Shown here: positions 1 through 64,000 of the stretch, piece by piece | Numbering within the stretch: position 1 is the first letter of the stretch | How the letters are laid out: each line of letters starts with the position of its first letter | Virus record (IMG/VR): IMGVR_UViG_3300003583_000001 | Location: 9,943 to 73,942 of that record | Reading direction: 5' to 3' (one strand) | Length of the DNA: 64,000 nucleotides | Origin: a virus | Program-made: the position numbers and the translations under genes | The notes under the pieces: generated by a model | Databases searched by the model: none | Seen by the model: only the letters and a program-made list of their open reading frames with translations | Told to the model about the DNA's origin: nothing

Positions 1-762
1 TTCTAGAAACGCAAGTTCTCCACCACCACCATAATCAACATCAACTCTGTTAATCATACACGGCTTGAGTACAAGCGCATCAACTCCTGTAATTAAAGGT
101 AGACAAACACTAGGATAAGATAAAAACGTTTTACCACCGGCACTCACATTACTCGCTTTAAAATCTTTATAGTAAGGAAGACTGTGATATTTAAAAAGTC
201 TTATGATTTCTTTAATCGCATTAGTTTCAGCACGAGATTTGGGTATAAATGTCCAATTGAAAGTAAACGTTCTTAAATCAACACCATCAAATAGTAATGC
301 TTGGAAAGGATTTCTTTTGGCTCCAGCACCAGCTTCAACACCTTGCATCACAGCGGGTGCCACTGCACTAGCAGCTTCATTAACAAAGTAAGAGGCTGCT
401 GCTCCAGCAAGCTCTTTCATTCCCACACCTCTTGCAGCATCTACCAATGCACTTATCCCATCCGATGCTAATGCACTCGTACCGATAGCAACAGCATTAC
501 CCACTAAACCAAGTTCTGTTGCAGAAACTCTTATACCTTGAGCATCGATTAAGGCATCAGGCAAAGAAAGAAAAACAGAATCTTGAATATTTGCTCTTGC
601 ACTTGTTATTGTGCCAGAATTTCTTTCACCATACGAATATTTCTTGAACATCAAGAGCATACCAACATTTCCTAAATCAGAAGGAAATTGTACTTGGTTC
701 ACTTGATTTTCTGCTTTCTTAATATTTCGTATAGCATCTGGTGAGCGAGGCACATTAGACAT
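1..762 (-). CDS. 48: baseplate tail-tube cap protein (T4 gp48-like), runs off the window edge
   Basis: Not in the ORF track. Manual translation from ATG at 762: MSNVPRSPDAIRNIKK...NPFQALLFDGVDLRTFTFNWTFIPKSRAE...YPSVC...KPCMINRVDVDY. The NP..F.G...R.F.F.W.F.PKS motif is typical of gp48, and the gene is divergent from gp4. Confidence 0.8.
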   Translation of the reverse strand, partial: MSNVPRSPDAIRNIKKAENQVNQVQFPSDLGNVGMLLMFKKYSYGERNSGTITSARANIQDSVFLSLPDALIDAQGIRVSATELGLVGNAVAIGTSALASDGISALVDAARGVGMKELAGAAASYFVNEAASAVAPAVMQGVEAGAGAKRNPFQALLFDGVDLRTFTFNWTFIPKSRAETNAIKEIIRLFKYHSLPYYKDFKASNVSAGGKTFLSYPSVCLPLITGVDALVLKPCMINRVDVDYGGGGELAFLE

Positions 763-773
763 GATTGAACCTT

Positions 774-801
774 TATAAATACTTATTTACACCTATTTAT
801 A
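774..801. promoter_or_regulatory. pair of opposed T4 late promoters (TATAAATA on + at 774-781; on - at 794-801)
   Basis: Exact T4 gp55 late-promoter consensus on both strands between the divergent gp48 and gp4 genes. Confidence 0.8.
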
Positions 802-812
802 ACGAAAACAAT

Positions 813-1265
813 ATGGCATACCGAGGAAAATTCAGACCTTCAAACTCTCATAAATATAAGGGTGACCACACTAAGATTATTTATAGAAGTCTGTGGGAAC
901 TAAAGTTTATGAGAAAATGTGATGAGAACACTGGTATCGTTCAGTGGTCGTCAGAAGAAATAATTGTGCCTTATCGCAGTTTAATTGACGGTAAGAAGCA
1001 TAGATATTTCCCAGACTTCTGGGTAAAAAAGCTAAATAGTGATGTAGTACTTGTTGAGATTAAACCAATGAATCAATCTGTGCCACCACAGAAGAAGTCT
1101 AAGGTGACAAAGCGATATCTCGAAGAAGTGAAGACATGGGGCACGAACTTATCCAAGTGGCGTGCTGCCCAAGAATATTGTGATGATAGAGGTTGGACGT
1201 TTATGGTTCTAACCGAAAAAGGAGAGGCAAGAAGTTGGCGACAGTATTTGACGAACTCTTATTAA
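813..1265 (+). CDS. 4: head completion nuclease (T4 gp4)
   Basis: MAYRGKFRP..KYKGD...IIYRSLWELKFM..CD...WSSEE...YFPDF...VEIKP; start moved to ATG 813, downstream of the late promoter. Confidence 0.92.
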   Translation: MAYRGKFRPSNSHKYKGDHTKIIYRSLWELKFMRKCDENTGIVQWSSEEIIVPYRSLIDGKKHRYFPDFWVKKLNSDVVLVEIKPMNQSVPPQKKSKVTKRYLEEVKTWGTNLSKWRAAQEYCDDRGWTFMVLTEKGEARSWRQYLTNSY

Positions 1266-1843
1266 GAGGTGTGAAGAAGGGTCAAATCCCTGCTCGCACA
1301 CAAACCGCACGAGAGTGGTATCGTGATGCCGCTAGAAGCACAGGTGCGCTTCAACCAGCAAAACTTGTAAAGTCTGACCCAGAACGTGGACGCTCACAGA
1401 TTCGTGTGGGCGATATGTATCTATATCATTACGATCCAAAGTACAAGAAAACACTACCTTATTATGACAGATTTCCTCTTGTATTTCCTTTTAAGAAAGT
1501 TCCAAAAGGTTGGCTGGGCATCAACATGCACTATCTACCGTTACAGCTTCGTGCAAAGTTGATGGACAATCTATATGATCTAGCGTCAAATAAAAAATAC
1601 GATGAGACAACAAGATTGCGTTTAAACTATGATGTGTTAAATGGGGCAGCGAAGTTTAGACTATTCAAGCCTACAATACATCGTTATTTGATTAGCCGTG
1701 TAGAATCTAGAATGATTTACATAAACCCATCTGAATGGGACATTGCGTTGTTTCTACCTCTTGAGAGATTTTATGAAAACAAAGGCCGTATCAAAAAAGG
1801 TCAAGTCTACAAAGACTCCAGACAAATGATTAGAGGAAGCTAA
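1235..1843 (+). CDS. 2: DNA end protector protein (T4 gp2)
   Basis: YDPKYKKTLPYYDRFPLVFP...GINMHYLP...WDIALFLP motifs; probable TTG start at 1235. Confidence 0.9.
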   Translation: MATVFDELLLRGVKKGQIPARTQTAREWYRDAARSTGALQPAKLVKSDPERGRSQIRVGDMYLYHYDPKYKKTLPYYDRFPLVFPFKKVPKGWLGINMHYLPLQLRAKLMDNLYDLASNKKYDETTRLRLNYDVLNGAAKFRLFKPTIHRYLISRVESRMIYINPSEWDIALFLPLERFYENKGRIKKGQVYKDSRQMIRGS

Positions 1844-1845
1844 TA

Positions 1846-2604
1846 ATGGCATTTAATGTAGCAGATTTCAGAGCGCAAATATCAAGCTCTAAATTTGGCG
1901 GTCTTGCGCTTGCAAATAAGTTCATTGTACGAATTACACCACCTTCTAAAATATTTGCTGGTGATGGTGATTCCTTTCCTACAATGGAACAGTTGACTTT
2001 CTTCTGCAACACCACAAGTCTTCCAGGAAAGACCATAAACACATTTGATTACAAGCCTATTGCTTACGGGCAAGTCAACAAGATGCCCATCTCACGGTCG
2101 AATGATACATTTACAACAAGTTTCTTTGGTGATTCGAACTATCTGATAATGGGCTTCTTTCAGCGATGGTTAAACTACATCGTACAAGATGGTGGTGAAG
2201 TTTTTGACGGTAGAGGTTATAGAGAGATTGGATATAAAGAAGACTATGCTTGTACGATAGAAATTATTGGATACGATTACGATAGTTCCGAAAAAGTTGT
2301 ATATACGTTATATGAAGCATATCCAACACAGATTGGTGCTGTATCGATGGGATGGGAACAAAACGATACGTTGATTCAGATTCCTATTGAGTTTACATAT
2401 GATGATATGTCGATTGATAGATCATCAGCAAACAGTTCTGACGTTAATAAGCCTAGAACACCAGTAGGATTATTCACTCGAATTGCACAAGCAGCATCTA
2501 TTGCTGGCGTAATAAATACAATTAACAGACCTCGAAATATACAAGATTTGATTAATCAAGGAACAACAATCCGAACTCTAGGAAGAGGACTCGGAGTACT
2601 TTAA
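1846..2604 (+). CDS. 54: baseplate tail-tube initiator (T4 gp54-like, tail-tube fold)
   Basis: GGLALANKFIVRI...C...SLPGK...L.EAYP..IG...FTY pattern; lies between gp2 and gp26. Confidence 0.75.
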   Translation: MAFNVADFRAQISSSKFGGLALANKFIVRITPPSKIFAGDGDSFPTMEQLTFFCNTTSLPGKTINTFDYKPIAYGQVNKMPISRSNDTFTTSFFGDSNYLIMGFFQRWLNYIVQDGGEVFDGRGYREIGYKEDYACTIEIIGYDYDSSEKVVYTLYEAYPTQIGAVSMGWEQNDTLIQIPIEFTYDDMSIDRSSANSSDVNKPRTPVGLFTRIAQAASIAGVINTINRPRNIQDLINQGTTIRTLGRGLGVL

Positions 2605-2620
2605 CGGAGTGATTTAAACT

Positions 2621-3316
2621 ATGGCATTACCTAAAATTGATACCCCTACATTCATGCTTGAATTACCATCTACAAAAGAGAATATCAAGTATCGGCCATT
2701 TACCGTCAAAGAAGAAAAAATTCTTCTAATGGCATCACAAGGCAAAGAAGAAAAAGATATTCAAAATGCGATAGAGCAAATTTTGACAAATTGCATTATC
2801 AGTGATATTAACGTTAAAACTCTAGCTCCATATGATATTGAATATTTGTTTTTAAATTTGAGGGCAAAGTCTGTAAACAATATTATCGAACTAAAAATTA
2901 CTGATGATGAAGACAACATCGAATATGACATTAGTATTAATCTAGATGATATTAAAATAACAATGCCCGAAAGAAACAACATTATTCAAATAAACGATAG
3001 TATCTCTCTGATAATGAAAGACCCAGATTATGCTACAGTGAAAAAACTTGAGAAAAAGTCAGAAGATCAGGTGATGAATAGTATTCTTATTGAATGTATT
3101 GATCAGATTTTAGTAGATGACGATGTTATTCTTTTGAAGGATCACACGAAAAAAGAACAAGATGAGTTTATCAATTCATTCAGTTCTAAAGACATGAGAA
3201 ATGTTGAAGAATATTTCAACTTGATGCCTAAATTATCCCACGACGTATCTTACACTAGAGAAGATGGAACAGAAGTAACGAAAACGCTCGAAGGGATGCA
3301 AAGTTTTTTTACTTAA
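2621..3316 (+). CDS. 26: baseplate hub assembly protein (T4 gp26)
   Basis: MALPKI..P...LPST...YRPFTVKEEKILL...DIEYLFLNLRAKSV...LEGMQSFF. Confidence 0.9.
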   Translation: MALPKIDTPTFMLELPSTKENIKYRPFTVKEEKILLMASQGKEEKDIQNAIEQILTNCIISDINVKTLAPYDIEYLFLNLRAKSVNNIIELKITDDEDNIEYDISINLDDIKITMPERNNIIQINDSISLIMKDPDYATVKKLEKKSEDQVMNSILIECIDQILVDDDVILLKDHTKKEQDEFINSFSSKDMRNVEEYFNLMPKLSHDVSYTREDGTEVTKTLEGMQSFFT

Positions 3317-3486
3317 TGATGATCCATAATAATATCTCTAATTATTATAAGGTCATCTTTTCCTTAGTCCAACATCATAAATATTCTATAACCGAAATTG
3401 AAAATTTGATACCATTCGAACGTGACTTATATGTTGAAATGCTTATTGATCATATTGAAGAACAAAATGCAAAACAACAAGGATAA
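3316..3486 (+). CDS. 51: baseplate hub assembly catalyst (gp51-like, 56 aa)
   Basis: Manual translation MMIHNNISNYYKVIFSLVQHHKYSITEIENLIPFERDLYVEML...; coupled to the gp26 stop (TAATG). Confidence 0.85.
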   Translation: MMIHNNISNYYKVIFSLVQHHKYSITEIENLIPFERDLYVEMLIDHIEEQNAKQQG

Positions 3487-3492
3487 CGTCAA

Positions 3493-3879
3493 GTGTCTGA
3501 AGAAGAAACTAACACCGTCACCATTGATGCAGCGGCTTTGCCTGGTGCTGATGCAAATGGTGATGGTCATGTCTCACAAGAAGAGATGGATATGTACCTT
3601 GAGTTCAAGCGTAAAGAGTTAGAAGACGCTGATGCTCGTAGAGATGCGATGAGGCAAATGACTTGGTTTGCTTTGTTTGGAATGCTTCTGTATCCGTTTA
3701 GTATCTTCTTCACTTCGTTATTTGGTGTAGACAAAGCAGCAGTGATTATTGGTAACATTGCACCAACATACTTTGTAGCAATCTCTGCACTTGTTGCTGC
3801 TTACTTTGGTGCTAATGCTTACAGTGATAAGAAGGGTAGTAAACCATCAGGTAAACCATCAACACCTGTTAAGAAATAG
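3493..3879 (+). CDS. membrane protein with N-terminal EF-hand-like loop and 2 predicted TM helices
   Basis: DANGDGHVSQEE loop; hydrophobic segments MTWFALFGMLLYPFSIFF and TYFVAISALVAAYFG. Confidence 0.7.
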   Translation: MSEEETNTVTIDAAALPGADANGDGHVSQEEMDMYLEFKRKELEDADARRDAMRQMTWFALFGMLLYPFSIFFTSLFGVDKAAVIIGNIAPTYFVAISALVAAYFGANAYSDKKGSKPSGKPSTPVKK

Positions 3880-3954
3880 CTTACTCTAAACATCATTAGC
3901 GATAACGCTATTATACCATGTTTGGAGAAAAAGTCAATAGGAAAATAGAAGAAA

Positions 3955-6039
3955 ATGGCTGAAGCAACATTAAATGACGTAATGAAGACGATGCGAGAAG
4001 AGGGTATGCAGACTCGTGATACGGGCGCTAACTCTCTTAGAGTTGCTATCGACTCTCTTAACATGACTGTCAACGCACTAGGTAATATTAATAACAGTTT
4101 AAAATTCTTTACCGAGACTTTTCTAGAAAATATGAAGCGTAGTCGTCGTGAAGCATTATTAGCCAATAATGCTAGACCAGAACTTCTTGCTTCGCTGGGA
4201 AAACAATCAGGTGAAGAAAAAGAGAAAGAAGTTGACGTTCCTAAAAAGAAAGGTGGTATTCTTGCTAGTCTTTTCGGTTCTCTAGGCGCTTTAAGTTTAA
4301 GCGGAATTGTAAAAAGTATAGGTGGTGGACTTCTTAGCTCATTTAAACTCTTATTCAGCCCAAAAGCACTACTTAAAATATTTGCTAAGTTTGCCTCTAA
4401 ATTTGGACCTATTGCTATTGTTGCAGGTATTATTGCATCGATAAGCGGCGCTATTTCCTCATTTATGGAAAGCGATGCGGACACATTATTTGGTAGAATT
4501 TATGATGGTTTTCTTGGTTCAATAGGGCAAGTGATAGAGTTCTTTACTTTTGGTTTTATAAAAAAGGAACAAATAGAAGAACTTCTAAAACCACTTAGTG
4601 ACTTCATGGATGATGTTGGAATTTTTGTATTGGAAATGATCGACCAGCCTGGAATAGCGATTGATACAGCTATTGCATCAATGAAAAAAGTTGGTATATG
4701 GTTCTCAGATGTGCTGGGTGATCTTTTTGAGAGTTTAGGTTTAGATGACTTAGCAAAAACTCTTTTTGGAACAAAAGTTTCAGGCGAAATGGTAGCTAAA
4801 TTTTTCAAGAATTTGTTCAACCCAAAACCAGAAGAGGGCTACTTCAGCATCGTAAAACTATTAACTGATGTGTGGGATACTTCTAAAAAAGCAGTCGAAA
4901 CTACTACTTCAAACGTGTCAAAGTTCTTCACTAACTTGTTTTCTTCAACGCCAGAAGATGGTTACTTCAGTATAGCAAAGGTATTGAGTGATTTATTTAC
5001 GTCTGCTAAGACCACGTTAATTGCTGGTAAAGAGTCCGTGTCGAAGTTTTTCTCTAGTCTATTCTCTTTGACACCAGACGAAGGTTATTTCAGCATAGCA
5101 AAAGTATTAAACGATTTATTTACGTCTGCTAAGACCACGTTAATTGCTGGTAAAGAGTCGGTATCAAAGTTCTTTACCAACTTATTCGCTGAGAAGCCAG
5201 AGGAAGGTTACTTCAGCATAAGAAAAGTATTATCTGATTTATTCACGAATGCTAAGACCACGTTAGTTGCTGGTAAAGACACAGTAGTAAAGATTTTTAC
5301 AAATCTATTTTCTTCAGAGCCAGAAGATGGTTACTTTAGCGTAGTCAAAATGGTTATAGATGCTTTTAATTCTGTTTCAAATTTAGCAGAAACGTTTTAT
5401 ACTAAAGTTCAGAATCTTGTTGCTGAGAATATAGTTGATCCAATAGGTAATGCGTTTACCAGTGCTGGCAAATTCATGTCATCCCTACCAGATAGGATTA
5501 TGCTTACGATTGAAGAAATTTGGATTAAGACTATGGCAGATTTGAAAATTGGTTTCATTAAGTTTGCAGGTTTTGTAAACACCCTTCCAGATAGGGTTTT
5601 GCTTGCTGCTGAGTCAGCATTAGCTAGTACCCGACTTGGCAGACGGTTTGTCGATGAAGAAGGTATTAAAGCGAGACAAGAAGCGCTTGATGCAAAAGCT
5701 GGAGGCGATCAAGCAAATATTGATGCAATAACCGCACAAGAAGCTGCTGATTTAGAAGCGCTTCGGCTAAAAAAAGCTGCGTTAAACACTGATGCAATAA
5801 CTGCGAAAAAAGATACCGATTTGGAAGCAGCCCGGCTAAAAAAAGCTGCGATGGATAAATTTGAAAGAGAATACGATGCTCAAGTGGCTGCTCCTGTTGT
5901 TGTTAGTGGTGGTAGTGTTGGGCAACAGATAACTGGTGGCACACATTATCATGGTCCAGTAACAAATGCCCCTTCAGTGACTCAGAGCGCTCCGGGTGGG
6001 TATAGCTCTCAGCTTCCAACACAATCAAGCTATATGTAA
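3955..6039 (+). CDS. putative tape-measure / baseplate hub protein (gp29-like) with internal repeats
   Basis: 694 aa, helical and amphipathic, G/A/S-rich hydrophobic stretches, tandem repeats; follows gp26-gp51. Confidence 0.6.
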   Translation: MAEATLNDVMKTMREEGMQTRDTGANSLRVAIDSLNMTVNALGNINNSLKFFTETFLENMKRSRREALLANNARPELLASLGKQSGEEKEKEVDVPKKKGGILASLFGSLGALSLSGIVKSIGGGLLSSFKLLFSPKALLKIFAKFASKFGPIAIVAGIIASISGAISSFMESDADTLFGRIYDGFLGSIGQVIEFFTFGFIKKEQIEELLKPLSDFMDDVGIFVLEMIDQPGIAIDTAIASMKKVGIWFSDVLGDLFESLGLDDLAKTLFGTKVSGEMVAKFFKNLFNPKPEEGYFSIVKLLTDVWDTSKKAVETTTSNVSKFFTNLFSSTPEDGYFSIAKVLSDLFTSAKTTLIAGKESVSKFFSSLFSLTPDEGYFSIAKVLNDLFTSAKTTLIAGKESVSKFFTNLFAEKPEEGYFSIRKVLSDLFTNAKTTLVAGKDTVVKIFTNLFSSEPEDGYFSVVKMVIDAFNSVSNLAETFYTKVQNLVAENIVDPIGNAFTSAGKFMSSLPDRIMLTIEEIWIKTMADLKIGFIKFAGFVNTLPDRVLLAAESALASTRLGRRFVDEEGIKARQEALDAKAGGDQANIDAITAQEAADLEALRLKKAALNTDAITAKKDTDLEAARLKKAAMDKFEREYDAQVAAPVVVSGGSVGQQITGGTHYHGPVTNAPSVTQSAPGGYSSQLPTQSSYM
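4798..5370 (+). repeat. five 123-bp (41-aa) tandem repeat units in the tape-measure-like gene
   Basis: K(F/I)FxxLFxxxPxxGYFS units start at 4798, 4921, 5044, 5167 and 5290. Confidence 0.9.
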
Positions 6040-6047
6040 CCAAATAA

Positions 6048-6073
6048 AAAGGGGAGCTAAAAAGCTCCCCTTT
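6048..6073. terminator. probable bidirectional intrinsic terminator
   Basis: AAAGGGGAGCT-AAAA-AGCTCCCCTTT between convergent genes. Confidence 0.85.
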
Positions 6074-6076
6074 CTC

Positions 6077-7009
6077 TTAGTCTTCAGCCAACTTCTTGAA
6101 GAACGATAAACTATCATCCTCCGCATCATCAACTGTATCCATTGCCCACGACGGCGATGAATCTTCAGTCTTGCGTTCAGGAGCAGATGCTTCCTTGAAC
6201 TGAGGCTTGAAGTCCATCACCGTCGGCTCGTCTTCCTGAGCGGTCGTTTTGGGTGCGTGTGAACCGCCATCAAGAGCGAGTACCCGATAGAGTTTAGTCT
6301 TCAGGTCATCATAGCTCTTGAAGTTCTTAGGATCGACGAGTTCTTGTAGGGAGTGCTGCGACTTCCAGATACGTTCCAACTCATCATCATCAGTATGAAG
6401 AGGAGTGGCAGAAGCAAAATCGGAACGGTCGTAGTTACGATATCCTTCTACATTACGAATCTTGAGATTGAAGTTTGCACCTTCCCAAAAGTCAAAAGGA
6501 TTCACTGGAGTCTCATCTTCAAACTGAGGATTCATTGCTTCGTTCAGCTTGTCGAAAATCTTCTTGCCATACTGATAGAGAAAGACCTTACCTTCGTTCT
6601 CAGGTTTAGCGGAATCCTTTACGATATAAACGTTAGAGTAATATTTCAGACGGCGCTTCTGCTTACGAGCAATCTCCTTATCAGAGTCAACACCAGAGTT
6701 CCAAAGTGTAGAGTTGTATTCAGACACTGGGTCTTCTTGACCGATTGATGTAAGGTTGTTCTCGATATACCAACCACCTGGACCTTGAAAGCCGTGGTTC
6801 CAGAGACGAACGAAAGGCATGTCTTCGCCGTCGGGTGCTGGTAGGAAGCGTAGTACAGCATAGCCATTACCAGCCTTATCGACTTGTGGCTTCCAGATAC
6901 GGTCATCACCGTAGGTCCGCTTTGCTTCACTACCGTTCAACTTTTGAAGTTGAGCGTTTAGCTTGTCAAAAGAGTTCTTTTGAGTCTTCAAGTTTGCGAA
7001 TGCGTTCAT
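6077..7009 (-). CDS. 32: single-stranded DNA-binding protein (T4 gp32)
   Basis: DDRIWKPQVDKAGNGYAVLRFLP...HGFQGPGGWYIEN...GKKIFDK...NPFDFWEGANF; acidic tail. Confidence 0.97.
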   Translation of the reverse strand: MNAFANLKTQKNSFDKLNAQLQKLNGSEAKRTYGDDRIWKPQVDKAGNGYAVLRFLPAPDGEDMPFVRLWNHGFQGPGGWYIENNLTSIGQEDPVSEYNSTLWNSGVDSDKEIARKQKRRLKYYSNVYIVKDSAKPENEGKVFLYQYGKKIFDKLNEAMNPQFEDETPVNPFDFWEGANFNLKIRNVEGYRNYDRSDFASATPLHTDDDELERIWKSQHSLQELVDPKNFKSYDDLKTKLYRVLALDGGSHAPKTTAQEDEPTVMDFKPQFKEASAPERKTEDSSPSWAMDTVDDAEDDSLSFFKKLAED

Positions 7010-7032
7010 TTGTATTTTCCTTGTATTGCGAT

Positions 7033-7623
7033 TTATCCAAAACGATCAAGTAATGTTTGCTTCATTACTGACCTATCATATTGTAGAAACGGTTTGTATT
7101 TACTACTCTTAGAGTATACAACCTCCCAGATGATTTGTAAAGCTATTTTTGAGTTCCAATGCTTAAAAATATCTAGAATGTCGTCGAGTATAATCAGTGA
7201 TTCCAGTGAAAAACGTTTAGCGATAACTTCGTTTAACAATGGCGGGTGCTGACCATTCACCACTTTAAAGTTAGAGTCAAAATCTTCGTCTAATGTTCGT
7301 ATCTCCTGTTTGAAGTGATATGTTAGTGATTGAATTTTCTTCGACCACTGCTTATATATATCGTCGCTTTCACTGTTTAGCAGGTCTCCAACCCATATCT
7401 TTTTGTCAGAGTTGACCATATTAGCAACGATATAATTCTTGTAATCGTTATGTTTTGATAACTTATAGAACTGAAACTTATCCTTTCGAATCTCGAACGA
7501 CTGCGGAGAAGCATTTACCTTGCCGTTGTACTTGAAGTAGTCATACGACGAGGTGAAATGCCTCTGTAGTGCTAGATACGCAATGTATGTTTCATATGCG
7601 TCTCTGGTCGAGTATGTGTTCAT
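7033..7623 (-). CDS. 59: helicase loader (T4 gp59)
   Basis: YLALQRHF...YDYFKYNGK...RKDKFQFYKL...KYKPFL; sits between 33 and 32. Confidence 0.9.
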   Translation of the reverse strand: MNTYSTRDAYETYIAYLALQRHFTSSYDYFKYNGKVNASPQSFEIRKDKFQFYKLSKHNDYKNYIVANMVNSDKKIWVGDLLNSESDDIYKQWSKKIQSLTYHFKQEIRTLDEDFDSNFKVVNGQHPPLLNEVIAKRFSLESLIILDDILDIFKHWNSKIALQIIWEVVYSKSSKYKPFLQYDRSVMKQTLLDRFG

Positions 7624-7847
7624 ACGGGCAGCTTGGCTGTTCTCTCCATTAGACGGAGGTCTTCAGCTTCGTCCTGAATGCGAGACTTGAGATTTGTATT
7701 TTTGCGAATGATATCACCTAGTGCTTCAATTTCGATATCATTCTTTTGAGCATAATCCAAGACAGCATCCATATAGTTGCTATCAGGCTGCTTTGCGAGT
7801 TTATGCACATAAGTCATAAAATCATCATATTGTAATGTTAGCGTCAT
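7620..7847 (-). CDS. 33: late transcription co-activator (T4 gp33)
   Basis: YMDAVLDY...IEIE...LKSRIQDEAEDL..M...LPV; synteny with 59 and 32. Confidence 0.85.
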   Translation of the reverse strand: MTLTLQYDDFMTYVHKLAKQPDSNYMDAVLDYAQKNDIEIEALGDIIRKNTNLKSRIQDEAEDLRLMERTAKLPV

Positions 7848-8005
7848 GGCAATCTCTCCTTCAAATGTAAAATCCTATTTTCAAAGTAATCTATGATTGA
7901 TGTTTCGTCATTATAAACAGTATCAACCTTGTTTAAACAAACCTTTAAACCCTCAACGTGACGTTGGAACACAGCAAGTTCTATAAGTTCAGCCGCATCA
8001 AGCAT
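7844..8005 (-). CDS. hypothetical protein (53 aa)
   Basis: Manual ORF MLDAAELIELAVFQRHVEG... with SD GGAG and ATGA coupling to gp33. Confidence 0.6.
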   Translation of the reverse strand: MLDAAELIELAVFQRHVEGLKVCLNKVDTVYNDETSIIDYFENRILHLKERLP

Positions 8006-8021
8006 TTGGTATCTCCCTGTT

Positions 8022-8246
8022 TTAGATTACGTCAAGACGAGTTAGAGCCATCTCTTGTTCCAAGAGTTGTTCGTATTCTTTCTCCGATATGATATAAGGG
8101 GATTGAGACATGAGCGATTGCACAGATTGATTCACAGAATCGTGAATGAAATCTTCTGCCTCATAGAAGTCTTCAAATTCTGTGACCTCTGGGTTTGGGT
8201 CAAGCGAGTCTACAGCGATTGTTACACGATATCTCATTCTACACAC
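8022..8246 (-). CDS. hypothetical protein
   Basis: ORF track; tightly packed early gene string. Confidence 0.6.
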   Translation of the reverse strand: MCRMRYRVTIAVDSLDPNPEVTEFEDFYEAEDFIHDSVNQSVQSLMSQSPYIISEKEYEQLLEQEMALTRLDVI

Positions 8247-8422
8247 TCCTCAATACAAATCTCCTTATGAATCTCATAACGGTAACCGTCGGCTGCTCGC
8301 CAAGTGTGCTTGACCGTATGCTCCAACATTGACAGATTGTCAGTGTCATAGTCTTGCTTTAACACCTGACGCTCTCCAGCTTTAGTACGCTTGTCTGTTT
8401 TGTAAATCTCTACAGTAAGCAT
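8234..8422 (-). CDS. hypothetical protein
   Basis: ORF track; SD AGGAG upstream. Confidence 0.65.
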   Translation of the reverse strand: MLTVEIYKTDKRTKAGERQVLKQDYDTDNLSMLEHTVKHTWRAADGYRYEIHKEICIEECVE

Positions 8423-8432
8423 TGTCTTCTCC

Positions 8433-8651
8433 TTATGAACGAATGCCGTGTTCTGCTGCTAACTCAGTTCCGTTGAACAGAGTGAAGCCATCCACATCGT
8501 TGATAGCAACCATCACTTCGAGGTCGATACCAGCTTTGGTACGAACGCTCTCAATGCGACCCCTACCAAGAGGAGTATCGATGAAGTTGCCTTCGGCACC
8601 CCAAAGGTCTTCCATGAAGGTCTTCATCTCAGGAGAAATAGTCTTGGTCAT
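8433..8651 (-). CDS. hypothetical early protein
   Basis: MTKTISPEMK... with SD AAGGA, directly downstream of the early promoter. Confidence 0.7.
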   Translation of the reverse strand: MTKTISPEMKTFMEDLWGAEGNFIDTPLGRGRIESVRTKAGIDLEVMVAINDVDGFTLFNGTELAAEHGIRS

Positions 8652-8679
8652 CTGTCTTCCTTTCATTCTCACTATACTT

Positions 8680-8708
8680 AATATAGCAACTCTGAAGACA
8701 AATGTCAA
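8680..8708 (-). promoter_or_regulatory. sigma70-type early promoter, repeated family
   Basis: TTGACA-17nt-TATATT with an upstream A/T tract. Confidence 0.85.
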
Positions 8709-8736
8709 GAGTTATTTTCACTTTTTTCAAAAAAAA

Positions 8737-8812
8737 TGGTGCTGCCACGAGGATTCGAACCCCGGACCTGAGGTTTACAAAACCCCTGCTCTACCGACTG
8801 AGCTATAGCAGC
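8737..8812 (-). tRNA. tRNA-Thr(UGU)
   Basis: GCTGCTATAGCTCAGTCGGTAGAGCAGGGGTTTTGTAAACCTCAGGTCCGGGGTTCGAATCCTCGTGGCAGCACCA; cloverleaf with encoded CCA. Confidence 0.95.
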
Positions 8813-10074
8813 TTAATATTCATATGTGTTAGCATATCGTTTGCTAGGTCACGAAACCAAACGCTATCGTGACCTCGTGTAGTCTCAGCGGCTGTCCCAA
8901 TACGAATACCACTTGTTTCTACAAAAGAGCGTGGATCGTTAGGCACACCATTCTTATTCACTGTGATGCCCTTTGCTTCAAGCATATCTGCTGCATCTCG
9001 ACCAGAACGATTCGTCCCACTGAGATTTAGCAAAACGATATGAGAGTCTGTACCACCAGTCTGTACGTTCATACCTCTGTTAGTGAATACATTACACATC
9101 ACTCTAGCGTTATGAATAACCTGCTGGCTGTATAGTTTAAAGTCATCAGTGTTAGCCTCAATGAACGCTTGTGCTTTTGCAGCAATCATATTCATCAGAG
9201 GTCCGCCCTGTGTGCCAGGAAATATAGCGCTATTTATTTGCTTCGTATAAGATGGGCGGTTCCATAGAATGATGCCGCCTCTGGGACCACGAAGCGTCTT
9301 ATGAGTTGTGCTTGATACTACGTCAGCAAAATCACATGGGTTTTCATAGGCACCACCTGCAATCAAGCCAGAGTAGTGAGCCATATCTACGAATAGATAA
9401 GCGCCAACACTGTCTGCAATCATCCGCATTGCTTCCCAGTCGATTTGTCGAGGATAAGCACTCGCACCAGCAACAATCATCTTTGGCCTGAACTGACCAG
9501 CCTTATCAGATACCTCTTGGTAATCGATGAAGCCATTCTCGTCCACACCATATGAATGTGCTTTGTATATTTTTCCTGAAGCAGTCATTGGCGCACCATG
9601 AGTTAGATGTCCGCCAGAAGCAAGGTCCATACCGAGGATCGTATCACCCGGTTTTAGGAATGCTTGATATACAGCCATGTTAGCATTAGCGCCAGAGTGC
9701 GGCTGTACGTTAGCATACTCACACCCATAGAGTTCTTTCAGTTGGTCAATCGCCAACTGCTCAATCGAATCCATATGCTCACAGCCGTTGTAATAACGCT
9801 TGCCTGGATAACCTTCCGCATACTTGTTTGTAAAGACGCTACCACAGAGTTGCATAACAGCATCACTAGCAAAGTTCTCACTAGCAATCAACTCAATCGT
9901 ATCATTTTGTCTAGTAACCTCACTTGATAAAATTTTATTGACCCTACTGTCAATTCCTGTACCGTGATACATTTCATCTCCATTATCTCTCATAAAGTCC
10001 CAATGCGACAATCGTTTTTCGTTCATTTTAATAGCATTCCAATAAACAGTTAGTAGATCATTATACTTTATCAT
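8803..10074 (-). CDS. glyA: serine hydroxymethyltransferase
   Basis: ELIASENF, NKYAEGYPGKRYY, SSTTHKTLRGPRGG (PLP lysine), GGTDSH, SGIRIGT. Start may be at a downstream Met. Confidence 0.97.
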   Translation of the reverse strand: MIKYNDLLTVYWNAIKMNEKRLSHWDFMRDNGDEMYHGTGIDSRVNKILSSEVTRQNDTIELIASENFASDAVMQLCGSVFTNKYAEGYPGKRYYNGCEHMDSIEQLAIDQLKELYGCEYANVQPHSGANANMAVYQAFLKPGDTILGMDLASGGHLTHGAPMTASGKIYKAHSYGVDENGFIDYQEVSDKAGQFRPKMIVAGASAYPRQIDWEAMRMIADSVGAYLFVDMAHYSGLIAGGAYENPCDFADVVSSTTHKTLRGPRGGIILWNRPSYTKQINSAIFPGTQGGPLMNMIAAKAQAFIEANTDDFKLYSQQVIHNARVMCNVFTNRGMNVQTGGTDSHIVLLNLSGTNRSGRDAADMLEAKGITVNKNGVPNDPRSFVETSGIRIGTAAETTRGHDSVWFRDLANDMLTHMNIKLL

Positions 10075-10246
10075 TATAACTATTCACAAATTTGTGGGCT
10101 AGTGATTCATTGTCATATTTATATTTTACAGCAAATTCTGTGTTGGAATTTTTATGATGAATCCAAATTTCATATCCATCATTATCAAGGTCATGAACTC
10201 TTGCAAATCCATCACGTTCATTCGAGGGCATTTTTGCAACCAACAT
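10061..10246 (-). CDS. hypothetical protein
   Basis: ORF track; SD GGAG. Confidence 0.6.
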   Translation of the reverse strand: MLVAKMPSNERDGFARVHDLDNDGYEIWIHHKNSNTEFAVKYKYDNESLAHKFVNSYNDKV

Positions 10247-10267
10247 AAAAACGACTCCAACAGAAAA

Positions 10268-10294
10268 ATAGAGGGGAGAACAACTCCCCTCTAT
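10268..10294 (-). terminator. intrinsic terminator
   Basis: Stem ATAGAGGGGAG/CTCCCCTCTAT followed by a T run on the - strand. Confidence 0.8.
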
Positions 10295-10302
10295 ATATCA
10301 CG

Positions 10303-10680
10303 TTAGAATTTAACTGAGGTTGTGAACCCCACAAAAGTATCTTGATATGCAGCGTCACCATCTGTCGTCATTTTAACATATGGCGTTACACCAACATTAA
10401 ACAATTCCAAATTGTATCCAGCTTCAAGTTCAACGCCGGTCAATTCAAACTCATCAACAAGTACTGTTGGCGTTACACCAACATAAATATTATTCCAATC
10501 GACGGTTGCGCTAGGCTCTGCTGTGATTGTGCCTGCATCGATTGCATATGCTACATCATTGCTGAGTGTAAGACCGAGACCATATGGCAATAGACCGCCT
10601 TCTGGTGCTGCTTCGCCATCTGCTAGTGCAGGCGAAGCAAGAAATGCTGTAACTGCTACAGCGGCTAGTAGCTTCTTCAT
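10303..10680 (-). CDS. small exported outer-membrane beta-barrel-like protein
   Basis: Sec signal MKKLLAAVAVTAFLASPALA, alternating beta-strand pattern, terminal Phe (GFTTSVKF). Confidence 0.7.
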   Translation of the reverse strand: MKKLLAAVAVTAFLASPALADGEAAPEGGLLPYGLGLTLSNDVAYAIDAGTITAEPSATVDWNNIYVGVTPTVLVDEFELTGVELEAGYNLELFNVGVTPYVKMTTDGDAAYQDTFVGFTTSVKF

Positions 10681-10704
10681 TTATTTGACTCCTTTAAAGT
10701 TAAA

Positions 10705-10965
10705 AATGACAGGAAGGTCCGAAGACCCCTTCTGTTTCCAAGCGTCCTGTCCCGCTCATAAGAATTATGCTGCTAGAGCATATTCCTGAGAAACGAAATT
10801 ATCGTTTGCATTTAGTTTGTTTTAGTCATATCGTGACCAATCGGTAACTCCAGTCCTCTATTATCTGCATGTCGAAACCTGTTTCGCCCCCATAAGGTTT
10901 ATGGTGGAGGCGTCCGGTACTGCCCCGGAGTCCATTACAGTTTTCAATTTCCTTCATCGTTACTT
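10705..10965 (-). ncRNA. ssrA: circularly permuted (two-piece) tmRNA; tag (A)ANDNFVSQEYALAA
   Basis: Acceptor piece ...CCGGGGCAGTACCGGACGCCTCCACCA ends at 10902; 10-nt spacer; 5' end GGGGGCGAAACAGGTTTCGAC at 10891; 7-bp acceptor stem with G3-U70; tag frame 10809-10765. Outer limits approximate. Confidence 0.95.
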
Positions 10966-11001
10966 CTGTATATATCTAATCCCAAAAGACTAGATATATA
11001 A

Positions 11002-11700
11002 CTATTTCTCTAGCATCTTTCTCTTGAATGCTAACCAACCAATGAATCGTTTTTCAAACCACCACTCAAGGTCTTTATATTTCTTGAACTGCTGGTCAAA
11101 TCCAGTAGGATCAAACGATGGCTTGGGATTGCGAACGTTTGTGCCAGGAATAATTTTGTTCGTGGAATACTTAGCATATTGCTTTTTACCCATAATCTTC
11201 TGCACGAACTCAGGCATATCCAATAGATAGTAGTATTCAGCATCCATTATGATTTCATTTTCTATCTTTTTGTTAGGCCAGTCGTGCTTGTATAGAGGTT
11301 TCAATTCATCAGGTCGAATGTCACGATTACTACCCAAATCTATCACATTAGGGCTCCAGTGAATAGTGAAGTTCTCTGGAGGAATTACCATGTGAAGTTC
11401 ACCAAAGATTGAGCTACCTCTTGGTATATGTGTGCAAAAGATAGGGTTTTTAATATCCATAGACAACAGCAGCTTTTGCTGATCAGCCATATCAGCACCA
11501 CCACGGGCAATCCCATCTGCTCTGGTAGAAGTAACCTTGTCTAGCAATCCTTTATATTTCTTATTGAATGACCGATAGAGAATAAACTCGTTCCTGACAG
11601 GTTTTAGCAATCTGATTGCCTTTTTGACCCTATTTTCCATATGGTCGATCTGTCTTGCACTGATAACATCTTCATTTAGGTATGACTTAAATGTTAGCAT
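11002..11700 (-). CDS. hypothetical protein with capsid-targeting-like N-terminus (MLTFKSYLNE)
   Basis: Start moved to ATG 11700, next to the alt stop; leader resembles T4 internal-protein leaders. Confidence 0.7.
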   Translation of the reverse strand: MLTFKSYLNEDVISARQIDHMENRVKKAIRLLKPVRNEFILYRSFNKKYKGLLDKVTSTRADGIARGGADMADQQKLLLSMDIKNPIFCTHIPRGSSIFGELHMVIPPENFTIHWSPNVIDLGSNRDIRPDELKPLYKHDWPNKKIENEIIMDAEYYYLLDMPEFVQKIMGKKQYAKYSTNKIIPGTNVRNPKPSFDPTGFDQQFKKYKDLEWWFEKRFIGWLAFKRKMLEK

Positions 11701-11701
11701 A

Positions 11702-13846
11702 TCAGTCTTCTTTTGATGGGTCAACTGGCACATCAACTTCGATATCACCGTCCTTGATAGCTTTAGTTACTAGGGCAGCAAGGTTCCAATCGTATGTACC
11801 ACCAAACTTTCCTTCAGGGTCGTAACCATCTTCTTTTTTCTCTTCGCTCATGCTAATCATCCTTTGAAGTGATAATAGTATTCTACGACTTTCTACTGCT
11901 TCTGTCAACCCTTTTTTCAATTTTTCTACAATACTTTTGTAAGCAAATCCCATGTAGACGCCTTGAAAGAATATTCTACTTGAACCATCAACTGTTCGTT
12001 CTTCTGCTTCTACAACTTTGATGATAGAAGTGGGTGGTAAAATAATTTCTTGCTCAGGTTCGTGTTGACTATGTTCTAAGATGGGTATAACCTTAGACCC
12101 TTTCGGTAAAAAGATTCTCATTCTATCTTTACCGCCGATAGTCACATCTGTTCTTAAAGATGCGCTTGTGAAAGCTGGGTCAACGTATTCATAGCCAGGA
12201 ACAATCGCTTCTCTCATTTCATATGGCACCAGAGTAGAACGATACACATACATGCTCTCTGGTAGAGGCTTTAGCGTTTCAAAAATTTTTGCCATTTTAG
12301 CAATCTTTTTCGTGCCGCTTGTCAATTCGTCAATTTCAGCCTTAGTAAGAGGTTCTTTTCTAAACAACTTACTCACAATTTTTCTAAGAGGATCGTTGAA
12401 AGAAGTATAACCCGAACCACTATAATGTACAACATTTTTATATACTGATTTGGGCAAATTCTCTATCTCATTATAATAATTGAGTCCGTCTTGACTTTGT
12501 AAGTGCTGGCGAATTGTACCAATATCATATTCCGAACTCTCTACAAAGAAAGTCCCTTTAATCTTTACTTCACTCGTACCAGTTCCAGGCATTGTTGATT
12601 TGAACTCTGTCATATCAATATCTAACTTAGGCTTCTTTTTTACCTTACTGGGCTTTGATACGGCAGTTTTTATAGAATCAAAAGCAGCTTCTTTCTTAGC
12701 ATTTCGATAAGCAATAATTGCCATCATATGTTTTTCGTCGCTGGCATCAACAGGCATAGCCATATACTTCAGAATCTCAATCCAAATTTGTCCAGTTGCG
12801 CCCTTGATATTACCCAAGTTTGCGTCAGGAAGACTACCGCCAGCAGCCATCGTATCTACGAGTTGTTTATTAAACGTACTCATTTGATTATACACATATT
12901 GTAAATTATCAAAATCTACTTTCTTTACATCAAATCCATTTACTCGTAATGCGTTTGCCATTTTAGCAAACTCTGGAATTGTTCTAAGAGCATTAGCAAG
13001 AGCGCCAACTGATGACATATCCTCTGGATCGAAAACTCCTGAAGAATCAATCTTTTTCTCTACTTCCACTTGCTTTTCAATATGCTTCGCTACTTCACCT
13101 GACATTTTAGTGGCCGCTAACTTATCAAGGAGTTCTGTATCAGAAGGCACATCTAAATCGTATTGACCAAAAGTGTATTTCTTTGATGGTGCTATTGTAT
13201 GTGTTTGCTGGACTGGCTTTTTTGGCTTCATAGAGTCTAGAGACTTGAGAAGAGCGTCTGAATTGTCATTTTTAGAAGGATCGAAACCAAACTCTTTGAA
13301 TTCTTTTGCTTTGAAAATTGCTTCAGGAGATAGTGCTTTTTTTCCTATAAAGACATAGCCATGATTGTATTTTTTAGTAAACTGTTTTTCGCCAACCTGA
13401 GTTACTTGAAACACCGTGAAGATATTCATCGAAGATTTTTTGAGCGCTTTAATGGCAATGCGTTCAGCTACTTTTCTTTTTCCTATCTGACCATGTAGAC
13501 GAATTGCTATACCAGTAAGTTTCGGACCAACTGTAGTTATTGCTTTTTTTGCAAAATCAAGCGTTGTCGCAATTACAGGCAAAATATCTGATGGATTATG
13601 AAACTTCCACCATCCAGCTTTGCCTCCAACCTTTTTAACTTTACCCACATCTAGAGTGTATATACCTTCGCCATTTTGCTCAACAAGACGTATGATATAT
13701 GTGCCGCCATTAATTGTAGTAGCACCATACATTTTGCTTGGTAAGACTGTATCATCAGTCATATAATATTCTTTGGGATTGTTCAACGCTTCTGCGAGAA
13801 GAATGTCCTCATTCAGATTGTTAAAAATATCGAATTTTTTCAGCAC
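11702..13846 (-). CDS. alt: Alt-like NAD:protein ADP-ribosyltransferase
   Basis: C-terminal ART motifs Y..SGY...N..LR, VYRS, FTSAS, EQEIILP (R-S-ExE class); 714 aa; late promoter upstream. Confidence 0.85.
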   Translation of the reverse strand: MLKKFDIFNNLNEDILLAEALNNPKEYYMTDDTVLPSKMYGATTINGGTYIIRLVEQNGEGIYTLDVGKVKKVGGKAGWWKFHNPSDILPVIATTLDFAKKAITTVGPKLTGIAIRLHGQIGKRKVAERIAIKALKKSSMNIFTVFQVTQVGEKQFTKKYNHGYVFIGKKALSPEAIFKAKEFKEFGFDPSKNDNSDALLKSLDSMKPKKPVQQTHTIAPSKKYTFGQYDLDVPSDTELLDKLAATKMSGEVAKHIEKQVEVEKKIDSSGVFDPEDMSSVGALANALRTIPEFAKMANALRVNGFDVKKVDFDNLQYVYNQMSTFNKQLVDTMAAGGSLPDANLGNIKGATGQIWIEILKYMAMPVDASDEKHMMAIIAYRNAKKEAAFDSIKTAVSKPSKVKKKPKLDIDMTEFKSTMPGTGTSEVKIKGTFFVESSEYDIGTIRQHLQSQDGLNYYNEIENLPKSVYKNVVHYSGSGYTSFNDPLRKIVSKLFRKEPLTKAEIDELTSGTKKIAKMAKIFETLKPLPESMYVYRSTLVPYEMREAIVPGYEYVDPAFTSASLRTDVTIGGKDRMRIFLPKGSKVIPILEHSQHEPEQEIILPPTSIIKVVEAEERTVDGSSRIFFQGVYMGFAYKSIVEKLKKGLTEAVESRRILLSLQRMISMSEEKKEDGYDPEGKFGGTYDWNLAALVTKAIKDGDIEVDVPVDPSKED

Positions 13847-13875
13847 GGTAAACTCCCAGTGTGTACGTTTACTCG

Positions 13876-13883
13876 TATTTATA
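13876..13883 (-). promoter_or_regulatory. T4 late promoter upstream of alt
   Basis: TATAAATA on the - strand. Confidence 0.75.
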
Positions 13884-14294
13884 TTAGATGTGAACTACGA
13901 GAACCTTGGGCGTTTTGTTGAGTTGAAAAGCAACATCGAGGCGAGTGTTGCCACCAAGGACACGCATCTTACCACTCTCTCTGAACATCAGAACGATGGG
14001 CATCGTCATTGGCATATCGTTACCAATGCGCTCATAGAGATTAGCAATCGTCTGCTCATTACGAAACTCAGGATATGAGCGATACGAGCGAATGAGATTG
14101 AGCAACTGCTCCTTAGAGCGAGTGTGTGACCTATACCCAATGTAAGCGTCTGTGACGCCATCAAGTTCAAGCACATCGCCTTCTGAAGCCGCCTGAAGAA
14201 AGGCTGCCTCGCTATCAAAGAAGTTATTACCCTTCAGTTCGATTTCAACGAAGTACTCTTGCTTGAGGTCTGCTTCAGAAGGTTTGATCCACAT
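13884..14294 (-). CDS. ParB/Srx-like domain protein
   Basis: PIVL....MRVLGGNTRL resembles the ParB N-terminal GxxR motif; start taken at MWIKPS. Confidence 0.55.
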   Translation of the reverse strand: MWIKPSEADLKQEYFVEIELKGNNFFDSEAAFLQAASEGDVLELDGVTDAYIGYRSHTRSKEQLLNLIRSYRSYPEFRNEQTIANLYERIGNDMPMTMPIVLMFRESGKMRVLGGNTRLDVAFQLNKTPKVLVVHI

Positions 14295-14295
14295 A

Positions 14296-14511
14296 TCAGT
14301 CTTCCCATTTAATAGTGAAAGGAACGATTGCTTCAGCATTACGCTTGGCTTCATCGAAATTATCGAATTTACCAATCATCCTTGGTCCAACCCAAAGCTC
14401 GAATTTGTCGAGTGTGGTCAAAACAATCTCCACTTCTCTACTGGCATTCGTAGCAACCCAACCACTCTTGAGTGTAGGTGCTGTAACGTGAAGCGTTTCG
14501 AAGTTCATCAT
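14296..14511 (-). CDS. hypothetical early protein
   Basis: ORF track; SD GAGG, downstream of an early promoter. Confidence 0.7.
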   Translation of the reverse strand: MMNFETLHVTAPTLKSGWVATNASREVEIVLTTLDKFELWVGPRMIGKFDNFDEAKRNAEAIVPFTIKWED

Positions 14512-14545
14512 GGTCTCGTTCCTCTTTCTTTCTGTCTATATACTT

Positions 14546-14574
14546 AATATAAGCATTCTAGAGGCAAATGTCAA
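14546..14574 (-). promoter_or_regulatory. sigma70-type early promoter, repeated family
   Basis: TTGACATTTGCCTCTAGAATGCTTATATT. Confidence 0.85.
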
Positions 14575-14603
14575 GAGTTTTTTTGATGTTTTTAAAACTT
14601 TTT

Positions 14604-14933
14604 TTATCGACCCCAGTACAGATTTTTCTGCACCTTGTACATGATTGACCAGATTGCAAGATAGGCATCATGTCGCCAGCTTTGCTTCACGCTATTTTTG
14701 AAGTTATCATAGTCGATATTCATAATCTTCGAATTCATCACGCCACAGAAAAACTGCTTGGTCATGAACAGACGAAACCTGTAATCGCTATCGGTGCTTT
14801 CGATGATCTGTTTTGCTAATCCTGGGAAAGCATTTTCCAAATCTTCTCGTACTCTTGCTCTCACAACCAAGTTCATTTTATTAGTGCGGTCCTGTACTGC
14901 ACTAATGTAACTGTCATTCATCACAATCCACAT
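14604..14933 (-). CDS. hypothetical protein
   Basis: MWI....YISAV.....LVVRAR...DYRFR...IDYDNFKNSV, a motif set recalled from phage hypothetical proteins. Confidence 0.7.
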   Translation of the reverse strand: MWIVMNDSYISAVQDRTNKMNLVVRARVREDLENAFPGLAKQIIESTDSDYRFRLFMTKQFFCGVMNSKIMNIDYDNFKNSVKQSWRHDAYLAIWSIMYKVQKNLYWGR

Positions 14934-14935
14934 AC

Positions 14936-15118
14936 TTACTTTTCCTTTTTAAATCCTACACCGTTGTCCATTTTTTCATGATACATACCATGCTTGACAA
15001 ACTCTTCCCAAACAGTCTTTTGAGAATAACCAGCTTCTACCTTGTATATCTTACGCCCGTCTCCATCATATTCCCATTCACGTTCTTCCGGGTCAAGTTC
15101 GATACGTTTCTTTTCCAT
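14936..15118 (-). CDS. hypothetical protein
   Basis: ORF track; SD GGAG. Confidence 0.6.
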   Translation of the reverse strand: MEKKRIELDPEEREWEYDGDGRKIYKVEAGYSQKTVWEEFVKHGMYHEKMDNGVGFKKEK

Positions 15119-15129
15119 GATGGAGACTC

Positions 15130-15348
15130 CTACTGAATTTCTTCTATTATGTAGTCTTCCATTACATCGTTATAAAACGACTTGACAATTTTTTCTATAT
15201 CATCGCCTTCATACTCAATCTCATACATCTTACCAATACGAACATCTTTCACTTCTGAAAATTCAAGAACCCTCAAAGCATCAGCCACTGCCGTTCCGGG
15301 ATTATCTTTGATCCCGGAACGAAGCATGGTAATAACACGATATTTCAT
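15130..15348 (-). CDS. purS: FGAM synthase subunit PurS (copy 1, divergent)
   Basis: DNPGTAVADAL...VKDVRIGKMYEI...NDVMEDY matches the PurS D(P)xG / VRxGK / N(P)VxE pattern with substitutions. Confidence 0.8.
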   Translation of the reverse strand: MKYRVITMLRSGIKDNPGTAVADALRVLEFSEVKDVRIGKMYEIEYEGDDIEKIVKSFYNDVMEDYIIEEIQ

Positions 15349-16010
15349 TAGTCTTGAACAAAATCCTCAATCATTGGAAAGACCTTATCAATCTCTCTAG
15401 CACACATCTTTGCTAACTCACGATGCTCCTTCTGAGTCGAAGGGTCCGTCCTCAATTCAATATAGTGAATCCAGCTACGAAGTGTGCCATTAACATACAA
15501 GCGTGACCACGTTAAACCCTCTGGTAGAATTGCTCGAACTTGCTCTTTAGCTATTCCCTTTTTTAAGGCTTGATCATATGTATCAAACGCTAACTTTGTG
15601 ATATCGTCTTGTTTATCCTTCCACCACTGGTCAAGTTCTTCATCATCACTCTCTAGTGAGTTCTGACGATTTTTCAAATCCTGCAAACGAGTTTCTCTAT
15701 AGTCTCCCACTGTTTCAGTGGCAGCATAACGCTGGCTAAATTCTTGAAACGAAAAGGAACGATGCCGAATCAGCTGCCTCCCGATATCACGAGTCGTATC
15801 AACCTGTAGGCAGATATTCACCATCTCGAAGGGCGACCAATGCTTATGACGCATTAGATACTTAATAAGCCCATCGCTCTTCAACGCTGAGATTTGACTA
15901 GTAGGATTACTGACCCTGGCGTAATAGGCTACTTGGTCCATCAGAGTTTCATTAGGACTAGCGCTCATACGCTGCGACCATCCTTCAAGTTTAGCGTTCT
16001 GACTAGGCAT
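15348..16010 (-). CDS. thyX: FAD-dependent thymidylate synthase
   Basis: HWSPFE, QLIRHRSFSFQEFSQRY, ELR...TQKEHR. Confidence 0.95.
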   Translation of the reverse strand: MPSQNAKLEGWSQRMSASPNETLMDQVAYYARVSNPTSQISALKSDGLIKYLMRHKHWSPFEMVNICLQVDTTRDIGRQLIRHRSFSFQEFSQRYAATETVGDYRETRLQDLKNRQNSLESDDEELDQWWKDKQDDITKLAFDTYDQALKKGIAKEQVRAILPEGLTWSRLYVNGTLRSWIHYIELRTDPSTQKEHRELAKMCAREIDKVFPMIEDFVQD

Positions 16011-16143
16011 TTATATCATATTCTCCTTACAAAAACATTTCTGGGCGTAGACCACTAAAGCCTAGCGCTAACCCAATGAGCGCTCCGATAGCGAACGCTT
16101 TTACAAAATCACTCATATCACTCATTATATATTCTCCTTGATT

Positions 16144-16220
16144 TGGCGGTCCCTATAGGATTCGAACCTATGACCCACAGCTTAGAAGGCTGTTGCTCTA
16201 TCCAACTGAGCTAAGGAACC
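16144..16220 (-). tRNA. tRNA-Arg(UCU)
   Basis: GGTTCCTTAGCTCAGTTGGATAGAGCAACAGCCTTCTAAGCTGTGGGTCATAGGTTCGAATCCTATAGGGACCGCCA. Confidence 0.95.
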
Positions 16221-16228
16221 ATTATTTC

Positions 16229-16456
16229 TCAGTCTAACTTCGATGCCCAATATCTGCGAGTAATGGGTTCTATGACGCCATCAGCAATAAGTTCATACTT
16301 ATTAAAACCAAAGGCTTCTTCGCCGAAGTCAATAATATCTTCCATCACCGAACGTTCGAAATCCGTCATACAAGATAAACGGTCATCCATCGCTTTAGCA
16401 TTCGCTTTGAGAATAGACTTCCATTCAAGAATTTCACCAAGCGTTTTAGTCATCAT
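16229..16456 (-). CDS. hypothetical protein
   Basis: ORF track; SD AGGAG. Confidence 0.65.
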   Translation of the reverse strand: MMTKTLGEILEWKSILKANAKAMDDRLSCMTDFERSVMEDIIDFGEEAFGFNKYELIADGVIEPITRRYWASKLD

Positions 16457-16464
16457 ATATCTCC

Positions 16465-16839
16465 TTAGTGTACCGCTTGAATATCAAGACCGAGTTTTTG
16501 ACCAGCATACTGACCAAACAGTTTGAACACATCACCGTGATTCACGGTCATGCATTCTTGAATTTGATAGGCGTGGATCATCTCATGAGCAAGAATGGTA
16601 CGAAACGATTCGTATGAGTCAAACTCATCAGTCAGACCAAGAATGGTACCTCGACCATCTTCTTCGTCTACACAATATCCCCACTCAGCGTCGAGGAAAT
16701 CGATGTCGAGTTCGATGGCATCAATGTCAAGAAGACCCTCAAACATCTCTTCGTTGAGAAGGTTCATCTCTTTCAGAGCGATTTCTTCAGTGACTTTGAA
16801 CAGACCCCAGTCTGCTGCGGTGATGGTAAGTTCTTTCAT
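16465..16839 (-). CDS. SprT-like zinc metalloprotease domain protein (early)
   Basis: ILAHEMIHAYQ...HGDVF (HExxH...H). The ORF-track N-terminal extension is promoter sequence. Confidence 0.75.
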   Translation of the reverse strand: MKELTITAADWGLFKVTEEIALKEMNLLNEEMFEGLLDIDAIELDIDFLDAEWGYCVDEEDGRGTILGLTDEFDSYESFRTILAHEMIHAYQIQECMTVNHGDVFKLFGQYAGQKLGLDIQAVH

Positions 16840-16869
16840 TTCTCTCTCTTTCGCTTTGTTCATATACTT

Positions 16870-16898
16870 AATATAAGCATTTCGAAGGCAAATGTCAA
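16870..16898 (-). promoter_or_regulatory. sigma70-type early promoter, repeated family
   Basis: TTGACATTTGCCTTCGAAATGCTTATATT. Confidence 0.85.
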
Positions 16899-16927
16899 GC
16901 ATTTTTTTCGCTTTTTGAAAAAAATGC

Positions 16928-17002
16928 TGGCTCCGTGGGTAGGATTCGAACCTACGACCGGTCGGTTAACAGCCGACTGCTCTACCACTGAGCTACCACG
17001 GA
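16928..17002 (-). tRNA. tRNA-Asn(GUU)
   Basis: TCCGTGGTAGCTCAGTGGTAGAGCAGTCGGCTGTTAACCGACCGGTCGTAGGTTCGAATCCTACCCACGGAGCCA. Confidence 0.95.
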
Positions 17003-17014
17003 TTAACTTGTCTC

Positions 17015-17257
17015 CTATTTCATCGCACGAACGAAGCGACCAACGTCACTGTCTTTGAACTGACCGCTCTTAGACCAAGTGCGGAACGCAGAGCATTCAG
17101 TGAACTTGGCAGCGCACGAATCAGCAAACTTGCAGGTATCGCAGGGAATGTCTGCATCGTTCAGCATCGCTTGGGGCGTCACTTCAATCGAACCAGCAGT
17201 GCTGGCATCGTAGTTGAAGTAGCTGTCATAACCAATCATATCCATCTTGCTTCTCAC
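17015..17257 (-). CDS. small Cys-rich (CxxC...C...C) early protein
   Basis: PCDTCKFADSCAAKFTEC. Confidence 0.65.
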   Translation of the reverse strand: MRSKMDMIGYDSYFNYDASTAGSIEVTPQAMLNDADIPCDTCKFADSCAAKFTECSAFRTWSKSGQFKDSDVGRFVRAMK

Positions 17258-17266
17258 TTTCGATCT

Positions 17267-17327
17267 AAGAGAGAACCCTTTCTCTCTTCCATATACTTAA
17301 TATAAGCATTCTGAAGCCAAATGTCAA
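17267..17327 (-). promoter_or_regulatory. early promoter (repeated family) followed by a stem-loop
   Basis: TTGACATTTGGCTTCAGAATGCTTATATT, then hairpin AAGAGAGA-AAGGGT-TCTCTCTT. Confidence 0.85.
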
Positions 17328-17390
17328 GGGTTATTTTCAAAAAAATGCATTTTTTTTCAAAAAATATGCTGAATCCACAGCGAAGATTTT

Positions 17391-17567
17391 CTAATCAGTA
17401 TTGGCTAAGCACTTCTGAACCAAAGTCTTGGCACTGATTATCGCATCAGCGCCAAATCTCAATTTGATTATATTATAATACACGACCTCATCAAAGTCAA
17501 TCATTTTATCCTCACAATGTTTAATATATCTCATTGTGTATTGTTCTAGTGTAATATTTTCTGGCAT
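17391..17567 (-). CDS. hypothetical protein
   Basis: MPENITLEQY... coupled to the purM stop (TAATG). Confidence 0.6.
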   Translation of the reverse strand: MPENITLEQYTMRYIKHCEDKMIDFDEVVYYNIIKLRFGADAIISAKTLVQKCLANTD

Positions 17568-18496
17568 TACACGACCTTCCCTAGTACCTTTGAACCCGGA
17601 ATATCCAGTTCTTCTTCTGCTATTACAAGCATACCCCACCCACAATTGAAAATGGATTGAAACTCAACAATACTCATCTTCGAACGCTCAAACAGTTTTT
17701 TCCACCATGCATTTTCTGTCAGAGTATTTGTTATCGCAAAGTCTAATTTATATGATAGCCCATTTAGCACTCTGGGTAGATTACCATGAATACCACCACC
17801 CGTAATGTGAGCGCAAGCGTTGATTCGATTTAGATTATTCATAATCTCATCAACATAGATTCGTGTTGGCATTAGAGGTATTTCGTCATATGTGAGTATA
17901 GAGCGCATCAAACTATATCCGTTAGAATGAGGACCAGAACTTGGAATACCTATGATGAGATTACCGGGCTTAACATTTACTGGTAGCTTCTTCTTCACGA
18001 TACCCATAGCAAATCCAGCAAGGTCAAACTCGCCCGTTGGATAGCAGTCCGGCATTTCTGCTGTTTCGCCACCAACAAGTTCACATCCTGCAAGAGCGCA
18101 ACCGTCTTTGATGCCTTTAATTATCTTCATAGATACGTCTAAGTCTAGTTTACCTGTTGCATAATAGTCTAAGAATGAAACAGGCTTTGCACCAACACAC
18201 AATAGGTCGTTGACGCACATCGCTACTAAGTCAATACCAATCGTATCATATTTCTTGAAGTGCTTGGCTACAAGCAGCTTAGTCCCAACACCATCTGTGG
18301 CAAGAGCAACAGTCTGAGGTTTAGGTAGACCACTGCGACGACCATGACTTGTTTGCGCTTTCCGCAAAGAAGTCGTTTCGTCTAACTCAAAAGGTATATC
18401 TACCAGTGCAGCATATTGTTTGTCAGCACCGATAGCTTGTGTGAACTTGTTAGCCAGTTCAACATCAACCCCTGCTTGTTTATATGTCGTTTTCAT
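17567..18496 (-). CDS. purM: phosphoribosylaminoimidazole (AIR) synthetase
   Basis: TYKQAGVD, TDGVGTKL, GIDLVAMCVND, GGETAEMP, SSGPHSNGYSL, HITGGG. Confidence 0.96.
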   Translation of the reverse strand: MKTTYKQAGVDVELANKFTQAIGADKQYAALVDIPFELDETTSLRKAQTSHGRRSGLPKPQTVALATDGVGTKLLVAKHFKKYDTIGIDLVAMCVNDLLCVGAKPVSFLDYYATGKLDLDVSMKIIKGIKDGCALAGCELVGGETAEMPDCYPTGEFDLAGFAMGIVKKKLPVNVKPGNLIIGIPSSGPHSNGYSLMRSILTYDEIPLMPTRIYVDEIMNNLNRINACAHITGGGIHGNLPRVLNGLSYKLDFAITNTLTENAWWKKLFERSKMSIVEFQSIFNCGWGMLVIAEEELDIPGSKVLGKVV

Positions 18497-18560
18497 AAGA
18501 TTTTTCTTTTCTTTAGAGTATAGTAGAGAGAGGCTACCTTATATGGAATAGGTGGTCCCA

Positions 18561-18803
18561 TTATGATCCCATTCCCCCTATCACACGATCAGTCTTTTCA
18601 TAGACCACAGAAAAATCACATCCATAAGCCGGGCAGATTTCAATTTTATCAGGTAGCCCATTGTTATCCTTGTTTCCAAGTTCATTAGAGATAAAGTAAT
18701 GACCAGAATTTTCTGGAAACACTTTACGCAAGAGGTTTTCTAATTTTTCAATATACTCCTTGGCGTCTTTTAAAGTATCAAGTCGGTTAGATATTTCGTT
18801 CAT
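18561..18803 (-). CDS. hypothetical protein
   Basis: ORF track. Confidence 0.6.
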   Translation of the reverse strand: MNEISNRLDTLKDAKEYIEKLENLLRKVFPENSGHYFISNELGNKDNNGLPDKIEICPAYGCDFSVVYEKTDRVIGGMGS

Positions 18804-18806
18804 TTT

Positions 18807-19433
18807 TCAATCCCACAAATGTTCATAATATTTACCAAACAGCCTAAACCCGTTGGTCATTCGTAGTTGATGTGCTTTGCAACCTTCGTCGTCAATCCAT
18901 TCAAAACGACCACTAAAAGGTCCACCGTCTTCGCCTTCGATGTATGGACCACGGTAATCTTCTTGCCAATGATCTCTACATTTTTGTTCGAATGCCCAAA
19001 TCATTTCATCTAGCACCCAGTCCCAACGCTCAAAATGTTTAGAATCAGCATTGCCACCTTTACAGTATTCATCAATATTCTCTTTAGTAGCTTGTAGTTC
19101 TTTTGGAACATCTGCATTAGTTACAAGGGGAGCGCCATGTTTTGTAGCTTTTAACTGTACAAGCATAGGCAGGATAATAGGAGCAAGGGTGTGATCCATA
19201 CTCCAAGTGTCCCAAGGATCAATACGCACTTCGAACCTTTGTCTTTCGAGTTTGTCTAAAATCTTGTTGATGGTTTTGTTGTATACCCACTGAAGACCAT
19301 CTTGAAGCGTCTCAAGTGTTTTTTCGAGTCGAGTGTTACTTTCAGTCCATTCTCGATTGTATTTTTTATCCATGTAGCGATTATGAACATAACTGACCCA
19401 GCAATCATTATAGGATTTAATCGACACTTTCAT
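18807..19433 (-). CDS. hypothetical protein
   Basis: IDPWDTWSMDHTLA.II.PML.QLK...HGAP...WDWVLDEMIWAF...G.RLFGKYY..LWD, recalled as a widespread phage family. Confidence 0.75.
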   Translation of the reverse strand: MKVSIKSYNDCWVSYVHNRYMDKKYNREWTESNTRLEKTLETLQDGLQWVYNKTINKILDKLERQRFEVRIDPWDTWSMDHTLAPIILPMLVQLKATKHGAPLVTNADVPKELQATKENIDEYCKGGNADSKHFERWDWVLDEMIWAFEQKCRDHWQEDYRGPYIEGEDGGPFSGRFEWIDDEGCKAHQLRMTNGFRLFGKYYEHLWD

Positions 19434-19842
19434 TTTTCATCTCACCATCAAGAACAACATACATATAAACAGGACATCCACTCGATTTAATATAAGCACG
19501 ACCACCATCAATCATATTGCCGTTCCCAAACATCTTGTAGTCATGTCGATGGGCACTATACTGTAGATTACCATCATCATCTTCGACACACCCAACCTCC
19601 TGTTTTTCAATCCTATCAGCATTAGTAATCATTAGATTGCCGCTCATTGGATGATAATAAATGCCAAAATACTTGTTACCAAAGTCAGGATGTGGCGTAT
19701 CACGATAGAAGATATCCATCGCTTGTGCTTCGTGTCCTAGTGCAGACGTACACACATACTTGACAGGAACTCCATCTTTCTCTGTATAGTGTTTGCAAAT
19801 CTTATCAGTATCAAATTGTGGTTCGTGTTTAATCATTTTCAA
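19417..19842 (-). CDS. hypothetical protein
   Basis: YSAHRHDY....MIDGGRAY motif. Confidence 0.7.
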   Translation of the reverse strand: MKMIKHEPQFDTDKICKHYTEKDGVPVKYVCTSALGHEAQAMDIFYRDTPHPDFGNKYFGIYYHPMSGNLMITNADRIEKQEVGCVEDDDGNLQYSAHRHDYKMFGNGNMIDGGRAYIKSSGCPVYMYVVLDGEMKNESVD

Positions 19843-20156
19843 TCACTCGTTTTGGCTAGAGCCTTGCGAATCCATTTGACCTTGTAATCCTTACTCCATT
19901 CTCTAAGATAATCATTGTCTTTATCGAACAGTTCCAGCATTTCATCTTCGTTCATGGTAGTAGTGTCTGTAATGTATTCTCCCATATGTTTTTGAGAGAA
20001 CTCTTCACAGTTGTCCTGCGTTACAGTGTCTTCAGCCCATTCAATTGCAGTGCCGTGCAGCTTAGGCAAATCATCCTTATGCATTACATAACGCATACGA
20101 TACGATGAAATACAAGTTACAACAACATAATCTTTTTCTTCTACATTATCAGTCAT
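19839..20156 (-). CDS. hypothetical protein
   Basis: ORF track; EEFSQKHMGE. Confidence 0.7.
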   Translation of the reverse strand: MTDNVEEKDYVVVTCISSYRMRYVMHKDDLPKLHGTAIEWAEDTVTQDNCEEFSQKHMGEYITDTTTMNEDEMLELFDKDNDYLREWSKDYKVKWIRKALAKTSD

Positions 20157-20158
20157 TA

Positions 20159-20524
20159 TTATCTCCTCATCTTTGCTAGTGCTTCAGCATCTTCAGTAGA
20201 AAACACTGGAACCATATTACTCTTGTGCATCGTTGCAATACCAAGTAGCTTACGCTTACCACTATATTGCATAGGTTCTTTTTTCGGTGCCACACCAGTT
20301 GGAATTTGATTAGAAAGCGTGGTGGGCCCGGCAGGATTCGAACCTGCGACAACGCCGTTATGAGCGGCGGGTTCTGACCGCTGAACTACAGGCCCGTTAT
20401 ATCCCATCTTCTTGAGAAACTTTGCATGAGCAGCATCTGTTTGTTGCTGCTTCTTTGACTTCTTCTGTTTTCGCTTCTTCGTACTCGTTGTACTGAAGTA
20501 AGCTGGAAGCATATGCATCGACAT
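20159..20524 (-). CDS. basic hypothetical protein with an in-frame embedded tRNA
   Basis: SD GAGGAG; promoter upstream; C-terminal YSG..LLGIATMHKSNMVPVF...A.MRR motif recalled from T4-like phage hypothetical proteins. Confidence 0.75.
   Translation of the reverse strand: MSMHMLPAYFSTTSTKKRKQKKSKKQQQTDAAHAKFLKKMGYNGPVVQRSEPAAHNGVVAGSNPAGPTTLSNQIPTGVAPKKEPMQYSGKRKLLGIATMHKSNMVPVFSTEDAEALAKMRR
20320..20395 (-). tRNA. tRNA with CAU anticodon, most likely tRNA-Ile2 (lysidine type)
   Basis: GGGCCTGTAGTTCAGCGGTCAGAACCCGCCGCTCATAACGGCGTTGTCGCAGGTTCGAATCCTGCCGGGCCCACCA; G1-C72 pair (not initiator); resembles bacterial Ile2 tRNAs. Confidence 0.88.
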
Positions 20525-20586
20525 CTCTGTTTCTCCTCATTAGTATTATTATATACTATACGAGAAGGGATATAAAGTCAACCTTT

Positions 20587-20940
20587 TTATGAGGGAATTT
20601 TTGGACCTTTATCTGCTGGTTCCGGGAGATTCTTTTTCATATCAAACTCCCACTCTAGTGCTTCATTAATTTCAACAATGAAGCAAGCATATCCTTCAGG
20701 GTCAACACCAAGAACGACCAAATCTTCCTTATGAGAGTATACACCTACGAATATATCACCCTTAGCGGTTTTCGTTAACCCACTTGCAACCAAGACATAA
20801 CCTTCGTCATCAATATACTGTTTAATATCTTTTGTATCGTCACACACCAGATTAACTGGCATGGTAAATATAGCCGATTTTGCGGGGGTTGAAATCATAA
20901 TAACAGCAGCGATAGTAATTGCAGATAGTAATTTAAACAT
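20587..20940 (-). CDS. exported hypothetical protein
   Basis: Signal peptide MFKLLSAITIAAVIMISTPAKS; SD AGGAG. Confidence 0.7.
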   Translation of the reverse strand: MFKLLSAITIAAVIMISTPAKSAIFTMPVNLVCDDTKDIKQYIDDEGYVLVASGLTKTAKGDIFVGVYSHKEDLVVLGVDPEGYACFIVEINEALEWEFDMKKNLPEPADKGPKIPS

Positions 20941-21607
20941 TATACTTCTCCTTGTATGAAACTCTGGCATCCACAAACCCTTCAATGAAGTTGTCTCTAT
21001 TTTCAACAAACACTTGTGGTTCAGAGCCATCGACCGCAATAATCACTACGGTGCGACTGACTGGGATTTCAGTTCGTTCCTCATACATCACAGCATAGCA
21101 GGACGCTTGCATAAAGTAGTTAGAAATCCATTCTTTCTTTTTGGGTTTACGAGATGTTTTGAAATCAATAATGGAGAGTTTCCCGTCGAACTCTGCGATA
21201 CAATCTACCCTACCTGCTGTTTTCAGAAAGTCAGAATACAGCGGTGCTTCTAGATATTGAATGTTATCAATATATGTGTCTAGGATAGGTTGGATTTGTT
21301 TGAACGTAAAGACGTTCGCTGGCATCTGACCATCAAGATAGTCAGGCTTATTGTTGAGGTAGTCTTCACAGATTTGGTGAACCTTCGTACCTCTAGAACC
21401 AGCTTGTGTAGAAATGCGATTAGCTTCTTCTGCGCCAACACGTTTTCTCCAAGCAGCAATGCCTGCTTTGCTTAGTTCTGATAGTATAGTCGTAACTGAC
21501 GGGTAGCGATTTCCGTCAGGCGTGTTGTACACCCTACCGCTACCCGTCGTTTCAGCAATTAGCTCCGTTAGAGTTGGAGCATTCACATGATTAAAGTGTT
21601 TCATCAA
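20933..21607 (-). CDS. PD-(D/E)XK exonuclease (phage exonuclease family)
   Basis: YPSVTTIL...WRKRVG...RGTKVH...AGRVDCIAEFDGKLSIIDFKTS...Q...YA. Confidence 0.9.
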   Translation of the reverse strand: MMKHFNHVNAPTLTELIAETTGSGRVYNTPDGNRYPSVTTILSELSKAGIAAWRKRVGAEEANRISTQAGSRGTKVHQICEDYLNNKPDYLDGQMPANVFTFKQIQPILDTYIDNIQYLEAPLYSDFLKTAGRVDCIAEFDGKLSIIDFKTSRKPKKKEWISNYFMQASCYAVMYEERTEIPVSRTVVIIAVDGSEPQVFVENRDNFIEGFVDARVSYKEKYNV

Positions 21608-22359
21608 TCTAGTCCCAGTTTGGACCTCGCTATAATATAGGACTTTACGAGGTCTGAGCGAACAATGTCTTCAGCAGTAAATTCGATAAAATCAAATTCT
21701 TCCATACTATCTATAATGCGTAAAAACTCTCTTAGTCCGCTCAGTTCTTTTTTTCGCTCGCTTGTCAAGTCATCTTGACGAACGTCTCCACAAAATATAA
21801 TCTTACAGTTTTCACCAACTCTTGTCATCACAGAATGCAACTCCATCGCATTCATATTTTGAACTTCGTCTACAATAATAACACAATCATCTAACGTAAT
21901 ACCACGAACAAACGAGGTTGACATAAACTCTACGATGTTCTTTGTCTTTAGTATCTCGTAAGCGTCACCACGGTTGAATAGCTTTCTAGCAATGTCCTGA
22001 TAAGGTGCTTCATACACCTTCATCTTCTCTTTCTGATTGCCGGGTAAGAAACCCATATCTCTCGTTGGTACTACTGATCTAATGACAAAAACTTTATTAA
22101 AAGATTTGTCTTCAAGCACAGACTTCAGTGCTAGATACAGACCAATGAATGTCTTTCCTGTACCAGCAATACCATGAAGCATTAGATGATAATCGTTGTG
22201 CCAAGAATGAAAAGCGTCTTCTTGTGCTATTGTTATTGGTTTGATTGAGTTGAGTTTAAACTTCTCTCCTACGTTCAGGTTTCCAGATTTGTCCAAGACT
22301 TTATCTTGGCGCAGTTTTCTTTTTTGTCTTTTTGTTAAGCGTTCTGGACTTGTGAGCAT
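21604..22359 (-). CDS. phoH: PhoH-like ATPase
   Basis: GIAGTGKT, MGFLPG, RGITL, IIVDEVQN, TRVG, GD..Q.DL, DIVRS. Confidence 0.95.
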   Translation of the reverse strand: MLTSPERLTKRQKRKLRQDKVLDKSGNLNVGEKFKLNSIKPITIAQEDAFHSWHNDYHLMLHGIAGTGKTFIGLYLALKSVLEDKSFNKVFVIRSVVPTRDMGFLPGNQKEKMKVYEAPYQDIARKLFNRGDAYEILKTKNIVEFMSTSFVRGITLDDCVIIVDEVQNMNAMELHSVMTRVGENCKIIFCGDVRQDDLTSERKKELSGLREFLRIIDSMEEFDFIEFTAEDIVRSDLVKSYIIARSKLGLD

Positions 22360-22367
22360 GGATTGTC

Positions 22368-22598
22368 CTATTTTGTTTGAATGTTTGATCCCCTATTGGC
22401 TTTTTTCACTCGCTGTAAAACGTCATTGAACCCGTTATCAATCCTACCAGCAACACTACCAGTACCTGATACGATAGCAGGTGCAGAGACTAACATTTTA
22501 TAGCTACCATCCTTAATAACTTCTTGTGCTTCCTCCCATGTACAAAAGGTTGTCATAGTGTCACCAGTTTCAATATGCTCAAATGAATATGTAGGCAT
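22368..22598 (-). CDS. FmdB-like small protein
   Basis: MPTYSF.....G...; precedes phoH as in other T4-like phages. Confidence 0.6.
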   Translation of the reverse strand: MPTYSFEHIETGDTMTTFCTWEEAQEVIKDGSYKMLVSAPAIVSGTGSVAGRIDNGFNDVLQRVKKANRGSNIQTK

Positions 22599-23206
22599 TA
22601 TTGTTCTCCAGTGACGATGTTATATATTTGTTTCCAATTTCTTGCAGTACGCATATTTGAAGTAATGTAGTTTTGATTGTGAGTGTGTCTCATAAGGATT
22701 GGATTGAGGTTAAACTTCAATCCACATTCTGCGTTCTCTACTTTATCTTCAATCCACCAGCATTCAGAATCCTGAAACTTCATCAACTCAGCGTCTTTAT
22801 CAGCACCTGTTTCAATACAAGTGATGAAGTCAAAGACATTTTCTCCAAATACTCTCACCAAGTTTTCTTCACGAAGGGCTGTAGCGTATGGATTAGTAGA
22901 GAGTGATGTAATCACGCCGAAGATATATCCATGCTCTTCGTTCAGCTTTTTTACATACTTCACTGCATCTCTAAGTGCGGGCAGAAACCCAATCCATGCG
23001 CTCTCATTAAACTCTGTTACAAGTCTACGACCATCATCCTTATCAACAACTTCATCGAATATCTTATCGATACCATAGGCGTGTTGATAGCCATCAGATA
23101 GCGTATATCCTTTTTCATCCATAAACTGGAAGAATCGATACGACCAGTCAAGTAGTACACCATCACAATCAGTTAGTATCAATTTAGAGTTCTTCATAAA
23201 CCTCAT
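22598..23206 (-). CDS. HAD-family phosphatase (T4 30.2-like)
   Basis: ILTDCDGVLLDW; ITS; WIEDK..N. Confidence 0.85.
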   Translation of the reverse strand: MRFMKNSKLILTDCDGVLLDWSYRFFQFMDEKGYTLSDGYQHAYGIDKIFDEVVDKDDGRRLVTEFNESAWIGFLPALRDAVKYVKKLNEEHGYIFGVITSLSTNPYATALREENLVRVFGENVFDFITCIETGADKDAELMKFQDSECWWIEDKVENAECGLKFNLNPILMRHTHNQNYITSNMRTARNWKQIYNIVTGEQ

Positions 23207-23354
23207 TCTCTCGAATCTTGTTTTTCTGACGACGCCGTTCTTGATAGGCGTGTTCTTTTGCTTTTTGAGCGCCTCTGCTTTTCTTTACTCTACGCTCAAA
23301 TCGATTTGGGTCGTCGTCCCAAACGTTTTTCTCTCGACGATACGTTTTACCCAT
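23184..23354 (-). CDS. small basic hypothetical protein
   Basis: MGKTYRREK... Confidence 0.6.
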   Translation of the reverse strand: MGKTYRREKNVWDDDPNRFERRVKKSRGAQKAKEHAYQERRRQKNKIRENEVYEEL

Positions 23355-23781
23355 TTTTAGCCTTAACATCCTCTGCAATTAAATTTGGAAATGCTTCGTT
23401 GATTGTCTTTACAGTCAATCCCTTAACATGCTTACCATCTTTCATATCAAGAAGAAGGAGCGCATCCTCCTTGTTGACAGTCTCAAGCAGTTGAATGAAC
23501 AACTGCTCTCTCTTCATCGGCTTGACGTTTGTGCCAGTGCCTTCATAGAAATATGGAATACGCTTTGAATTTCTATATAGCATACCATGGTCGTCTACTG
23601 CTTCTGATGGTGTGTATGGAGGAGCGCCTTCGGGTAAAAGGCATTTGAGAGAAGGACAATACATTGCTTTGAGGATTGTCTTCAATGGCTTTGCTTCATT
23701 CTGCTTGAGCCATTTTACTTTCTCAGCTTTGGATTTCATCTTAGATGCTTTGCCTAAGATTTCCGAAATAGATAGTTGCAT
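23347..23781 (-). CDS. conserved T4-like phage hypothetical protein
   Basis: LLPEGAPPY...KREQLFIQLLE...A.LL...KD...GLT...AFP; downstream of rnh. Confidence 0.75.
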   Translation of the reverse strand: MQLSISEILGKASKMKSKAEKVKWLKQNEAKPLKTILKAMYCPSLKCLLPEGAPPYTPSEAVDDHGMLYRNSKRIPYFYEGTGTNVKPMKREQLFIQLLETVNKEDALLLLDMKDGKHVKGLTVKTINEAFPNLIAEDVKAKNG

Positions 23782-24648
23782 TTAAAATTCACCTATGTTT
23801 TCAATAAGATTTTTCAATCGTTTTTCAATGAAGTAGTTAAAGAGTTTAGAGCGATCACCGCTCTCTTCATTGTATTTAGTCATCACTTCTTCTTGAATAT
23901 AATCAGGCACCATAGACAAGTCAATCATTGCCTTATTGCGTTGATAACCACGAAGAATTGTTTCGTCCGTCATACAATCATTTTTAAGTTCAGCAGTATA
24001 CTGTGCGATACGCTTTTGTGTCATAGGTCTCTGTCGAGTTCCCATAACAAGACAATCGTCTTCTGATAGCATGTTAGGCACACCATCGCCAGTATCACCC
24101 TTCATAATGTGTTCCATTATGTATTGATTAGGATTAGCATGACGAAGCCACCGCTTACGAATAGGATCGTATTGTGTTACATTAGCATACTTGTGCAGTT
24201 GAATAAAGTCTTTATCAGCAGAAAGAATCAAAATCTTTTCTGTTGAGCCAGCGTTCAATTCAACGCCAAACTTATGACACAGCGTACCGATTGCATCATC
24301 TGCTTCAGCACGGTCAACCTGAACTGTTTTGTATGGAAAAACTTCTTTGATTTCATCTCGCACAAGATTTAGGATACGAAAAAGTTCGTTCCAGTTGAGT
24401 TCAGAGGTCTCACGAGACTTCTTGCGATTTGCTTTGTAATATGGGAATATATCTCGACGCCAGTAGTTCTTATCATCGAAACAGAGAACAAGTTCTCCAT
24501 AATCTTTGACGAACTTCTGACGATACGAGCGAATTGAATTGAGAACCATATGTCGAATGAGACTTTCCTCAAACTCGACATTATGATGGTTGCCAATTTG
24601 AACCATGACGTTACTAATCATCACTTGGTTCATATCTACGAGAATCAC
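23782..24648 (-). CDS. rnh: RNase H / 5'-3' exonuclease (T4 rnh)
   Basis: MILVDMNQ, YWRRDIFPYYKANRK, EADD, SADKDFIQL, GDTGDGVPN. Confidence 0.95.
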   Translation of the reverse strand: MILVDMNQVMISNVMVQIGNHHNVEFEESLIRHMVLNSIRSYRQKFVKDYGELVLCFDDKNYWRRDIFPYYKANRKKSRETSELNWNELFRILNLVRDEIKEVFPYKTVQVDRAEADDAIGTLCHKFGVELNAGSTEKILILSADKDFIQLHKYANVTQYDPIRKRWLRHANPNQYIMEHIMKGDTGDGVPNMLSEDDCLVMGTRQRPMTQKRIAQYTAELKNDCMTDETILRGYQRNKAMIDLSMVPDYIQEEVMTKYNEESGDRSKLFNYFIEKRLKNLIENIGEF

Positions 24649-24652
24649 TTGT

Positions 24653-25027
24653 TTATCCTTTTCTATTTTTGAGACGTAGGCGTTCGTCTTTTACAGCATT
24701 GTAGTAACCTTTGTACCAACCATCGGCTTTGACTTCCATCATGCCTAGGCCCAAATCTTTGACCTGCCATAACTTGCTACCTGTAAAGAATTCACAAGCC
24801 TCACTCATCAGATACCACTCACCAATGTGAATGTTGGTGTGAATAGGCATATTCCGATGATCTAAGTTTGCAGTGAGTTTGTCAAATGCCTTTGAAAGTT
24901 CGCTGCGAGTGAAGCCTTTGCTTGGAAAGTTGTGATAGTAGCCTTCGCTCGGAGGGTTGCGCCAGTAGCCTTCAACGTAATGACCGTCTCGGTAGTGCGA
25001 ATCCACGTACACCTTATTTTTCATCAT
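24653..25027 (-). CDS. hypothetical early protein
   Basis: VDSHYRDGHYVEGYWR N-terminus; SD AAGGAG; downstream of a repeated early promoter. Confidence 0.65.
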   Translation of the reverse strand: MMKNKVYVDSHYRDGHYVEGYWRNPPSEGYYHNFPSKGFTRSELSKAFDKLTANLDHRNMPIHTNIHIGEWYLMSEACEFFTGSKLWQVKDLGLGMMEVKADGWYKGYYNAVKDERLRLKNRKG

Positions 25028-25052
25028 CTGCTCCTTCATTGTCTATACTTAT

Positions 25053-25081
25053 AATATAAGCATTCTGACGCCAAATGTCAA
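25053..25081 (-). promoter_or_regulatory. sigma70-type early promoter, repeated family
   Basis: TTGACATTTGGCGTCAGAATGCTTATATT. Confidence 0.85.
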
Positions 25082-25091
25082 CCCTTTTCTT

Positions 25092-26030
25092 CTAAAAAGA
25101 TGATAAAAATTGCGTCCATTCCTTTTGACGGCGAGACCAATTGAAAGTGTTGTTTGTATTGTGTATTTGTAAATTCATATCTAACACACCATATGTTTTG
25201 ATATGCTCTATAGCACTCTCCAAATACCTATGCGCTCTGTTAGCGTGAATCTGCACATCCTCATCCCACTGATACATAGTAGTCATATTAGCAGCAGTCT
25301 CAGGAAGAGCAGCATAGTTTGGATGGACACAGAGACACCCAGCAGACATGGCTTCAATCAACGCAATGCACGAAGTCTCTTGCCAGATAGACGGATAGGC
25401 GAAGATGTGAGCGCTTTGTAGCGCCTTTCTAACCTCTTTATTAGACACTGACCCATGATAGCGAATCTTCGGATGTTGCTTCAGTTGGTCGAACAGAGCC
25501 TTGTACGGCTCATCTCTTTGCTCCCAGCCATAAATCTTGAACGAACTATACACATCAAGTTCAATGTTATCATGCTGTTTAGATAGAGCGTCAAAGATAG
25601 GATACAATAGACCTAACCCACGATGAGGCGTCGTATGATAGATGATACGAATCTTACCATCATTCGGCTTCTTATGCTCAACAATAGGTTCAATAGCATT
25701 CTTGAGAATATGAGAGTGACTGTATGGCACACCCAGAAAATCATGATACTGTTGAAACTGCCACTGAGAGACGAACACCAGCTTATCATACTTCTTATAG
25801 CCGCCATCTTTCAAGTGGGCGACTTCAGGGTCTCCTGCTAGATCATGACATACAAGAATCTTTTTCAAATCATCTCGTAATTCACGAGTGCGAGAGTGGA
25901 TAATCTGAAAGTTCTTTAGCAACTCTTGAGGAATGCGTTGTTGCATTCCAATTGCCATCATTTCAGTTCCACCCATCGCATTCTGTGTCAACTCATTACG
26001 AATGAGTTCGCCTGCTACGATTTCGACCAA
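25092..26030 (-). CDS. glycosyltransferase, GT-B fold (GT4-like)
   Basis: GGTE, VFVS.WQ, P.RGL, YPSIWQETSCIALIEAMSAG...ALPE. Confidence 0.88.
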   Translation of the reverse strand: MVEIVAGELIRNELTQNAMGGTEMMAIGMQQRIPQELLKNFQIIHSRTRELRDDLKKILVCHDLAGDPEVAHLKDGGYKKYDKLVFVSQWQFQQYHDFLGVPYSHSHILKNAIEPIVEHKKPNDGKIRIIYHTTPHRGLGLLYPIFDALSKQHDNIELDVYSSFKIYGWEQRDEPYKALFDQLKQHPKIRYHGSVSNKEVRKALQSAHIFAYPSIWQETSCIALIEAMSAGCLCVHPNYAALPETAANMTTMYQWDEDVQIHANRAHRYLESAIEHIKTYGVLDMNLQIHNTNNTFNWSRRQKEWTQFLSSF

Positions 26031-26302
26031 TGGAAATCACTTTGATGTAAATAGCTGTTGATCTCGAATTTAACCATCGATTCAATACGGAAAGACCGCC
26101 AAGCCTCTTTCTCTAAATCCCATACAGCAATTGCTTTGGGTTCATCTTCTGGCTTAACTAGAACCTCTTCAATGTCCTGTTGCTCTGGCAAATACTCTTT
26201 TTGAAGAGTACACCACATCGTTCGCATATCGCCGTTTACCTTCTTAAAGGTAACCCAACAACGACTAGAGTGTAGCTTCTCTAGAATATCCAAATACTCC
26301 AT
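26015..26302 (-). CDS. SH3-like (WYL_2/DUF2693-type) phage protein
   Basis: VTFKKVNGDMRTM.CTL...VWDLEKEAWRSFR. Confidence 0.75.
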   Translation of the reverse strand: MEYLDILEKLHSSRCWVTFKKVNGDMRTMWCTLQKEYLPEQQDIEEVLVKPEDEPKAIAVWDLEKEAWRSFRIESMVKFEINSYLHQSDFHWSKS

Positions 26303-26510
26303 CATATCCTCCACTTGTTCCTTCCACATGGTCTAAAAATTCTATAAATTCTTCGAAGACAACATCATTAAAAGTTATGATGTGACTTCCGTCTGGAATT
26401 CTATTATACACGATTACATATTGACGCTTGTATGCTTTCACAATTTGCACAAATTGATCACGGATCGTATCATCAACATCACATTGTAATATGTACTTAC
26501 CCTGCATCAA
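26265..26510 (-). CDS. hypothetical protein
   Basis: ORF track. Confidence 0.55.
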   Translation of the reverse strand: MMQGKYILQCDVDDTIRDQFVQIVKAYKRQYVIVYNRIPDGSHIITFNDVVFEEFIEFLDHVEGTSGGYDGVFGYSREATL

Positions 26511-26757
26511 CCGGTGCCTTGTCTTTCATTGTCCAGCCACGTTTAATCCAATCACGATAAGTAGTTGCAGCAGTAACGCCAAACGACTTCTGAATAGATC
26601 GTGGAGTAGGAGAGCCTCGCTTCCAAGACTTGAGCGCCTGCATCGTCTTATCAAGTTCACTACGTTCACGCCTAACAGCCTTTGTAATGCTCTTATTCAC
26701 ACCCACTAAACCCTTAGACGTATAATGAACTCCAGAACTCTTCTTGCCTTTTCCCAT
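26497..26757 (-). CDS. basic hypothetical protein
   Basis: MGKGKKSSG.HYTSKG... Confidence 0.65.
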   Translation of the reverse strand: MGKGKKSSGVHYTSKGLVGVNKSITKAVRRERSELDKTMQALKSWKRGSPTPRSIQKSFGVTAATTYRDWIKRGWTMKDKAPVDAG

Positions 26758-27219
26758 TTATTTCTCCAAATGTATGATATTAAAACCGGGTGTAGTATAT
26801 AGAAAAGTGAGTGGTTGCTGATCTGTATAGAATTCAGAATACACTAATTTTTTAATACCACTTTGATAAATCAGCTTCGCACATTCAAAGCAAGGCGAAG
26901 TCGTAGTATATAGAGTTGCTCCATTTGCAGATGAACCATATTTTGCCAGTTTCATCAAAGCATTTGCTTCTGCGTGTAACACCTCTTTTTTCGTAGTGGA
27001 TACAGCACGAAGAGTATCATAGTCTTCACAGAGATTAGGCATTCCAGTTGGCATACCGTTCCACCCCATAGAGATGATACGTTCATCTTTGACGATTACA
27101 CAACCCACCTTACGACGCTTTGCGTGAGACATTTCTGCAACACGATATGCAATGTCCATATAGAGGCGATGGTATTTGTCTTCTTTGTATGCGACCTCTT
27201 CAGCCGCAGAATAAACCAT
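26758..27219 (-). CDS. cd: dCMP deaminase
   Basis: KVGCVIVK...GWNG.P.G...HAEANA...TTSPCFECAKLI.QSGI. Confidence 0.92.
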   Translation of the reverse strand: MVYSAAEEVAYKEDKYHRLYMDIAYRVAEMSHAKRRKVGCVIVKDERIISMGWNGMPTGMPNLCEDYDTLRAVSTTKKEVLHAEANALMKLAKYGSSANGATLYTTTSPCFECAKLIYQSGIKKLVYSEFYTDQQPLTFLYTTPGFNIIHLEK

Positions 27220-27224
27220 TTTTA

Positions 27225-27386
27225 TTATCCCTTCTCAATCAAGTTCCAGACTTGCTTCCTATCATATCCCATATTGCACATTTGGTCAACAAGTTCTTCA
27301 ATGGTAATCTTACCATAGTCGAAACTTTGGATAATCTTATTGACCTTAGCGGTCCAGAAAGCCTTTGCTTCTACAACGTTATTCAT
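27225..27386 (-). CDS. hypothetical protein (53 aa)
   Basis: Manual ORF MNNVVEAKAFWTAKVNKII..., ATGA-coupled. Confidence 0.55.
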   Translation of the reverse strand: MNNVVEAKAFWTAKVNKIIQSFDYGKITIEELVDQMCNMGYDRKQVWNLIEKG

Positions 27387-27601
27387 TCGCCTTTTCCAAT
27401 CAAATATGTTTTCAAATCGACGACGTTTTCATCATTGATCATTCGAATGATGATATTCGTTACATCGATATCCATTTGAAGCATCTTCATCTTCTCCTGT
27501 AGTTCCATTAACTCTTCTTGATAGTATTTCAACTCCTTCTCTTTTTTTAGACGAGATGCGATAAGTTTATCAAGAATGATTATGTTAGTTTCTTCAGACA
27601 T
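27383..27601 (-). CDS. coiled-coil hypothetical protein
   Basis: RLKKEKELKYYQEEL.EL...II.MI..E. Confidence 0.7.
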   Translation of the reverse strand: MSEETNIIILDKLIASRLKKEKELKYYQEELMELQEKMKMLQMDIDVTNIIIRMINDENVVDLKTYLIGKGE

Positions 27602-28173
27602 TAGCGACTATAGAAGAGGTGGGCACCAATGCGCTGCTGGAATGTGTATGCTGCTGCCCAATATGGCTGAACGTAATGAGCATGATACCAAAGAGAATTA
27701 TTAGTGTTATCGTATGCGTTATCATTATCTGGTCCTTCTTCTTCACGATTCATCATTGCGACTAGTGCGATAAGAAAGTCTTCCTCATAAGCAGCAGCAT
27801 CTTTAATTCTATCAGTCTTACCATCGCAGTACCAAGAGAATTGGCACTTGTTGCGAAGTGGGTTGCCGTTCGAATCTCTCACTGCTTGATAAACAACTCC
27901 ACAGATTGTATCTGGAAACGATTTATCTCTGGCACGATTGATGACCACGTTAGCAATCGCTTCTTTCTCATCGTCTTCTTGGTGCCTTGCTTCAAAGTAG
28001 ATATTAGTTGCAAGACAATGCGCTTGGTCAATCACAGATGCGTCAGTCGTTTCATATACTATATGAAATTGCTTATCTGGATTACCAGCAGTGCTTCTAT
28101 CAGCAACGAGAGCGTAGGTTACCGCAGCCACCAGAGCAATCACGGACACCTTGTATGCTTTATTCATCACCAT
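27601..28173 (-). CDS. SleB-like cell-wall hydrolase with N-terminal membrane anchor
   Basis: CLATNIYFEAR, V.NR, FPDTICGVVYQ, CQFSWYCDG, YHA.YV.P.W, IG.HLFY. Confidence 0.9.
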   Translation of the reverse strand: MVMNKAYKVSVIALVAAVTYALVADRSTAGNPDKQFHIVYETTDASVIDQAHCLATNIYFEARHQEDDEKEAIANVVINRARDKSFPDTICGVVYQAVRDSNGNPLRNKCQFSWYCDGKTDRIKDAAAYEEDFLIALVAMMNREEEGPDNDNAYDNTNNSLWYHAHYVQPYWAAAYTFQQRIGAHLFYSR

Positions 28174-28315
28174 ACCACCAATCCATTTTGTTGAGATAGT
28201 CGTTTATCTGTTCGAGGGTCACCTCGATGATGTTATCTACACACGCCACGCTCTTGATATACTTCTGCATACCAAGGTCGATTTGGTCGTGAGAGGTGTA
28301 GTTAAACTTCATCAT
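28160..28315 (-). CDS. hypothetical protein (51 aa)
   Basis: Manual ORF MMKFNYTSHDQ..., coupled to the upstream stop. Confidence 0.5.
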   Translation of the reverse strand: MMKFNYTSHDQIDLGMQKYIKSVACVDNIIEVTLEQINDYLNKMDWWYGDE

Positions 28316-28500
28316 TACGCTTTGTATCCCATGTTGTAAAGAATGTCTAGAATGCTATCAATCGTTTCTCTGTCTGTAGCGAGGAGCTTTTGCTCTGATT
28401 CGCTGATGACTTTCTTGATAGCAGCGATTTGATCGTAACGATCTTCGTTTCCCTTCAGGGTTGCTGCTACCTGTGTTGCGAATTGATTGTGGGTGAACAT
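28315..28500 (-). CDS. hypothetical early protein
   Basis: MFTHNQF...; SD AAGGA; downstream of an early promoter. Confidence 0.65.
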   Translation of the reverse strand: MFTHNQFATQVAATLKGNEDRYDQIAAIKKVISESEQKLLATDRETIDSILDILYNMGYKA

Positions 28501-28533
28501 TTTCGAATCCTTCTTTGCTGTGTTCATATCTAT

Positions 28534-28562
28534 AATATAAGCACTCTGACAGCAAATGTCAA
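28534..28562 (-). promoter_or_regulatory. sigma70-type early promoter, repeated family
   Basis: TTGACATTTGCTGTCAGAGTGCTTATATT. Confidence 0.85.
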
Positions 28563-28582
28563 GGGTTTTTTTCAAAAAAAGA

Positions 28583-28969
28583 TTATTTTTTTGCACCCCG
28601 TCGAAACGCTTCTCGCTCAAGGCGCTTCTGCTCTAAATGCTCACGATGCTTGATACCACGCTGACAAGCATCATATGCGCCAGGATTGGTTATATAGTCA
28701 TTGCATTCGTGTTCTTGAGGATGAGGCAGATGATGATAGACAACGGTGTTAGTAGTCTTAGGCTTGTCCATATTCTCGCCTACTTTAGACCCCACAATAG
28801 CACCGACTACAGCACCACCCACAGTGGCAATGCCTCTACCAGAACCTTTGCCGATAGTATTACCGAGAAGCCCTCCAGCAACGCCACCGATAACTGTACC
28901 GCTATCTTGGTTTGTCACACAAGCAGAAACTGCAAGAGCGAACGTAACAGTGAAAAATATTTTACGCAT
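28583..28969 (-). CDS. glycine-zipper 2TM lipoprotein (17 kDa surface-antigen-like)
   Basis: Lipobox VSAC; GTVIGGVAGGLLGNTIGKGSG...GAVVGAIVG. Confidence 0.85.
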   Translation of the reverse strand: MRKIFFTVTFALAVSACVTNQDSGTVIGGVAGGLLGNTIGKGSGRGIATVGGAVVGAIVGSKVGENMDKPKTTNTVVYHHLPHPQEHECNDYITNPGAYDACQRGIKHREHLEQKRLEREAFRRGAKK

Positions 28970-29214
28970 TAGATTTCCATTTCTATTTCGTAGTCTTCGA
29001 TTACAGAGTGAGCAAGCAATCCCTCACACATTTCTCTGACCCGCTGTTCAGCGATTGCTGGGTCATCAATATCAACATCAACTTCGATAAACTTGCCTTG
29101 ACGGATTTCATTTACACCAGTGATACCCGCTTGGCTAAGAGCCATTTCAACTCCTTTGCCATGCGGGTCACGAGTGACAAATGTCTTCAAACGAATAAAG
29201 ACATTTGCTTTCAT
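28969..29214 (-). CDS. purS: FGAM synthase subunit PurS (copy 2)
   Basis: V...LK....DPHGKGVE.AL...IRQGKFIE...MCE.LLA..VIEDY. Confidence 0.88.
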   Translation of the reverse strand: MKANVFIRLKTFVTRDPHGKGVEMALSQAGITGVNEIRQGKFIEVDVDIDDPAIAEQRVREMCEGLLAHSVIEDYEIEMEI

Positions 29215-30164
29215 TATTCAGCGTCAGCGTATTCTAACGCTTTCTCTAAAGCATTCATCTTCTTCTTCTGGTTCGCACCAAACCAAGCAGACTGCATACG
29301 AGTATCGTTTGAGCGACCAGCAACGTGGTCAGTGAAGTAGGTCACTGCATTGTAAGCAGTCCACCAGGAGCCTTCAGCATACTCAGCACCAGGCTGAGTC
29401 TCAACCAACTCACGAACAGTCTCACCCGTGCGAGTGAGGTCACCCTTCGTACCAGTCTTAGTACCGAACAGTTCAGTGAGATACTCATCAAGAGAAGGAG
29501 CGTTGTAACGCTTCGAACCAAGATACTGAGCCATCTCACGATACTGGTCCATCTTGCTGTGAGCGATACCAAGAGTAGCCTTGACGCTTTCAGCATCAAA
29601 CGCTTTACGGTGGTTCAACTTTACAGCATTCTCAGCAGTCTTGCCGAGAGAGTATGTCAGCGTATTGTTACACACCACACGAATAGGAGTGAAGCGAATA
29701 TCAATCGACTTACCATACTGATGAGGGTTAGAGAACAGCAGGAACGATTCAACCTTGTCTCCGTTGAAGAGTTCAAAATCATCTTCGACCTTGGCGAGCG
29801 CCCAGACAATCTGACCATCTTTGAGAGAGCCAGCAGTGTGCATTTTCATATCACCTGCTTCAACAAACTCATTGAAGAACTCAAACGCTTCAGAGTTCTG
29901 CACTGGGTTCCAGTTAGCACCAACCTGAGTTAGCACCTTACTGTCAATGTCACGCACGAGCGCTTTTGAACCAGTCGGAATCTTCTCACCGTTGAACTCG
30001 ACGAAAGATTCGAGTTCTTCAACACGCCAGTCGAGACCAGCGAGCGCCATCATATCCATAGCAGAAGTGTCTTCAGGCACTTTAACACCCAGACCATGCC
30101 AAGGAACATCCCCAACATATGCCATCTGCGCTTCACCGTTTACGATTTCAAGTTCGTGAGCCAT
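29214..30164 (-). CDS. DUF932 / TIGR03299 phage-plasmid family protein
   Basis: MAHELE...PWHGLG...AGLDW.V...VQN.EAF.FF...TAGSL..G..VW...TPIRVVCNNTL...W.AYNAVT...DH. Confidence 0.9.
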   Translation of the reverse strand: MAHELEIVNGEAQMAYVGDVPWHGLGVKVPEDTSAMDMMALAGLDWRVEELESFVEFNGEKIPTGSKALVRDIDSKVLTQVGANWNPVQNSEAFEFFNEFVEAGDMKMHTAGSLKDGQIVWALAKVEDDFELFNGDKVESFLLFSNPHQYGKSIDIRFTPIRVVCNNTLTYSLGKTAENAVKLNHRKAFDAESVKATLGIAHSKMDQYREMAQYLGSKRYNAPSLDEYLTELFGTKTGTKGDLTRTGETVRELVETQPGAEYAEGSWWTAYNAVTYFTDHVAGRSNDTRMQSAWFGANQKKKMNALEKALEYADAE

Positions 30165-30198
30165 TTTCTTTCTTCCTTTTCAATCATTCAATATACAT

Positions 30199-30227
30199 AT
30201 TGTAACAGTTTTCAAAACAAAAGTCAA
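30199..30227 (-). promoter_or_regulatory. sigma70-type promoter
   Basis: TTGACT-17nt-TACAAT upstream of the DUF932 gene. Confidence 0.7.
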
Positions 30228-30256
30228 CCACTTTTGTGACTTTTATTTCAAAAAAG

Positions 30257-30604
30257 TTACGCTGTATGCCAACTGTCTTCATGTTCGTATTCGACGTATT
30301 CAGCACCATCATATTCACTGGTGCCGTTGATGCGAAACTTTCGCCCAGCATCTACCCAGACTATATCTAGATGTCCGGCACCACTGGTGCAAACATACGT
30401 CCATTCATCGACCTCATAGACGCTATCTTCGGACTTGATATACGCTTCAATCTCGTCACGCTTATCTTCCAAAACCAGTTTGACAATCTCAGCGTCAAAC
30501 ATCATCCAGCCGCCATAGTCTTCGTTCCAGGTACTCCAACCAGCGGTGCCATGGCTCACTAGCACAGCAACCTTGCCGTCTTCACGGATATATTTTTCGA
30601 TCAT
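30257..30604 (-). CDS. hypothetical early protein
   Basis: GKVAVLVS.G.AGWSTWN...L.IVWV..G..FRI...EYDG.E. Confidence 0.75.
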   Translation of the reverse strand: MIEKYIREDGKVAVLVSHGTAGWSTWNEDYGGWMMFDAEIVKLVLEDKRDEIEAYIKSEDSVYEVDEWTYVCTSGAGHLDIVWVDAGRKFRINGTSEYDGAEYVEYEHEDSWHTA

Positions 30605-30631
30605 GTCACTTCCTTTCATTGTCATAACTAT

Positions 30632-30660
30632 AATATAAGCATTCTGGCGGCAAATGTCAA
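30632..30660 (-). promoter_or_regulatory. sigma70-type early promoter, repeated family
   Basis: TTGACATTTGCCGCCAGAATGCTTATATT. Confidence 0.85.
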
Positions 30661-30688
30661 GCACTTTTTTGAAGTTTTTTTAAAAAAA

Positions 30689-31126
30689 TTATTCCTCACC
30701 GTCTAGGATGGCTAGAAACTCATTATAGTATGTGATTGGGTCTGTATCAAACTCTTCCATTGGAATAACTTCTTCGATGTTATTGTGTAGAGGGTGGTGG
30801 TTTCCTTGCATTCTCATGATTAAGGCTTTCGTGCATTCTACCATCAGAGCAGCATCATACCCTAGTTTCTCATCCTTGTTGATATTGAATCCCATATCTC
30901 GTAGCGAACCCAGTGTCTGCACAAGAACTTCAGTAGCAATGTCAATCGCTACTTCTACCTGCTCCTCTCGAATTCGCTCGTGTAGTTGCTCTCTGTTCTG
31001 AGGAGGCTCAAAGTCTGATGACATTCGTTTTGGAAAGAAAATAACATTTGATGCGATGGCTTCATTGTCCAACGTAAACTCCACCTCGCCAATTTCTGGG
31101 TCATCTGGTGTAAAAGTAATATCCAT
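30689..31126 (-). CDS. acidic hypothetical protein
   Basis: NVIFFP...HPLH; SD AGGAG. Confidence 0.7.
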   Translation of the reverse strand: MDITFTPDDPEIGEVEFTLDNEAIASNVIFFPKRMSSDFEPPQNREQLHERIREEQVEVAIDIATEVLVQTLGSLRDMGFNINKDEKLGYDAALMVECTKALIMRMQGNHHPLHNNIEEVIPMEEFDTDPITYYNEFLAILDGEE

Positions 31127-31190
31127 TATTCTCTCCTATATCGCTCGTATGTAAAAGTAATGTTCATTATTCTCTCCTATATCGCTCGTA
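31109..31190. repeat. 41-bp tandem duplication (2 mismatches) of a stop/SD/start junction
   Basis: TGTAAAAGTAATATCCATTATTCTCTCCTATATCGCTCGTA followed by TGTAAAAGTAATGTTCATTATTCTCTCCTATATCGCTCGTA. Confidence 0.9.
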
Positions 31191-31875
31191 GTAAAACACA
31201 GTCGCCATTGATACGACCTGTTGCAATACCTGGCTTTGTTTTGATTTCACTAAACGCTTTGATAGAACGAAGTTTAGTAGATATTAGCACACTACTAAGA
31301 ATTTCGGGTTTGCGAACCTTCTTCTTGAATGATTTATCCTCATCGAAGTTCTGTAGGGTCGTACCCTTTACAGATAGCTTCTCACCTTCTTTTGCTTGGT
31401 AGATAAACAAGTCACGATACTTCGTATTGAAAACGAATAGTACCTCGCTCTGAGGAATGACGATAGGATCAATGCTATTCAGCTTGAAGTCGCCATCAGA
31501 CTGTTTGTATTTGAGTTTTGAAACAATCTTCTCGGATGACACCTTGCGCTTCACCCGCACCTTCTTCTTGCTTGCAGCATAAGAATTAGCGTCTTCGACA
31601 AGAGTAGTCACAAATGCGAGAAACTTCTTTCGTTGTGGGAGTTTGAGATAATCGTATGATTCAACGAGGTCAGGAGTTTTATCCTCAACCAACTCTCGTA
31701 GCTCTTCCTGCAAGCGAGAATAATATTCAGCAATCTTAGCTGCATACTTCTTTGCTGGCTTCAGAACAATCAGCCTACGATACAGACTGAATTTGGACTT
31801 AGCAAAATCGTCGATGGCATTTTCACATTCGCACATCAGTTGATCATAAGTCATCTGAGATTTGTTCATCGTCAT
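31177..31875 (-). CDS. conserved T4-like phage hypothetical protein
   Basis: V.KLKY...SI.P..I....L.VFNTK.R.L..Y...LSVKGTTL..FD...RKP...GRIN....LLR. Confidence 0.8.
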   Translation of the reverse strand: MTMNKSQMTYDQLMCECENAIDDFAKSKFSLYRRLIVLKPAKKYAAKIAEYYSRLQEELRELVEDKTPDLVESYDYLKLPQRKKFLAFVTTLVEDANSYAASKKKVRVKRKVSSEKIVSKLKYKQSDGDFKLNSIDPIVIPQSEVLFVFNTKYRDLFIYQAKEGEKLSVKGTTLQNFDEDKSFKKKVRKPEILSSVLISTKLRSIKAFSEIKTKPGIATGRINGDCVLLRAI

Positions 31876-31898
31876 TCCTTTTCGTTTCTGATATATCT

Positions 31899-31927
31899 AA
31901 TATAATCATTTTAGAAACGAATGTCAA
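31899..31927 (-). promoter_or_regulatory. sigma70-type early promoter (degenerate member of the repeated family)
   Basis: TTGACATTCGTTTCTAAAATGATTATATT. Confidence 0.75.
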
Positions 31928-32340
31928 CCCTTTTTTAAAGATTTTACATGAGAGCGGTGAATTTTGCAGTTGATGATACCATTGAGATATGAGTCATCTA
32001 GCAGAACGTTTCTATCAAACTGCTCTTTAGCCTCTAGATAACCCATCTCTCCCTTGGACATACAAAGGTAAAGAATATCACGGCGAAACGCCTCTCTACC
32101 ATTTTCTAGTAGAAGACTCTTCACCAACTCAGAACTACCAAAATAGTCTTGCCAATCGGACTCAACTATCTTACGTCTTTTGCGAGTCTTACCTTTGAGT
32201 GGAGGTAAGGTCTTCTTAGACCAAAATAGCTTCTTACCAACATACTTTTTATCAGTATCTAATTGTGTAATAATATAAACGAATCCGATATAATCTTCAG
32301 GTATATCTAAGAATTCTTCACCATTGTAAAACCATGTTAT
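31924..32340 (-). CDS. GIY-YIG-family endonuclease-like protein, apparent ATA start
   Basis: Open frame ITWFYNGEE...YIGFVYIIT......YVGKK...ESDWQDYFGSS...F.R.IL...E; no ATG/GTG/TTG before the motif. Confidence 0.75.
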   Translation of the reverse strand: MTWFYNGEEFLDIPEDYIGFVYIITQLDTDKKYVGKKLFWSKKTLPPLKGKTRKRRKIVESDWQDYFGSSELVKSLLLENGREAFRRDILYLCMSKGEMGYLEAKEQFDRNVLLDDSYLNGIINCKIHRSHVKSLKKG

Positions 32341-32480
32341 TCTACCGTCTCCTCGTCATCAATCAACGTATCATCGCCACAGAAAGGGCAATAGAGAACT
32401 TCATCATATAGTTCGTGTTTGATAGTGAATACCGCTCCACACGAATCGCAAGTATGCTCTACATTATATTCATCATCCAT
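32337..32480 (-). CDS. small zinc-ribbon protein (CxxC...CPFC, 47 aa)
   Basis: Manual ORF MDDEYNVEHTCDSCG...YCPFCGDD... Confidence 0.75.
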   Translation of the reverse strand: MDDEYNVEHTCDSCGAVFTIKHELYDEVLYCPFCGDDTLIDDEETVE

Positions 32481-33438
32481 TACTCTGTCCCCAAACATCT
32501 TCCCAAGAACCACTCAGTGCTGCGGTAGCGTAGTCGGTAGAACGATTCTCGAAGAAGTTTGTGTGAGTAGGAGCGTTAATCATTTCCTCTACCCACGGCA
32601 AAGGATTCTTCTTGACTTTGAAGATGCCTCTCATACCCATAGAAATCAAACGACGGTCAGCGATGTAACGAATATATTGCTTGACTTCTGCTGCTGTGAG
32701 ATTCTCCATCTCACCCATCTGAAATGCTAGGTCAACGAAATCGTCTTCAAGTTCTACCATCTTCTCTGCGATAGAATAGATTTGACCCTTCGTATCATCA
32801 TTCCAAAGTTCTGGTTTCTCTTCAAGGTATGAACGAAACAAAGCAATGATGCCTTCGGCGTGCATCGTTTCATCAACGATAGACCAAGTAACAATCTGAC
32901 CCATGCCCTTCATCTTACCATGACGAGGAAAGTTCAGTAGCATAATGAACGAACTGAATAGTGCTAGTCCTTCAGTGAATGCAGAGATTGCAGCCATCTT
33001 GACTGGTAGCACTGCTTCGTTATCTACCTTAGCCATAAAGTATTCATGCTTCTCACGCATAGCATCATACTCTAGGAACTCATTGTATGTGCTTTCTGGC
33101 ATACCAAGAGTTTCGATTAGATGTGAATATGCAGCGATATGGATTGCTTCACGAGCAGCAAATCCCATAAGCATCATACGGACTTCTGGTTGAGGAAAGT
33201 GTGGCAGGTAGTTTTTAACGTAACCACCTGCCACGTCGATATCGGATTGCGTAAAGAACCGAAAGATTTGTACAAGAAAATATTTTTCGGCGCTTGATAA
33301 ACGATTACGCCAGTCTTTGATATCTTCCATCATCGGCACTTCACCATGCAACCAATGAGATTGCTCGTGCTTTAACCATAGATCATACATTTTAGGATAG
33401 TTAAATGGCTTAAAATAAAGCCTCTCATCGGTTAGCAT
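32473..33438 (-). CDS. nrdB: ribonucleotide reductase class I beta subunit
   Basis: KPFNYP, W...E, FFTQSD, EAIH..AYS, EG..LFSSF, DETMH, NFFE. Confidence 0.97.
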   Translation of the reverse strand: MLTDERLYFKPFNYPKMYDLWLKHEQSHWLHGEVPMMEDIKDWRNRLSSAEKYFLVQIFRFFTQSDIDVAGGYVKNYLPHFPQPEVRMMLMGFAAREAIHIAAYSHLIETLGMPESTYNEFLEYDAMREKHEYFMAKVDNEAVLPVKMAAISAFTEGLALFSSFIMLLNFPRHGKMKGMGQIVTWSIVDETMHAEGIIALFRSYLEEKPELWNDDTKGQIYSIAEKMVELEDDFVDLAFQMGEMENLTAAEVKQYIRYIADRRLISMGMRGIFKVKKNPLPWVEEMINAPTHTNFFENRSTDYATAALSGSWEDVWGQSNG

Positions 33439-33445
33439 ATGTTTT

Positions 33446-33607
33446 TTAGCCTTTCATGATTAGTGTATATGCGCCATAGGCAAGAGCGCAACCGGCGACA
33501 ATCTTAACAACTGTTACTGGCAATAGAAGCAGTACAAGACCACCGACAACCATTACTGTGCCGTCTAGTGTAGTACGCTCTGACATTCGATCTTTAAACC
33601 ATTGCAT
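33446..33607 (-). CDS. small 2-TM membrane protein
   Basis: Manual ORF MQWFKDRMSERTTLDGTVMVVGGLVLLLLP...AYGAYTLIMKG. Confidence 0.7.
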   Translation of the reverse strand: MQWFKDRMSERTTLDGTVMVVGGLVLLLLPVTVVKIVAGCALAYGAYTLIMKG

Positions 33608-33618
33608 TGTAGTTCTCC

Positions 33619-33774
33619 TTACTTTTTGATTGGAGTTGGGGTTTCGGGTACTGTAGCTGCTGGTACTGACTTCTCTACAAAGGAACTTTTAATATCAGCT
33701 CCAAATATATACACAACACCAACAACGACTGCTACGAATACCAGTCCAGCAATAACGATTTTATTCATCGTCAT
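33619..33774 (-). CDS. small membrane-anchored protein
   Basis: Manual ORF MTMNKIVIAGLVFVAVVVGVVYIFG... Confidence 0.6.
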   Translation of the reverse strand: MTMNKIVIAGLVFVAVVVGVVYIFGADIKSSFVEKSVPAATVPETPTPIKK

Positions 33775-34006
33775 CTCCTTTCTTTAGGAGGTCTATGCTC
33801 TCTTTGAGACCAGTATAACCTCCCGCTAGTAAATTTTCATTAACAAAAATCTGAGGGACTGTACGAAGATTGTATTCAGCCATGAGGTCAAAACTATCAG
33901 CCAAGTCAACCTCGGTATAGTCTAACCCATTATCCCTCAGAAGTTTCTTTGCGGCTTCGCAATAAGTACACCAATCTGATGTAACTATTTTAATGTTCAT
34001 TAGCAA
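33761..34006 (-). CDS. nrdC: glutaredoxin
   Basis: WCTYCEAAK, RTVPQIF, GGY. Confidence 0.92.
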   Translation of the reverse strand: MLMNIKIVTSDWCTYCEAAKKLLRDNGLDYTEVDLADSFDLMAEYNLRTVPQIFVNENLLAGGYTGLKESIDLLKKGDDDE

Positions 34007-34484
34007 CTCTTTTATCGTCTTCAGAGCGAGGCTTCAATGCGACCCCGTTGAGGTTTTTAATCAACCTCTCAATCAAATATCTCTTCCATTTTGAAATAGG
34101 ATACTTCACTGTTTCGGAATCAACCATCATCAAAAACAGTTCGTTGATAGCTTCTTCTGCTTCCTTTGATATTTCGTTTACCTTATTAACTTCATTATAA
34201 CAACGAAGTTTCCACGCTAGATAGTCATATGTAACATACGCCTTCCTAGCAAAATCAATATCAAGCAACTGCTTCAAACCAGGAGCCATTGGCATACAGT
34301 ATGGTTTGTAGATGAATCCCTCTGGAACAGTGAGACGAACCCAACGATACGGATGCACACCAATTTCTTTGAGTACTGGCACAAACTTTTTAACAGCTTT
34401 ATCTTCAAACGATAGCTTCTCAGTTAGTTCATAACCAACCTTTGGTGTGTTCCACGAAGTCTTCGTATCTTCAGTCATAAACAT
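33990..34484 (-). CDS. hypothetical protein
   Basis: ORF track; SD AGGAG. Confidence 0.7.
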   Translation of the reverse strand: MFMTEDTKTSWNTPKVGYELTEKLSFEDKAVKKFVPVLKEIGVHPYRWVRLTVPEGFIYKPYCMPMAPGLKQLLDIDFARKAYVTYDYLAWKLRCYNEVNKVNEISKEAEEAINELFLMMVDSETVKYPISKWKRYLIERLIKNLNGVALKPRSEDDKRVANEH

Positions 34485-34503
34485 TATAACGCTCCTTTAA
34501 TCA

Positions 34504-36294
34504 TCAACCCTCACAGGCAATACAATCTTCACCCATAGCAAGGGCAGTCATATCTAGTTCTTGAATAACTTGCCTTTCAATACGACGAGACACTTTGTCT
34601 GCTTTACCAATCTTTTCAGACCGGCAATAGTACATCGTTTTCAGACCCTTTTTCCACGCTAAGAAATGAACAGCGTGTAAGTATTTCACATTTGCGTCTG
34701 GCCGAAAGAATACGTTCAGAGACTGTGCTTGGTCAATAAACATCTGTCTATCAGCAGCGTGTTCGATAACCCAACGCTGGTCAATTTCCATTGCTGTCTT
34801 ATATATATCTTTCTCGTAATCAGAAAGAAACTTCACATGCTGTACAGAACCTTCGTGTGCAATTATCGATGACCAAACTCTATCATAGTTGATTGAAGGG
34901 TCTTCGTCAATCTTTTTCTTGATTAAAGCGTCAAGAAACTTATTTTTATTTAGAAATGAACCACTTAGTGTGTCTTGCCTGTATGCATTAGCTCTCCAAG
35001 GCTCGACAGAAGGAGATGTATTGCCCATAATGATGGAAGAAGATGCATTAGGAGCAACAGCCATAACGTGACTGCAACGACGACCAGTACCCTTAGCATC
35101 AGGTGCTTCTCCTCTGCTCTTACCCAGCTTCAAATTTGCTACGTCTAGGCCTTCTCTGATATGCTTGAAAATACGCATGTTGAGAGACTTAGCAACAGCA
35201 GATTCGAATGCAGTATTTCTCTTCTGAAGATATGCATGGAACCCAAGAGCGCCTACACCAACTGACCGTTCTCGCATAGCAGAGTATTTAGCTCTTGAAA
35301 CAAAATCAGGTGCATCATTGATAAACTTTTGTAAGACGTTATCAAGCATCTCTAGAACATCTTCTAGAAACTGTTCATTCTGAGACCATTCATCATAATG
35401 CTCCAAATTCAAAGACGATAAGCAGCAAACAGCAGTGCGGTCATTGTCTGTAGGTAGTGTAATCTCAGAGCAGAGATTTGATTGTCTAACCTTCAAACCC
35501 TTATCTTTGAGCCAAGATGGAAGATAGCGATTTGACGTATCAATATAGTGAATGTATGGCTCACCAGTTTGCATACGCATTTCAAGAATACGCTGCCACA
35601 ACTCACGAGCAGGCACAACTTCTCTAACTTCATCAGTCTCTGGTTCTTTGAGTTCCCAACTATCATCTGCGTTTGGATCAAGCATAGACTTCTCTACAAG
35701 ATTCATAAACTTGTCAGAGATATTGATGCCGTGATGAAGATTGAGACAACGAAAGTTCTGGTCGCCAGTAGGCTTTCTCATCTCAAGGAACAACAGAATA
35801 TCTGGATGGTCAATATCAAGATAAGCAGCATAAGAACCACGACGAGTCTTGCCCTGACGATACGCAAGAGAAGAAGCGTCATACATCTTTAGATGTGGGA
35901 GGACGCCCGTAGACTTATCACCAGCAGAACGAATGCCAAACCCAACACCCACGCCACCGCCAAGCATACTAAGCCAGTTAGTTTCAGAAAGCGTATCAAC
36001 TAATCCCTCCGCAGTATCTGGAATCCAATTCAAGTAGCATGAAATAGGTAATCCTTTCGATGATTTACCATAAGATAAAATAGGTGTAGAATAACTTAGC
36101 CAATGATTTGATGAGTATTCATATAGCCGTTGAGCATGTTCAGGATTCGAACCAAATGTTTTAGAAACAAAAGCAAATCGTTCTTGTGGGCTTAATTCAT
36201 CATCAGCCATGTATGACTCTTTAAGACGACGAATACCCAACTCATCAAATAGTTGGTCTTTATTTGGGCTAACTGTAATTCCCATATGTTCCAT
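34504..36294 (-). CDS. nrdA: ribonucleotide reductase class I alpha subunit (short, no apparent ATP cone)
   Basis: LPISCY, GGGVG, RRGSYAAY, QSNLCSEI, AVCCLSS, APNASSS, DQAQS, YYCR, C-terminal CIACEG. Confidence 0.97.
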   Translation of the reverse strand: MEHMGITVSPNKDQLFDELGIRRLKESYMADDELSPQERFAFVSKTFGSNPEHAQRLYEYSSNHWLSYSTPILSYGKSSKGLPISCYLNWIPDTAEGLVDTLSETNWLSMLGGGVGVGFGIRSAGDKSTGVLPHLKMYDASSLAYRQGKTRRGSYAAYLDIDHPDILLFLEMRKPTGDQNFRCLNLHHGINISDKFMNLVEKSMLDPNADDSWELKEPETDEVREVVPARELWQRILEMRMQTGEPYIHYIDTSNRYLPSWLKDKGLKVRQSNLCSEITLPTDNDRTAVCCLSSLNLEHYDEWSQNEQFLEDVLEMLDNVLQKFINDAPDFVSRAKYSAMRERSVGVGALGFHAYLQKRNTAFESAVAKSLNMRIFKHIREGLDVANLKLGKSRGEAPDAKGTGRRCSHVMAVAPNASSSIIMGNTSPSVEPWRANAYRQDTLSGSFLNKNKFLDALIKKKIDEDPSINYDRVWSSIIAHEGSVQHVKFLSDYEKDIYKTAMEIDQRWVIEHAADRQMFIDQAQSLNVFFRPDANVKYLHAVHFLAWKKGLKTMYYCRSEKIGKADKVSRRIERQVIQELDMTALAMGEDCIACEG

Positions 36295-36317
36295 TTTTTC
36301 CTATTCCTTTATGTCTT

Positions 36318-37334
36318 CTAGTTTGCTAGTTTATTTCTAAGTATTTGCAAATTATTACTTTCTGGCGCTTCTCGTAACAATCTAGCAAACTCCATCATCA
36401 TCAAATCTCCATCATTTTCAATTGGCGTCAAATCTCTATCATTTGCAGCATCAACAAACGACGAATTCGATTGTCCGACTTTTTGAAATTCTGTGTATCT
36501 CCACACAATGTCTTCAGCTTTATCACCAATAACATTTCGTATTTCATCTCTATTTGTAATTAAAAATGACGATTGGTATATTTTATGGTACAGTATAGCA
36601 TTTATTTGACTCGTAGTCAAGTTAAATTGTTTCATTGCCTCATCAGTAATGTCGTAAAAATATTGAAACCAAGACACATTCGAATGTAGTTTAATATCGA
36701 ATTCGTTTTGAATCATATATTTAATGGCAGGGTGATTGATGTTATTTTTAATAGTTTTAAATACAAGAACAAGTCGAAGATCATTACACATTCTAGATAA
36801 TGGTCTAGCACCATGCAGAGCATTCGAATCGAATATAAACAGTCGCCCACATTTCGGCAAAATTGAATAATCGATATCCTTCGTATCACGATTAATGATT
36901 ACAGTTTCGCCGCCCCATTGATAGTTCCATTGCGTATTTAAATAAACCATACATGTTTCAGATGGCTCATGATATTCCCGTCCTATCCACGGGTCATCTG
37001 TATGGATATATCCATCAGTGCCATATGTATATCCATTAAAATATAGTCTATTGACGCCCGTATTGTCACCGTCGGGTAGATGTGGTTTTATGTTTTCCCA
37101 TATATCAAATAAGTCTGAATAAGTATCCTTGTAATAACTTAGCTTAGATATATCATACGGAAGATATCTAGATATGTTCTTAGAACGATTATCTGGACTA
37201 CAGTTCCAATGTCCATGTGAGTCGACAGAATTATTTGCTTTCCATCCATATTTCATACCTTGTAATGGATACTTGTTTCTTATATATCTAACACTATGAT
37301 CGTCGATAAAGTTATCTATAGTTTTATACAACAT
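36318..37334 (-). CDS. 2OG-Fe(II) oxygenase (prolyl-hydroxylase-like) fused to a degenerate copy of the neighbour's helical domain
   Basis: HTD...YLN..W...WGGET...GRL.IFD...H.....R; C-terminal H....../..LYH.IY...R.EI..VIG..AE.IV. Confidence 0.85.
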   Translation of the reverse strand: MLYKTIDNFIDDHSVRYIRNKYPLQGMKYGWKANNSVDSHGHWNCSPDNRSKNISRYLPYDISKLSYYKDTYSDLFDIWENIKPHLPDGDNTGVNRLYFNGYTYGTDGYIHTDDPWIGREYHEPSETCMVYLNTQWNYQWGGETVIINRDTKDIDYSILPKCGRLFIFDSNALHGARPLSRMCNDLRLVLVFKTIKNNINHPAIKYMIQNEFDIKLHSNVSWFQYFYDITDEAMKQFNLTTSQINAILYHKIYQSSFLITNRDEIRNVIGDKAEDIVWRYTEFQKVGQSNSSFVDAANDRDLTPIENDGDLMMMEFARLLREAPESNNLQILRNKLAN

Positions 37335-37791
37335 TCAATATTACCCCCAATTTGTTAATGTTTTCGCTAGATAAGTCAAAACCATTAACGATTGTATCAC
37401 TTCTCATAGAAGGCCTTTGCTCTAAGAGGTTAGCAAACTCTATCCATCTTAGTTGTGTAATCCATGGGTCAGATAAAACATTATTATTAATAATAGAATT
37501 TATCCTATCTTTCTTTTTACAAAATATATTAACAAGAACTTCAGCCTCGATACCAATTATACTCTGAATTTCTTCTCTCTCTACTAAAAATGATTTGGAA
37601 TCTTTGTAATAAGTAGTACCGTAAATAGAATGAAAGAGTCCTGCTTTTAGTTCAACAGCAGGACGACCAAAATTATTCAAAATATTAGAGGTGCCAATCA
37701 AATGTTCTAATAGTGTTCTTTTAGAATGCCGCAATTTATCAGCACCAATTGAACAAAGATAATTAATTGGTCTTTCTAACTCTTCTATCAT
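37324..37791 (-). CDS. His-rich HD-like helical protein (DUF6817-like)
   Basis: HSKRTLLEHLIGT..IL...AGLFHSIYGT...R.EI..IIG.EAE.LV..FC...EFAN.LEQ. Confidence 0.75.
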   Translation of the reverse strand: MIEELERPINYLCSIGADKLRHSKRTLLEHLIGTSNILNNFGRPAVELKAGLFHSIYGTTYYKDSKSFLVEREEIQSIIGIEAEVLVNIFCKKKDRINSIINNNVLSDPWITQLRWIEFANLLEQRPSMRSDTIVNGFDLSSENINKLGVILNVV

Positions 37792-38837
37792 ACTTTTTTC
37801 CACGTGATTAATTCCATTTCTGCTTCAAGACCGCTATATGAACTACTATCTATAATGAGTTGAATGTCAGCAGATTTCATCCCGCTGATTATCATATCAT
37901 TTATATCTTTGCCTGGAGTGTCTGGCCAGAAGCATACTTTATATCCCTCTTTAACACACTTCTCCATCTTCTCAACGATTTGCTTATTTCTCGGTTCATT
38001 GTCAAATACGATAGTAGCATTCTCAGTACGCATCAAACTCTTGAACGACGCACCAGCCATCGCAATAGAATTATCAAGGAACAAACTATCGATTGGTCCC
38101 TCAACGACTGTATATTTACTATTATAGTCTAAATCTTGTAGCCCGTATACCTTTTCTTTGTCTTCATCTAGCATTATAGTTATATATCTAAGCTGGTCTT
38201 TATCGAACGCTCGACCTTGAAATCCAAACACCTCTCCTCTAGCATCTATAAATGGTAGTACAAGTCGAGAGTGTTCTTTCATCTCTAGTTTGCCTGGTAC
38301 TAGAGAGTTGACGTACTCAACAAACTTGGAAGCGTAGTATAATTTATAATGTTTATTTGTGGGGATTTTTCGTGATTCAGCATACACTCGTGCCTTGTGA
38401 TTAGGCATGAGTTGAGAAATCTTTTTGATTTTGAGGAGAGGAGAACCACGCTTGCGAAACTTCGGTGTCTTGAAGTTTAGTGCTGTAGGCTCTTTCTTCT
38501 TAGTTGATAGCTTCTCTAGACCATGCTCAGAAACATAGTCGTTGTATAGCATAGGGTCAACCAACTTTAGAAAGTGCCTAAGATTATGACTCGCATTGCA
38601 ATTATGACAATAGAACACAGTCAATTCATGACTCTTTTCGAGTATCCACCCACGAGCCTTCGTCTTCGATTTTTGGGAATCACCACAGATAGGGCAACGA
38701 CAGTTGACCCTGTATGGGTGCATAGACTTTACGCTAAATCTCTCTAGTCTATTTGACAAGAGATTAGCAAACTTCATATCAATAGGATTCAATAACTTAT
38801 TCCTTACATCAACAGCGATAAAGCTATTATACAGCAT
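37788..38837 (-). CDS. 61: DNA primase (T4 gp61)
   Basis: NCRCPICGDSQK...CHNC, GFQGR, YITI, VEGPIDSLF, DNEPRN, KDINDM. True start probably downstream of the TTGACT-17-TATAAT promoter at 38826-38854. Confidence 0.96.
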   Translation of the reverse strand: MLYNSFIAVDVRNKLLNPIDMKFANLLSNRLERFSVKSMHPYRVNCRCPICGDSQKSKTKARGWILEKSHELTVFYCHNCNASHNLRHFLKLVDPMLYNDYVSEHGLEKLSTKKKEPTALNFKTPKFRKRGSPLLKIKKISQLMPNHKARVYAESRKIPTNKHYKLYYASKFVEYVNSLVPGKLEMKEHSRLVLPFIDARGEVFGFQGRAFDKDQLRYITIMLDEDKEKVYGLQDLDYNSKYTVVEGPIDSLFLDNSIAMAGASFKSLMRTENATIVFDNEPRNKQIVEKMEKCVKEGYKVCFWPDTPGKDINDMIISGMKSADIQLIIDSSSYSGLEAEMELITWKKV

Positions 38838-38854
38838 ATGTAGGAAAAGTCAAC

Positions 38855-39271
38855 CTAAAATATGGCAGAAATATCAACCTTGGACATTAAAAATCCTATA
38901 GCAGCGGCAGAGGCGATTACGCCATACTTCCACTTTTCAAGCATGATGATACGTTTCTCGTGCTTTTCGAACATTAATCTTACAACTTTAAACTCTGCTA
39001 CAATCGAGTCGTAGTTGCGCTCCATCGTATGATTGAGGTCATCACGAAGTTCAGAAATTCTCTTATGAGTTATACTGATGCTTTCGTCTTGATTTTCAAT
39101 ACGAGTTTCATGCACCGCCAGCAACTTTGAAATATGACCAGATACCTCAGCCATTTTTTCAATTGCTCTATCTAGTCTATCAACTAGAAGTCTGTTGGTC
39201 TCAACTGTAGTTTTGATGTCACTCACTTCATTTTGAAGTTTGCTCAGTTGGTTCTGATTCTGATCCGTCAT
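38855..39271 (-). CDS. coiled-coil protein with C-terminal TM helix (holin candidate)
   Basis: LLAVHE.RI...LEKWKY followed by a hydrophobic tail; follows the spanin pair. Confidence 0.55.
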   Translation of the reverse strand: MTDQNQNQLSKLQNEVSDIKTTVETNRLLVDRLDRAIEKMAEVSGHISKLLAVHETRIENQDESISITHKRISELRDDLNHTMERNYDSIVAEFKVVRLMFEKHEKRIIMLEKWKYGVIASAAAIGFLMSKVDISAIF

Positions 39272-39641
39272 CTGCTGGTTTAATCGCTTTCTCGTAATAG
39301 AGGATAACTTCCCTTTGTTGGCGAATATATCGTTCCAACTCAGATACGTTTAGTGCTAAGTTTTGATATCCACGAATAGAAAATGCAACAATAGCGAGTT
39401 GACCGTTTTCGTCTCTAAACTCTTCTAAGAACTCATCGATGTTCTTTTCGCTTACAACTCGAATATCAACGTCATACAGTTCAATTGGTTTTGGCGGGGC
39501 CGCTTCCTGAATCTGTTTTGACTGGTACTCCGTCTGCGTTACTATCTTTGCTGGCAGCGGCTTTCTCCCGCTGGAGCATCCGCTGGCGAGCATCGTTACC
39601 GCTAAGAGACTCAATACGAGCCCAAACTTTTGTAGTTGCAT
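39228..39641 (-). CDS. outer-membrane lipoprotein spanin (o-spanin, Rz1-like)
   Basis: Lipobox ASGC, Pro-rich segment, Y.NLALN..EL.RYI.QQ...I.YY; overlaps the upstream gene. Confidence 0.75.
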   Translation of the reverse strand: MQLQKFGLVLSLLAVTMLASGCSSGRKPLPAKIVTQTEYQSKQIQEAAPPKPIELYDVDIRVVSEKNIDEFLEEFRDENGQLAIVAFSIRGYQNLALNVSELERYIRQQREVILYYEKAIKPADDGSESEPTEQTSK

Positions 39642-39969
39642 TTTTCATCCTCTCTTCAAGATTCTGTGGGTCTTTCAGCGCATCTTTCGATAGGTCACGC
39701 TTCGATAGAACCTTTCGCAGCTTGTCTTGCTGCTCAGTTGCTTTTGTGAGATTGCTTTGAAGTTCTTTGTTTAGTGCTTGTTGCTGTTGAATATCAGAAT
39801 TCATCTGTTTGATTGTCGCTTGAGAGGTTTCAACAGCCTGTTCTAGCTTCGCTTGGTTCTCAGCATAGATAGCAAGGCGCTCTTGCGTGTCCTCATAATA
39901 CATGAAACCACCGTAACCGATACCACCTAGAACACCCATAAGAACAAAGATTAAAATGAAGATAGGCAT
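39481..39969 (-). CDS. inner-membrane spanin (i-spanin, Rz-like)
   Basis: N-terminal TM helix, then a long periplasmic coiled coil; its 3' end overlaps the lipoprotein gene by about 160 bp. Confidence 0.72.
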   Translation of the reverse strand: MPIFILIFVLMGVLGGIGYGGFMYYEDTQERLAIYAENQAKLEQAVETSQATIKQMNSDIQQQQALNKELQSNLTKATEQQDKLRKVLSKRDLSKDALKDPQNLEERMKNATTKVWARIESLSGNDARQRMLQREKAAASKDSNADGVPVKTDSGSGPAKTN

Positions 39970-40457
39970 TATTTAACTCCTTCAAGCTCTTTTCGCTTCA
40001 ACAGCTTCTTCTGTGATTTCTTAGATACTACTGGATCATCAGGTGGCAATCCAGCGACATTACCACCACCAGCAGCATTAGCAATCTCTTCAAAGCGAAG
40101 ATTGATATCATTGTTCTCTGAGAGTGTTGTGTAGTGCCTCATGAATCCTTCTCGAAGAACCTCATTGGAAGTTTCTTCAGTGTAGTCCTTACCTTCTTTG
40201 ACAAGATACAAAGCAGCCGCATACGAACCCAATCTTGTTTTACCGCCAGGAATCTTCTCGACTAATCTCTTTAGATTTAAAATCATTAAATCGTATAGAC
40301 CAAACGCATCTCGTTCTTTAATTGTACGCAAGTCTTTTCTGCTCTTTAGAATATTACCACGCTCATCAATTATTCCACGTTTGTACGCTTCCCACTCATT
40401 GAAAGGAGTGGCAAGTCGTTTAACCATGTTGTATACGAGGAATAAATCGACAATCAT
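39969..40457 (-). CDS. conserved T4-like phage hypothetical protein
   Basis: D....Y..VKRLATPF..W.AYK.GIID..G...NLKRL...S.AAAL.L.KE. Confidence 0.8.
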   Translation of the reverse strand: MIVDLFLVYNMVKRLATPFNEWEAYKRGIIDERGNILKSRKDLRTIKERDAFGLYDLMILNLKRLVEKIPGGKTRLGSYAAALYLVKEGKDYTEETSNEVLREGFMRHYTTLSENNDINLRFEEIANAAGGGNVAGLPPDDPVVSKKSQKKLLKRKELEGVK

Positions 40458-40831
40458 TAGATGTTCCTAATCTTCTCTATTACATTTGAATCCATACCAA
40501 TGTCTGTACTTAATACACGCTTCTTATTATATACCACAAAATCTGGCATAAAATTAAGTTTCAGGAGGAACGGCTTTAGAACTTTTGAATGTTCTTCTAG
40601 CTTTAAAAATAAGATATTAGTTGCTGCTAAACCAAAACAGTTATAGAGAACTATAATATGATTGAGTATTAGCCGTTCCTTTAACTCGCCTGAACCTTCA
40701 TAACGATTGAAGAGTCGCTTGAGATACTGTATACGTTTCAGATCATCCTCGAACTCTTCATAGCTTGAACACTGTGGGTTATCATAGTGCTTTGACGCAT
40801 AAATTAAAAAAGTTTGTTCAGTTAATTCCAT
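40457..40831 (-). CDS. conserved T4-like phage hypothetical protein
   Basis: L....F..YA.K.YDNPQC...EF.DDL.R..YLKRL...ERLILNHII.LYN.FG. Confidence 0.8.
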   Translation of the reverse strand: MELTEQTFLIYASKHYDNPQCSSYEEFEDDLKRIQYLKRLFNRYEGSGELKERLILNHIIVLYNCFGLAATNILFLKLEEHSKVLKPFLLKLNFMPDFVVYNKKRVLSTDIGMDSNVIEKIRNI

Positions 40832-40856
40832 GATAAATCCACAGTGTTACAAAAAA

Positions 40857-41432
40857 TTAAGATACGGTAATTGTACCTGCTGCTGTTCCGATAGCACTTG
40901 AGTTAGTGATAGTGGAAACAGTAGAAGTACCAGCATCCTTGATAGTACCACTATTTAGAGCAGTAGCGTTAGCGCCGATAGACACTACGTCTGTTGCAAG
41001 TAGTTCGCCTGATGACCATGTATGCGTAAATACAAGTTCGTTTGTACCTGTACCAGAAGCATATGGCAGAACGATATTAACACTGGTGCTTGTACCAGCG
41101 CTATCATTCGTTACAGTTAGCTGTGGTGTACCACTAGTGGTATCAACATCAACTGCTTCGTTGAAACGAACACGAACTGAGAGAGGAGCAGCAGTAGCTG
41201 CTGCAATTGCAGTTGTGATGAATTCGATTTCAGTAATATCAGCAGCACCAATGCCAACAGCTTGAGCGCCGATAGCAACTAGAACTTCTGGTTGGGCGCT
41301 TGCATTGCCGTTACCAGAAAGACCAGGCTCTGCGACCCAACCAGCGGATGTAGCATAGACCTGCTTCTTCTGTGCGTCTGTTAAATACTTTGGTTTTGCT
41401 TCGTCAGCATCTGATGTACCCCAGAGTGCCAT
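40857..41432 (-). CDS. putative virion structural / decoration protein (Ig-like, T/S/A/G-rich)
   Basis: MALWG..D...KP..L; V.FNEAVDV....P.L; Y.SGTGTNELVF. Confidence 0.65.
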   Translation of the reverse strand: MALWGTSDADEAKPKYLTDAQKKQVYATSAGWVAEPGLSGNGNASAQPEVLVAIGAQAVGIGAADITEIEFITTAIAAATAAPLSVRVRFNEAVDVDTTSGTPQLTVTNDSAGTSTSVNIVLPYASGTGTNELVFTHTWSSGELLATDVVSIGANATALNSGTIKDAGTSTVSTITNSSAIGTAAGTITVS

Positions 41433-41460
41433 GGCGTATCTCCTTCTTGAGTTTGTGTAA

Positions 41461-41661
41461 TTACTTTTTAGCTTCTTTTTTAGCGATAGCCTTACCGATT
41501 GCCTTACGGCGCATTTTAAGATACTTATCAGAATCGTCTACGTCACCATCATTATCGATATCAGCATCTGCTTTTCCAACAGGGTCCATACCATCACCGT
41601 CATCAGTCTTTTTACTGACCTTTGCAAATTTCTCTAAAAGTTCTAAAGCGTCTTCAACCAT
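41461..41661 (-). CDS. small protein with Ca-binding-like DxDxDG loop
   Basis: DPVG..DADIDNDGDVDDSDKYL..RRKAI; late promoter TATAAATA at 41752-41759. Confidence 0.7.
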   Translation of the reverse strand: MVEDALELLEKFAKVSKKTDDGDGMDPVGKADADIDNDGDVDDSDKYLKMRRKAIGKAIAKKEAKK

Positions 41662-41923
41662 CTGAATATTCCTTTATCTTAATTTTTAATTTGTTCTTAC
41701 CTTTATGAAGACGATGAAACGTTTCTTTAGGTATGAATATTGTATTTGAACTATTTATACTAAATGGTAAGTCGTTGTCGTATTGAAACATCCAACCATC
41801 ACCTTCAATAACTTCTACAAGTCTATCTGTCTCATCACGGTGCCATTCAAGTTCAGTCGTATCATCGTCGAACTCACGAATCCAAACACCACCTTCTTTT
41901 TCATAATCTATATAAGGCTTCAT
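41654..41923 (-). CDS. cupin-fold protein
   Basis: WHRD..DR.V....G.GW..Q.DN..P......IPK...HR..KG. Confidence 0.75.
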   Translation of the reverse strand: MKPYIDYEKEGGVWIREFDDDTTELEWHRDETDRLVEVIEGDGWMFQYDNDLPFSINSSNTIFIPKETFHRLHKGKNKLKIKIKEYSDG

Positions 41924-41926
41924 ATT

Positions 41927-42463
41927 TTACCACCAAGAGCTAGGGTTATCAACTTGCATACCAAGCATCTTAGCGTATCGTGGTAGACGACACGCCCAAT
42001 AAGATGGCTTTGTTTTATCGTTTCTTGTATCACATTTATGTCTTGCAGCGAATGACTTTCTAGCAGCAACGTCATTGATCTTAGCTTTAAGACCCGTTGT
42101 ATCACCCCAAGTAACTTTCTTTACATTGCCTGTAGACGGGTCTTTGACATACACATAGAACTTCTTTGGACCACCACGCTTTGGCTTATTGAGTTCTGGT
42201 TCATCTTCTTCGACAAGCGGGCAATCAAGAGGAACTTCTTCCCCTTGATAGTCAGCCATCTCGCCAAGATTGGTCTCTAGAATTTGAGCATCAAGCGGAG
42301 ACACATTCAATTTACCATCTTTATAGTATTGTCTTGCTTCACGAAAGAATTCAAAATAGCTTTCTGAAAGCGGACGATACACATTATCTACAAGTGGAAT
42401 ATCATTTGCCTCCATAAACCACATAGCTTTTTCTACATCCGCATGTTGCTCAAACTTCATCAT
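41927..42463 (-). CDS. conserved phage hypothetical protein
   Basis: LNKPKRGG.KKF.VYV.....NVKKV..GD...RKSF.ARH.C...YWAC. Confidence 0.8.
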   Translation of the reverse strand: MMKFEQHADVEKAMWFMEANDIPLVDNVYRPLSESYFEFFREARQYYKDGKLNVSPLDAQILETNLGEMADYQGEEVPLDCPLVEEDEPELNKPKRGGPKKFYVYVKDPSTGNVKKVTWGDTTGLKAKINDVAARKSFAARHKCDTRNDKTKPSYWACRLPRYAKMLGMQVDNPSSWW

Positions 42464-44535
42464 TGGCCGGGTGTGTCCTTCTTATACTTAGCGTTCAACT
42501 CATCTGTACCCTCTTCACCTGCACCATATTCTTCATCAACCATTTTAGCAAGCGTTCTTGCGTCAAGTTTGAGACTATTCATGCGAATGACTTCTGCTGC
42601 CCAATAACCCACACTATGAGTCTTGTCTTTAGCTCTTTCTTTTTTAACTAATTCGACAGCTTTTTTATATTTATCTTTGTTCAACATAAGTCCTAATTTA
42701 GACTCGTCTACATCTGAAGATTCTACGACTGATGGAACGAATCCATCCTTTGCTGTTTGTTCCGAGAATTTATTAGCAAACATTGTATCGTTAAGCATAT
42801 CAGTAAACGATTCGTTCACATCATCTGTTGTGGTATCACATTGACCACAGCATTCCGGTGTTCCACAGTTATCATGAACAATTTCTTCACTACGAACTTT
42901 AGCGGCTAGGTCAGCGTCAGCTTTACCCCATGTACCCTTTCCTTTTGTAATGAAAGAGTTTACACGAGCATACGCCCACTGCTCTTGACCAGCGCCTGGG
43001 CGATGACCAGTTCTCCAAGCAGCCATACCTCTATCATAGACCTTCTTTAGAATGCCATAGGAGATACCAGACTTTTCAGATTTTTTTTTTAATCCCTCAA
43101 GAGATTTTTCTACAATCACTTCTTCGAACATCTCGTTCAAAACATCATTGAGCATATAGTCAACTTCTTCGATGAAACCCTTCTCATCAAGTTCAACTGG
43201 CTTTGCCATGTTGACTCTATAACGCTTGAAACGTTGGTCATGCTTGACTGTGCTTTCTTTGCCAAACATCTGATGATAGCGCTTTGTATGCGTTGAAGTC
43301 TTTGTTACAGCATCAGAGTCGCCTGCGTGTTTGTCTGGATAAGCAGATGCATCATCGCTATCTTTCTCTGCTGCTTTGCTAAACTGAGCATCACGCTTTT
43401 GCTTTGTAGATTTAGCAAGACCACTATGATACTTAGCGGGCTGAGAACCCTTCTTATCACCAATATCTTTATCTTCTCTTTCAAAAAGATTTTCAAACTC
43501 TTCATTGACGCTTTCTTCAGCTGGGCCTTGTCTAACCTTTGCAAGTCTTTCTTTCTCAGCTTTCTTTACTCCTTGGAATTGCTTTTTAGCAATCTTTGCA
43601 ATAGCACCTTTCTTTTTTTCAACCTTCTTGTCAATCGCCATCTTTTCTGATGGACCGAGGTTTTTATAATCTAAACCTTTGGCACCAGCAACTTTCTTTC
43701 TGATGATCTCAATTGCTTTTTTACGAGAACGAAGTTTCAACTTCTCAGGTGATGCCATCTTCTTTGCAGCAATCTTACGACCACGCATAATCTTAGCTTT
43801 GGCTTTCTTGAAAGACATTGCTCTCTTTTTACGATCAGCGACACTGAGAACAGCTTCGAACATCAAGTCTTCGCCAAGCTCTTGTTCCATCTCTTCAGCA
43901 ATCTTCATACCATCTCTGACTGCTTGGTACACCTTACTTGCAGAACTCTGTAGCTTCTTAGGAAGACCAGACTTGAACGCTTTCTCATCACCCGCAGAAG
44001 CAGCGGCTCGCATCTTAGACGCTGACATGCCAGCAGCGCCTTCAGCATCTGGATCACGTTCGCCAGCAGATACGACTTCAATAGAGTCGAATGTGTAGTC
44101 TTTACCGTTGTATTTGTTGAGTAGGGTTTTAAACTCTTCAACTCTGTCTGAACCAGCAATCATAATCAGTTTTGTATGACCCATGTCTTCTAGCTCTTTA
44201 GCAACCTGCATAAGCGTTTTTGAGCGAGACTTTGTGACCATATTACCAAATGCTTTCTTTGCGAGAGCAATCTTAGTAGCATATGGTAGTGGGTTCTTCT
44301 TTGAGTCGTATGATTGTGAGAGATAGAGGTGTGACATCGCATTGTTCTGTTTTGCGACTGCGTTGATCTTGTCAACGAGTTTTTCATGCCCAATCGTGGG
44401 AGGATTCATCCTTCCAAACGAGAATACCGCTGTTGGTGATACGGCCTCTTCTAACGATGGATTGATATCAATCGTATTCTTTACGACAGCATCGTTCTTC
44501 TTCTTGTCCTTTTTGGACTTCTTTTCGTCTTCCAT
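42460..44535 (-). CDS. multidomain protein with N-terminal cytidylyltransferase-like (HIGH-family) domain
   Basis: FGRMNPPTIGH, KNPL, AGSDRV, SAG.RDPD...MSASKMR; later L..K..KSG.....L.KVY.RG..AW...QWA.ARV.SF domain. Confidence 0.85.
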   Translation of the reverse strand: MEDEKKSKKDKKKNDAVVKNTIDINPSLEEAVSPTAVFSFGRMNPPTIGHEKLVDKINAVAKQNNAMSHLYLSQSYDSKKNPLPYATKIALAKKAFGNMVTKSRSKTLMQVAKELEDMGHTKLIMIAGSDRVEEFKTLLNKYNGKDYTFDSIEVVSAGERDPDAEGAAGMSASKMRAAASAGDEKAFKSGLPKKLQSSASKVYQAVRDGMKIAEEMEQELGEDLMFEAVLSVADRKKRAMSFKKAKAKIMRGRKIAAKKMASPEKLKLRSRKKAIEIIRKKVAGAKGLDYKNLGPSEKMAIDKKVEKKKGAIAKIAKKQFQGVKKAEKERLAKVRQGPAEESVNEEFENLFEREDKDIGDKKGSQPAKYHSGLAKSTKQKRDAQFSKAAEKDSDDASAYPDKHAGDSDAVTKTSTHTKRYHQMFGKESTVKHDQRFKRYRVNMAKPVELDEKGFIEEVDYMLNDVLNEMFEEVIVEKSLEGLKKKSEKSGISYGILKKVYDRGMAAWRTGHRPGAGQEQWAYARVNSFITKGKGTWGKADADLAAKVRSEEIVHDNCGTPECCGQCDTTTDDVNESFTDMLNDTMFANKFSEQTAKDGFVPSVVESSDVDESKLGLMLNKDKYKKAVELVKKERAKDKTHSVGYWAAEVIRMNSLKLDARTLAKMVDEEYGAGEEGTDELNAKYKKDTPGQ

Positions 44536-44645
44536 TTTTCTCTCCAGGTTTTCCGTAGACTTGACTGGTCTATGATATGTTGATTATTTATACGAAATAA
44601 GTATTGACTATCTCTTCAAACATGATATAATAGCGTTATCGCTTA

Positions 44646-45344
44646 TTATGCATTAGTAAATGTTGTTGATTTTAATCTTTGTGTATCAGTATAGTATGTC
44701 TTAGTGACACCAAGAAATGGAAAGAGTTGTTGACATATCAATGCATCATTGGGCCACATTCCATGATCATAAGCAGCACCGATGATTTGATCTGCTCCTT
44801 CTGGTTTAATGACATATGCTGAAGCACCAGCGATACCCTGTGGAACTTCCATACTATCAATCACTGGGCAGTCAACAAGTGGTCCAGGTGCTGTTTGCAC
44901 CACAGAATGAAAACGACCATCCATACGAGTGTTTCCTCTTGGCTCGTTGATACCAATCACTTCATAGTCTGAGTCAATCACATATTGAGCGTCAAACTTA
45001 CGAAGAAACTTAGCATCGTGTTCTAGAATTAGAATTGGTTCGCTCTCTTCTACACACTTCTTCCACAGATAGTAGTGACTCATAGCACAAGCATAACGAC
45101 GCTTTGGTGGACCACCATAATAATGAAACTTCATCTTGAGTTCCTCGTTGTATACACGACCGCTGTCTGGCCATGTCCACTTCAGACCTTCTTTCTCCAT
45201 ATGCTCATCGACATTATCTGCTACGATAGCATCAAACCTTTCGATTGTAAAGTCATTTCCAACATTTTCTGATGACTCAACGAGAGTTTTGTATCCCCCC
45301 TCAGATAGAGCGTGGTCTTTCATTACGATTGCAAAACATTTCAT
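44646..45344 (-). CDS. glycosyltransferase family 25-like
   Basis: RFDA...AC.MSHY.LW..C......LILEHDA...AY.I.P..A. Confidence 0.8.
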   Translation of the reverse strand: MKCFAIVMKDHALSEGGYKTLVESSENVGNDFTIERFDAIVADNVDEHMEKEGLKWTWPDSGRVYNEELKMKFHYYGGPPKRRYACAMSHYYLWKKCVEESEPILILEHDAKFLRKFDAQYVIDSDYEVIGINEPRGNTRMDGRFHSVVQTAPGPLVDCPVIDSMEVPQGIAGASAYVIKPEGADQIIGAAYDHGMWPNDALICQQLFPFLGVTKTYYTDTQRLKSTTFTNA

Positions 45345-45955
45345 CTTTCTATCCTTACAATGTAACTGTCTGGTATACGAGATGATTTCCTCAAATCAAT
45401 ATTCGTTACCTTATATTGATTTATTGCTTTCGCAAAACCGCCCCAAAGTTCTAAGTTATAACGATCTGGTCTATCTTTAACCCACTGATGTGACCACTCA
45501 TTTTCTGTCATGATATCAAGAGGCCAAACGTCTTCCACATAGAAGATGCCGTCGTCTTTTAGAAAACCGATAAGATTTTCAAACGTCTTTGTGTTTGCTT
45601 CTGGTGTGTGAAGACCATCATCGATGATGAAATCGAACTTAACATCACCCCAAGCAGATTCGATAGCACTCTTCATTTCTGGCAAGGTAGAGTCTGCTTT
45701 CATCCAATGAACTCTATCATGTTTTAAAATGGAGAGTTCTTCTGGCGTAATTCGAGTGAAGATATCAACACCATAGACTTGAGCATTAGGAAAATATTCA
45801 ATCCAAGATGAATGACTTGTACCCTTCCAAATACCAACCTCTAAGATATTGATGGGGTCGTTTCTCCGTGTCTCAAAGTCTTTAGCATATACCTCATAGT
45901 AATGATGCTTGTCTTTATCACAAGAGTGTTTTCTGAAGATTTCATTAAGTTTCAT
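45341..45955 (-). CDS. SAM-dependent O-methyltransferase-like protein
   Basis: DK..H.Y..VY...LEVGI..G.S...W..YFP...GVDI...FD.IIDDGLH...G..YVED. Confidence 0.85.
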   Translation of the reverse strand: MKLNEIFRKHSCDKDKHHYYEVYAKDFETRRNDPINILEVGIWKGTSHSSWIEYFPNAQVYGVDIFTRITPEELSILKHDRVHWMKADSTLPEMKSAIESAWGDVKFDFIIDDGLHTPEANTKTFENLIGFLKDDGIFYVEDVWPLDIMTENEWSHQWVKDRPDRYNLELWGGFAKAINQYKVTNIDLRKSSRIPDSYIVRIER

Positions 45956-46637
45956 TGCTCAAAGCCCAATAGTTTTTGGTTGGTCCAGTATCGAAATCGT
46001 ACCCCCATGTGTTGATATCAACATCATACCAGTCAGCAACGATTTGAATAGTCTCTGGTGTGTACATATCTTTATATGAGTTGGGGTTGAGCGCTGTCAC
46101 ATTACGGGCCCGAGTCATTTCTTTGATATCAAAATATTGGCAAACATCTTCATTATAATTTTCAAATCGGAGAATGTCTGTCATAACATTGCCAGCATCA
46201 TTTCGAACGTGTTCAAATGCAGGATACCAATTTCTAACGGCTCTATGCCACATCAGAGGAACATTGCCCCACTTGAATCGCTCCTCAAGAAACGCTTCAA
46301 ATGATGACACATCTGCATAAGTAGAGTCTTCCTTCTTCTCTACTTCAATGACCTTTTTAGCAAACCAATATCGTGACACAACTCTATCCCAAGGATTTCT
46401 AATGATTGCAAAGAATTTATGAGATTGGTGATATTTGCTATCAATATCACGCCATCTTGCGTGTTCGTATCCCTGATGGTCTTTGGTTTCAGCCATCTTC
46501 TTTTTAACAGCATCAGCATGACCTTCTTTGTGTGTATTGGGTGTGGCTATAGACACTCTGCCTTTCAACAAGTTTGAACTGCGAATTGTCATACCTCCAT
46601 TTTTGCCTATATGAATGAAGAAAAGTGGTTTAGACAT
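45945..46637 (-). CDS. sulfotransferase (family 2-like)
   Basis: FIHIGKNGG.TI (5'-PSB), F.IIRNPWDRVVS (3'-PB), RFE, D...WGY.F. Confidence 0.85.
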   Translation of the reverse strand: MSKPLFFIHIGKNGGMTIRSSNLLKGRVSIATPNTHKEGHADAVKKKMAETKDHQGYEHARWRDIDSKYHQSHKFFAIIRNPWDRVVSRYWFAKKVIEVEKKEDSTYADVSSFEAFLEERFKWGNVPLMWHRAVRNWYPAFEHVRNDAGNVMTDILRFENYNEDVCQYFDIKEMTRARNVTALNPNSYKDMYTPETIQIVADWYDVDINTWGYDFDTGPTKNYWALSNET

Positions 46638-46689
46638 AATAATAATCCTTAAATTTTATCATTCTTTGGTATGTGAATAAACAGTTTCT

Positions 46690-47493
46690 TCATATCCCAA
46701 GGATTCCTTTGATAGCGTTCATATCTTCGCCCTTATCACCCAGATGATCCTTGAGAAAGAAGTGAACGAAGTGTGCTTCTGGAATCTTACTGTCTTCAGC
46801 ACCACGATACAAAGCATTCCATCGCCAGTCCATATGCTTGACATTAGCACCGTCTTTACGAAGCCAATAGTTCAACAGCACTTGGTCTGTCGAGTAGCGA
46901 AATAATCCAACACCATCTACAAGGTCTTTGAACATTGGTCGATGAATGAATTTATCAGGTTCTTTGTACTCAGGAACATACTTGCGAATCGAGTTGTTGA
47001 ATAGCATCATACCCATATTCATAAATCCAGCGCCGTCTTCGTTCCACTGCCAGTCAACATCATTGCATGGTGCTTTCTTGAACATATCACCAGAGTATCC
47101 ACGAATCTTTCTTCGATGATTATGAGAGAGTGGTAGGTCTCTTTCTAGCACACCACCCCAATCATATTCTGATGGCAAGTCATCAAAGATGTTTGGTGCT
47201 GATTCACGAATGAAAATATCAGAATCGATAACAGCAATCTGGTCATAATCATCTAGATATGTGAATGCCCACTCCTTCTCGAAGATTGGTAGATAGCCTG
47301 CTTCTTTCATCAATCCAATCTTGTTACGCCCAGTACGAGCCATCTCTGGATTGATACGAAGTTTTGGCTCTCTCATAATCACATGGTCGATGCCATACTT
47401 CTCGCAATACTTCGCTGCTGACTCTGTACATAGATCATACAGATTACTTTGCCCACGAATAGGAATATAGATTTGAAATAACAATCGTTTCAT
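46690..47493 (-). CDS. GT-A fold glycosyltransferase (GT8/GT34-like)
   Basis: Y.EKYG.D, YDQI.VIDSDI, NMG..LF, DQ.LLNY, WN, FVHF. Confidence 0.8.
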   Translation of the reverse strand: MKRLLFQIYIPIRGQSNLYDLCTESAAKYCEKYGIDHVIMREPKLRINPEMARTGRNKIGLMKEAGYLPIFEKEWAFTYLDDYDQIAVIDSDIFIRESAPNIFDDLPSEYDWGGVLERDLPLSHNHRRKIRGYSGDMFKKAPCNDVDWQWNEDGAGFMNMGMMLFNNSIRKYVPEYKEPDKFIHRPMFKDLVDGVGLFRYSTDQVLLNYWLRKDGANVKHMDWRWNALYRGAEDSKIPEAHFVHFFLKDHLGDKGEDMNAIKGILGI

Positions 47494-48216
47494 TTAAATA
47501 CCACCACCTTTTTTCTCGCCTAGATTTTCGTTTGATTTGTAGTTCTCTTTGAAAGACTCTAATATAGGCTGATAATTATCAACTGCTGTTTTACCCCAAA
47601 TTGTCGATTCTCTCAACCAACCAATACCGGCTATTGGGTCTGTGATAAACAACTTAACATCGCCACGACTATTATCTGTTAGAAAGAACTGATTGTCAAT
47701 ATGATTGATTCTCTTACCACTGTTTACGTTCTCTAGCAATGTGTTTGCTGTAGCCGCAGTGAGAGCATATGCGTGAGCGCCACCGTGTCTTCGCCTCTCC
47801 TCTAATCGTGAGGGAGGTCCAATCTGTTCGTGATTATAGCTTTCGGGGTCTTTGACTTTATATCCTAGACAAACGAGTGCGTTGTCCGGTATGTCTATAT
47901 CTACTTTGTGATATAGAAGTGCGTCATGCTCTAAAATAATCGCACAATCATTCTCTTCTCTTATCTTGTGCCACAGAAGAAAGTGACCTGCTGTTGCCAT
48001 AGCAGCTTTGCCTTTTGTGCTTGGCTTCTTATTGTCAAACTTAACGCCTTGCTTTTGAACGTATTCCCAAGGGCTATCATTGTCTTCGGTTGGCTGAAGA
48101 CCCTCAAAATACTCCCAAGGCATTCCTATTTTATCACAGGAATCAGCAGCAGTCTTTGCATACTCGTTTGATATATCAGTATCGATTTTTAATATATACG
48201 CTTTCGTTGGTTTCAT
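47494..48216 (-). CDS. glycosyltransferase family 25-like
   Basis: GH..LW..I......ILEHDA...GAHAYALT..TA..L...D. Confidence 0.78.
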   Translation of the reverse strand: MKPTKAYILKIDTDISNEYAKTAADSCDKIGMPWEYFEGLQPTEDNDSPWEYVQKQGVKFDNKKPSTKGKAAMATAGHFLLWHKIREENDCAIILEHDALLYHKVDIDIPDNALVCLGYKVKDPESYNHEQIGPPSRLEERRRHGGAHAYALTAATANTLLENVNSGKRINHIDNQFFLTDNSRGDVKLFITDPIAGIGWLRESTIWGKTAVDNYQPILESFKENYKSNENLGEKKGGGI

Positions 48217-48264
48217 AACAATCCTCACATACAAAAATAGGGCTGACACATCAAGCATCAACCC

Positions 48265-48272
48265 TATTTATA
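48265..48272 (-). promoter_or_regulatory. T4 late promoter upstream of the glyco-modification operon
   Basis: TATAAATA on the - strand about 50 nt before the GT25 start. Confidence 0.75.
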
Positions 48273-48291
48273 GTTCTTCATGAAAGATATT

Positions 48292-48456
48292 TTATCGGCT
48301 TCTGCGTTCTGCTAATAGTCTACTATAAATCTGTTCTACCTCTTTACGATGAGTTGGACCCAGTGCATACATACCTAGCATTTGATTGCAAACATTAATC
48401 TGACGATCTACTACCCAGTTATCCATTTTCTTTTTGAAATATGTTTTTACTGACAT
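48292..48456 (-). CDS. hypothetical protein (54 aa)
   Basis: Manual ORF MSVKTYFKKKMDNWVVDRQ...; strong SD AGGAG. Confidence 0.65.
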   Translation of the reverse strand: MSVKTYFKKKMDNWVVDRQINVCNQMLGMYALGPTHRKEVEQIYSRLLAERRSR

Positions 48457-48598
48457 GGTTAAAACTCCTACGTTTTCAATATTAAAAAAGCAAGAAACCC
48501 TTTCGGCGTCTCTTGCTTTTATTTAGTGTGTAGGAGTCATAATCAGATACTACATTTTTGCTTATCTGATAGAACTATTTATGCGATGTGACATACTG

Positions 48599-49828
48599 TC
48601 ATTTCTGCCAACCTTTCTTCACATCAGCAGAGAAGTTAGCGTGACTGAACTGAAGTCTATCAATTAGCTTTACAGCATTGCCTTTCATTCTATCTACAGC
48701 AACGAAGCCTTCTTGACCCGTAACTTTGTATCCATCTTTTGTAGAGAGTAGCGTGTTGATTGTAGCTGCTTGGTCCATCTTCTTGATGATGATTTCCTTC
48801 GCTTGCACAATCTTATCCATCAGGTCAAAAATCAATTTGATTTTTCTGCTATCAGTCTTTGTAAAATAGTCCATAACAGATGCTTGACGATTACGAACGC
48901 CAGACTTACCCTTGTCCGTAATACGCTTGCCTTCTTCTTTTCCAAAGTAATCCATGAGATACTTCATAAGGTCTTTGGTTAGCTTTGTCGTGTTTCCCAT
49001 TCTCTCACCAGCACGAACCTTTGTGTTGAGGAAGGTTTTTGTTCTCATAAGAAGTTCATCGTTGTCCGAAATGCCATTGAGTGTATCACGGTCAATCTTA
49101 TTGAAAATCTTACCAGCGTCTGATAGGATTGCTGTAATCGCAGCAGTCTCTTTTTCAGTCATCATAGCTTTGCCAGAAACATCACGATATACGGCGTCGG
49201 TAGAGAATACTCTAGATGTGTCTGTCAGAGTTTGTGCAATTGGCTTCGCAAAACTTGCCCGCATTGTTTCAAATGAGTCACCCGTGTAAGTAGTATGCCA
49301 TACGACACCGATTCTGGCTCGTGCAATCTGACGACCCAATGGAGTGTCTTTTGGTACAGCGTAAACAATGGTATTAGGATGAAAAGTAATATGCTTGACA
49401 CCATTATAGGTAATGTCTTTCGTGTCACCTTTGGTAAAGAGAAGGTCACCTTGAATGACACCTGTGATGCCCAGTTTCGAAAACTCTTGTAGCGCAGCCT
49501 TAAGTTTATCTGCCAAATCACCAGACGTATCTGCATCAATATCAGCTTCTGTCTTATATACCTTAGCGTTCTTGTTAAAGATACCCTTCTTGGCAACGAA
49601 AAATTTGTTATCATTTGGATCAATCCCTGCAAATACGGCTGGAGCGCCGTCCCATTTCACCGTAGCGTCTACTGTAGTCTTAGCATCGCCTGAGAGCATA
49701 TCACGAAGCGAACGTAGAAAGTTAATCGCTTCACGAGCGCCATTCACGCCGCCATTGAGAACGTTGTCCTCAATATGCTCCATATGAGTATTCTTTTGTT
49801 CTATGAGATAGGAGTTAAAGTTTTTCAT
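48599..49828 (-). CDS. conserved marine myovirus protein with ligase-like KxDG motif (DUF6267-like)
   Basis: MKNFNSYLIE leader; H.EH.ED; TVKWDGAPA; QGDLLF; F.PNTI.Y; EGFV; VKL.DR..FS..NF. Confidence 0.8.
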   Translation of the reverse strand: MKNFNSYLIEQKNTHMEHIEDNVLNGGVNGAREAINFLRSLRDMLSGDAKTTVDATVKWDGAPAVFAGIDPNDNKFFVAKKGIFNKNAKVYKTEADIDADTSGDLADKLKAALQEFSKLGITGVIQGDLLFTKGDTKDITYNGVKHITFHPNTIVYAVPKDTPLGRQIARARIGVVWHTTYTGDSFETMRASFAKPIAQTLTDTSRVFSTDAVYRDVSGKAMMTEKETAAITAILSDAGKIFNKIDRDTLNGISDNDELLMRTKTFLNTKVRAGERMGNTTKLTKDLMKYLMDYFGKEEGKRITDKGKSGVRNRQASVMDYFTKTDSRKIKLIFDLMDKIVQAKEIIIKKMDQAATINTLLSTKDGYKVTGQEGFVAVDRMKGNAVKLIDRLQFSHANFSADVKKGWQK

Positions 49829-49838
49829 ATTACGTTCC

Positions 49839-50969
49839 CTACAACTTAATCTTAAATCCAACACGGGTTCCAGCAGCAGATGGACCACCATATGTTGATA
49901 ATCTAAATTCTTTAAATACAGGTAAAGTCTGCATTTTCAATATATCATTTTGTTTATTTACATTATATACTTCAAAAGTATCACTTGACCTATCGTGAAT
50001 TACAAAATAATCATCCCCACCTTTTGTAAAATGTTCTAATATCTTTACATGAATCTTTACCATTAATGATTTATTTGTAGTTTTAAATACAGAGGGGAGT
50101 TTACCAGATTTAACTACTCCTTTGTCTCCAGCATATCCAATGGTAGAGTCCATGCTTTTAGCATACTCCATTATAGCATGGAAGGCACCACCTTCATTTC
50201 CTTTCTTTTTACGAATACTATTCCAAGTATTATTTGGTTTTTCAAATACTTTTTGAAGCTCTGGAACATTCTCAATATATAACTCTGCCGTGGCATCTAA
50301 TTCTGCTTTACCCGCTTCTGATTTAGCATTTTGCTTTCTTCTTGCAGTTATATCAAAAAAAGTAATTTCATTAGCTCTAGCGTTAGTTCCCTTTATCTCA
50401 AATTGAATTCTTTTTTTACCAATTGTCATTACCAAATCTGGTTTTGTTGAGCTACTAGGTGCAACTGAATACTCAGACTTAAATGATATTTTTTCTTTTA
50501 AACACAACTCTTTTATAAACGCCGCACATTCTTCTTGAGTTTTAGTTCCAGAGGCAACTCTTTTCTGACTTTTGCCGCCCGGTTTTTTAATATTACCAAT
50601 TGGAACATATCCATCAAAAGGTTTATCATAACCTTTTAATGATACTTTTGCGAAAAATCGATCTAAAGGAACTTTACCACCGGGAATTCCTGATATCTGT
50701 CTCTTGTACAGTGTAGCTGGGGCAGTAAACCAAACAGTTGTTCCAGCCGAGAGACTTTTAATTACCTCTCCATTTTTATCTACCAAATCTGTTTTACTTA
50801 GTGTTGGAAATCCCTCTGGATATGAATAATCCTTACCAGCAACTGGAGCATAAATGGTTCTTGTTCCCTGTTGAGGTTTATCTCCTCCCACTCCATTTGG
50901 AAAATTATTCGGCCCAAATTTTGCTTCAGAGAGCGTATTTCTATTAATAAACTGTTTTAATCCAAGCAT
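49839..50969 (-). CDS. putative PD-(D/E)XK nuclease with capsid-targeting-like leader
   Basis: QE...PDL.......FEIKG; leader MLGLKQFINRNTLSE. Confidence 0.6.
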   Translation of the reverse strand: MLGLKQFINRNTLSEAKFGPNNFPNGVGGDKPQQGTRTIYAPVAGKDYSYPEGFPTLSKTDLVDKNGEVIKSLSAGTTVWFTAPATLYKRQISGIPGGKVPLDRFFAKVSLKGYDKPFDGYVPIGNIKKPGGKSQKRVASGTKTQEECAAFIKELCLKEKISFKSEYSVAPSSSTKPDLVMTIGKKRIQFEIKGTNARANEITFFDITARRKQNAKSEAGKAELDATAELYIENVPELQKVFEKPNNTWNSIRKKKGNEGGAFHAIMEYAKSMDSTIGYAGDKGVVKSGKLPSVFKTTNKSLMVKIHVKILEHFTKGGDDYFVIHDRSSDTFEVYNVNKQNDILKMQTLPVFKEFRLSTYGGPSAAGTRVGFKIKL

Positions 50970-51761
50970 AGGCGTGTCCTTTTATTTTCCTGCAATAACT
51001 TTTATAACGTCTGACTTATTACTTTTCCAATGCGAAGTCAACGCTTTAAAATCTTCTGGTTGTATTGCAGACCCACCACCTACACCAGCCTTCTTAAATT
51101 TTCTCTTGACAGGTAATGTGTGGTGGAGATTTGTAGGAGCAACGCCAATCATAACAATCTTATATTTCTCGACTAGACGTTTTTCATAACTGTCGAAATG
51201 GTCTATAATTTCATCTTTCTGATTCTTCACACTCTCAGTATATAGATGAACATATGCGCCCATCTGCTTATTGACATATAAAACTATAAGATGATTCTTC
51301 TTCTTTTCTTTCAGTGTAGAATTTAATCCCAGACTATCCATCGCATCAGTCATGGGAATATCAATCTTCGACTTTTTACTAATCTCTTTTCGTTTCTTCT
51401 CAAACTCTGGGCCATGATGTTCAACACTTCTTAGCACTGCTGCAACATACACATGGACCATTTCGTGCAACAATATAGCAACGACACTCTTCTTATCACG
51501 CTCAAGGATATTAGATATCTTCAAATGTCCTACACGCACAACTTCTCTAGAAGGGCCACGCCCCTTTACCATAACTGCAACTTCCCCGCCTAGACGTTTA
51601 TTTTTATACCAACTAATAGGAAAATCATTTGGAAGTTCGTTATTAAAGTATAATTTGTTAAATGTGGTATACATCTTTTTGAGGTCGAGGTCAAGACCAG
51701 AGGCTTCAGAGAGCGTATTTCTATTAACAAACTGTTTTAATCCAAGCATAGGTGTGTCCTT
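50923..51761 (-). repeat. 59-bp direct repeat (50923-50981 and 51703-51761) covering the SD and first 16 codons of two adjacent genes
   Basis: AAGGACAC(A/G)CCTATGCTTGGATTAAAACAGTTT(G/A)TTAATAGAAATACGCTCTCTGAAGC; 2 mismatches. Confidence 0.92.
50982..51749 (-). CDS. SprT-like metalloprotease with capsid-targeting-like leader
   Basis: FN.LYF...L...W...LGG...LLHEMVH...HHGPEF; leader MLGLKQFVNRNTLSE; late promoter TATAAATA at 51779-51786. Confidence 0.8.
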   Translation of the reverse strand: MLGLKQFVNRNTLSEASGLDLDLKKMYTTFNKLYFNNELPNDFPISWYKNKRLGGEVAVMVKGRGPSREVVRVGHLKISNILERDKKSVVAILLHEMVHVYVAAVLRSVEHHGPEFEKKRKEISKKSKIDIPMTDAMDSLGLNSTLKEKKKNHLIVLYVNKQMGAYVHLYTESVKNQKDEIIDHFDSYEKRLVEKYKIVMIGVAPTNLHHTLPVKRKFKKAGVGGGSAIQPEDFKALTSHWKSNKSDVIKVIAGK

Positions 51762-51777
51762 GCAATCTCTCTTTCGT

Positions 51778-52011
51778 CTATTTATACGAACATACTTTCT
51801 TACCCAGAGCCTCTGCTTCGTGAAAAGTCTTACGAGTGTGTAGTGCAACTAGATTATCGTTCTTATAGATGAACGTGTGAAAGACTTCTGGTTTAGCCCA
51901 CATCATCGTCCTGAGTGTTTGCACCCAGTTTAGATTATACTTCTTCAGCATCTCAGCATCTTTATGCCATTTGAGATTGTACTTGGCTTGTTCGACCCGA
52001 TATGTTTTCAT
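51778..52011 (-). CDS. hypothetical protein
   Basis: ORF track. Confidence 0.6.
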   Translation of the reverse strand: MKTYRVEQAKYNLKWHKDAEMLKKYNLNWVQTLRTMMWAKPEVFHTFIYKNDNLVALHTRKTFHEAEALGKKVCSYK

Positions 52012-52175
52012 CGGTTAATCCTTTCATATACATCCTTGACCATGAAGTATGGCACACCAGAGAGAAGTTCAGCAGTCTCTAGCATATGAGTCTCACTAAA
52101 TTCTTCACGACCACTCTCTAGAATACGAGCCTCGTCAATCGCTTCAATAGCCATGTCTTTTATCGTTTTTTCCAT
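52008..52175 (-). CDS. hypothetical protein (55 aa)
   Basis: Manual ORF MEKTIKDMAIEAIDEAR...; SD AAGGA; ATGA-coupled. Confidence 0.6.
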   Translation of the reverse strand: MEKTIKDMAIEAIDEARILESGREEFSETHMLETAELLSGVPYFMVKDVYERINR

Positions 52176-52239
52176 TCGTTCGTCCTTTTTGATGTATTCT
52201 TATACTACACGATTTATCACACTGTGTAAAGTCTTTTTG

Positions 52240-52247
52240 TATAAATA
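52240..52247 (+). promoter_or_regulatory. T4 late promoter for the + strand exported-protein operon
   Basis: TATAAATA 40 nt upstream of ATG 52288. Confidence 0.8.
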
Positions 52248-52287
52248 AACACATGAAGTAGAAATAATTTGTATTAGGATTGATGAG

Positions 52288-52833
52288 ATGAATAGATTTA
52301 TCATTGCTTTGTTTGCTTTAATTTTTGCATCTACAAGCGCATATGCACAAACAGAAGATAAGATAACGACGGATAATACCAGTAGAATTGACTCTACGAC
52401 TACGGTTAAGTCTCCTCCGCCGTCTGCTATTTCTCCCACTATCAATACCTCAAATTCTGATTTGTGTACGATTGGCGTTTCCGGCGCTGTTCAGACACAG
52501 ATTCTAGGTCTGTCTGCTGGTAAGACTGTACGAGATATGAATTGTGAGAAGTTGAAGAATGCTAAAACGCTATATGATATGGGAATGAAAGTTGCTGCTG
52601 TATCTGTGATGTGTCAAGATAAACGAGTGTTTGATGCTATGATGCACGCCGGAACACCCTGCCCGTATGATGGTAAGATTGGAGTTGAGGCTAAAGCAGC
52701 GTGGCAAGACGATGAAGCGATGCAGCCAAAAGAAGAAAATACAGTTAGGAGTGTAATGGATGACGATAGCACGATTACCCTTATTGGTGGCGGCATTGTT
52801 CTCGGTTTGCTTACCATTCTCAGCTTACTCTGA
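52288..52833 (+). CDS. exported Cys-containing protein with amphipathic beta-hairpin and C-terminal TM anchor
   Basis: Signal peptide (AYA); C..GVSGAVQTQILGLSAG...NC...C...PCP; hydrophobic tail. Confidence 0.8.
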   Translation: MNRFIIALFALIFASTSAYAQTEDKITTDNTSRIDSTTTVKSPPPSAISPTINTSNSDLCTIGVSGAVQTQILGLSAGKTVRDMNCEKLKNAKTLYDMGMKVAAVSVMCQDKRVFDAMMHAGTPCPYDGKIGVEAKAAWQDDEAMQPKEENTVRSVMDDDSTITLIGGGIVLGLLTILSLL

Positions 52834-53611
52834 GACAAAGACTGCTACGTCTGGAAATGCAGCAGACGGTCAAACAGTATGGGACATGCAAACGATACTA
52901 CCACCTGAAACTGGTCTTATCGTAAATCAAGTACATTATAACTATACAGTAACAAAGGTTAGAGAAGACGACTTTACAGTAACGATTCAAAATGAAAGAG
53001 TTGGCGGTGGTGAAAACATCTTTGAAAGCACAGATGATTGGTCTGGATTAGACGGTAACACGATTGATAAGAATATACCCGTTGCAAATCTACCAAGAGA
53101 AATATGGGGGGATGGAAGTCTGACTACAACTGGCGAAGGAACTATAACAGACGCTAATGTTCGTTATAGCTATATATTTGACGACTGTCTTGACCCACTG
53201 ACGAATCCGTTATGCCCACAAGATGAACCACCAGAATTGCCTGTAATTATAAATCCATTTGATTCAGATGAAGTACAAAACGCTCTTGCAGACAAAGCAG
53301 ATGTAGATGATGAAGATGATGAACGTAAAGATGATGAAGAGAATAGTTTAGAGGACAAGGAAAAGAGAAGACAATTAGCACAAGAGAACAATCCACTACT
53401 AAACAATGCAGCACAGCTTGCTGCTTTGTTTGATCAAATGTCTCTTGTTCCTAAATTTGATTCGTATTATGCTGCTGATATACAAGGCGGCACCTATGAA
53501 GAAACTATTGAGTTAAAAGATGGTACATTACCTGATAACAGAAGGGCAATGAGAAGCCTCGCTAAAGACCAAAAGTTTGAAACAATCATTAGGTCACAGT
53601 ACGACAAATAG
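52760..53611 (+). CDS. exported beta-rich protein with CxxPxxxPxCP linker and acidic stalk
   Basis: Signal peptide; beta-strand-rich N-terminal domain; CLDPLTNPLCP; D/E-rich region; ends in SQYDK. Confidence 0.8.
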   Translation: MTIARLPLLVAALFSVCLPFSAYSETKTATSGNAADGQTVWDMQTILPPETGLIVNQVHYNYTVTKVREDDFTVTIQNERVGGGENIFESTDDWSGLDGNTIDKNIPVANLPREIWGDGSLTTTGEGTITDANVRYSYIFDDCLDPLTNPLCPQDEPPELPVIINPFDSDEVQNALADKADVDDEDDERKDDEENSLEDKEKRRQLAQENNPLLNNAAQLAALFDQMSLVPKFDSYYAADIQGGTYEETIELKDGTLPDNRRAMRSLAKDQKFETIIRSQYDK

Positions 53612-53622
53612 GAGATAAGAAT

Positions 53623-54135
53623 ATGGCTAAGAGAACGATAGGTTATTTTTTAGCAATCGTTGGAGCAGTATTTGCAAGTCAAGCACTCGCAAACGAAAAT
53701 GCACCAATCACAGGAACAGTAGAATCTAAGTGTGTAATCTTTACTGAAACACAAGGTGTATATGGCACACCACTTGCAAGCAGACTTTCTACTACTGCGG
53801 CAGATGGTGGTGTTCAACCAATCATTCGTTATGACGTAGCGCTTGCTGATGCGTTTAAAGGAAAAATAACATTTCCAAGTGAATTTTCAAGTTCACCAAG
53901 CCTAACAGATACTCTAGCATTCACAGGGAATGTTGAAGTTCATAGTGTATCTGATACTGGAATGGCGGACTATGACACTAACAAAATAACATTCAACAAC
54001 ACTCACGAATATGATTTGACGGTTGCTGGTACAACTAAGTTCAAAATCTCTTCACAGGTAGACTACGGTAACAGTAAGGCTCTCCCTGCTGGTACATATA
54101 CAACACTTGTAAATGCGGAGTGTATCGCAAAGTAA
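53623..54135 (+). CDS. putative fimbrial subunit (Csu/SCPU archaic chaperone-usher pilin-like)
   Basis: Signal (ALA); N-terminal ITGTVESKC strand; C-terminal LPAGTYTTLVNAEC; about 148 aa, all-beta mature chain. Confidence 0.6.
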   Translation: MAKRTIGYFLAIVGAVFASQALANENAPITGTVESKCVIFTETQGVYGTPLASRLSTTAADGGVQPIIRYDVALADAFKGKITFPSEFSSSPSLTDTLAFTGNVEVHSVSDTGMADYDTNKITFNNTHEYDLTVAGTTKFKISSQVDYGNSKALPAGTYTTLVNAECIAK

Positions 54136-54146
54136 GGTAAGATATT

Positions 54147-54518
54147 ATGAAAATTGCAATTTTAGCAGCAGCGTTATTGTTTTCCTTTAGCGCTGCTGCT
54201 CATGAAATGACACCGGCATATTTAAAGATTAAACAATCTGAAGTGACTGATGTATATGCTACAGAGATTAAGATGTACAACAGAAGAAGTGATGTTGATT
54301 ACTATCAAATATCTGTATTTGATGGTCAGTGGAACAGGCTTCCATTTGCATCGTTTCAACGACTATTCAAACTTCCTTATACGAAAAGAAAAACGATTAA
54401 GGTGTATTTTCAAAAAGAAGTTGCTAATAAAGTCGTATATGTTTGTACAAAATCTAAGTTATATAAGGGAGCGGGAACATTCGTATCCTCAAGAATATGC
54501 TCTAAAGTAAAACGATGA
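54147..54518 (+). CDS. putative single-domain PapD-like periplasmic pilus chaperone
   Basis: Signal (AAA); HEMTPAYLKI...IKMYN.....YYQISV.D...F.L.....K.I.V...SRI resembles PapD N-domain strand order. Confidence 0.5.
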   Translation: MKIAILAAALLFSFSAAAHEMTPAYLKIKQSEVTDVYATEIKMYNRRSDVDYYQISVFDGQWNRLPFASFQRLFKLPYTKRKTIKVYFQKEVANKVVYVCTKSKLYKGAGTFVSSRICSKVKR

Positions 54519-54898
54519 AATACGTTATAGCATTGCTCGCATTGCTATTCAGCTTTAATGCATATGGTCAATCTTTGAACTTGAGTATTCCAAGTGCGCC
54601 AAGCAACTTTGGAAGTGATAGATTTCGTGCTGGGGATTTAGATTGTCAAAACTCTATTGGCTCTGCAACAAACCTTGAGTTTGGTGTTACAGGCATTCAA
54701 AGAGGTGATCCACAATTTGATGACAGTTCGCCAGACGTTGGTGTGTATGCAAGAATTGTGATACCACTTGGCGCAAGACCAAGGTCAAGGGTCAACTGTA
54801 ATACTCTTTATCAACTAGAACTATCAAAGAAACGATTAGAAATACTCAGACTTGAGAGGGAACTCAACCAACTAAAAGCATTACAGTTTGAGGACTAG
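54515..54898 (+). CDS. exported protein with Cys-flanked amphipathic beta-hairpin and C-terminal coiled coil
   Basis: Signal (AYG); DC...NLEFGVTG...DVGVYARIVIPL...NC..LYQLEL...LE..RL..EL. Confidence 0.8.
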   Translation: MKYVIALLALLFSFNAYGQSLNLSIPSAPSNFGSDRFRAGDLDCQNSIGSATNLEFGVTGIQRGDPQFDDSSPDVGVYARIVIPLGARPRSRVNCNTLYQLELSKKRLEILRLERELNQLKALQFED

Positions 54899-54907
54899 GA
54901 GAGAATA

Positions 54908-55387
54908 ATGGCAGAAGTAGAAATTGCTGGTATGAAGTTGAAAGGGGGCAAGATGATGGTCCTCTTTACAGTTCTATCTACTCTTGCAGGTGGTTTATGG
55001 GCTGGTTTTGAGTTCTACAAAGACTACATGGACATGAAAGAGATTGTTGAGAACATCGACATACAAGCCATTAAAGCAGACAATGCTCTTGTAGTGACGA
55101 AACTAGAAGAGGCAATAGACTATACCAGAGATATTAAACAAGGGTTGAAAGACGACATCATTCGTATGGAAAAGGTGACGGATGATACCAATCGTAGAAT
55201 GAAAGTTCTTCAGAGAGATATTGACCTTCGTATGAGAGAACTGTCGGACCTTTCTCGTGAGTCTGAGAAGGACGCTAGAGATACTATGCGTGAAACAGAG
55301 GATCGTATAGATGGTAAGATGGAAAAGCTCGATGCGAGTCTAAGAAAGACCCTTCAAGAAGCACTTGACAACCCACTAACAAAATAA
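54908..55387 (+). CDS. inner-membrane-anchored coiled-coil protein
   Basis: N-terminal TM (MMVLFTVLSTLAGGLWAGF), long heptad region, ends in ALDNPL. Confidence 0.8.
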   Translation: MAEVEIAGMKLKGGKMMVLFTVLSTLAGGLWAGFEFYKDYMDMKEIVENIDIQAIKADNALVVTKLEEAIDYTRDIKQGLKDDIIRMEKVTDDTNRRMKVLQRDIDLRMRELSDLSRESEKDARDTMRETEDRIDGKMEKLDASLRKTLQEALDNPLTK

Positions 55388-55430
55388 ATTTAAAAAAGTT
55401 TTGTTTTGAGTAAGTTTTTCGTATAAATAG

Positions 55431-55562
55431 ATCACTAGGGTGCGTGTTAGTGTATTCAAAGGAGTACAAGAGGCAAGTGTTAAGATCAAGTCGATCCAAA
55501 GCAAGGAAAAGTCGTTGTCGCCCATATGGGCCGCTGGGGTTGCGTTCGACCACGTTACTAGG
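55431..55562 (+). ncRNA. candidate late structured ncRNA (about 130 nt)
   Basis: TATAAATA at 55422-55429; closing stems CTAG/CTAG and CGTG/CACG; hairpins TGTATTC/GAGTACA and GCCCATATGGGC; terminator follows. Confidence 0.55.
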
Positions 55563-55567
55563 AAAAT

Positions 55568-55597
55568 AAAAGCCGCTTCTTACGAGGCGGCTTTTTT
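55568..55597. terminator. probable bidirectional intrinsic terminator
   Basis: AAAAGCCGCTTC-TTAC-GAGGCGGCTTTTTT between convergent units. Confidence 0.88.
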
Positions 55598-55600
55598 AAT

Positions 55601-56035
55601 TCATCGATAATTTGATTCTTCCTCAACTGCATAGTGGTGTCTACCAAATTTACCATCCAATGTGTATATGAGGGTGGGAATTTTATGATCTAATATGCAT
55701 TCTTGACAACCAGCGCATGGTTGAGACAGTCCAAATATCATATTTTGATGAACATCATTCTTCACACGACACACATAGATACTACATTTCTTCAAAATAT
55801 TAGTATCAACGACTTTGAGTGCGTTGTAGATAGCATTAGTTTCTGCGTGCCAGAAGATTGCTTCATCATTCTTTGCATATCTAGCTTGAAACGGATGACT
55901 CTTCATGTGACTAGTACCGAAAGAAACTATCTTATTTTTATAGACAATAGCAGCAACGTGGCGAGGCCACACATTCGCAAGGTCGAGTGCTGCTGGCTTC
56001 AGTATATTAAAAACTTCACTGTGTTTCATCTTCAT
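55601..56035 (-). CDS. second zinc-dependent deaminase-family protein
   Basis: H.AAIV.K..IVS.G...HAE..AI...SQPCAGC. Confidence 0.8.
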   Translation of the reverse strand: MKMKHSEVFNILKPAALDLANVWPRHVAAIVYKNKIVSFGTSHMKSHPFQARYAKNDEAIFWHAETNAIYNALKVVDTNILKKCSIYVCRVKNDVHQNMIFGLSQPCAGCQECILDHKIPTLIYTLDGKFGRHHYAVEEESNYR

Positions 56036-56219
56036 CCATTAAATAAGGGGCTATACAATATGTGAAAAAATTGGGTGTGTTACCGTTAAATCCTTTACCA
56101 AGATTTAATCCTCTACACACCTCATTCGCTCGCCTTCGACTTTTAAACGTCATTATGACGGTTTGCTCATTTTCTATTAACGCATATTCTCCATCTCTGT
56201 GATTTATTTCGTACGACAT
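56016..56219 (-). CDS. hypothetical protein
   Basis: LN.G.GF.G.TP.FF; coupled to gp41. Confidence 0.7.
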   Translation of the reverse strand: MSYEINHRDGEYALIENEQTVIMTFKSRRRANEVCRGLNLGKGFNGNTPNFFTYCIAPYLMDEDETQ

Positions 56220-57634
56220 TACGCAAAACTAGCCTTCCATATATTTTTACCAAACTTTTTAGGAAGGGTTGAGTCTTTCTCTTGTTCATCCCATCGTTCA
56301 CCATATGAACTATTGCTCATGACTGGTGTATCATCTACCATACCATCTTGTGCTGATTGTTCTACGTTATAGAACCTCATTCTCGAACGGTCGATGCCAA
56401 TCACGAAACGCTTGTTCGAATTTGGATCGCCCCATCGATTTTTCAACTGCTTAATCATAATCTGACCAAGTTGTTCTAGTTCTTCAGTAGCAATCAGAGC
56501 GACCATAAAGTCAGCGGTAGCAGGCAGACCAAACGATTCAGAAGTATCTTCAAGACCAACATCAGAACTGCTGAAGCCAGAGCGTGTGGTCTGAGTAGCA
56601 GATACAATAGGAACATCATACTCTACAGCAAGACCACGAAGTTCTTCAGCAATGGACTTGATTAGTGTGTACGAGTTTGCCATAGCGTTTGCTTTGATAC
56701 GACTGCTTGTACAGATGTTCAGATAATCAATATAGATGATATCTGGAGTGAAGTTCTTCTTGAGTTTCAGTTCGTTCAGTAGATGACGGAAATGACCTGA
56801 CCCAGCAGATGCTGTTGGATATTCTTTGACAATCAGCTTACCTGGAGTTTTTGACTTCAGTCGATTGACTTTCTTTTCAAAAACATCTTTAGGCATCATG
56901 TGGATTTCATCAATAGAAGCATCAAGCAGATTTGCATCAATGCGTTCAGCGATTCGTTCTTCAGCCATTTCTAGTGTAATATACAATACGTTCTTGCCGT
57001 GCATGAGATTGCTCGCAGCAAAATGACACATAGCAAGAGACTTACCCACGCCAGTACCAGCAAGAATGATATTGAGAGATTTACGAGGAAGACCACCCTT
57101 CGTAATGGTATTTAGCAGTTCGATATCAAACTCAATTCTGGCTTCTTTACGATGGTAGAACTCATATCGTTCATCAACATTCTCAAGAAAATCATGCCCG
57201 ACGCTATTGTCGAATGACACACCCAAAGCATCTTGAAGTAGCTTGGGTATAGAGCCTTTGTCTAGCTTGCTATCATTGGAATCCATAACACCAATCGATG
57301 TTCGAATCGCATTGTAGAGTGCTTTGTCTTGACAGAAGGTCTCGGTCTTATCAAGCAGCCAGTCTTCGCTGTTCTTATCATCATACGACAGTTCATTGAT
57401 TGTTTTAGAAACAACTTCAAACTGTTCTTCTGATACACTACGAGACTCTTCCAACGAAAGACGCAGAGCATCCTTCGTTGGCACAGAGTTGTAGTCTTTG
57501 ATATAGGTATCAATAGTGCGATAGATTAACTTGTTCTCTAAACTATCAAAATATTCTTCTTCTAAAAACGGTAATACTTTCCTCGTATATTCTTCATTAT
57601 GTAATAGACTCCCTAGAATGAGAGGTTCAATCAT
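56219..57634 (-). CDS. 41: replicative DNA helicase (T4 gp41)
   Basis: AGTGVGKS, ITLEMAEE, KEYPT, IDYLNIC, IAEELRGLA, ATQTTRSG, SESFGLPATAD, KQLKNR. Confidence 0.97.
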   Translation of the reverse strand: MIEPLILGSLLHNEEYTRKVLPFLEEEYFDSLENKLIYRTIDTYIKDYNSVPTKDALRLSLEESRSVSEEQFEVVSKTINELSYDDKNSEDWLLDKTETFCQDKALYNAIRTSIGVMDSNDSKLDKGSIPKLLQDALGVSFDNSVGHDFLENVDERYEFYHRKEARIEFDIELLNTITKGGLPRKSLNIILAGTGVGKSLAMCHFAASNLMHGKNVLYITLEMAEERIAERIDANLLDASIDEIHMMPKDVFEKKVNRLKSKTPGKLIVKEYPTASAGSGHFRHLLNELKLKKNFTPDIIYIDYLNICTSSRIKANAMANSYTLIKSIAEELRGLAVEYDVPIVSATQTTRSGFSSSDVGLEDTSESFGLPATADFMVALIATEELEQLGQIMIKQLKNRWGDPNSNKRFVIGIDRSRMRFYNVEQSAQDGMVDDTPVMSNSSYGERWDEQEKDSTLPKKFGKNIWKASFA

Positions 57635-57651
57635 GTAATATTCCTTCTATA

Positions 57652-57924
57652 TTAACCACCAACAAACACGTTGGTCACACCAGCATTTCGTTCATGCCCA
57701 CAACTATCCGCATCACCCTTTCTATTTACAGGCTCGCCTTCAGCAATCACTGTCGAACTTCCATTCTTAGTAACTGGTGCCGCATGAACACCAATGCCAT
57801 GACCAGCTACAGGGTCGTCATCAGTTGCCACAAGTTCTCCCGCTGCATACACAGTTTGTACGCTTGTTGACGTAACAGCAGCACCCGCTGTATTTTTTAG
57901 AGTGAGAGTATGTATCTCAGGCAT
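57652..57924 (-). CDS. PAAR-like spike-tip protein (T4 gp5.4-like)
   Basis: H....H......GSSTV.AEG.PV.R.GD..SCGH...G..NVFVGG. Confidence 0.8.
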   Translation of the reverse strand: MPEIHTLTLKNTAGAAVTSTSVQTVYAAGELVATDDDPVAGHGIGVHAAPVTKNGSSTVIAEGEPVNRKGDADSCGHERNAGVTNVFVGG

Positions 57925-58969
57925 CTATTGTTTCCTCGTCTGGTGCAAACATTGCTGTTTCACCAATAGTGTACCGACTCTTAATATACTCTGAAAAGTC
58001 GGTGGTTGTAAACATATTTGTCCAAAATTTTCCATTATCTTGAATATCTTTTGCTCGCTTCTTCTCACCAACAAGTTCACCCGTCTCACGATCTACAAGT
58101 TGATACCAACCATTTGAAGGCTTCGCTAGATAGTTCGCTTCAAGAGCCAGAGCCATCAAACCAGACCACTTATTGATACCACCTTCCCATGTCACTGAGA
58201 TTGGAATCTTAGACTTCTCTTTGATGTAACGAGATTTTTCTACGTTGATTACAAAGTGATAACCAGCAATATCAGTACCATCTTTCTCTTGTTGGCGACC
58301 AATAATCCAGATGTTATCAGCGGAGTAGTAGATGCCAGTACCACCAGAAACAACTGCTTTAGGAAACATACCAATTTCCATATAGGTATGATTCACAGCA
58401 ATCAATGGGATATCTTTGAGTGTAAGATGTGGTGTTACCATACGAAACAAAGACTTCATCTGCTTTGCACGAGACATATCAGCGACTGACTTCTCGTTCA
58501 TAGCATCTTCGACTTCTTTCTTAGACGCTAGATTGCCTACAGAATCGATGATGATACACACACGGTCACCTCGTTCGATACCGTCAAGTTGCTTCATGAT
58601 ATCAAACTTCAGTTGCTCAACATCCATAATAGGAGTGTGAACAACACGATCCATATCAATATCAAATGATTCAAAGTAGTTTTGAGGCGTACCAAACTCA
58701 GAGTCATAGAACAACACAACAGCATCATCATACTTCTTCAGATAAGCACTCGCCATTAGTAGAGAGAATGCAGTCTTGAAATGCTTCGATGGTCCAGCAA
58801 GCACTGTAAGCCCAGGTGTCAATCCACCATCAACTCGACCAGACAATGCGACATTGACCATAGGCACCTGTGTTGGCACCATCTCTTTCTTACCATAAAC
58901 TTTCGAGTTGGAAAGCGTAGCAGTAAGTTTGACTGTACTATTTTTAGTCAGTCTATCAAGTAGGCTCAT
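57917..58969 (-). CDS. uvsX: RecA-like recombinase
   Basis: AGPSKHFKT, FYDSEFG, IDSVGNLASKKE, NHTY, SGGTG..YSAD, KSR..KE. Confidence 0.97.
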   Translation of the reverse strand: MSLLDRLTKNSTVKLTATLSNSKVYGKKEMVPTQVPMVNVALSGRVDGGLTPGLTVLAGPSKHFKTAFSLLMASAYLKKYDDAVVLFYDSEFGTPQNYFESFDIDMDRVVHTPIMDVEQLKFDIMKQLDGIERGDRVCIIIDSVGNLASKKEVEDAMNEKSVADMSRAKQMKSLFRMVTPHLTLKDIPLIAVNHTYMEIGMFPKAVVSGGTGIYYSADNIWIIGRQQEKDGTDIAGYHFVINVEKSRYIKEKSKIPISVTWEGGINKWSGLMALALEANYLAKPSNGWYQLVDRETGELVGEKKRAKDIQDNGKFWTNMFTTTDFSEYIKSRYTIGETAMFAPDEETIDA

Positions 58970-58972
58970 AAT

Positions 58973-59239
58973 TTATCCTCTATATATTTCTGTCAACTTA
59001 TCACGAAACTCTTCAATCTTATCTAAACGATTAGGCCAGTAAATATAACTCTTATCTGGGTTCGCTGCTAGATTGTTAAGCAACGGTAATACAGAAGAGT
59101 ATAGCACATCTAAACGCTCTTGTATACCTAAAGCCTCTACAGAAGCAGAACTTTTTTCTTGTTCTAGCTTCTGTACGGCTTCAAGTTCATCTTCATCGAC
59201 TGCTGTAAATCCAAAGTCAAATGAATAATCTTCTACCAT
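58973..59239 (-). CDS. conserved hypothetical protein
   Basis: FDFGFTAVDEDEL...PLLNNL..NP.K.YIYWP.R. Confidence 0.8.
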   Translation of the reverse strand: MVEDYSFDFGFTAVDEDELEAVQKLEQEKSSASVEALGIQERLDVLYSSVLPLLNNLAANPDKSYIYWPNRLDKIEEFRDKLTEIYRG

Positions 59240-59240
59240 G

Positions 59241-59519
59241 TTATAGTGCTGCTACTGCTGCATTGAAAGCCGTTTGATCCACTGCTACTGCATCTTGTAG
59301 AGGAGTCAAGTCTTCAGTTGTCCAGTAACCCGTTTTATTGAGATAGATGTTAATATGCTCAATGTTGCGAGTTAGAGAACCAGCGTCCGTTGCATGGTCA
59401 GCAGGTGCTGCGACGACCATATTAATATGTGCAACGGATGCGAGACAGCCTGCATATACATGAGCAATCCTTGCTGCTTTCTCTTCATCTGTCATACCTT
59501 CAAAATCTGTATCTGACAT
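59241..59519 (-). CDS. hypothetical protein
   Basis: RNIEHI.I......W..EDLTPL..A; CTAAATA late-like promoter upstream. Confidence 0.7.
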   Translation of the reverse strand: MSDTDFEGMTDEEKAARIAHVYAGCLASVAHINMVVAAPADHATDAGSLTRNIEHINIYLNKTGYWTTEDLTPLQDAVAVDQTAFNAAVAAL

Positions 59520-59563
59520 TATTTTACATCCTTATTGTTTCGGTTGTTGTATAGTATTTAGTA

Positions 59564-60535
59564 TTAATATCCATTCGGAATGATAACGTAATGAATCATC
59601 AGAACGATACCGACGCTAACGCCGAGACCAATCATCATCTTCATAAAGTCTTTTGTAACAAGCGGAAACACTTGCTTCATCTTTGTATTATGAACCGTTG
59701 CGATTGCAAGTTCACGACCAGTCAATAGACCAACAAAGACCCAAGTAGTAGACATTGGAATGTTATTCAACTCTTTGAAGAAGTATAGAACAACGAAGTA
59801 TGCTAGGTCAATCAGACAAGCGCTTCGAATATACTTAGTCGAAGACTTTTCAATAACAATCTTCTGAATCTTACCACCACGCTCTCGGAACATCCAGCCA
59901 AGCCCAGCAACGAAGATAACGCTAATAACAAGCATCATATCGACAGGCACTTCACGAGGCAAGAACACAGCGATGTTAGCCATATCGTGAGACAACCAAG
60001 TCCACCACAGAAGACCTGTAGTACACCACTGAGCGAAACGCCAGTATGGACGAGACCAGTGATTACCAATCGACTTTCTTTCGTCAATCGCTCGGCTAAT
60101 CAGATGCCACAGTAGATACGCTGCTACTGCTGCTACAGCATAACCCATAATCGACTTCATCAACATCTTTTCTAAAACAAAAGTAGATGCAAATGCAGAG
60201 AGTACGAGGAATGATGTTGATACAGGAACACCAACACGAGTTAGACATAGTAGAATGGCTGGTGCTACTGCATGATACCATTGTATCTCTTGAAAGGGAA
60301 TCTTACTGAGACGTTCGTATGAAATGTCTCCGCCATTGATATGCCAACCATACCAGAGAGTTGCAAGCAATACAACTGAGGCAGCACCCCATAGAACTTT
60401 CCAATGAAAGCGTTCGTTGTTAGAAGCGATCCATGTTCCAAGTGTTTGAACAGAGTCGTTAGCGATAACTGAATAAGCAGCAAAAAGAAATCCAACTGCC
60501 ATCCAGAGAGTTAGTTGATCCATATTGTTCTCCAT
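59564..60535 (-). CDS. PiT-family-like inorganic phosphate transporter (multi-TM)
   Basis: About 10 TM helices; duplicated signatures IANDSVQ / SHDMANI and PVSTS / PMSTT. Confidence 0.7.
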   Translation of the reverse strand: MENNMDQLTLWMAVGFLFAAYSVIANDSVQTLGTWIASNNERFHWKVLWGAASVVLLATLWYGWHINGGDISYERLSKIPFQEIQWYHAVAPAILLCLTRVGVPVSTSFLVLSAFASTFVLEKMLMKSIMGYAVAAVAAYLLWHLISRAIDERKSIGNHWSRPYWRFAQWCTTGLLWWTWLSHDMANIAVFLPREVPVDMMLVISVIFVAGLGWMFRERGGKIQKIVIEKSSTKYIRSACLIDLAYFVVLYFFKELNNIPMSTTWVFVGLLTGRELAIATVHNTKMKQVFPLVTKDFMKMMIGLGVSVGIVLMIHYVIIPNGY

Positions 60536-60612
60536 TGTGTGAGATAGTAGAAGAGATTTCTCCCTCCTACTATCTATTCAAATATTCACTGTTGTAATGA
60601 AAGTTTAATATT

Positions 60613-61038
60613 TTACTTGATTTTCACTTTGCGAGGCTTTTGCTCGTCTGGAATAATGTCTTCCAACCAGACTTTGAGCATACCATTTACCATCTCAGCA
60701 CTCATTACTTCGACAGTTTCAGCAAGCGTGAATTGACGGGTAAACTTTCGTAGACCAATTCCACGATGAATCCACTCTTCGCCATTAGGCTCTTTCGTCT
60801 TTACGTCAGACTTGATGGTAAGTGTGGAATCTTTGTGTTCAATGTCGATATCCGCTTTGTCGAAACCCGCCACTGCGATTTCGATGACATACTTATTGTA
60901 GTCAACCTTTTTAACGTTAAAGGGAGGATACGACTGTTGACTGAATTGTTCTGTGGTAGTTTTGATCCGCTTAATCATATCTTGATAGCCAATAAAATAT
61001 GGCTGATAGATTGGATCGTTAAAAATGGATTGTACCAT
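60613..61038 (-). CDS. hsp20: small heat-shock protein (Hsp20, IbpA-like)
   Basis: YPPFN, IEIAVAGF, HRGIG.RKF.R.FTL, NGML.V.L...PDE.KP..I. Confidence 0.95.
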   Translation of the reverse strand: MVQSIFNDPIYQPYFIGYQDMIKRIKTTTEQFSQQSYPPFNVKKVDYNKYVIEIAVAGFDKADIDIEHKDSTLTIKSDVKTKEPNGEEWIHRGIGLRKFTRQFTLAETVEVMSAEMVNGMLKVWLEDIIPDEQKPRKVKIK

Positions 61039-61142
61039 GTTACTTTACTCCTTGTAAGCAAGTTAAGTGTTTAATAAAAAAGTATGAGACCCGTTTGGCA
61101 TCTCATACTTTTATTTATATCATATTGACTGTGATTAGTCAA
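61039..61142 (-). promoter_or_regulatory. hsp20 leader: overlapping TTGACT-17-TATAAA and TATAAATA promoters, 5' hairpin, ROSE-like SD hairpin
   Basis: CUUGCU-UACA-AGGAG (61048-61062); hairpin AAAAGTATGAGATGCC-AAAC-GGGTCTCATACTTTT. Confidence 0.65.
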
Positions 61143-61185
61143 CCTTTTTTCTATTTTTCATTTTAGTTTAACTAGGGTCGTTCTC

Positions 61186-62214
61186 TCAATTGTTTGCATA
61201 TAGATACTCCTCTAATGTGCTGATACTTTGTGTTTTTTCCGTACCATATCCCAAATCAAATAAACACTTCTCTATAGCATATTTACGAATATGTTTACAA
61301 CTGTTTGTCGCTAATGAAGAATAATCATTCCATTCTATATTATCTATTTTGTTAAGTATGTCCTCTTTATCTTTCTTTAATATGACACCATAACCAGAGC
61401 CATATTTTACATCTTCAAAATTATAAACTGTTGGGAGACTTTCTCCAAAAAATGAAGATGACACATAAAAATCATACTTTTCTAGATTGGTATTTTGGTC
61501 ATATTGTGCATCTATTCTGCACCAAGTACCAGTTTTTTCCAACCCACATAACCTATCTGGTGATGAACAGACAGTATATATATCTGCATACTTTGATATA
61601 TCATAGTCTGGGAATATTCCTTTACCTTCTCCTTTTTTCCACACTTGAAATAATGTGTTGACTTTAATTTCTTTATTGTTGTCTGGTGAAAAGAATAGTT
61701 CGCCCATAAGAATCTCTGAATGAATTAGATGTCCATTCTTGACTCTTTTCATGTTACTCCCTTTACCATTGCTATGAAATGACATTGGTAATATAAACGC
61801 AACATAGTCTGCAAATAATAAGGAGCGATTGATAAATGCAAGAGCTATCGCACCCCTAACACCAAAAGGTGGATTACCAATCACAATATAATTATTATTT
61901 TCTTTGGGATACCATGTTAAGTAGTCAGCTTGTTCAAACTCTGATCTTTTACGATCATGTAGTTCTATACCAATGCGATTTTTAACTGGTAGTAAATCGT
62001 AAAATACTCCTTCCCCAGCAGATGGTTCAATATAGGTATAGTCACCAATTGGTATCACCCGATTGGCAATGTCAACACATTTCTGAGCCGTTTCTGATGA
62101 CGTAAAGTAGCTATCGGCAGGCAAACTTTTGTTTATTGCATAATGTGGTAGTTCTGTTTTCTCTTTATTGTTTACTAAACCATCCCATGCACTAGACAAT
62201 CCTTGATACCTCAC
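61186..62214 (-). CDS. amino (N6-adenine) DNA methyltransferase
   Basis: YFT, IEPSAGEG.F (motif I), GIEL, DYL, IGNPPFG (motif IV), AFILP. Confidence 0.88.
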   Translation of the reverse strand: MRYQGLSSAWDGLVNNKEKTELPHYAINKSLPADSYFTSSETAQKCVDIANRVIPIGDYTYIEPSAGEGVFYDLLPVKNRIGIELHDRKRSEFEQADYLTWYPKENNNYIVIGNPPFGVRGAIALAFINRSLLFADYVAFILPMSFHSNGKGSNMKRVKNGHLIHSEILMGELFFSPDNNKEIKVNTLFQVWKKGEGKGIFPDYDISKYADIYTVCSSPDRLCGLEKTGTWCRIDAQYDQNTNLEKYDFYVSSSFFGESLPTVYNFEDVKYGSGYGVILKKDKEDILNKIDNIEWNDYSSLATNSCKHIRKYAIEKCLFDLGYGTEKTQSISTLEEYLYANN

Positions 62215-62707
62215 GTTTAAAATTTTCGGGTGTAAGTGGCATTACACTATATTTGGCACGAGGAGATTTTCGAGCAGACAGTTTAAAACTGTCCTCACCA
62301 TCTTTTGTCATAGAAACAGTTAGTCCTTCCACTTCTTTTTTAGTCCAAATACCAAACCACAAATCATTGGGCGAAACACCAAGACAGAAAGCATAGTCAT
62401 AATCTACATCTTTTTTCAACCCATTGAACTGAAACCCACCACTAGTGTCTTCAGTGGCAAGTTTGTTTTCAAATGTAACTTTGGACTCAGTAAGAATATC
62501 AAATTCTCCTTTACCACCGTTGATAATCTCGGCGGGCATACCAACAAGTTTTTTTATCAAAGTGGCAGTAACCTCTTCTCCGAAATCACCTTTAGGCGTC
62601 ATTGCAGCAGCCTTAACTACTTCATATTTAGAATTAATCCATTTATCTTCAACTCTAGTGGCAAGACGTTCCACCAAAGGCGCAATCATTTCATCAATAG
62701 TATTCAT
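62192..62707 (-). CDS. putative type II restriction-endonuclease-like protein
   Basis: KGDFGE...FDI......ENKLA......FQF.GL....YD...CLG; PD-(D/E)XK-like; overlaps the MTase start. Confidence 0.55.
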   Translation of the reverse strand: MNTIDEMIAPLVERLATRVEDKWINSKYEVVKAAAMTPKGDFGEEVTATLIKKLVGMPAEIINGGKGEFDILTESKVTFENKLATEDTSGGFQFNGLKKDVDYDYAFCLGVSPNDLWFGIWTKKEVEGLTVSMTKDGEDSFKLSARKSPRAKYSVMPLTPENFKREVSRIV

Positions 62708-62762
62708 AACAAAGTCTTCCTTTCACATCACAGAGAGAGCGTTCTCTCTATTTCATAATCCT

Positions 62763-62791
62763 ATTATAGACTGATCAACAGTCGCTGTCAA
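62763..62791 (-). promoter_or_regulatory. consensus sigma70 promoter for the nuclease-methylase pair
   Basis: TTGACA-17nt-TATAAT followed by an AGAGA...TCTCT stem-loop. Confidence 0.8.
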
Positions 62792-62798
62792 CCTTTTT

Positions 62799-63191
62799 TT
62801 ATCGTTTTCCACCAATATTATATTTTGCTACGAGTTCCCATTCGCTCTTCTCTTTGTATGGAAGAATTTTAATCTGTGCTAGTGGCGCAATATTGCCTTG
62901 TGACTTTTCTGGTTCTACAATTTTGACCAAATCCCACTCTTCAAGCAGGTTAGCAATCGTGTTACGACGCCCTTTATCTTCTTCTGAAAACGAAGAACTC
63001 TTACCGTCTAGAGTGAACAGTTCCTTGAAGTGAACGATATAATACTTACCCTTCTTATGTAGAATATGACAGGATTGATATAGCTTCTTGTCTTTTCTGG
63101 ATGCAACACCGATACGAGTCAGAGTTTCCTTTACTTTTAGAAATGCTTCTTCGTTACCTAGTTCCACTTCCACTAATGTTTCAACACTCAT
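62799..63191 (-). CDS. regA: translational repressor RegA
   Basis: FLKVKETLTRIGVAS...LYQSCHILHK.G.YYIVHFKELF.LDG...RRNTI..LL..W. Confidence 0.97.
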   Translation of the reverse strand: MSVETLVEVELGNEEAFLKVKETLTRIGVASRKDKKLYQSCHILHKKGKYYIVHFKELFTLDGKSSSFSEEDKGRRNTIANLLEEWDLVKIVEPEKSQGNIAPLAQIKILPYKEKSEWELVAKYNIGGKR

Positions 63192-63586
63192 TTCACGCCA
63201 CCTTTTTCTTGTTTTTGTTTGATACGCCCTATTTGATCCGCTGATAGAATCTTTAGGTACTGTAGAGCAACTTGTTTATTGCAGCCATAATAACTGGATA
63301 TGATATTTATATTTTCATCATCTTCAGGTTTAGACCACTTAGCAAAGCGTTTCCGGCGACGAAGAACGCTATGATAGTAGTCAAACTGCAATTTGTTGTC
63401 AAGATGGTGTAGCGTATTCATCTCATTTGCGTGTAGTATTGCATCTGGATGATATGAGAGCGCTCTATTAGAGAGAAAGGCGTTGTAATTCTTCTCAGCA
63501 AGAGCATCGTTCTCTGTGCCTCGCATGAGGTCTTTCTTTGTGTCTGATACTGCTTTGACGTAATCAAATGGGTTACTCATTTCCAA
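63188..63586 (-). CDS. 62: clamp loader small subunit (T4 gp62)
   Basis: PFDYV..I...K...Y..F..NRALS...D....ANEMN...Q..Y...RKRFAKW...YY.....A..Y..IL...GG. Confidence 0.92.
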   Translation of the reverse strand: MEMSNPFDYVKAVSDTKKDLMRGTENDALAEKNYNAFLSNRALSYHPDAILHANEMNTLHHLDNKLQFDYYHSVLRRRKRFAKWSKPEDDENINIISSYYGCNKQVALQYLKILSADQIGRIKQKQEKGGVK

Positions 63587-64000
63587 GTGACCTCAAACAT
63601 GATAGCAGTGAGAAACGCCATGATGTTGATTTCAGGGTCAGCAGCAAACGAGTGCTTGTATTGATACTCACCAAGAGTAATCACAACACCAGGAACAGAA
63701 TTATCAGACACTTCTTCCCATGCTGTATCATAGAATGCACGGAAGAACTGTGAAGCATCCATATCACTATTCTCGCCAACCCACTTACGAACAGATTGAT
63801 ACTCTTTCGCTTTCATGTGAGTAATGAGTTGTTTGAACGACTCTTGGTTTAGATTTGCTAGTATGCCAGAATCAATACGCCCAGTAGAAGCGTAACGCTG
63901 GCACTCGTTGATAACCCTACGCCAATCAGGAAAGTGTAGATTAACCAGTTCAGCAACGACTTTATCTTCAAATTCAACATTTTCATTCGTGAGAATATCA
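63577..64000 (-). CDS. 44: clamp loader large subunit (T4 gp44), C-terminal part
   Basis: HFPDWRRVINECQRY...G.ID.GIL...RKWV..N...YQYK..F.AD.EIN; runs off the window edge. Confidence 0.93.
   Translation of the reverse strand, partial: DILTNENVEFEDKVVAELVNLHFPDWRRVINECQRYASTGRIDSGILANLNQESFKQLITHMKAKEYQSVRKWVGENSDMDASQFFRAFYDTAWEEVSDNSVPGVVITLGEYQYKHSFAADPEINIMAFLTAIMFEVTWK

Follow-up and report, generated by a model that had tools for sequence, protein, structure and literature searches.

The locus considered here is from an IMG/VR contig of an uncultured marine T4-like phage (73.9-kb, 39.6% GC), of which a stretch of 64,000 nucleotides, here termed the window, was analysed. Two genes on the minus strand of that window run one into the other. 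These are glyA (8803-10074), whose longest open reading frame (ORF) is 423 aa, and, downstream, a gene for tRNA-Thr(UGU) (8737-8812), which is 76 nt in length, includes an encoded CCA, and is found both by ARAGORN and by Rfam. The last 10 nt of glyA (8803-8812, minus strand), that is, are also nucleotides 1-10 of the tRNA. As read on the minus strand, glyA ends ...CAT ATG AAT ATT AAG CTG CTA TAG, and what is shared is the last base of Lys421, followed by Leu422, Leu423, and the stop codon, with the TAG in question (8803-8805) supplying U8-A9-G10 of the tRNA, i.e., its nt 8-10. This 10-nt overlap, with the stop lying inside of the tRNA, had been claimed in the initial annotation of this DNA, and the coordinates prove to be exact, as the minus-strand letters, the ORF, ARAGORN, and Rfam all agree. 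The arrangement thus is one of a coding sequence that is found upstream, on the same strand, and with its stop within the mature tRNA, which likewise is the case in five other contigs (L001-L005).

The tRNA involved looks to be a functional one. Its score against Rfam RF00005 is 68.8 bits versus a gathering score of 29, so that two independent methods place it above threshold, and it folds into a full cloverleaf. Comparison among relatives reveals compensatory changes at stem pairs 3-70, 28-42, and 51-63, and these three pairs indicate that structural selection is acting on tRNA-Thr. Pair 3-70 changes from U-A to C-G between two lineages, which turns the penultimate codon of the overlapping gene from Leu to Pro. 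As this covariation alters the protein, the bases of the overlapped protein tail are dictated by the tRNA rather than by the protein. Folding of the glyA 3' end together with the tRNA gave no competing structure (with an uninformative z-score, -1.7).

The sequence U8-A9-G10 is near-universal in tRNAs, and an ORF that enters a tRNA in the frame used by glyA therefore stops at a TAG. In a sample of 42 distinct tRNA contexts, for which ORFs with at least 50 codons upstream of the tRNA were counted, 12 ORFs are listed as extending into the tRNA; 11 of these stop at the U8-A9-G10 TAG, while for the twelfth, at a tRNA-Ala (L094), the overlap is a single base. Candidate ORFs of 58-67 codons, found between tRNAs in the tRNA clusters of unrelated phages (L095 1792-1866 and L097 1805-1878, both in reverse-strand coordinates), also stop at a TAG consisting of nt 8-10 of a tRNA-Met. 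Within the contig itself TAG is an ordinary stop, ending 9 of 56 long ORFs. Given that usage, along with a next TAG that is found just 3 codons on, reassignment of TAG or its read-through at the end of glyA could be ruled out.

The SHMT protein and its C-terminus

The glyA product matches Pfam SHMT (PF00464, 4.3e-147) across profile positions 4-396 of 399, making this coding sequence Pfam-A positive, i.e., a real gene rather than a spurious ORF. Against solved bacterial SHMTs it scores 467 bits with the PLP-lysine motif, TTHKTLRGPRGG, aligned, and the alignment with 5vmb and 3gbx spans residues 42-414, THKTLRGPRGG included. Judged by these matches, the window protein is a full-length fold-type I PLP domain with its Schiff-base lysine motif.

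Residue 414 (of 423) of the window protein aligns with residue 386 (of 417) of E. coli GlyA (1dfo), and only 9 residues remain beyond that point. The last helix of bacterial GlyA, corresponding to E. coli residues about 387-417, consequently is absent, with ~22-25 C-terminal residues missing versus E. coli. The enzyme had been described initially as stopping short of its usual end, a description which holds as far as the missing helix is concerned, but the tRNA is not the reason, since 75 of 75 more distant phage SHMTs lack that helix as well. As the helix is missing from every one of the 80 phage homologues fetched from IMG/VR, the short C-terminus is best viewed as a trait of the clade, one that is unrelated to the tRNA. 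This marine phage SHMT clade, consisting of the window protein plus those of L001-L080, has lengths of about 379-390 aa. The 75 more distant members end with WFRxLAxKIxxILx and then a stop, and relative to them the window protein is ~4 residues longer (Ile-Lys-Leu-Leu). Overlap with the tRNA, on this comparison, lengthens the enzyme rather than truncating it, the enzyme apparently having run on into the tRNA.

At its other end, the longest ORF probably overstates the gene. The ATG at 9972 is preceded by GGAG, at a 5-nt spacing, and corresponds to the start of the other phage SHMTs; it probably is the true glyA start, for a protein of 389 aa. Residues 1-34 of the longest ORF instead look like in-frame remnants of resident ORFs which have been displaced from this position.

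Relatives of the locus and the cassette swap

Searching IMG/VR with the SHMT protein yielded 80 loci (L001-L080). The five contigs noted above, L001-L005, possess an identical 10-nt overlap along with identical junction bases, and do so at 95-96% aa and about 97% DNA identity to the window, i.e., as one shallow population. The other 75 glyA loci, at 70-76% aa identity, have their own stop ~4 codons earlier, and a downstream tRNA was found at none of these 75 (for 74 of which at least 150 nt of downstream flank was present). GenBank phage DNA provided no close relative, with distant SHMT and generic tRNA-Thr matches only, and a search anchored on the next gene downstream, which encodes 72 aa, encountered tRNA-Thr at that position only in the same narrow clade.

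An assembly error had been named at the outset among possible refutations, and five independent contigs with the identical overlap serve to exclude it. More generally, an artefact, whether an assembly or sequencing error that removed the stop or instead a tRNA that is a pseudogene, is highly improbable. Support for it was not found, six independent assemblies share the same junction bases, and the tRNA has its cloverleaf, its encoded CCA, its 68.8 bits in Rfam, and its compensatory substitutions.

Relatives without glyA were recovered by searches with the tRNA sequence and with a 61-aa ORF that is found upstream of glyA (10061-10246, minus strand). These glyA-less relatives share with the window a tmRNA, a 125-aa ORF, and the 61-aa ORF to one side, and tRNA-Thr, a promoter, and the 72-aa ORF to the other. 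By blastn, identity of the flanks is 92-94% for L090 and L091, and 78-84% for L089. The left flank is collinear with these sister contigs from window position 11001 to about 10120, with a break that falls within the 61-aa ORF, i.e., in its 3' part at about 10115-10132. Homology on the right resumes exactly at tRNA nt 1 (8812). Since homology with the sister contigs is lost within the 61-aa ORF and regained from tRNA nt 1 onward, glyA can be seen as a cassette which has replaced resident ORFs.

What occupies this position otherwise varies. In L089-L091 there is, in place of glyA, a 226-236-aa ORF, a 66-aa ORF, and a 63-aa ORF. The latter, which ends ...LQLKSPL, has no stop of its own but instead ends on the tRNA's TAG, and does so with the same 10-nt overlap. 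A 54-aa homologue of this 63-aa ORF in L081 keeps the same frame with respect to the tRNA, yet has a TAA before it, and the spacer that follows matches the last codons of the window's glyA at 6 of 8 bases. The small ORF resident before tRNA-Thr in L081 and L089-L091 appears to survive in the window as a remnant, in frame, at 9973-10026 (minus strand; MNEKRLSHWDFMRD...), where, by protein alignment, residues 17-30 of the glyA ORF (MNEKRLSHWDFMRD) align with that small ORF's N-terminus. An ArfA-like identity of the 63-aa sister ORF was considered and ruled out, its sequence being acidic and without a PHROG match. Between the conserved 61-aa ORF and tRNA-Thr there thus is a hypervariable cargo slot, found at ~8812-10130 in the window, where the window's clade has glyA, and in relatives at L089 1293-2377, L090 3274-4343, L091 3514-4598, and L081 2300-2654, this last with the 66-aa and 54-aa ORFs only.

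The initial annotation had proposed checking for the overlap in related phages, and the answer is a divided one. It is identical in L001-L005, and 9 of the 10 contigs that have the tRNA-Thr locus retain an overlap, but in L081 the stop, a TAA belonging to a different ORF, lies 8 nt upstream of the same tRNA. As that TAA precedes the same tRNA, the overlap is dispensable. With two cargo ORFs making use of the tRNA-embedded stop, and with overlap in those 9 of 10 contigs, selection for the arrangement could also fit. The overlap-bearing contigs are all close relatives, however (in the glyA group, about 97% identical in DNA), and for that reason neutrality versus selection is not something which these contigs allow to be measured.

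With a probability of roughly 0.6, we view the overlap as a tolerated by-product of modular gene exchange beside a tRNA gene. The slot between the 61-aa ORF and tRNA-Thr holds interchangeable cargo in this phage lineage, and in the window's lineage a glyA cassette has displaced most of the small resident ORFs, with its left junction in or after the 61-aa ORF. The 3' junction is no more than about 8 nt from where the tRNA begins, the base-exact site not being fixed, and it is there that glyA's own stop was lost. Translation then would run for four extra codons (Ile-Lys-Leu-Leu) through what formerly was spacer, ending at U8-A9-G10 of the tRNA.

Transcription, processing, and rescue of the glyA message

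What such an overlap means for the message depends upon whether glyA and tRNA-Thr are transcribed together. On the minus strand, from 9982 to the tRNA, a sigma-70-like promoter with at least 9 of 12 matches is not present, nor did a scan find a terminator-like site between glyA and tRNA-Thr. In light of that lack of a sigma-70-like promoter, co-transcription is the simplest reading. Upstream of the unit that consists of the 61-aa ORF, glyA, and tRNA-Thr is a terminator-like hairpin (10268-10294, minus strand; 11 bp, 6 GC, with a T-run after). Directly following the CCA of the tRNA, there is an A/T-rich tract and an early-type sigma-70 promoter (8680-8736, minus strand; TTGACA-17-TATATT, 11 of 12 matches, with TG). 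This promoter, with hexamers at 8708-8680, is predicted to drive the next small gene, i.e., the 72-aa ORF (8433-8651, minus strand). The tRNA plus T-run was considered as an intrinsic terminator as well and rejected, as the scan found none and as the T8 is a part of the conserved A/T element that lies upstream of this family of promoters.

At least eight near-identical early promoters of this family are found in the contig, each TTGACATTTG...AATGCTTATATT with a 17-nt spacer and with a conserved upstream A/T-rich tract, TTTTTTTGAAAA...AATAAC. Their first hexamers are at 8708, 14574, 16898, 17327, 25081, 28562, 30660, and 31927 on the minus strand, and two begin right after a tRNA CCA, i.e., those of tRNA-Thr and of tRNA-Asn. 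The 72-aa ORF is found in other genomic contexts too. Thus, in L183 (2444-2719) it is present at 96% identity within a different neighbourhood, with a different promoter, and with no tRNA, and a metatranscriptome contig of a relative skips this gene altogether (with a joint of 8434 to 8691). In these respects the gene behaves like a small mobile promoter-plus-gene unit.

A different possibility is that message and tRNA are largely uncoupled, with the tRNA supplied mainly by another transcript, e.g., from an unrecognised internal promoter or from a middle or late promoter in the 3' part of glyA, or else with the glyA message mostly ending or decaying prior to the tRNA, such that few non-stop mRNAs would result. 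The scan for promoters sees only sigma-70-like sites, and so promoters of the T4 middle type would be missed by it; the strong terminator at 10268-10294 obscures what it is that drives glyA; and there is a late-type box, TATAAATA, at 10116-10123. To be weighed against these points is that the minus strand from 9982 to 8812 yielded no promoter-like site, and that none resembling a terminator lies between glyA and the tRNA. A transcript which spans the full glyA ORF, moreover, includes tRNA nt 1-10 at the least, as the tRNA starts inside of that ORF. The contig's other tRNAs in addition follow ORFs at a distance of 8-12 nt, whether at the end of an early unit or in its interior, with tRNA-Asn 12 nt and tRNA-Arg 8 nt behind ORF stops and with tRNA-Asn also preceding an early promoter. 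Uncoupling consequently is rather unlikely. The most economical view, as inferred from the arrangement of these genes, is that tRNAs of this phage are embedded in early mRNAs, be it at an end or in the interior, and that glyA and tRNA-Thr are co-transcribed.

The box TATAAATA, which is the late-promoter box of T4, is found at 13 sites in the window versus 4.5 expected, with 0 of 100 shuffles reaching 13, and its sites are mostly on the minus strand, e.g., 10116-10123 and 13876-13883. As a late promoter for glyA specifically, the 10116-10123 site was rejected, since of 5 close relatives just 1 retains it, and since the other glyA loci do not have it upstream. Four RNA runs were compared with 8300-11100, of which a contig, X17 (8767-9051), bridges the glyA/tRNA junction, though as an assembled contig, i.e., one that conveys neither ends nor strands nor single transcripts. 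A metatranscriptome contig from the source study covers 9748-10967, this too being assembled, with DNA carry-over possible.

A second tRNA of the contig is found within protein-coding sequence in its entirety. This is tRNA(CAU), at 20320-20395, which is nested in frame in a 121-aa ORF (20159-20524, minus strand) of PHROG 27048. The frame is open in 80 of 80 IMG/VR relatives of this ORF, of which 19 have one or two tRNAs at the same linker position (Met, Pro, Ala, Trp+Ile, or Met+Pro), and the rest, without a tRNA, have there a variable peptide linker. As tRNA(CAU) is read in frame within the 121-aa ORF, translated mRNA and tRNA precursor share transcripts in this phage group.

Assuming co-transcription, two fates for the glyA message may be envisaged. 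On a co-transcript that is unprocessed, ribosomes would terminate normally at the UAG, unfolding the acceptor and D arms of the tRNA as they do so. If the tRNA instead has folded, then host RNase P would cut at tRNA nt 1, leaving a glyA mRNA that ends ...AUU AA and is without a stop. Ribosomes in transit at that time would be rescued by tmRNA-SmpB, of host or phage, with the mRNA decaying from its 3' end and with a tagged product predicted to end ...THMNI followed by Ala and then the tag. Limitation of the life of the glyA mRNA, by this account, would be a side cost of the tRNA's position rather than the action of a purpose-built switch.

A phage-encoded candidate for that rescue is present. 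The window has a permuted, two-piece tmRNA gene of the alphaproteobacterial type (10674-11005, minus strand), as found by ARAGORN and by Rfam (RF04321 at 106 bits and RF01849 at 91.5 bits), with the tag ANDNFVSQEYALAA. It is on the same strand as the overlap and 1.9 kb upstream of it. In L024, L035, and L044-L046, a tmRNA also adjoins glyA, and glyA there ends at a stop of its own with no tRNA following. As these overlap-free relatives as well carry tmRNA beside glyA, there is no specific link between the phage tmRNA and the overlap; the tmRNA would be a rescuer, should glyA mRNA lose its stop, but not an overlap-specific one. Permuted tmRNA genes of this type are common among these phages (the window; L024, L035, and L044-L046; L089-L091), often at 0.5-2 kb from glyA and to either side, and tags among them include ANDNFVSQEYALAA, ANDNFVSQEYALVA, ANDNAFIEDYALAA, ANENFALAA, and ANESYALAA.

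These same elements could be viewed as a timer that has been selected for. An early gene's stop, that is, would have been placed within a tRNA such that RNase P makes a non-stop mRNA and the phage tmRNA tags SHMT for proteolysis, thereby giving a short window of expression and linking tRNA output to mRNA death. All six of the glyA-bearing contigs with the tRNA have the overlap, and the sister contigs' ORF uses the same tRNA stop; there is the phage tmRNA, with its ...YALAA degron-type tag, 1.9 kb upstream and on the same strand; and the contig's second tRNA too is within a translated ORF. In L081, though, the stop comes ahead of this tRNA, a further 75 phage glyA genes end at a stop of their own and lack the tRNA, tmRNA is beside glyA in relatives that are without the overlap, and the overlapped tail (IKLL or SPL) is set by tRNA covariation, with conservation that is shallow. 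A selected timer is, on balance, unlikely. More speculative still is a broader version, in which the 5' end of tRNA-Thr serves as a fixed module boundary that comes with a ready stop, providing an RNase P-coupled expression timer for whichever early cargo is present, with tmRNA doing the clearing and tagging. The tolerated by-product of gene exchange, as set out above, remains the reading that we prefer.

Comparison with known systems

Overlaps of this general kind have been surveyed in bacteria, where they are rare. Hudson, Lau and Williams (2014; Front Microbiol 5:421) counted 250 same-strand overlaps with an upstream CDS per 115,660 t(m)RNA genes, across 2031 bacterial genomes, and viewed these as candidates for high-frequency non-stop mRNAs that stem from few evolutionary events and are found in closely related genomes (PMC4131195). 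Among their examples are a Helicobacter FtsW/RodA-family CDS that runs into tRNA-Ile(CAU) and, in Carsonella, smpB running into ssrA (PMC4131195). At the level of sequence, the glyA/tRNA-Thr overlap belongs to this class, i.e., a Pfam-positive CDS is followed on its own strand by a valid tRNA, its stop is within that tRNA, and RNase P maturation is predicted to remove the stop. That survey, however, was of bacteria only, whereas here the bearer is a phage that has its own tmRNA. Also different is that the origin of the overlap here is traced to a cassette swap, and that in the sister contigs another ORF ends at this tRNA's TAG. The literature, when searched for phage genes with a stop inside of a tRNA, provided nothing specific. 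What this case adds is a traceable cassette-swap origin at a tRNA boundary, a single tRNA stop that serves alternative cargo genes, and the correction regarding the enzyme's C-terminus.

If the chain of events from co-transcription through rescue is true, then each glyA-tRNA-Thr transcript would be either translated to a proper stop or matured into tRNA. The locus in that case would be a natural source of high-frequency non-stop mRNA in a phage with its own tmRNA, supplying a concrete substrate to the question of why phages encode tmRNA. Its value at present is mainly descriptive, i.e., that of a metabolic gene cassette which has been grafted at a tRNA boundary, and where the conserved U8-A9-G10 of the tRNA by default provides two different genes upstream of it with a stop codon.

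The tRNA nested in the PHROG 27048 ORF is a likeness from the same contig (20159-20524), as there too a tRNA sequence is read also as codons. That tRNA, though, is inside of its ORF as a whole, with the frame open through it, whereas glyA shares with its tRNA only nt 1-10 and the tRNA supplies the stop.

Programmed production of a non-stop message is illustrated by arfA, the mRNA of which, according to work cited in PMC4131195, is cleaved by RNase III. Alike in the two cases is an endonucleolytic cut upstream of the stop that results in a non-stop mRNA which is subject to tmRNA, though for the phage this is a prediction. ArfA differs in being a small rescue factor, with a truncated product that is active and a cleavage site that is conserved family-wide, while the product of phage glyA is a metabolic enzyme. 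No comparable family-wide arrangement is seen for the latter, as in 75 of the 80 phage homologues glyA carries a stop of its own with no tRNA after it, and as the stop of L081 comes before the tRNA.

Separation of an mRNA from a following tRNA is known in turn from secG-leuU of E. coli, in which RNase P separates the two by cutting once, at the 5' end of the tRNA (Mohanty and Kushner, NAR 36:364; PMC2241853). The half-life of that co-transcript is under 30 s, and the released mRNA, despite a 14-nt spacer, is degraded in <30 s by 3' exonucleases (PMC2241853). The likeness is that of an mRNA and then a tRNA on one transcript, for the phage presumably so. The difference is that secG keeps its stop, along with that 14-nt spacer, whereas the phage spacer is -10 such that the cut would remove the stop. 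As secG-leuU mRNA decays rapidly even though it has its own stop, a -10 overlap probably costs little more than a short spacer would, and an overlap such as that of glyA with tRNA-Thr may be tolerated for this reason.

What the first reader, a model, noticed from the sequence alone, without database searches (positions are those of the whole stretch)
20159..20524. A complete tRNA(CAU) nested in frame, on the same strand, inside a protein-coding gene
Seen: a 76-nt cloverleaf with encoded CCA (20320-20395) sits in the middle of a 121-aa ORF that has its own promoter and SD. The tRNA reads without stops as GPVVQRSEPAAHNGVVAGSNPAGPT. The D stem is GTTC/GAAC rather than the usual GCTC/GAGC. This compensatory change keeps the pairing and also avoids nothing in frame being lost, consistent with selection on the RNA. 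The flanking protein parts (basic N-terminus, GIATMHKSNMVPVF C-terminus) match a phage family I recall, so the ORF is unlikely to be a shadow. Inference: each transcript yields either the protein or the tRNA, because tRNA maturation would cut the mRNA. This would be a dual-coding locus and possibly a processing-controlled switch.
Basis: partly seen in the sequence, partly recalled or inferred. Interest (0 to 1): 0.85.

Follow-up and report, generated by a model that had tools for sequence, protein, structure and literature searches.

The report
tRNA gene nested inside phage ORF
A complete, intact-looking tRNA gene lies in frame inside the floppy middle of a small conserved early gene of a marine T4-like phage, and about a hundred related phage sequences keep one or two interchangeable tRNAs at the same spot with the reading frame almost always open, so the same DNA appears to be selected both as tRNA and as protein code.

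Summary
On the minus strand, a 76-nt tRNA(CAU) at 20320-20395 sits in frame inside a 121-codon ORF at 20159-20524.

- **The ORF is a real gene.** It gives a full-length PHROG 27048 match and has 714 database homologues. dN/dS is 0.19 for the N-terminal domain and 0.27 for the C-terminal domain, against 1.3-2.2 in shifted frames.
- **tRNA-less relatives** (PhiW-14 gp114, ACP17, many metagenomic members) have a variable linker where the tRNA lies.
- **The frame is kept.** In samples ranked only by the N- or C-terminal domain, 101 of 137 distinct ORFs of the clade carry one or two nested tRNAs (Arg, Pro, Ala, Met/Ile2, Trp, Thr, a long-arm UAU tRNA). Of these, 97 read through to a conserved C-terminus. 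Two of the four exceptions are assembly chimeras.
- **The tRNAs are under RNA selection.** They score like free tRNAs and show compensatory changes.

Best reading: true dual coding, in which one early transcript is both mRNA and tRNA precursor. The "either/or switch" idea is untested.

The nearest publication is selC nested in selB (Mukai 2021). I found no phage report. This scan has found the same gene family before on other DNA (tRNA-Trp versions, including cultured phage Melnitz, which I verified).

The parts
20548..20581 (-). Sigma-70-like promoter candidates: TTGACT-17-TAGTAT, and overlapping TTTATA-17-TATAAT
   Evidence: Consensus scan. The number of such sites in the region is not above shuffles, so this is a candidate only. 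The scan reports no other minus-strand promoter-like site between here and the tRNA.
20533..20538 (-). Shine-Dalgarno GAGGAG, 8 nt before the ATG
   Evidence: Read directly from the sequence.
20159..20524 (-). 121-codon ORF (stop at 20159-20161), a small basic early protein of the PHROG 27048 family
20396..20524 (-). N-terminal domain, residues 1-43 (MxMHLLP..TTTNTKKRK..HAKFLKKMGY). A helix is predicted at residues 24-39 with pLDDT about 90.
   Evidence: Alignments A1 and A3. dN/dS 0.19 against 1.3-1.6 in shifted frames. AF2 model.
20320..20395 (-). tRNA(CAU), 76 nt, with encoded CCA; read in frame as residues 44-68 plus the first base of codon 69
20360..20362 (-). Anticodon CAT, read in the ORF as the His codon of ..A-H-N..
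   Evidence: ARAGORN places the anticodon at position 34; sequence.
20276..20319 (-). Remaining linker (TLSNQIPTGVAPKKE), which keeps the semi-conserved PTSD.IP.G.A.K-like motif seen in tRNA-less relatives
20162..20275 (-). C-terminal domain, residues 84-121 (YSGxRKLLGIATMHKSNMVPVF..AKMRR). A beta hairpin plus helix is predicted with pLDDT about 80.
   Evidence: dN/dS 0.27 against 1.3-2.2 in shifted frames. AF2 model.
19839..20156 (-). Next gene of the same transcription unit (105 aa, unknown function). Its ATG lies 2 nt after the stop of the tRNA-bearing ORF, and the scan reports no terminator-like site on this strand in 19300-21700.

Best explanation
This is a true dual-coding locus. A small early phage protein has a conserved basic N-terminal helix and a conserved C-terminal hairpin-helix domain, joined by a disordered, sequence-tolerant linker. 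In one clade of marine T4-like phages the start of that linker has become a slot for tRNA genes. The window holds one tRNA(CAU), probably the AUA-reading tRNA-Ile2. Relatives hold one or two tRNAs of at least seven kinds, and possibly three in one protein-only case. The early promoter makes one transcript. Ribosomes that load at the Shine-Dalgarno site read straight through the tRNA sequence and make the full-length protein. RNase P and the 3'-end nucleases cut the tRNA out of the same transcript, which ends its use as mRNA for this ORF. Selection therefore acts on this DNA twice: as a cloverleaf, and as a stop-free stretch of 3n bases. Shown here: both flanks are protein-coding in this frame; the tRNAs are under structural selection; frame and openness are kept through many tRNA gains, losses and swaps. 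Inferred: that the protein and the mature tRNA are both made, and that their ratio is set by the race between translation and processing rather than by a dedicated switch.
For: (1) tRNA quality. The window tRNA scores 67.3 bits. Most nested tRNAs tested score 57-75 bits, like free ones in the same phages; the nested Trp tRNAs and one odd Thr score 35-51. Compensatory double changes occur in 6 of 21 pairs of the CAU tRNA and 13 of 22 pairs of the nested tRNA-Pro, with almost no broken pairs. CCA is encoded in nearly all of them.

(2) Real protein. PHROG 27048 matches full length at E=1e-14. There are 714 homologues. tRNA-less homologues exist in Delftia phage PhiW-14 gp114, Acidovorax phage ACP17, phage C48C1 and an unannotated ORF of Synechococcus phage BUCT-ZZ01. 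dN/dS is 0.19 (N domain) and 0.27 (C domain) in frame, against 1.3-2.2 in shifted frames.

(3) Frame kept, in retrievals that could not see the frame. C-terminus-only ranking gave 5 of 80 loci with nested tRNAs, all open. N-terminus-only ranking of 160 loci, pooled with the rest, gave 137 distinct complete ORFs, 101 with nested tRNAs, of which 97 reach a conserved C-terminus. Two of the four exceptions are chimeric assemblies.

(4) Many separate events. There are 13 tRNA combinations and 37 distinct length states, all 3n.

(5) The frame used is always stop-free, and often the only stop-free one. Free tRNAs of the same phages have on average 0.295 of their frames open, and 24 of 69 have none. 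The nearest free tRNA(CAU) copies (77 nt) have stops in all three frames. The nested 76- and 78-nt versions differ mainly in D-loop length and are open.

(6) Precise excision of the tRNA would shift the frame, because 76 is not 3n, so read-through is what is conserved.

(7) The tRNA-coded residues are predicted disordered, with pLDDT about 50, and have dN/dS of 0.6-1.0 in the ORF frame. The peptide itself is therefore not constrained.

(8) L179 has a decayed tRNA-Pro (12-nt deletion, 38 bits) in a still intact ORF.

(9) Weak: contigs from RNA libraries of three studies bridge the tRNA and both flanks.
Against: - There is no direct evidence that the protein or the mature tRNA is made. The RNA-library contigs may be contaminating DNA, and one of them runs upstream of the putative promoter.
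- The loci are related, so the 97 of 101 are not independent trials. The tree used to count changes rests on about 85 residues and is weak.
- The protein has no known fold or function, so no functional reason for the slot can be given.
- Two real exceptions exist: L243 has lost the C-terminal domain, and L309 has a roughly 430-nt insertion that breaks the frame.
- About a sixth of the intact cases end in a different C-terminal module (AYNKGG..GKRR) whose homology to the window's type is not demonstrable (hhalign E=0.066).
Confidence: 0.8

Rival explanations
1. Processing-controlled switch or timer. tRNA maturation is used on purpose to shut off this early protein, and perhaps the downstream operon. 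RNase P cleavage leaves a 43-codon mRNA without a stop codon, and the stalled ribosomes are rescued by the phage's own tmRNA.
For: The tRNA starts 0-4 nt after the N-terminal domain in 69 of 97 loci, so RNase P would cut almost exactly at the domain border. The window encodes a permuted tmRNA at 10674-10996. Melnitz also has both a tmRNA (PMC9004378) and a nested tRNA. In the same window the SHMT gene's stop codon lies inside tRNA-Thr. Mukai proposed a similar trade-off for selB/selC (PMC8124441).
Against: No expression data exist. The tRNA identity is freely swapped and 36 clade members have no tRNA at all, which fits a tolerated passenger better than a tuned switch. The link with tmRNA could not be tested because the loci are short. 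Per the Melnitz paper, only 17 of 47 related contigs have a tmRNA.
Confidence: 0.15
2. The ORF is not translated across the tRNA. The two halves act separately or not at all, and the open frame is coincidence or descent from one lucky ancestor.
For: A GC-rich tRNA has few stop codons in some frames. The loci share ancestry. Nothing shows translation directly.
Against: There are 13 tRNA combinations and 37 length states, all 3n and stop-free. The null is about 0.1 per insertion. The C-terminal domain has no conserved start codon or Shine-Dalgarno of its own (the Met at residue 86 is not conserved), yet it is under purifying selection in this frame. In tRNA-less homologues the two domains are one protein.
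Confidence: 0.04
3. The 'tRNA' is a dead tRNA copy taken over as linker codons, and only the protein matters.
For: One relative (L179) does carry a decayed tRNA in an intact ORF. Nested Trp tRNAs score lower, at 40-51 bits.
Against: The window tRNA scores 67 bits and has all stems intact. Its orthologues change by compensatory pairs. CCA and the anticodon loop are invariant. dN/dS in the tRNA segment is near 1 in the ORF frame while the RNA pairing is kept, which is the opposite of what an exapted peptide would show.
Confidence: 0.03

Closest known systems
selC (tRNA-Sec) nested inside the selB ORF of Alphaproteobacteria (Mukai 2021, Int J Mol Sci 22:4605, PMC8124441; bioinformatic prediction)
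   Same: An entire tRNA lies on the sense strand inside a protein ORF and is read in frame. A tRNA remnant occurs in some relatives. The same idea applies that folding and processing of the tRNA would stop full-length protein synthesis.
   Different: There, one specific tRNA sits in a C-terminal extension of the very protein that binds it, in bacterial chromosomes. Here the host is a phage gene of unknown function. The tRNA sits in an internal linker between two conserved domains, and the slot holds one or two interchangeable tRNAs of at least seven kinds, so there is no tRNA-specific link to the protein.
tRNA genes integrated in protein genes of compact animal mitochondrial genomes (for example tRNA-Lys inside cox1 of Armadillidium vulgare, as cited in PMC8124441)
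   Same: Same-strand overlap of a whole tRNA with coding sequence, in a genome under pressure to be compact.
   Different: Mitochondrial tRNAs are reduced and the overlap is a single fixed case. Here full-size canonical tRNAs with encoded CCA are exchanged within one slot across a phage clade.
Mixed tRNA-mRNA transcription units, such as the E. coli thrU-tyrU-glyT-thrT-tufB operon and the T4 tRNA cluster (my own knowledge; T4 map)
   Same: tRNAs and mRNA come from one transcript and are separated by RNase P and other nucleases. The tight 2-7 nt spacing between neighbouring nested tRNAs resembles that of phage tRNA clusters.
   Different: In those units the tRNAs lie between ORFs, not inside one. 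The T4 genes next to its tRNA cluster (trna.2-.4) are unrelated to this family.
tmRNA (one RNA that is both tRNA-like and mRNA)
   Same: One transcript carries both a tRNA fold and translated codons.
   Different: In tmRNA the two functions lie in separate segments. Here the same nucleotides serve both.

Membership tests
Canonical tRNA (Rfam RF00005) | Cloverleaf covariance-model score above the gathering threshold | tested here: met
   67.3 bits against 29, over model positions 1-71. ARAGORN also calls it. The cloverleaf is the minimum-free-energy fold in its mRNA context.
Canonical tRNA (Rfam RF00005) | Stems maintained by compensatory substitutions among orthologues | tested here: met
   6 of 21 pairs show double changes and none is broken in 7 distinct CAU tRNAs. 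13 of 22 pairs do so in 25 nested tRNA-Pro sequences.
Canonical tRNA (Rfam RF00005) | A mature, aminoacylated tRNA is produced | not testable with these tools
   Only contig-level RNA-library data were available.
tRNA-Ile2 (CAU changed to lysidine, reads AUA) as against elongator tRNA-Met | Not an initiator: positions 1:72 are paired | tested here: met
   G1-C72, or A1-U72 in relatives.
tRNA-Ile2 (CAU changed to lysidine, reads AUA) as against elongator tRNA-Met | C4:G69 and C5:G68 acceptor pairs (TilS determinants in E. coli, from my own knowledge) | tested here: met
   Both pairs are invariant in all 7 variants. Whether the unknown host's TilS uses them is not known.
tRNA-Ile2 (CAU changed to lysidine, reads AUA) as against elongator tRNA-Met | Isotype-specific model or nearest annotated gene says Ile | tested here: inconclusive
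   The only full-length E. coli matches are genes annotated tRNA-Ile, at 73.7% identity and E=4e-3, in 34 genomes. Phage records label similar genes tRNA-Met by anticodon. tRNAscan-SE isotype models were not available. ATA makes up 12 per 1000 codons in the window.
PHROG 27048 / PhiW-14 gp114-like small phage protein | Full-length profile match | tested here: met
   E=1.1e-14, residues 1-121 on profile positions 1-127 of 127.
PHROG 27048 / PhiW-14 gp114-like small phage protein | Conserved C-terminal motif Y-[ST]-G..G-I-A-T-M-H-K-S-N-x-V-P-V...M-R-R-stop | tested here: met
Nested tRNA-in-ORF of the selB/selC type (Mukai 2021) | Whole tRNA on the sense strand, read in frame within the ORF | tested here: met
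Nested tRNA-in-ORF of the selB/selC type (Mukai 2021) | The tRNA is the specific ligand of the host protein, so nesting balances the two partners | tested here: not met
   Arg, Pro, Ala, CAU, Trp, Thr and UAU tRNAs replace one another in the slot, and 36 clade members have none. The window works like the selB case mechanically but is not a member of that system.

The most novel reading that the evidence does not exclude
The slot is a regulatory device. Host RNase P cleavage at the exact end of the N-terminal domain turns the first cistron of an early operon into a non-stop mRNA. The phage's own tmRNA then clears the product. In this way tRNA maturation times the shut-off of this early protein, or the small basic protein itself acts on tRNA processing and so feeds back on its own mRNA.
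Probability: 0.15. Interest if true: 0.9.

Novelty: new variant of a known kind. Interest (0 to 1): 0.77.

Why it matters
Standard phage annotation treats a tRNA that overlaps an ORF as an error and drops one of the two. Here both appear to be real, and the arrangement is common in abundant ocean phages. This is a natural case in which the same nucleotides are selected as a structured RNA and as codons. The cost to each side can be read out: only tRNAs and D-loop lengths that give a stop-free frame are admitted. It bears on how phages pack and exchange tRNA genes, how tRNA processing and translation compete on one transcript, and how gene callers should treat tRNA/CDS overlaps. A cultured phage-host pair (Melnitz on OM43 strain H5P1) carries the same layout in the same gene family, though with a different C-terminal module, so the question can be tested directly at the bench.

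Tried and rejected
- The DNA of the 143-aa and 180-aa protein forms (P0035, P0088) could not be fetched that way. The Met+Pro form was recovered from other loci. The three-tRNA form (Arg + long-arm UAU + Pro) is inferred from the peptide only.
- **Similarity searches.** Megablast of the region against phages gave nothing.
- **Function searches led nowhere.** Pfam gave no hit for the protein or its neighbours. The ESM Atlas gave no useful lead. Foldseek against PDB gave no match.
- **T4 comparison.** The T4 genes beside its tRNA cluster (trna.2-.4) are unrelated.
- **Splicing-like model rejected.** In this model the tRNA is cut out and the mRNA halves are rejoined. The tRNA lengths (74, 76, 77, 79 nt) are mostly not 3n, so excision would break the frame that read-through keeps.
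- **Stop avoidance at U8-A9-G10.** Nested Trp tRNAs have A8, but free phage Trp tRNAs also vary at that position, so I make no claim.
- **Ungapped dN/dS control.** It was spoiled by misalignment and replaced by a codon-aligned one.
- **C-terminal homology.** Homology of the two C-terminal types is not supported by hhalign.
- **RNA-library depth.** The depth peak over the T arm comes from other organisms' tRNAs, and parts without cover say nothing.
- **Literature.** Searches for a phage report of tRNAs nested in ORFs found only Mukai 2021. The Melnitz paper does not mention the overlap.

Full report
**What is there**

The feature lies on the minus strand. The ORF listing gives a 121-codon ATG ORF at 20159-20524. 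ARAGORN gives tRNA-Met(cat) at 20320-20395 on the same strand, and Rfam RF00005 scores it at 67.3 bits against a gathering score of 29. tRNA nucleotide 1 is the first base of codon 44. The tRNA, with its encoded CCA, is read as GPVVQRSEPAAHNGVVAGSNPAGPT.

A GAGGAG Shine-Dalgarno lies 8 nt before the ATG. TTGACT-17-TAGTAT and TATAAT promoter-like hexamers lie at 20548-20581. The consensus scan finds no promoter-like site between the ATG and the tRNA, so the tRNA most likely has to come out of the ORF's own transcript. The next gene starts 2 nt after the stop, and the scan reports no terminator-like site on this strand.

The window is part of a marine T4-like phage. It carries PhoH, a Cas4-like exonuclease, SHMT, three more tRNAs and a permuted two-piece tmRNA.

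**The ORF is a real gene**

- It matches PHROG 27048 over its whole length at E=1e-14.
- tblastn finds the C-terminal part in Delftia phage PhiW-14 gp114, Acidovorax phage ACP17, phage C48C1 and an unannotated ORF of Synechococcus phage BUCT-ZZ01. None of these has a tRNA inside.
- The 5.8-billion-protein search gives 714 homologues at E of 0.01 or better, mostly marine.
- Alignment A1 shows a conserved basic N-terminal block, a conserved C-terminal block (..GIATMHKSNMVPVF..MRR) and a variable middle.
- On protein-guided codon alignments of 113 distinct relatives, dN/dS is 0.19 for the N block and 0.27 for the C block in the ORF frame. The same columns read one or two bases out of frame give 1.3-2.2.
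- AlphaFold2 predicts a helix at residues 24-39 (pLDDT about 90) and a hairpin plus helix at residues 95-120 (pLDDT about 80). The tRNA-coded residues have pLDDT of about 50.
- No fold or family match gives a function.

**The middle is a tRNA slot**

In A1 several homologues carry other inserts that look like translated tRNAs. Protein searches only return open ORFs, so I fetched DNA with queries that cannot see the frame.

- An alignment of the C-terminal 42 residues only (A2) returned 80 viral loci. Five have tRNAs between the two domains, and all five are open.
- An alignment of the N-terminal 43 residues only (A3) returned 80 metagenome and 80 viral loci.

I pooled all loci whose N-terminal HMM score is 40 or more. 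That gives 217 loci and 137 distinct complete ORFs, of which 101 hold at least one tRNA. The combinations are Arg(tct), CAU, Pro(tgg), Ala(tgc), Trp(cca), Thr(tgt), a 93-96-nt tRNA with anticodon UAU, and the pairs Ala+Pro, Arg+Pro, Met+Pro, Arg+Met, Pro+Thr and Ile+Pro.

Of the 101, 97 run on without a stop to a conserved C-terminus. 82 end in the window's type. 15 end in a second module (..AYNKGG..GKRR) whose homology to the first is not demonstrable (hhalign E=0.066), although it is itself conserved.

The four exceptions are:
- **L166 and L202:** they switch to GC-rich bacterial-looking DNA right after or inside the tRNA, so they are most likely assembly chimeras.
- **L243:** it stops just after the tRNA and has lost the C-terminal domain.
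- **L309:** it has an insertion of about 430 nt that puts the C-terminal domain in another frame.

The first tRNA starts 0-4 nt after the N-terminal domain in 69 of 97 cases, and neighbouring tRNAs are 2-7 nt apart.

**Is the open frame selected?**

- The frame used is always stop-free, and often it is the only stop-free frame of the three.
- tRNAs of the same loci that are not nested have on average 0.295 of their frames open, and 24 of 69 have none. An unselected insertion would therefore keep the ORF about once in ten (0.295 times one third).
- The data hold 13 tRNA combinations and 37 distinct length states, all multiples of three.
- On a weak tree of the flanking domains, at least 39 changes of combination are needed. 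Twelve is the floor regardless of the tree.
- The closest free copies of the window's tRNA lineage (77 nt, downstream of the ORF in L179, L181 and L183) have stops in all three frames. The nested 76-nt and 78-nt versions differ mainly in D-loop length and are read so that the anticodon loop gives ..A-H-N... This looks like the ORF constraining the tRNA, though the sample is small.
- Because 76 is not a multiple of three, cutting the tRNA out and rejoining the ends would break the frame. What is conserved is read-through.
- L179 keeps the ORF although its tRNA-Pro has a 12-nt deletion.

**Are the nested tRNAs real tRNAs?**

Most score 57-75 bits, like the free tRNAs beside them. Nested Trp scores lower, at 40-51 bits. 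The seven distinct CAU tRNAs show double compensatory changes in 6 of 21 pairs with none broken. The 25 nested tRNA-Pro sequences do so in 13 of 22 pairs. In the ORF frame the tRNA segments have dN/dS of 0.6-1.0. The constraint there is therefore on the RNA, plus the absence of stops, and not on the peptide.

**Isotype**

The tRNA is not an initiator, because positions 1:72 are paired. C4:G69 and C5:G68, the E. coli TilS determinants as I recall them, are invariant. The only full-length matches in E. coli genomes are genes annotated tRNA-Ile, but the match is weak at 73.7% identity and E=4e-3. I lean towards Ile2 at about 60-65%. This remains unsettled.

It does not hold. GUUC/GAAC is shared by nested and free copies and by both reading frames. 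The canonical stem would give no stop either.

**Expression**

Contigs from RNA libraries of three studies bridge the tRNA and both flanks: 20065-20622, 20227-20443 and 20180-20424. Such libraries can hold DNA, and one contig reaches upstream of the putative promoter. This is only a weak hint that an unprocessed transcript exists.

**How it most likely works**

One early transcript serves as mRNA for the full-length protein and as precursor of the tRNA. RNase P and the 3' nucleases end its life as mRNA for this ORF. The linker tolerates any stop-free 3n insert, so tRNAs can be gained, lost and swapped there. A regulated switch is possible. The cut would fall at the domain border and leave a non-stop message, and the phage has a tmRNA. 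I could not test this idea.

**Comparison with what is known**

Mukai 2021 (PMC8124441) predicted selC nested in selB and called it the first nested tRNA in a bacterial ORF. That paper also cites mitochondrial cases. The present case differs in three ways: the host is a phage, the tRNA lies in an internal linker, and the tRNAs are interchangeable. I found no paper that describes this in phages.

The cultured phage Melnitz carries tRNA-Trp at 1389-1462 of L326, in frame inside its gene 124. Its paper lists the tRNA but does not mention the overlap.

Earlier notes of this scan (e1-5379051, e1-5379063; e1-6020582) describe the same gene family with tRNA-Trp on other DNA. My counts were made independently and agree with them.

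Noticed in passing
window 8737-8812 (-) and 8803-10074 (-): The SHMT (glyA-like, Pfam PF00464) ORF ends inside tRNA-Thr(tgt). Its last 10 nt are tRNA nucleotides 1-10, and its TAG stop is tRNA U8-A9-G10, so RNase P cleavage would remove the stop codon.
   Followed up: partly
window 10674-10996 (-): Phage-encoded circularly permuted two-piece tmRNA (Rfam tmRNA_permuted 106 bits; tag ANDNFVSQEYALAA). Melnitz-type phages are reported to carry such a tmRNA. A link to the non-stop fragments made by tRNA excision is speculation.
   Followed up: no
L027:2652-2747, L243:1152-1247, L265:1131-1223: A 93-96-nt tRNA with anticodon UAU and a long variable arm of about 26 nt (Rfam 57-59 bits), nested in the same slot. 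A class-II-like arm on an AUA-reading tRNA is unusual.
   Followed up: no
L179:1022-1083: A nested tRNA-Pro with a 12-nt deletion in the D arm (38 bits; ARAGORN misses it). The host ORF is still intact, which resembles the tRNA remnant Mukai saw in S. meliloti selB.
   Followed up: partly
L309:1203-1780: An insertion of about 430 nt between nested tRNA-Arg and the C-terminal domain puts the domain in another frame. The nature of the insert is unknown.
   Followed up: no
L166 after 294; L202 after about 1200: Metagenome contigs switch from phage DNA to GC-rich bacterial-looking DNA at the nested tRNA. These are probably chimeric assemblies joined through conserved tRNA sequence, a trap for anyone counting broken genes.
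   Followed up: partly
L179:1431-1507, L181:1558-1634, L183:876-952: Free 77-nt copies of the same tRNA(CAU) lineage, downstream of the family gene, have stops in all three frames. The nested 76- and 78-nt versions differ in D-loop length and are open.
   Followed up: yes
L224, L256, L180, L193, L326 (C-terminal 40 codons): A second conserved C-terminal module (..IGQAYNKGG.QVLS...DP.TGKRR) replaces the GIATMHKSN..MRR module behind the same N-terminal domain and slot. Homology between the two modules is not demonstrable.
   Followed up: partly
L104:877-952, L120:647-801, L180:1476-1721: Further tRNAs lie directly upstream or downstream of the family gene in some phages, so the slot may be an extension of a neighbouring tRNA cluster.
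   Followed up: no

Follow-up and report, generated by a model that had tools for sequence, protein, structure and literature searches.

Six genes (g1 to g6) form a compact + strand block at 52288-55387 of the window, the 64,000-nt stretch of viral record IMGVR_UViG_3300003583_000001 (a marine T4-like phage) analysed here, exactly where the original prediction had placed them (Table 1). From g1 to g6 they are spaced by a 74-nt overlap of the start of g2 with the tail of g1, two 11-nt gaps, a 4-nt overlap and a 9-nt gap. Past 6 kb they are the sole + strand ORFs of at least 90 aa that are not nested in - strand genes, which upholds the claim that no other credible + strand genes lie there, and positive GC skew in the window is confined to 52-56 kb. 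All six had also been predicted to stand behind one promoter, and they do follow a single exact copy of TATAAATA, an octamer like T4-type late promoters, the next + strand copy lying at 55422, downstream of g6. The octamer occurs 13 times in the window where 4.5 copies are expected, a count reached by 0 of 100 shuffles, and among 30 distinct related loci, 11 have an exact copy 22-68 nt 5' of their g1 homologue. The putative terminator beyond the operon was read straight from the sequence and is not listed by the consensus scan. The operon is covered by metatranscriptome contigs from three studies, with DNA carry-over possible; one 1442-nt piece covers g2-g5 with 2 differences.

Table 1. Features of the six-gene locus (positions in the window)
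Feature	Position	Strand	Description
TATAAATA	52240..52247	+	T4-type late-promoter-like octamer; exact match, 41 nt 5' of g1 ATG
g1	52288..52833	+	signal peptide, Thr/Ser/Pro linker, 4-Cys domain, acidic linker, C-terminal membrane tail
g2	52760..53611	+	signal peptide, ~140-aa beta-rich domain, acidic low-complexity stalk, ~80-aa C-terminal domain
g3	53623..54135	+	exported Ig-like subunit; N-terminal extension ~24-36, C37, C-terminal PxGxY...C167 strand
g4	54147..54518	+	exported single-domain PapD-like ('half-chaperone') protein
g5	54515..54898	+	exported small protein; Cys44/Cys95-bracketed beta-hairpin, variable tip, C-terminal amphipathic helix
g6	54908..55387	+	bitopic inner-membrane protein, coiled-coil-type periplasmic part, no Cys
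Putative terminator	55572..55597	+	GC-rich hairpin + T-run, first terminator-like site 3' of operon; past second TATAAATA (55422)

Export of all six products, as originally predicted, is borne out by a Sec-type N-terminus or membrane anchor in each. The N-termini of g1-g5 are hydrophobic with small residues at -3/-1 that are kept across the aligned homologues, and read as five cleavable signal peptides; g6 has an N-terminal membrane anchor (membrane segment 16-34). The C-terminal hydrophobic tail of g1 spans 161-181. Inspection of the six N-termini found no L-x-x-C lipobox. Conserved Cys pairs occur in each exported domain (g1 C60/C86/C109/C125, g3 C37/C167, g4 C100/C118, g5 C44/C95), a pattern consistent with periplasmic oxidation.

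The strongly conserved 4-Cys protein g1 belongs to PHROG 20531 (6.8e-15), a family of unknown function. Its relatives in metagenomes make up over 8000 unnamed clusters at 90% identity, and it has homologues in pelagiphages and roseophages. No match to g2 was found in Pfam, PHROG, NCBIfam or PDB sequences; its C-terminal part weakly matches HTVC115P gp53 (E 1.2e-3), and the acidic stalk expected of it is seen in the homologue alignment. The Cys-flanked hairpin foreseen in g5 likewise appears in alignments, together with a variable tip and a C-terminal helix; this protein matches PHROG 37374 (3.3e-7) and has homologues in 74 Vibrio phage records. The description of g6 as a membrane-anchored coiled coil fits its anchor and its weak matches to coiled-coil families. 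A charged helical region follows the membrane segment, which is the arrangement of an i-spanin in architecture only, and HTVC115P gp49 is a homologue (E 3.4e-30).

The two central genes had been likened to a PapD chaperone N-domain (g4) and a Csu/SCPU archaic pilin (g3), and structure searches favour the first comparison over the second. The AF2 model of g4 (pLDDT 87.7) has as its best Foldseek matches the N-domains of PapD, SafB, Caf1M, FimC, FaeE and CsuC (E 3e-4 to 2e-3, TM 0.5-0.6), and almost all of its 22 matches at E <=1e-3 are pilus-chaperone N-domains. VIA places an MSP domain first (Z 11.2; rmsd 2.6 over 103 residues), then FimC (10.5) and SafB (10.3); pilus-chaperone N-domains score Z 8.9-10.5 and MSP domains equally high. 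Judging from the model, g4 has a PapD-like/MSP fold, which is common to MSP domains unconnected with pili, and this counts against pilus kinship. Like the MSP domains of MOSPD2, VAP and nematode major sperm protein, its best structural match, g4 is a single stand-alone domain; those are cytosolic eukaryotic peptide-binding or filament proteins, whereas g4, an exported protein with a disulfide pair, adjoins an Ig-like partner. The predicted chaperone is only half of one: its length is 123 aa (104 mature, starting at an invariant His19) in 25/25 homologues, it has no second, C-terminal Ig domain, and longer versions were looked for and not found, although this negative carries little weight. By sequence, g4 matches PHROG 25455 (5e-4) and has no Pfam match to PF00345 (PapD_N) at E up to 1; hhalign against FimC/YadV gave probability 0.7 and no alignment, and an Atlas feature search offered PapD_N as a lead only (0.83).

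For g3, the motifs named in the original prediction hold up and the family assignment does not. I29-x-G31-x-V33-x-S35-x-C37 and P155-x-G157-x-Y159...C167 are invariant or nearly so in 27 homologues, and the AF2 model (pLDDT 85.5) suggests an Ig-like sandwich bearing these pilin-like N- and C-terminal motifs. Its weak Foldseek matches are enriched in chaperone-usher pilins; the best rows include the PapG pilin domain, CfaB, FimG, CupE, CsuA/B and Caf1 (E 4e-3 to 1.4e-2), with CsuA/B at rank 26 (E 1.2e-2). In VIA the matches are generic, at Z of at most 7.5, and the best are staphylococcal adhesin domains. In hhalign the N-terminal 'v.F.G.V...C' segment is matched to the donor-strand region of E. 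coli type 1-like pilins (probability 88.5, over 39 columns that include the signal peptide). SCPU (PF05229) matched neither g3 nor 10 distant relatives, and among 17 g3 relatives the one match has E 1.5. At E up to 1 there is no match to PapD_N, SCPU, Fimbrial or Usher, and no family membership has support from sequence.

When modelled together, g3 and g4 are predicted to dock, with a score of 0.81 (runs 0.82, 0.80 and 0.81) against 0.00 for the best control; the score mark used for complexes is attained by 58/80 solved complexes and 2/110 mismatched pairs. At least 93% of contacts are common to the runs, with a partner pLDDT of 90. In the predicted complex, g3 161-169 pair with g4 112-120 in constant register, hence as parallel strands, while g3 38-39 contact g4 115-117 and 19-20. 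The invariant R47 of g4 lies within the predicted interface, and the conserved I29-G31-V33-S35-C37 segment of g3 lies outside it. The geometry resembles donor-strand complementation, that is, docking by strand complementation. Since the g4 strand would sit between the first and last strands of g3, the invariant C37 and C167 would be unable to bond in that state. The prediction ran on alignments built in this analysis, and its success may in part come from solved chaperone-subunit complexes that the model has learned.

In its gene order the pair recalls chaperone-usher pairs, above all those of the FGL type (Caf1M-Caf1, SafB-SafA) but also FimC-FimA/G, PapD-PapK and the archaic CsuC-CsuA/B, where the gene for a periplasmic PapD-like Ig protein adjoins that for an Ig-like subunit. 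The predicted contacts are also those of chaperone:subunit pairs, the last strand of g4 running parallel to the last of g3 and its N-terminal strand lying on the first of g3, and g3 resembles chaperone-usher subunits in its N-terminal 'x-hydrophobic-x-G-x-V' extension, which the model leaves free and which leads into a Cys. The differences are as clear. A chaperone-usher chaperone has two domains and g4 has one; the Cys pair of g3 connects its first strand to its last instead of strand A to strand B; and the genes belong to lytic phages, where they stand behind a late promoter, include neither usher nor adhesin and do not match PF00345, PF00419, PF05229 or PF00577 by sequence. That no usher is present had been noted in the original prediction, and neither the 73.9-kb record nor any of five relatives, one of them a 173.5-kb record rated 100% complete, matches PF00577 at E up to 0.1. 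PADLOC defence models returned only coiled-coil or acidic-region noise (E 0.0037 or weaker).

The order g1-g6 recurs in ~55 IMG/VR viral contigs, down to 24-60% identity, so that co-occurrence is far above chance and the genes do keep company elsewhere, as the original prediction would have it. The cassette looks like two modules. One, g3-g4-g5, is found in unrelated Vibrio phages (HMM E 2e-8, 6e-9 and 6e-15), T5-like and siphoviral, where it adjoins holin and endolysin genes. The other combines the g1 family with g2-like and g6-like genes, and in pelagiphages these follow g1 in that arrangement, once immediately 5' of an endolysin gene. No paper describing the six-gene cassette was found in the literature.

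The original prediction was of an appendage or secretion system in which a hairpin oligomer replaces the usher. Export, the g4 fold, the Ig-like g3, the predicted docking, the missing usher and the co-occurrence agree with it; an SCPU assignment of g3 is not borne out by sequence, and g4 amounts to half a chaperone. Our preferred reading, which we hold tentatively, is of a phage-borne, Sec-exported, two-module envelope cassette whose g3-g4-g5 module is an usher-less relative of chaperone/subunit systems and whose role is envelope remodelling. The single PapD-like Ig domain of g4 would bind g3, its C-terminal strand parallel to the last strand of g3 and beside the first, and its N-terminus, from His19, packed on that first strand, in donor-strand complementation of the FGL kind. 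The free, conserved N-terminal extension of g3 could then take the place of g4 and join one subunit to the next by strand exchange. The hairpin and helix of g5, membrane-tethered g1, secreted g2 and the anchored coiled coil of g6 would situate this assembly between inner and outer membrane, in the periplasm. The envelope of the infected cell would thereby be remodelled, and phage receptors or entry blocked or masked, giving superinfection exclusion or keeping progeny from debris.

Small exported or membrane proteins that are encoded beside tail-fibre or lysis genes and alter the surface of infected or lysogenic cells are familiar as envelope 'morons' and exclusion proteins (T5 Llp, lambda Bor/Lom, T4 Imm/Sp). 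Each of these is a lone protein with an unrelated fold, unlike this six-protein, two-module set with its chaperone-like pair.

The gene neighbourhoods also suit a lysis-associated apparatus, which we consider somewhat unlikely. The proteins would breach the outer layers, or time the breach, as a non-canonical spanin-like bridge, with g6 as its inner-membrane coiled coil, g5, g1 and g2 as periplasmic or outer-membrane partners and g3-g4 as accessory or regulator. In Vibrio phage Bennett the g3/g4/g5 trio lies upstream of a 67-aa lipoprotein gene, a T-type holin gene (PF11031, 3.1e-49) and an M15 endolysin gene, such a lipoprotein 3' of the trio being present in Vibrio phages only. In Pelagibacter phage HTVC023P the M15 endolysin gene is directly preceded by genes for a g1 homologue (E 7.8e-47), for an exported protein of 461 aa and for a membrane-anchored coiled coil of 119 aa that weakly matches g6 (E 0.007). 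In L029 and L031, g5 is separated from g6 by inserted genes for a class-3 lipase (5.9e-24) and for an XhlA-like membrane protein, whose match (2.9e-4) falls under the cut-off of that family. Three cultured phage lineages have the modules adjacent to genes for a holin or an endolysin, and a late-type promoter suits lysis. The comparison with two-component spanins (lambda Rz/Rz1, T4 PseT.3/PseT.2) holds for the topology of g6 and for these neighbours; however, the lack of a lipobox leaves no o-spanin among the six, and there are four extra exported proteins. No holin was found in the record or its relatives, so the linkage cannot be demonstrated here. Furthermore, in an integrated T7-like Vibrio element the trio sits between integrase and RNA polymerase, in the early region, where an outer-membrane disruptor would be harmful and which fits an envelope 'moron' better than a lysis gene. 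It is also next to lysis or tail-fibre genes that unrelated envelope 'morons', lambda bor for example, usually land. Together, the lysis-gene neighbourhood and the prophage early position speak for envelope remodelling or lysis no less than for an appendage, and of these envelope remodelling, by exclusion or receptor masking, is favoured.

A true usher-independent surface fibre is improbable. Here g3 would polymerise by strand exchange and exit through a pore of g5 (or g1) hairpins, serving aggregation or 'sibling capture'. The alternating, Gly-containing extension of g3 is conserved and like a pilin donor strand, the predicted docking is chaperone-like, and the hypervariable tip of the g5 hairpin is what would be expected of an exposed loop; but no beta-barrel or secretin family was matched, and mature g5, ~108 aa with one hairpin, would be unprecedented as a pilus pore. 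Another fibre system, a curli/type VIII secretion operon, has been reported in pelagiphages and proposed to form a surface fibre or pore on infected cells (PMC7029224, PMC9599517). That operon of marine T4-like and podoviral phages is, like ours, a conserved multi-gene block of exported proteins, and pelagiphages share the g1 family; but CsgG (PF03783) is absent from our record, none of the six proteins matches the CsgG, CsgF or curlin families, and the folds are others, so this is a separate cassette. It is very improbable that the six are ordinary virion or assembly proteins and that their hydrophobic N-termini are something other than signal peptides, for a late-type promoter, tail-fibre-like neighbours in some phages and an Ig-like fold such as many decoration proteins have are set against Sec-type N-termini or anchors in 6/6 proteins with conserved -3/-1 residues, paired invariant Cys typical of periplasmic proteins, the prophage early position of the trio, and best BFVD matches that are uncharacterised (E 1.4e-3 or weaker), the sole named structural proteins listed being far weaker.

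The envelope cassette occurs in many marine T4-like phages, its core is present in cultured Vibrio phages, and the abundance of the g1 family points to a common, expressed function of ocean phages that is apparently undescribed. If the predicted docking is real, donor-strand complementation works with half a chaperone and no usher, which bears on the evolution of chaperone-usher systems. It is conceivable, if doubtful, that the genes encode a self-contained, usher-independent strand-exchange pathway, in which a one-domain chaperone passes Ig-like subunits to a hairpin-helix oligomer of the g5 type, acting as outer-membrane conduit or anchor, and yields either fibres locked by disulfides or a lattice that spans the periplasm, on cells that are infected or lysogenic. 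This would be a third route to Gram-negative surface polymers beside chaperone-usher and curli, spread by very abundant lytic marine phages. Whichever role applies, be it exclusion, receptor masking, lysis or aggregation, the cassette would alter the envelope of infected, abundant marine bacteria.

Six closely spaced genes on the + strand of the window, g1–g6, form what looks like a single exported cassette. An uncultured marine T4-like phage supplies the window, which is part of a 73.9-kb source record rated 43% complete; the replicative helicase of this phage has at most 61% identity to any phage on record. Past 6 kb, g1–g6 are the sole free-standing + strand ORFs; blocks of - strand genes flank them on both sides, and the flip in the sign of the GC skew coincides exactly with the block. 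The T4-type late-promoter-like octamer TATAAATA occurs 13 times in the window against 4.5 expected, with one copy 41 nt 5' of g1 and none within the six-gene block. Overlaps of 74 nt join g1 to g2 and of 4 nt join g4 to g5, the g2/g3, g3/g4 and g5/g6 gaps are 11, 11 and 9 nt, and invariant cysteines come in even numbers in every exported domain (g6 has no Cys). The original prediction of six genes behind a late-type promoter, with export signals or a membrane anchor, is confirmed because the ORFs and promoter, the tight packing, the signal peptides or anchors and the even Cys counts all bear it out.

Features of the window (+ and - denote strands)
Feature	Position	Strand	Description
g1	52288-52833	+	ORF; Sec-type signal peptide, hydrophobic C-terminal tail
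g2	52760-53611	+	ORF; Sec-type signal peptide
g3	53623-54135	+	ORF; Sec-type signal peptide; Ig-like sandwich model
g4	54147-54518	+	ORF; Sec-type signal peptide; PapD-like fold model
g5	54515-54898	+	ORF; Sec-type signal peptide
g6	54908-55387	+	ORF; one N-terminal membrane segment, then charged helical region
g1/g2 overlap	52760-52833		Two coding frames
Unit 3' of g6	55422-55597		Second TATAAATA at 55422; hairpin and T-run
tmRNA gene	10674-10996	-	Tag peptide ANDNFVSQEYALAA
tRNAs (Thr, Arg, Asn, Met)	8737-8812, 16144-16220, 16928-17002, 20320-20395		

Both frames of the g1/g2 overlap encode hydrophobic segments, the g1 frame a C-terminal membrane tail and the g2 frame a signal peptide, and the overlap is also seen in related viral loci such as L036 and L003. 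Downstream of g6, the second TATAAATA is followed by ~130 nt without a convincing ORF and then by a GC-rich hairpin and T-run; in two studies, contigs from RNA libraries stop inside this unit (55404-55583 and 55354-55562). Rfam had no match inside the operon, and its BSnc120 family over the terminator 3' of the operon was sub-threshold (29.5 bits, cut-off 114). The phage also carries four tRNAs and a tmRNA gene, the coding part of which lies late in the gene, possibly reflecting a permuted form. The tmRNA tag (ANDNF...ALAA), which we take to be alphaproteobacterial in appearance, may hint at the host.

The g4 model (pLDDT 87.7) has a PapD-like fold, and Foldseek returned 22 matches at E ≤1e-3, nearly all of them N-domains of pilus chaperones (PapD at 3.0e-4, SafB, Caf1M, FimC, FaeE, SfaE), with CsuC falling just short at 2e-3. 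A Foldseek-independent aligner gave Z scores of 11.2 for the MSP domain of MOSPD2 (rmsd 2.6 over 103 residues), 10.5 for FimC, 10.3 for SafB, 9.7 for YadV and 8.9 for both CsuC and PapD. The proposal that g4 follows the strand pattern of a PapD chaperone N-domain thus stands at the level of fold, with the qualification that g4 is a single domain only; a search for a longer form, two-domain or fused, found none, which is weak evidence. Alignment of g4 to FimC and YadV by hhalign gave no signal.

The g3 model (pLDDT 85.5) is an Ig-like sandwich. Its top Foldseek rows are weak and enriched in chaperone-usher pilins, starting with the PapG pilin domain (3.6e-3) and continuing with CfaB, FimG, CupE, CsuA/B and Caf1. 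Z scores rank staphylococcal adhesin domains highest (7.5), in the range of common arrangements, and a BFVD search with g3 added nothing. Judged by sequence, the ends of g3 resemble those of pilins: the segment I29-x-G31-x-V33-x-S35-x-C37 is fully or almost fully conserved and reads V-x-F-x-G-T-V-x-x-x-C in distant relatives, and the N-terminal segment aligns with the donor-strand region of E. coli type 1-like pilins (hhalign probability 88.5, over only 39 columns that include the signal peptide). The narrower link of g3 to the SCPU pilins found no support in sequence matches, with SCPU hit in 1 of 17 relatives at an E of 1.5.

Searches of sequence families gave few leads. Pfam, NCBIfam and PADLOC had no usable match for any of the six proteins, PHROGs matched g1, g4 and g5 to families of unknown function only, and PDB sequence-profile searches with g1–g5 and the wider g3 family returned nothing significant. 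Atlas placed g5 among unnamed viral clusters only and gave a PapD_N lead for g4 at 0.83. In a metagenomic protein collection the g1 family accounts for more than 8000 clusters, all without a name. A g3 profile found only 121 proteins among 1.8 billion representatives; all distant relatives looked up lie on short metagenomic contigs, and no Pfam family was found in the ten that were scanned. P0193 and P0232 had no match in scans of viral and metagenome contigs.

Modeling predicts that g3 and g4 dock by donor-strand complementation. Mature g3 and g4, each supplied with an alignment made for the present analysis, gave a complex score of 0.81 (0.82, 0.80 and 0.81 in individual runs) against 0.00 for the best control; of 80 solved complexes 58 attain the mark for this score, as do 2 of 110 mismatched pairs. 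At least 93% of contacts are common to the runs, and the partner pLDDT is 90. In the predicted complex the lowest-error contacts join g3 161–169 to g4 112–120 with a constant offset, and the strands are therefore predicted to be parallel; this predicted geometry is that of donor-strand complementation. Residues 46–49 of g4, including the invariant R47, fall within the predicted interface, and g3 38–39 contact both g4 115–117 and g4 19–20. Because the N-terminus of g4 is also predicted to engage the first strand of g3, the closest likeness is to FGL chaperones. The N-terminal extension of g3 (24–33) is outside the predicted interface, which would suit a strand kept free for exchange, and the invariant cysteines g3 37, g3 167 and g4 118 appear aligned across three strands of the model. 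The complex score may draw in part on the model's recall of chaperone-subunit structures already solved. Usher family PF00577 was found neither in the source record nor in any of five relatives, among them a 173.5-kb one rated 100% complete, so the system is, as proposed, usher-less at the level visible to HMMs.

The cassette is conserved as a unit. IMG/VR scans that used g3 and g5 as queries yielded 55 loci, and every sufficiently long locus has the identical order g1–g6, at identities from 99% down to 24–60%, while the flanking genes vary widely. Some relatives carry extra genes between g5 and g6: in L029 (3626-4620) and L031 (6439-7436) these encode a class-3 lipase (PF01764, 5.9e-24) without a signal peptide, together with a membrane-anchored coiled-coil protein of 91 aa that matches XhlA weakly. 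A ~155-aa protein with a C-terminal membrane anchor, encoded on the same strand 3' of g6 in several relatives (L036 7436-7909, L033 6992-7456), may be a seventh cassette member that is absent from the window. The phage cassette is also carried by MAG contigs labelled as a Methanobacteriota archaeon (L064, the whole cassette), Polaribacter sp. (L065) and Gammaproteobacteria (L066, the g5–g6 end), which are probably mis-binned phage contigs.

Parts of the cassette recur separately in other phages. Searching phages by megablast with the locus and by tblastn with g3 gave no match; profile HMMs built from the 55 loci then detected the Vibrio phage homologues. Genes like g3, g4 and g5 stand side by side, with their order kept, in the T5-like Vibrio phage Bennett (gp148-150; E 2.4e-8, 6.2e-9 and 6e-15, respectively) and, as p0041-43, in the Vibrio siphovirus 51E28.1, and a total of 74 Vibrio phage records contain g5 homologues. 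Two ~820-aa proteins without signal peptides precede this trio in both phages, and the same small lipoprotein follows it; in Bennett a T-type holin (3.1e-49) and an M15 endolysin are also encoded 3' of the trio. No T-type holin was found in the source record or its relatives. A genome scan located a further set in Vibrio sp. WXL210 (873-kb contig, 2709-13974), within an integrated element that is located inside a truncated xanthine/uracil permease gene and encodes a large serine recombinase and a T7-type RNA polymerase, the gene for which is split by a GIY-YIG endonuclease gene. Here one g4-like, one g5-like and two g3-like genes lie between integrase and polymerase, that is, in the early region.

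The g1 family occurs without g3–g5 in Pelagibacter phages HTVC115P, 202P, 033P, 023P, Mosig and Baldr, and also in roseophages. In all four pelagiphages examined an exported protein of 430–610 aa comes after the g1 homologue; in HTVC115P this protein (gp53) is weakly similar to the g2 C-terminus (E 1.2e-3). Next in the row is a membrane-anchored coiled coil (HTVC115P gp49 matches g6 at 3.4e-30). The g1-type set of HTVC023P, gp45-48, lies directly 5' of the M15 endolysin gene gp49. Given this recurrence in separate phages, the T4-like cassette looks like one module (g1, g2 and g6) into which a second (g3, g4 and g5) has been inserted. Pelagimyophages and HTVC023P-type podophages have been reported to carry CsgG, CsgF and CsgA-like genes (PMC7029224, PMC9599517). 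The cassette differs from this pelagiphage curli operon, as CsgG is absent from the source record and none of the six proteins matches a curli family. No paper describing the cassette turned up in literature searches for chaperone-usher-like genes of phages.

Metatranscriptome-library contigs from three studies cover the operon, and one of 1442 nt runs from the end of g2 through g5 with 2 differences. They are compatible with a polycistronic RNA; such contigs give no start, strand or level, may include DNA carry-over, and are uninformative for the parts they leave uncovered. In run X9, a library labelled as the single organism 'organism A', a 5.4-kb contig is ~97% identical to window 52364-56500 and ends in a SMART-type amplification adaptor. 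Because genes of either strand fall within this contig, its origin is probably amplified phage DNA rather than a single transcript.

Could the cassette act in lysis? We think this unlikely, although it is the alternative that we rank second: the genes are repeatedly linked to holin and endolysin genes, g6 has an i-spanin-like topology, and relatives carry the lipase and XhlA-like insert, but a protein that disrupts the outer membrane would be intolerable early in infection or in a lysogen. The original reading of a surface fibre with a putative g5 pore is improbable, and it is very doubtful that g1–g6 are virion proteins.

Envelope 'morons', which include exclusion and receptor-masking proteins, typically sit beside tail-fibre or lysis genes or in the early region of prophages. 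It is these moron-typical positions, together with the intolerance of an outer-membrane disruptor early or in a lysogen, that lead us to put envelope remodelling first, by a modest preference. Taken as a whole, our tentative reading is that this phage lineage possesses an exported cassette with an usher-less, chaperone-like/subunit pair at its core, which may serve to remodel the envelope.
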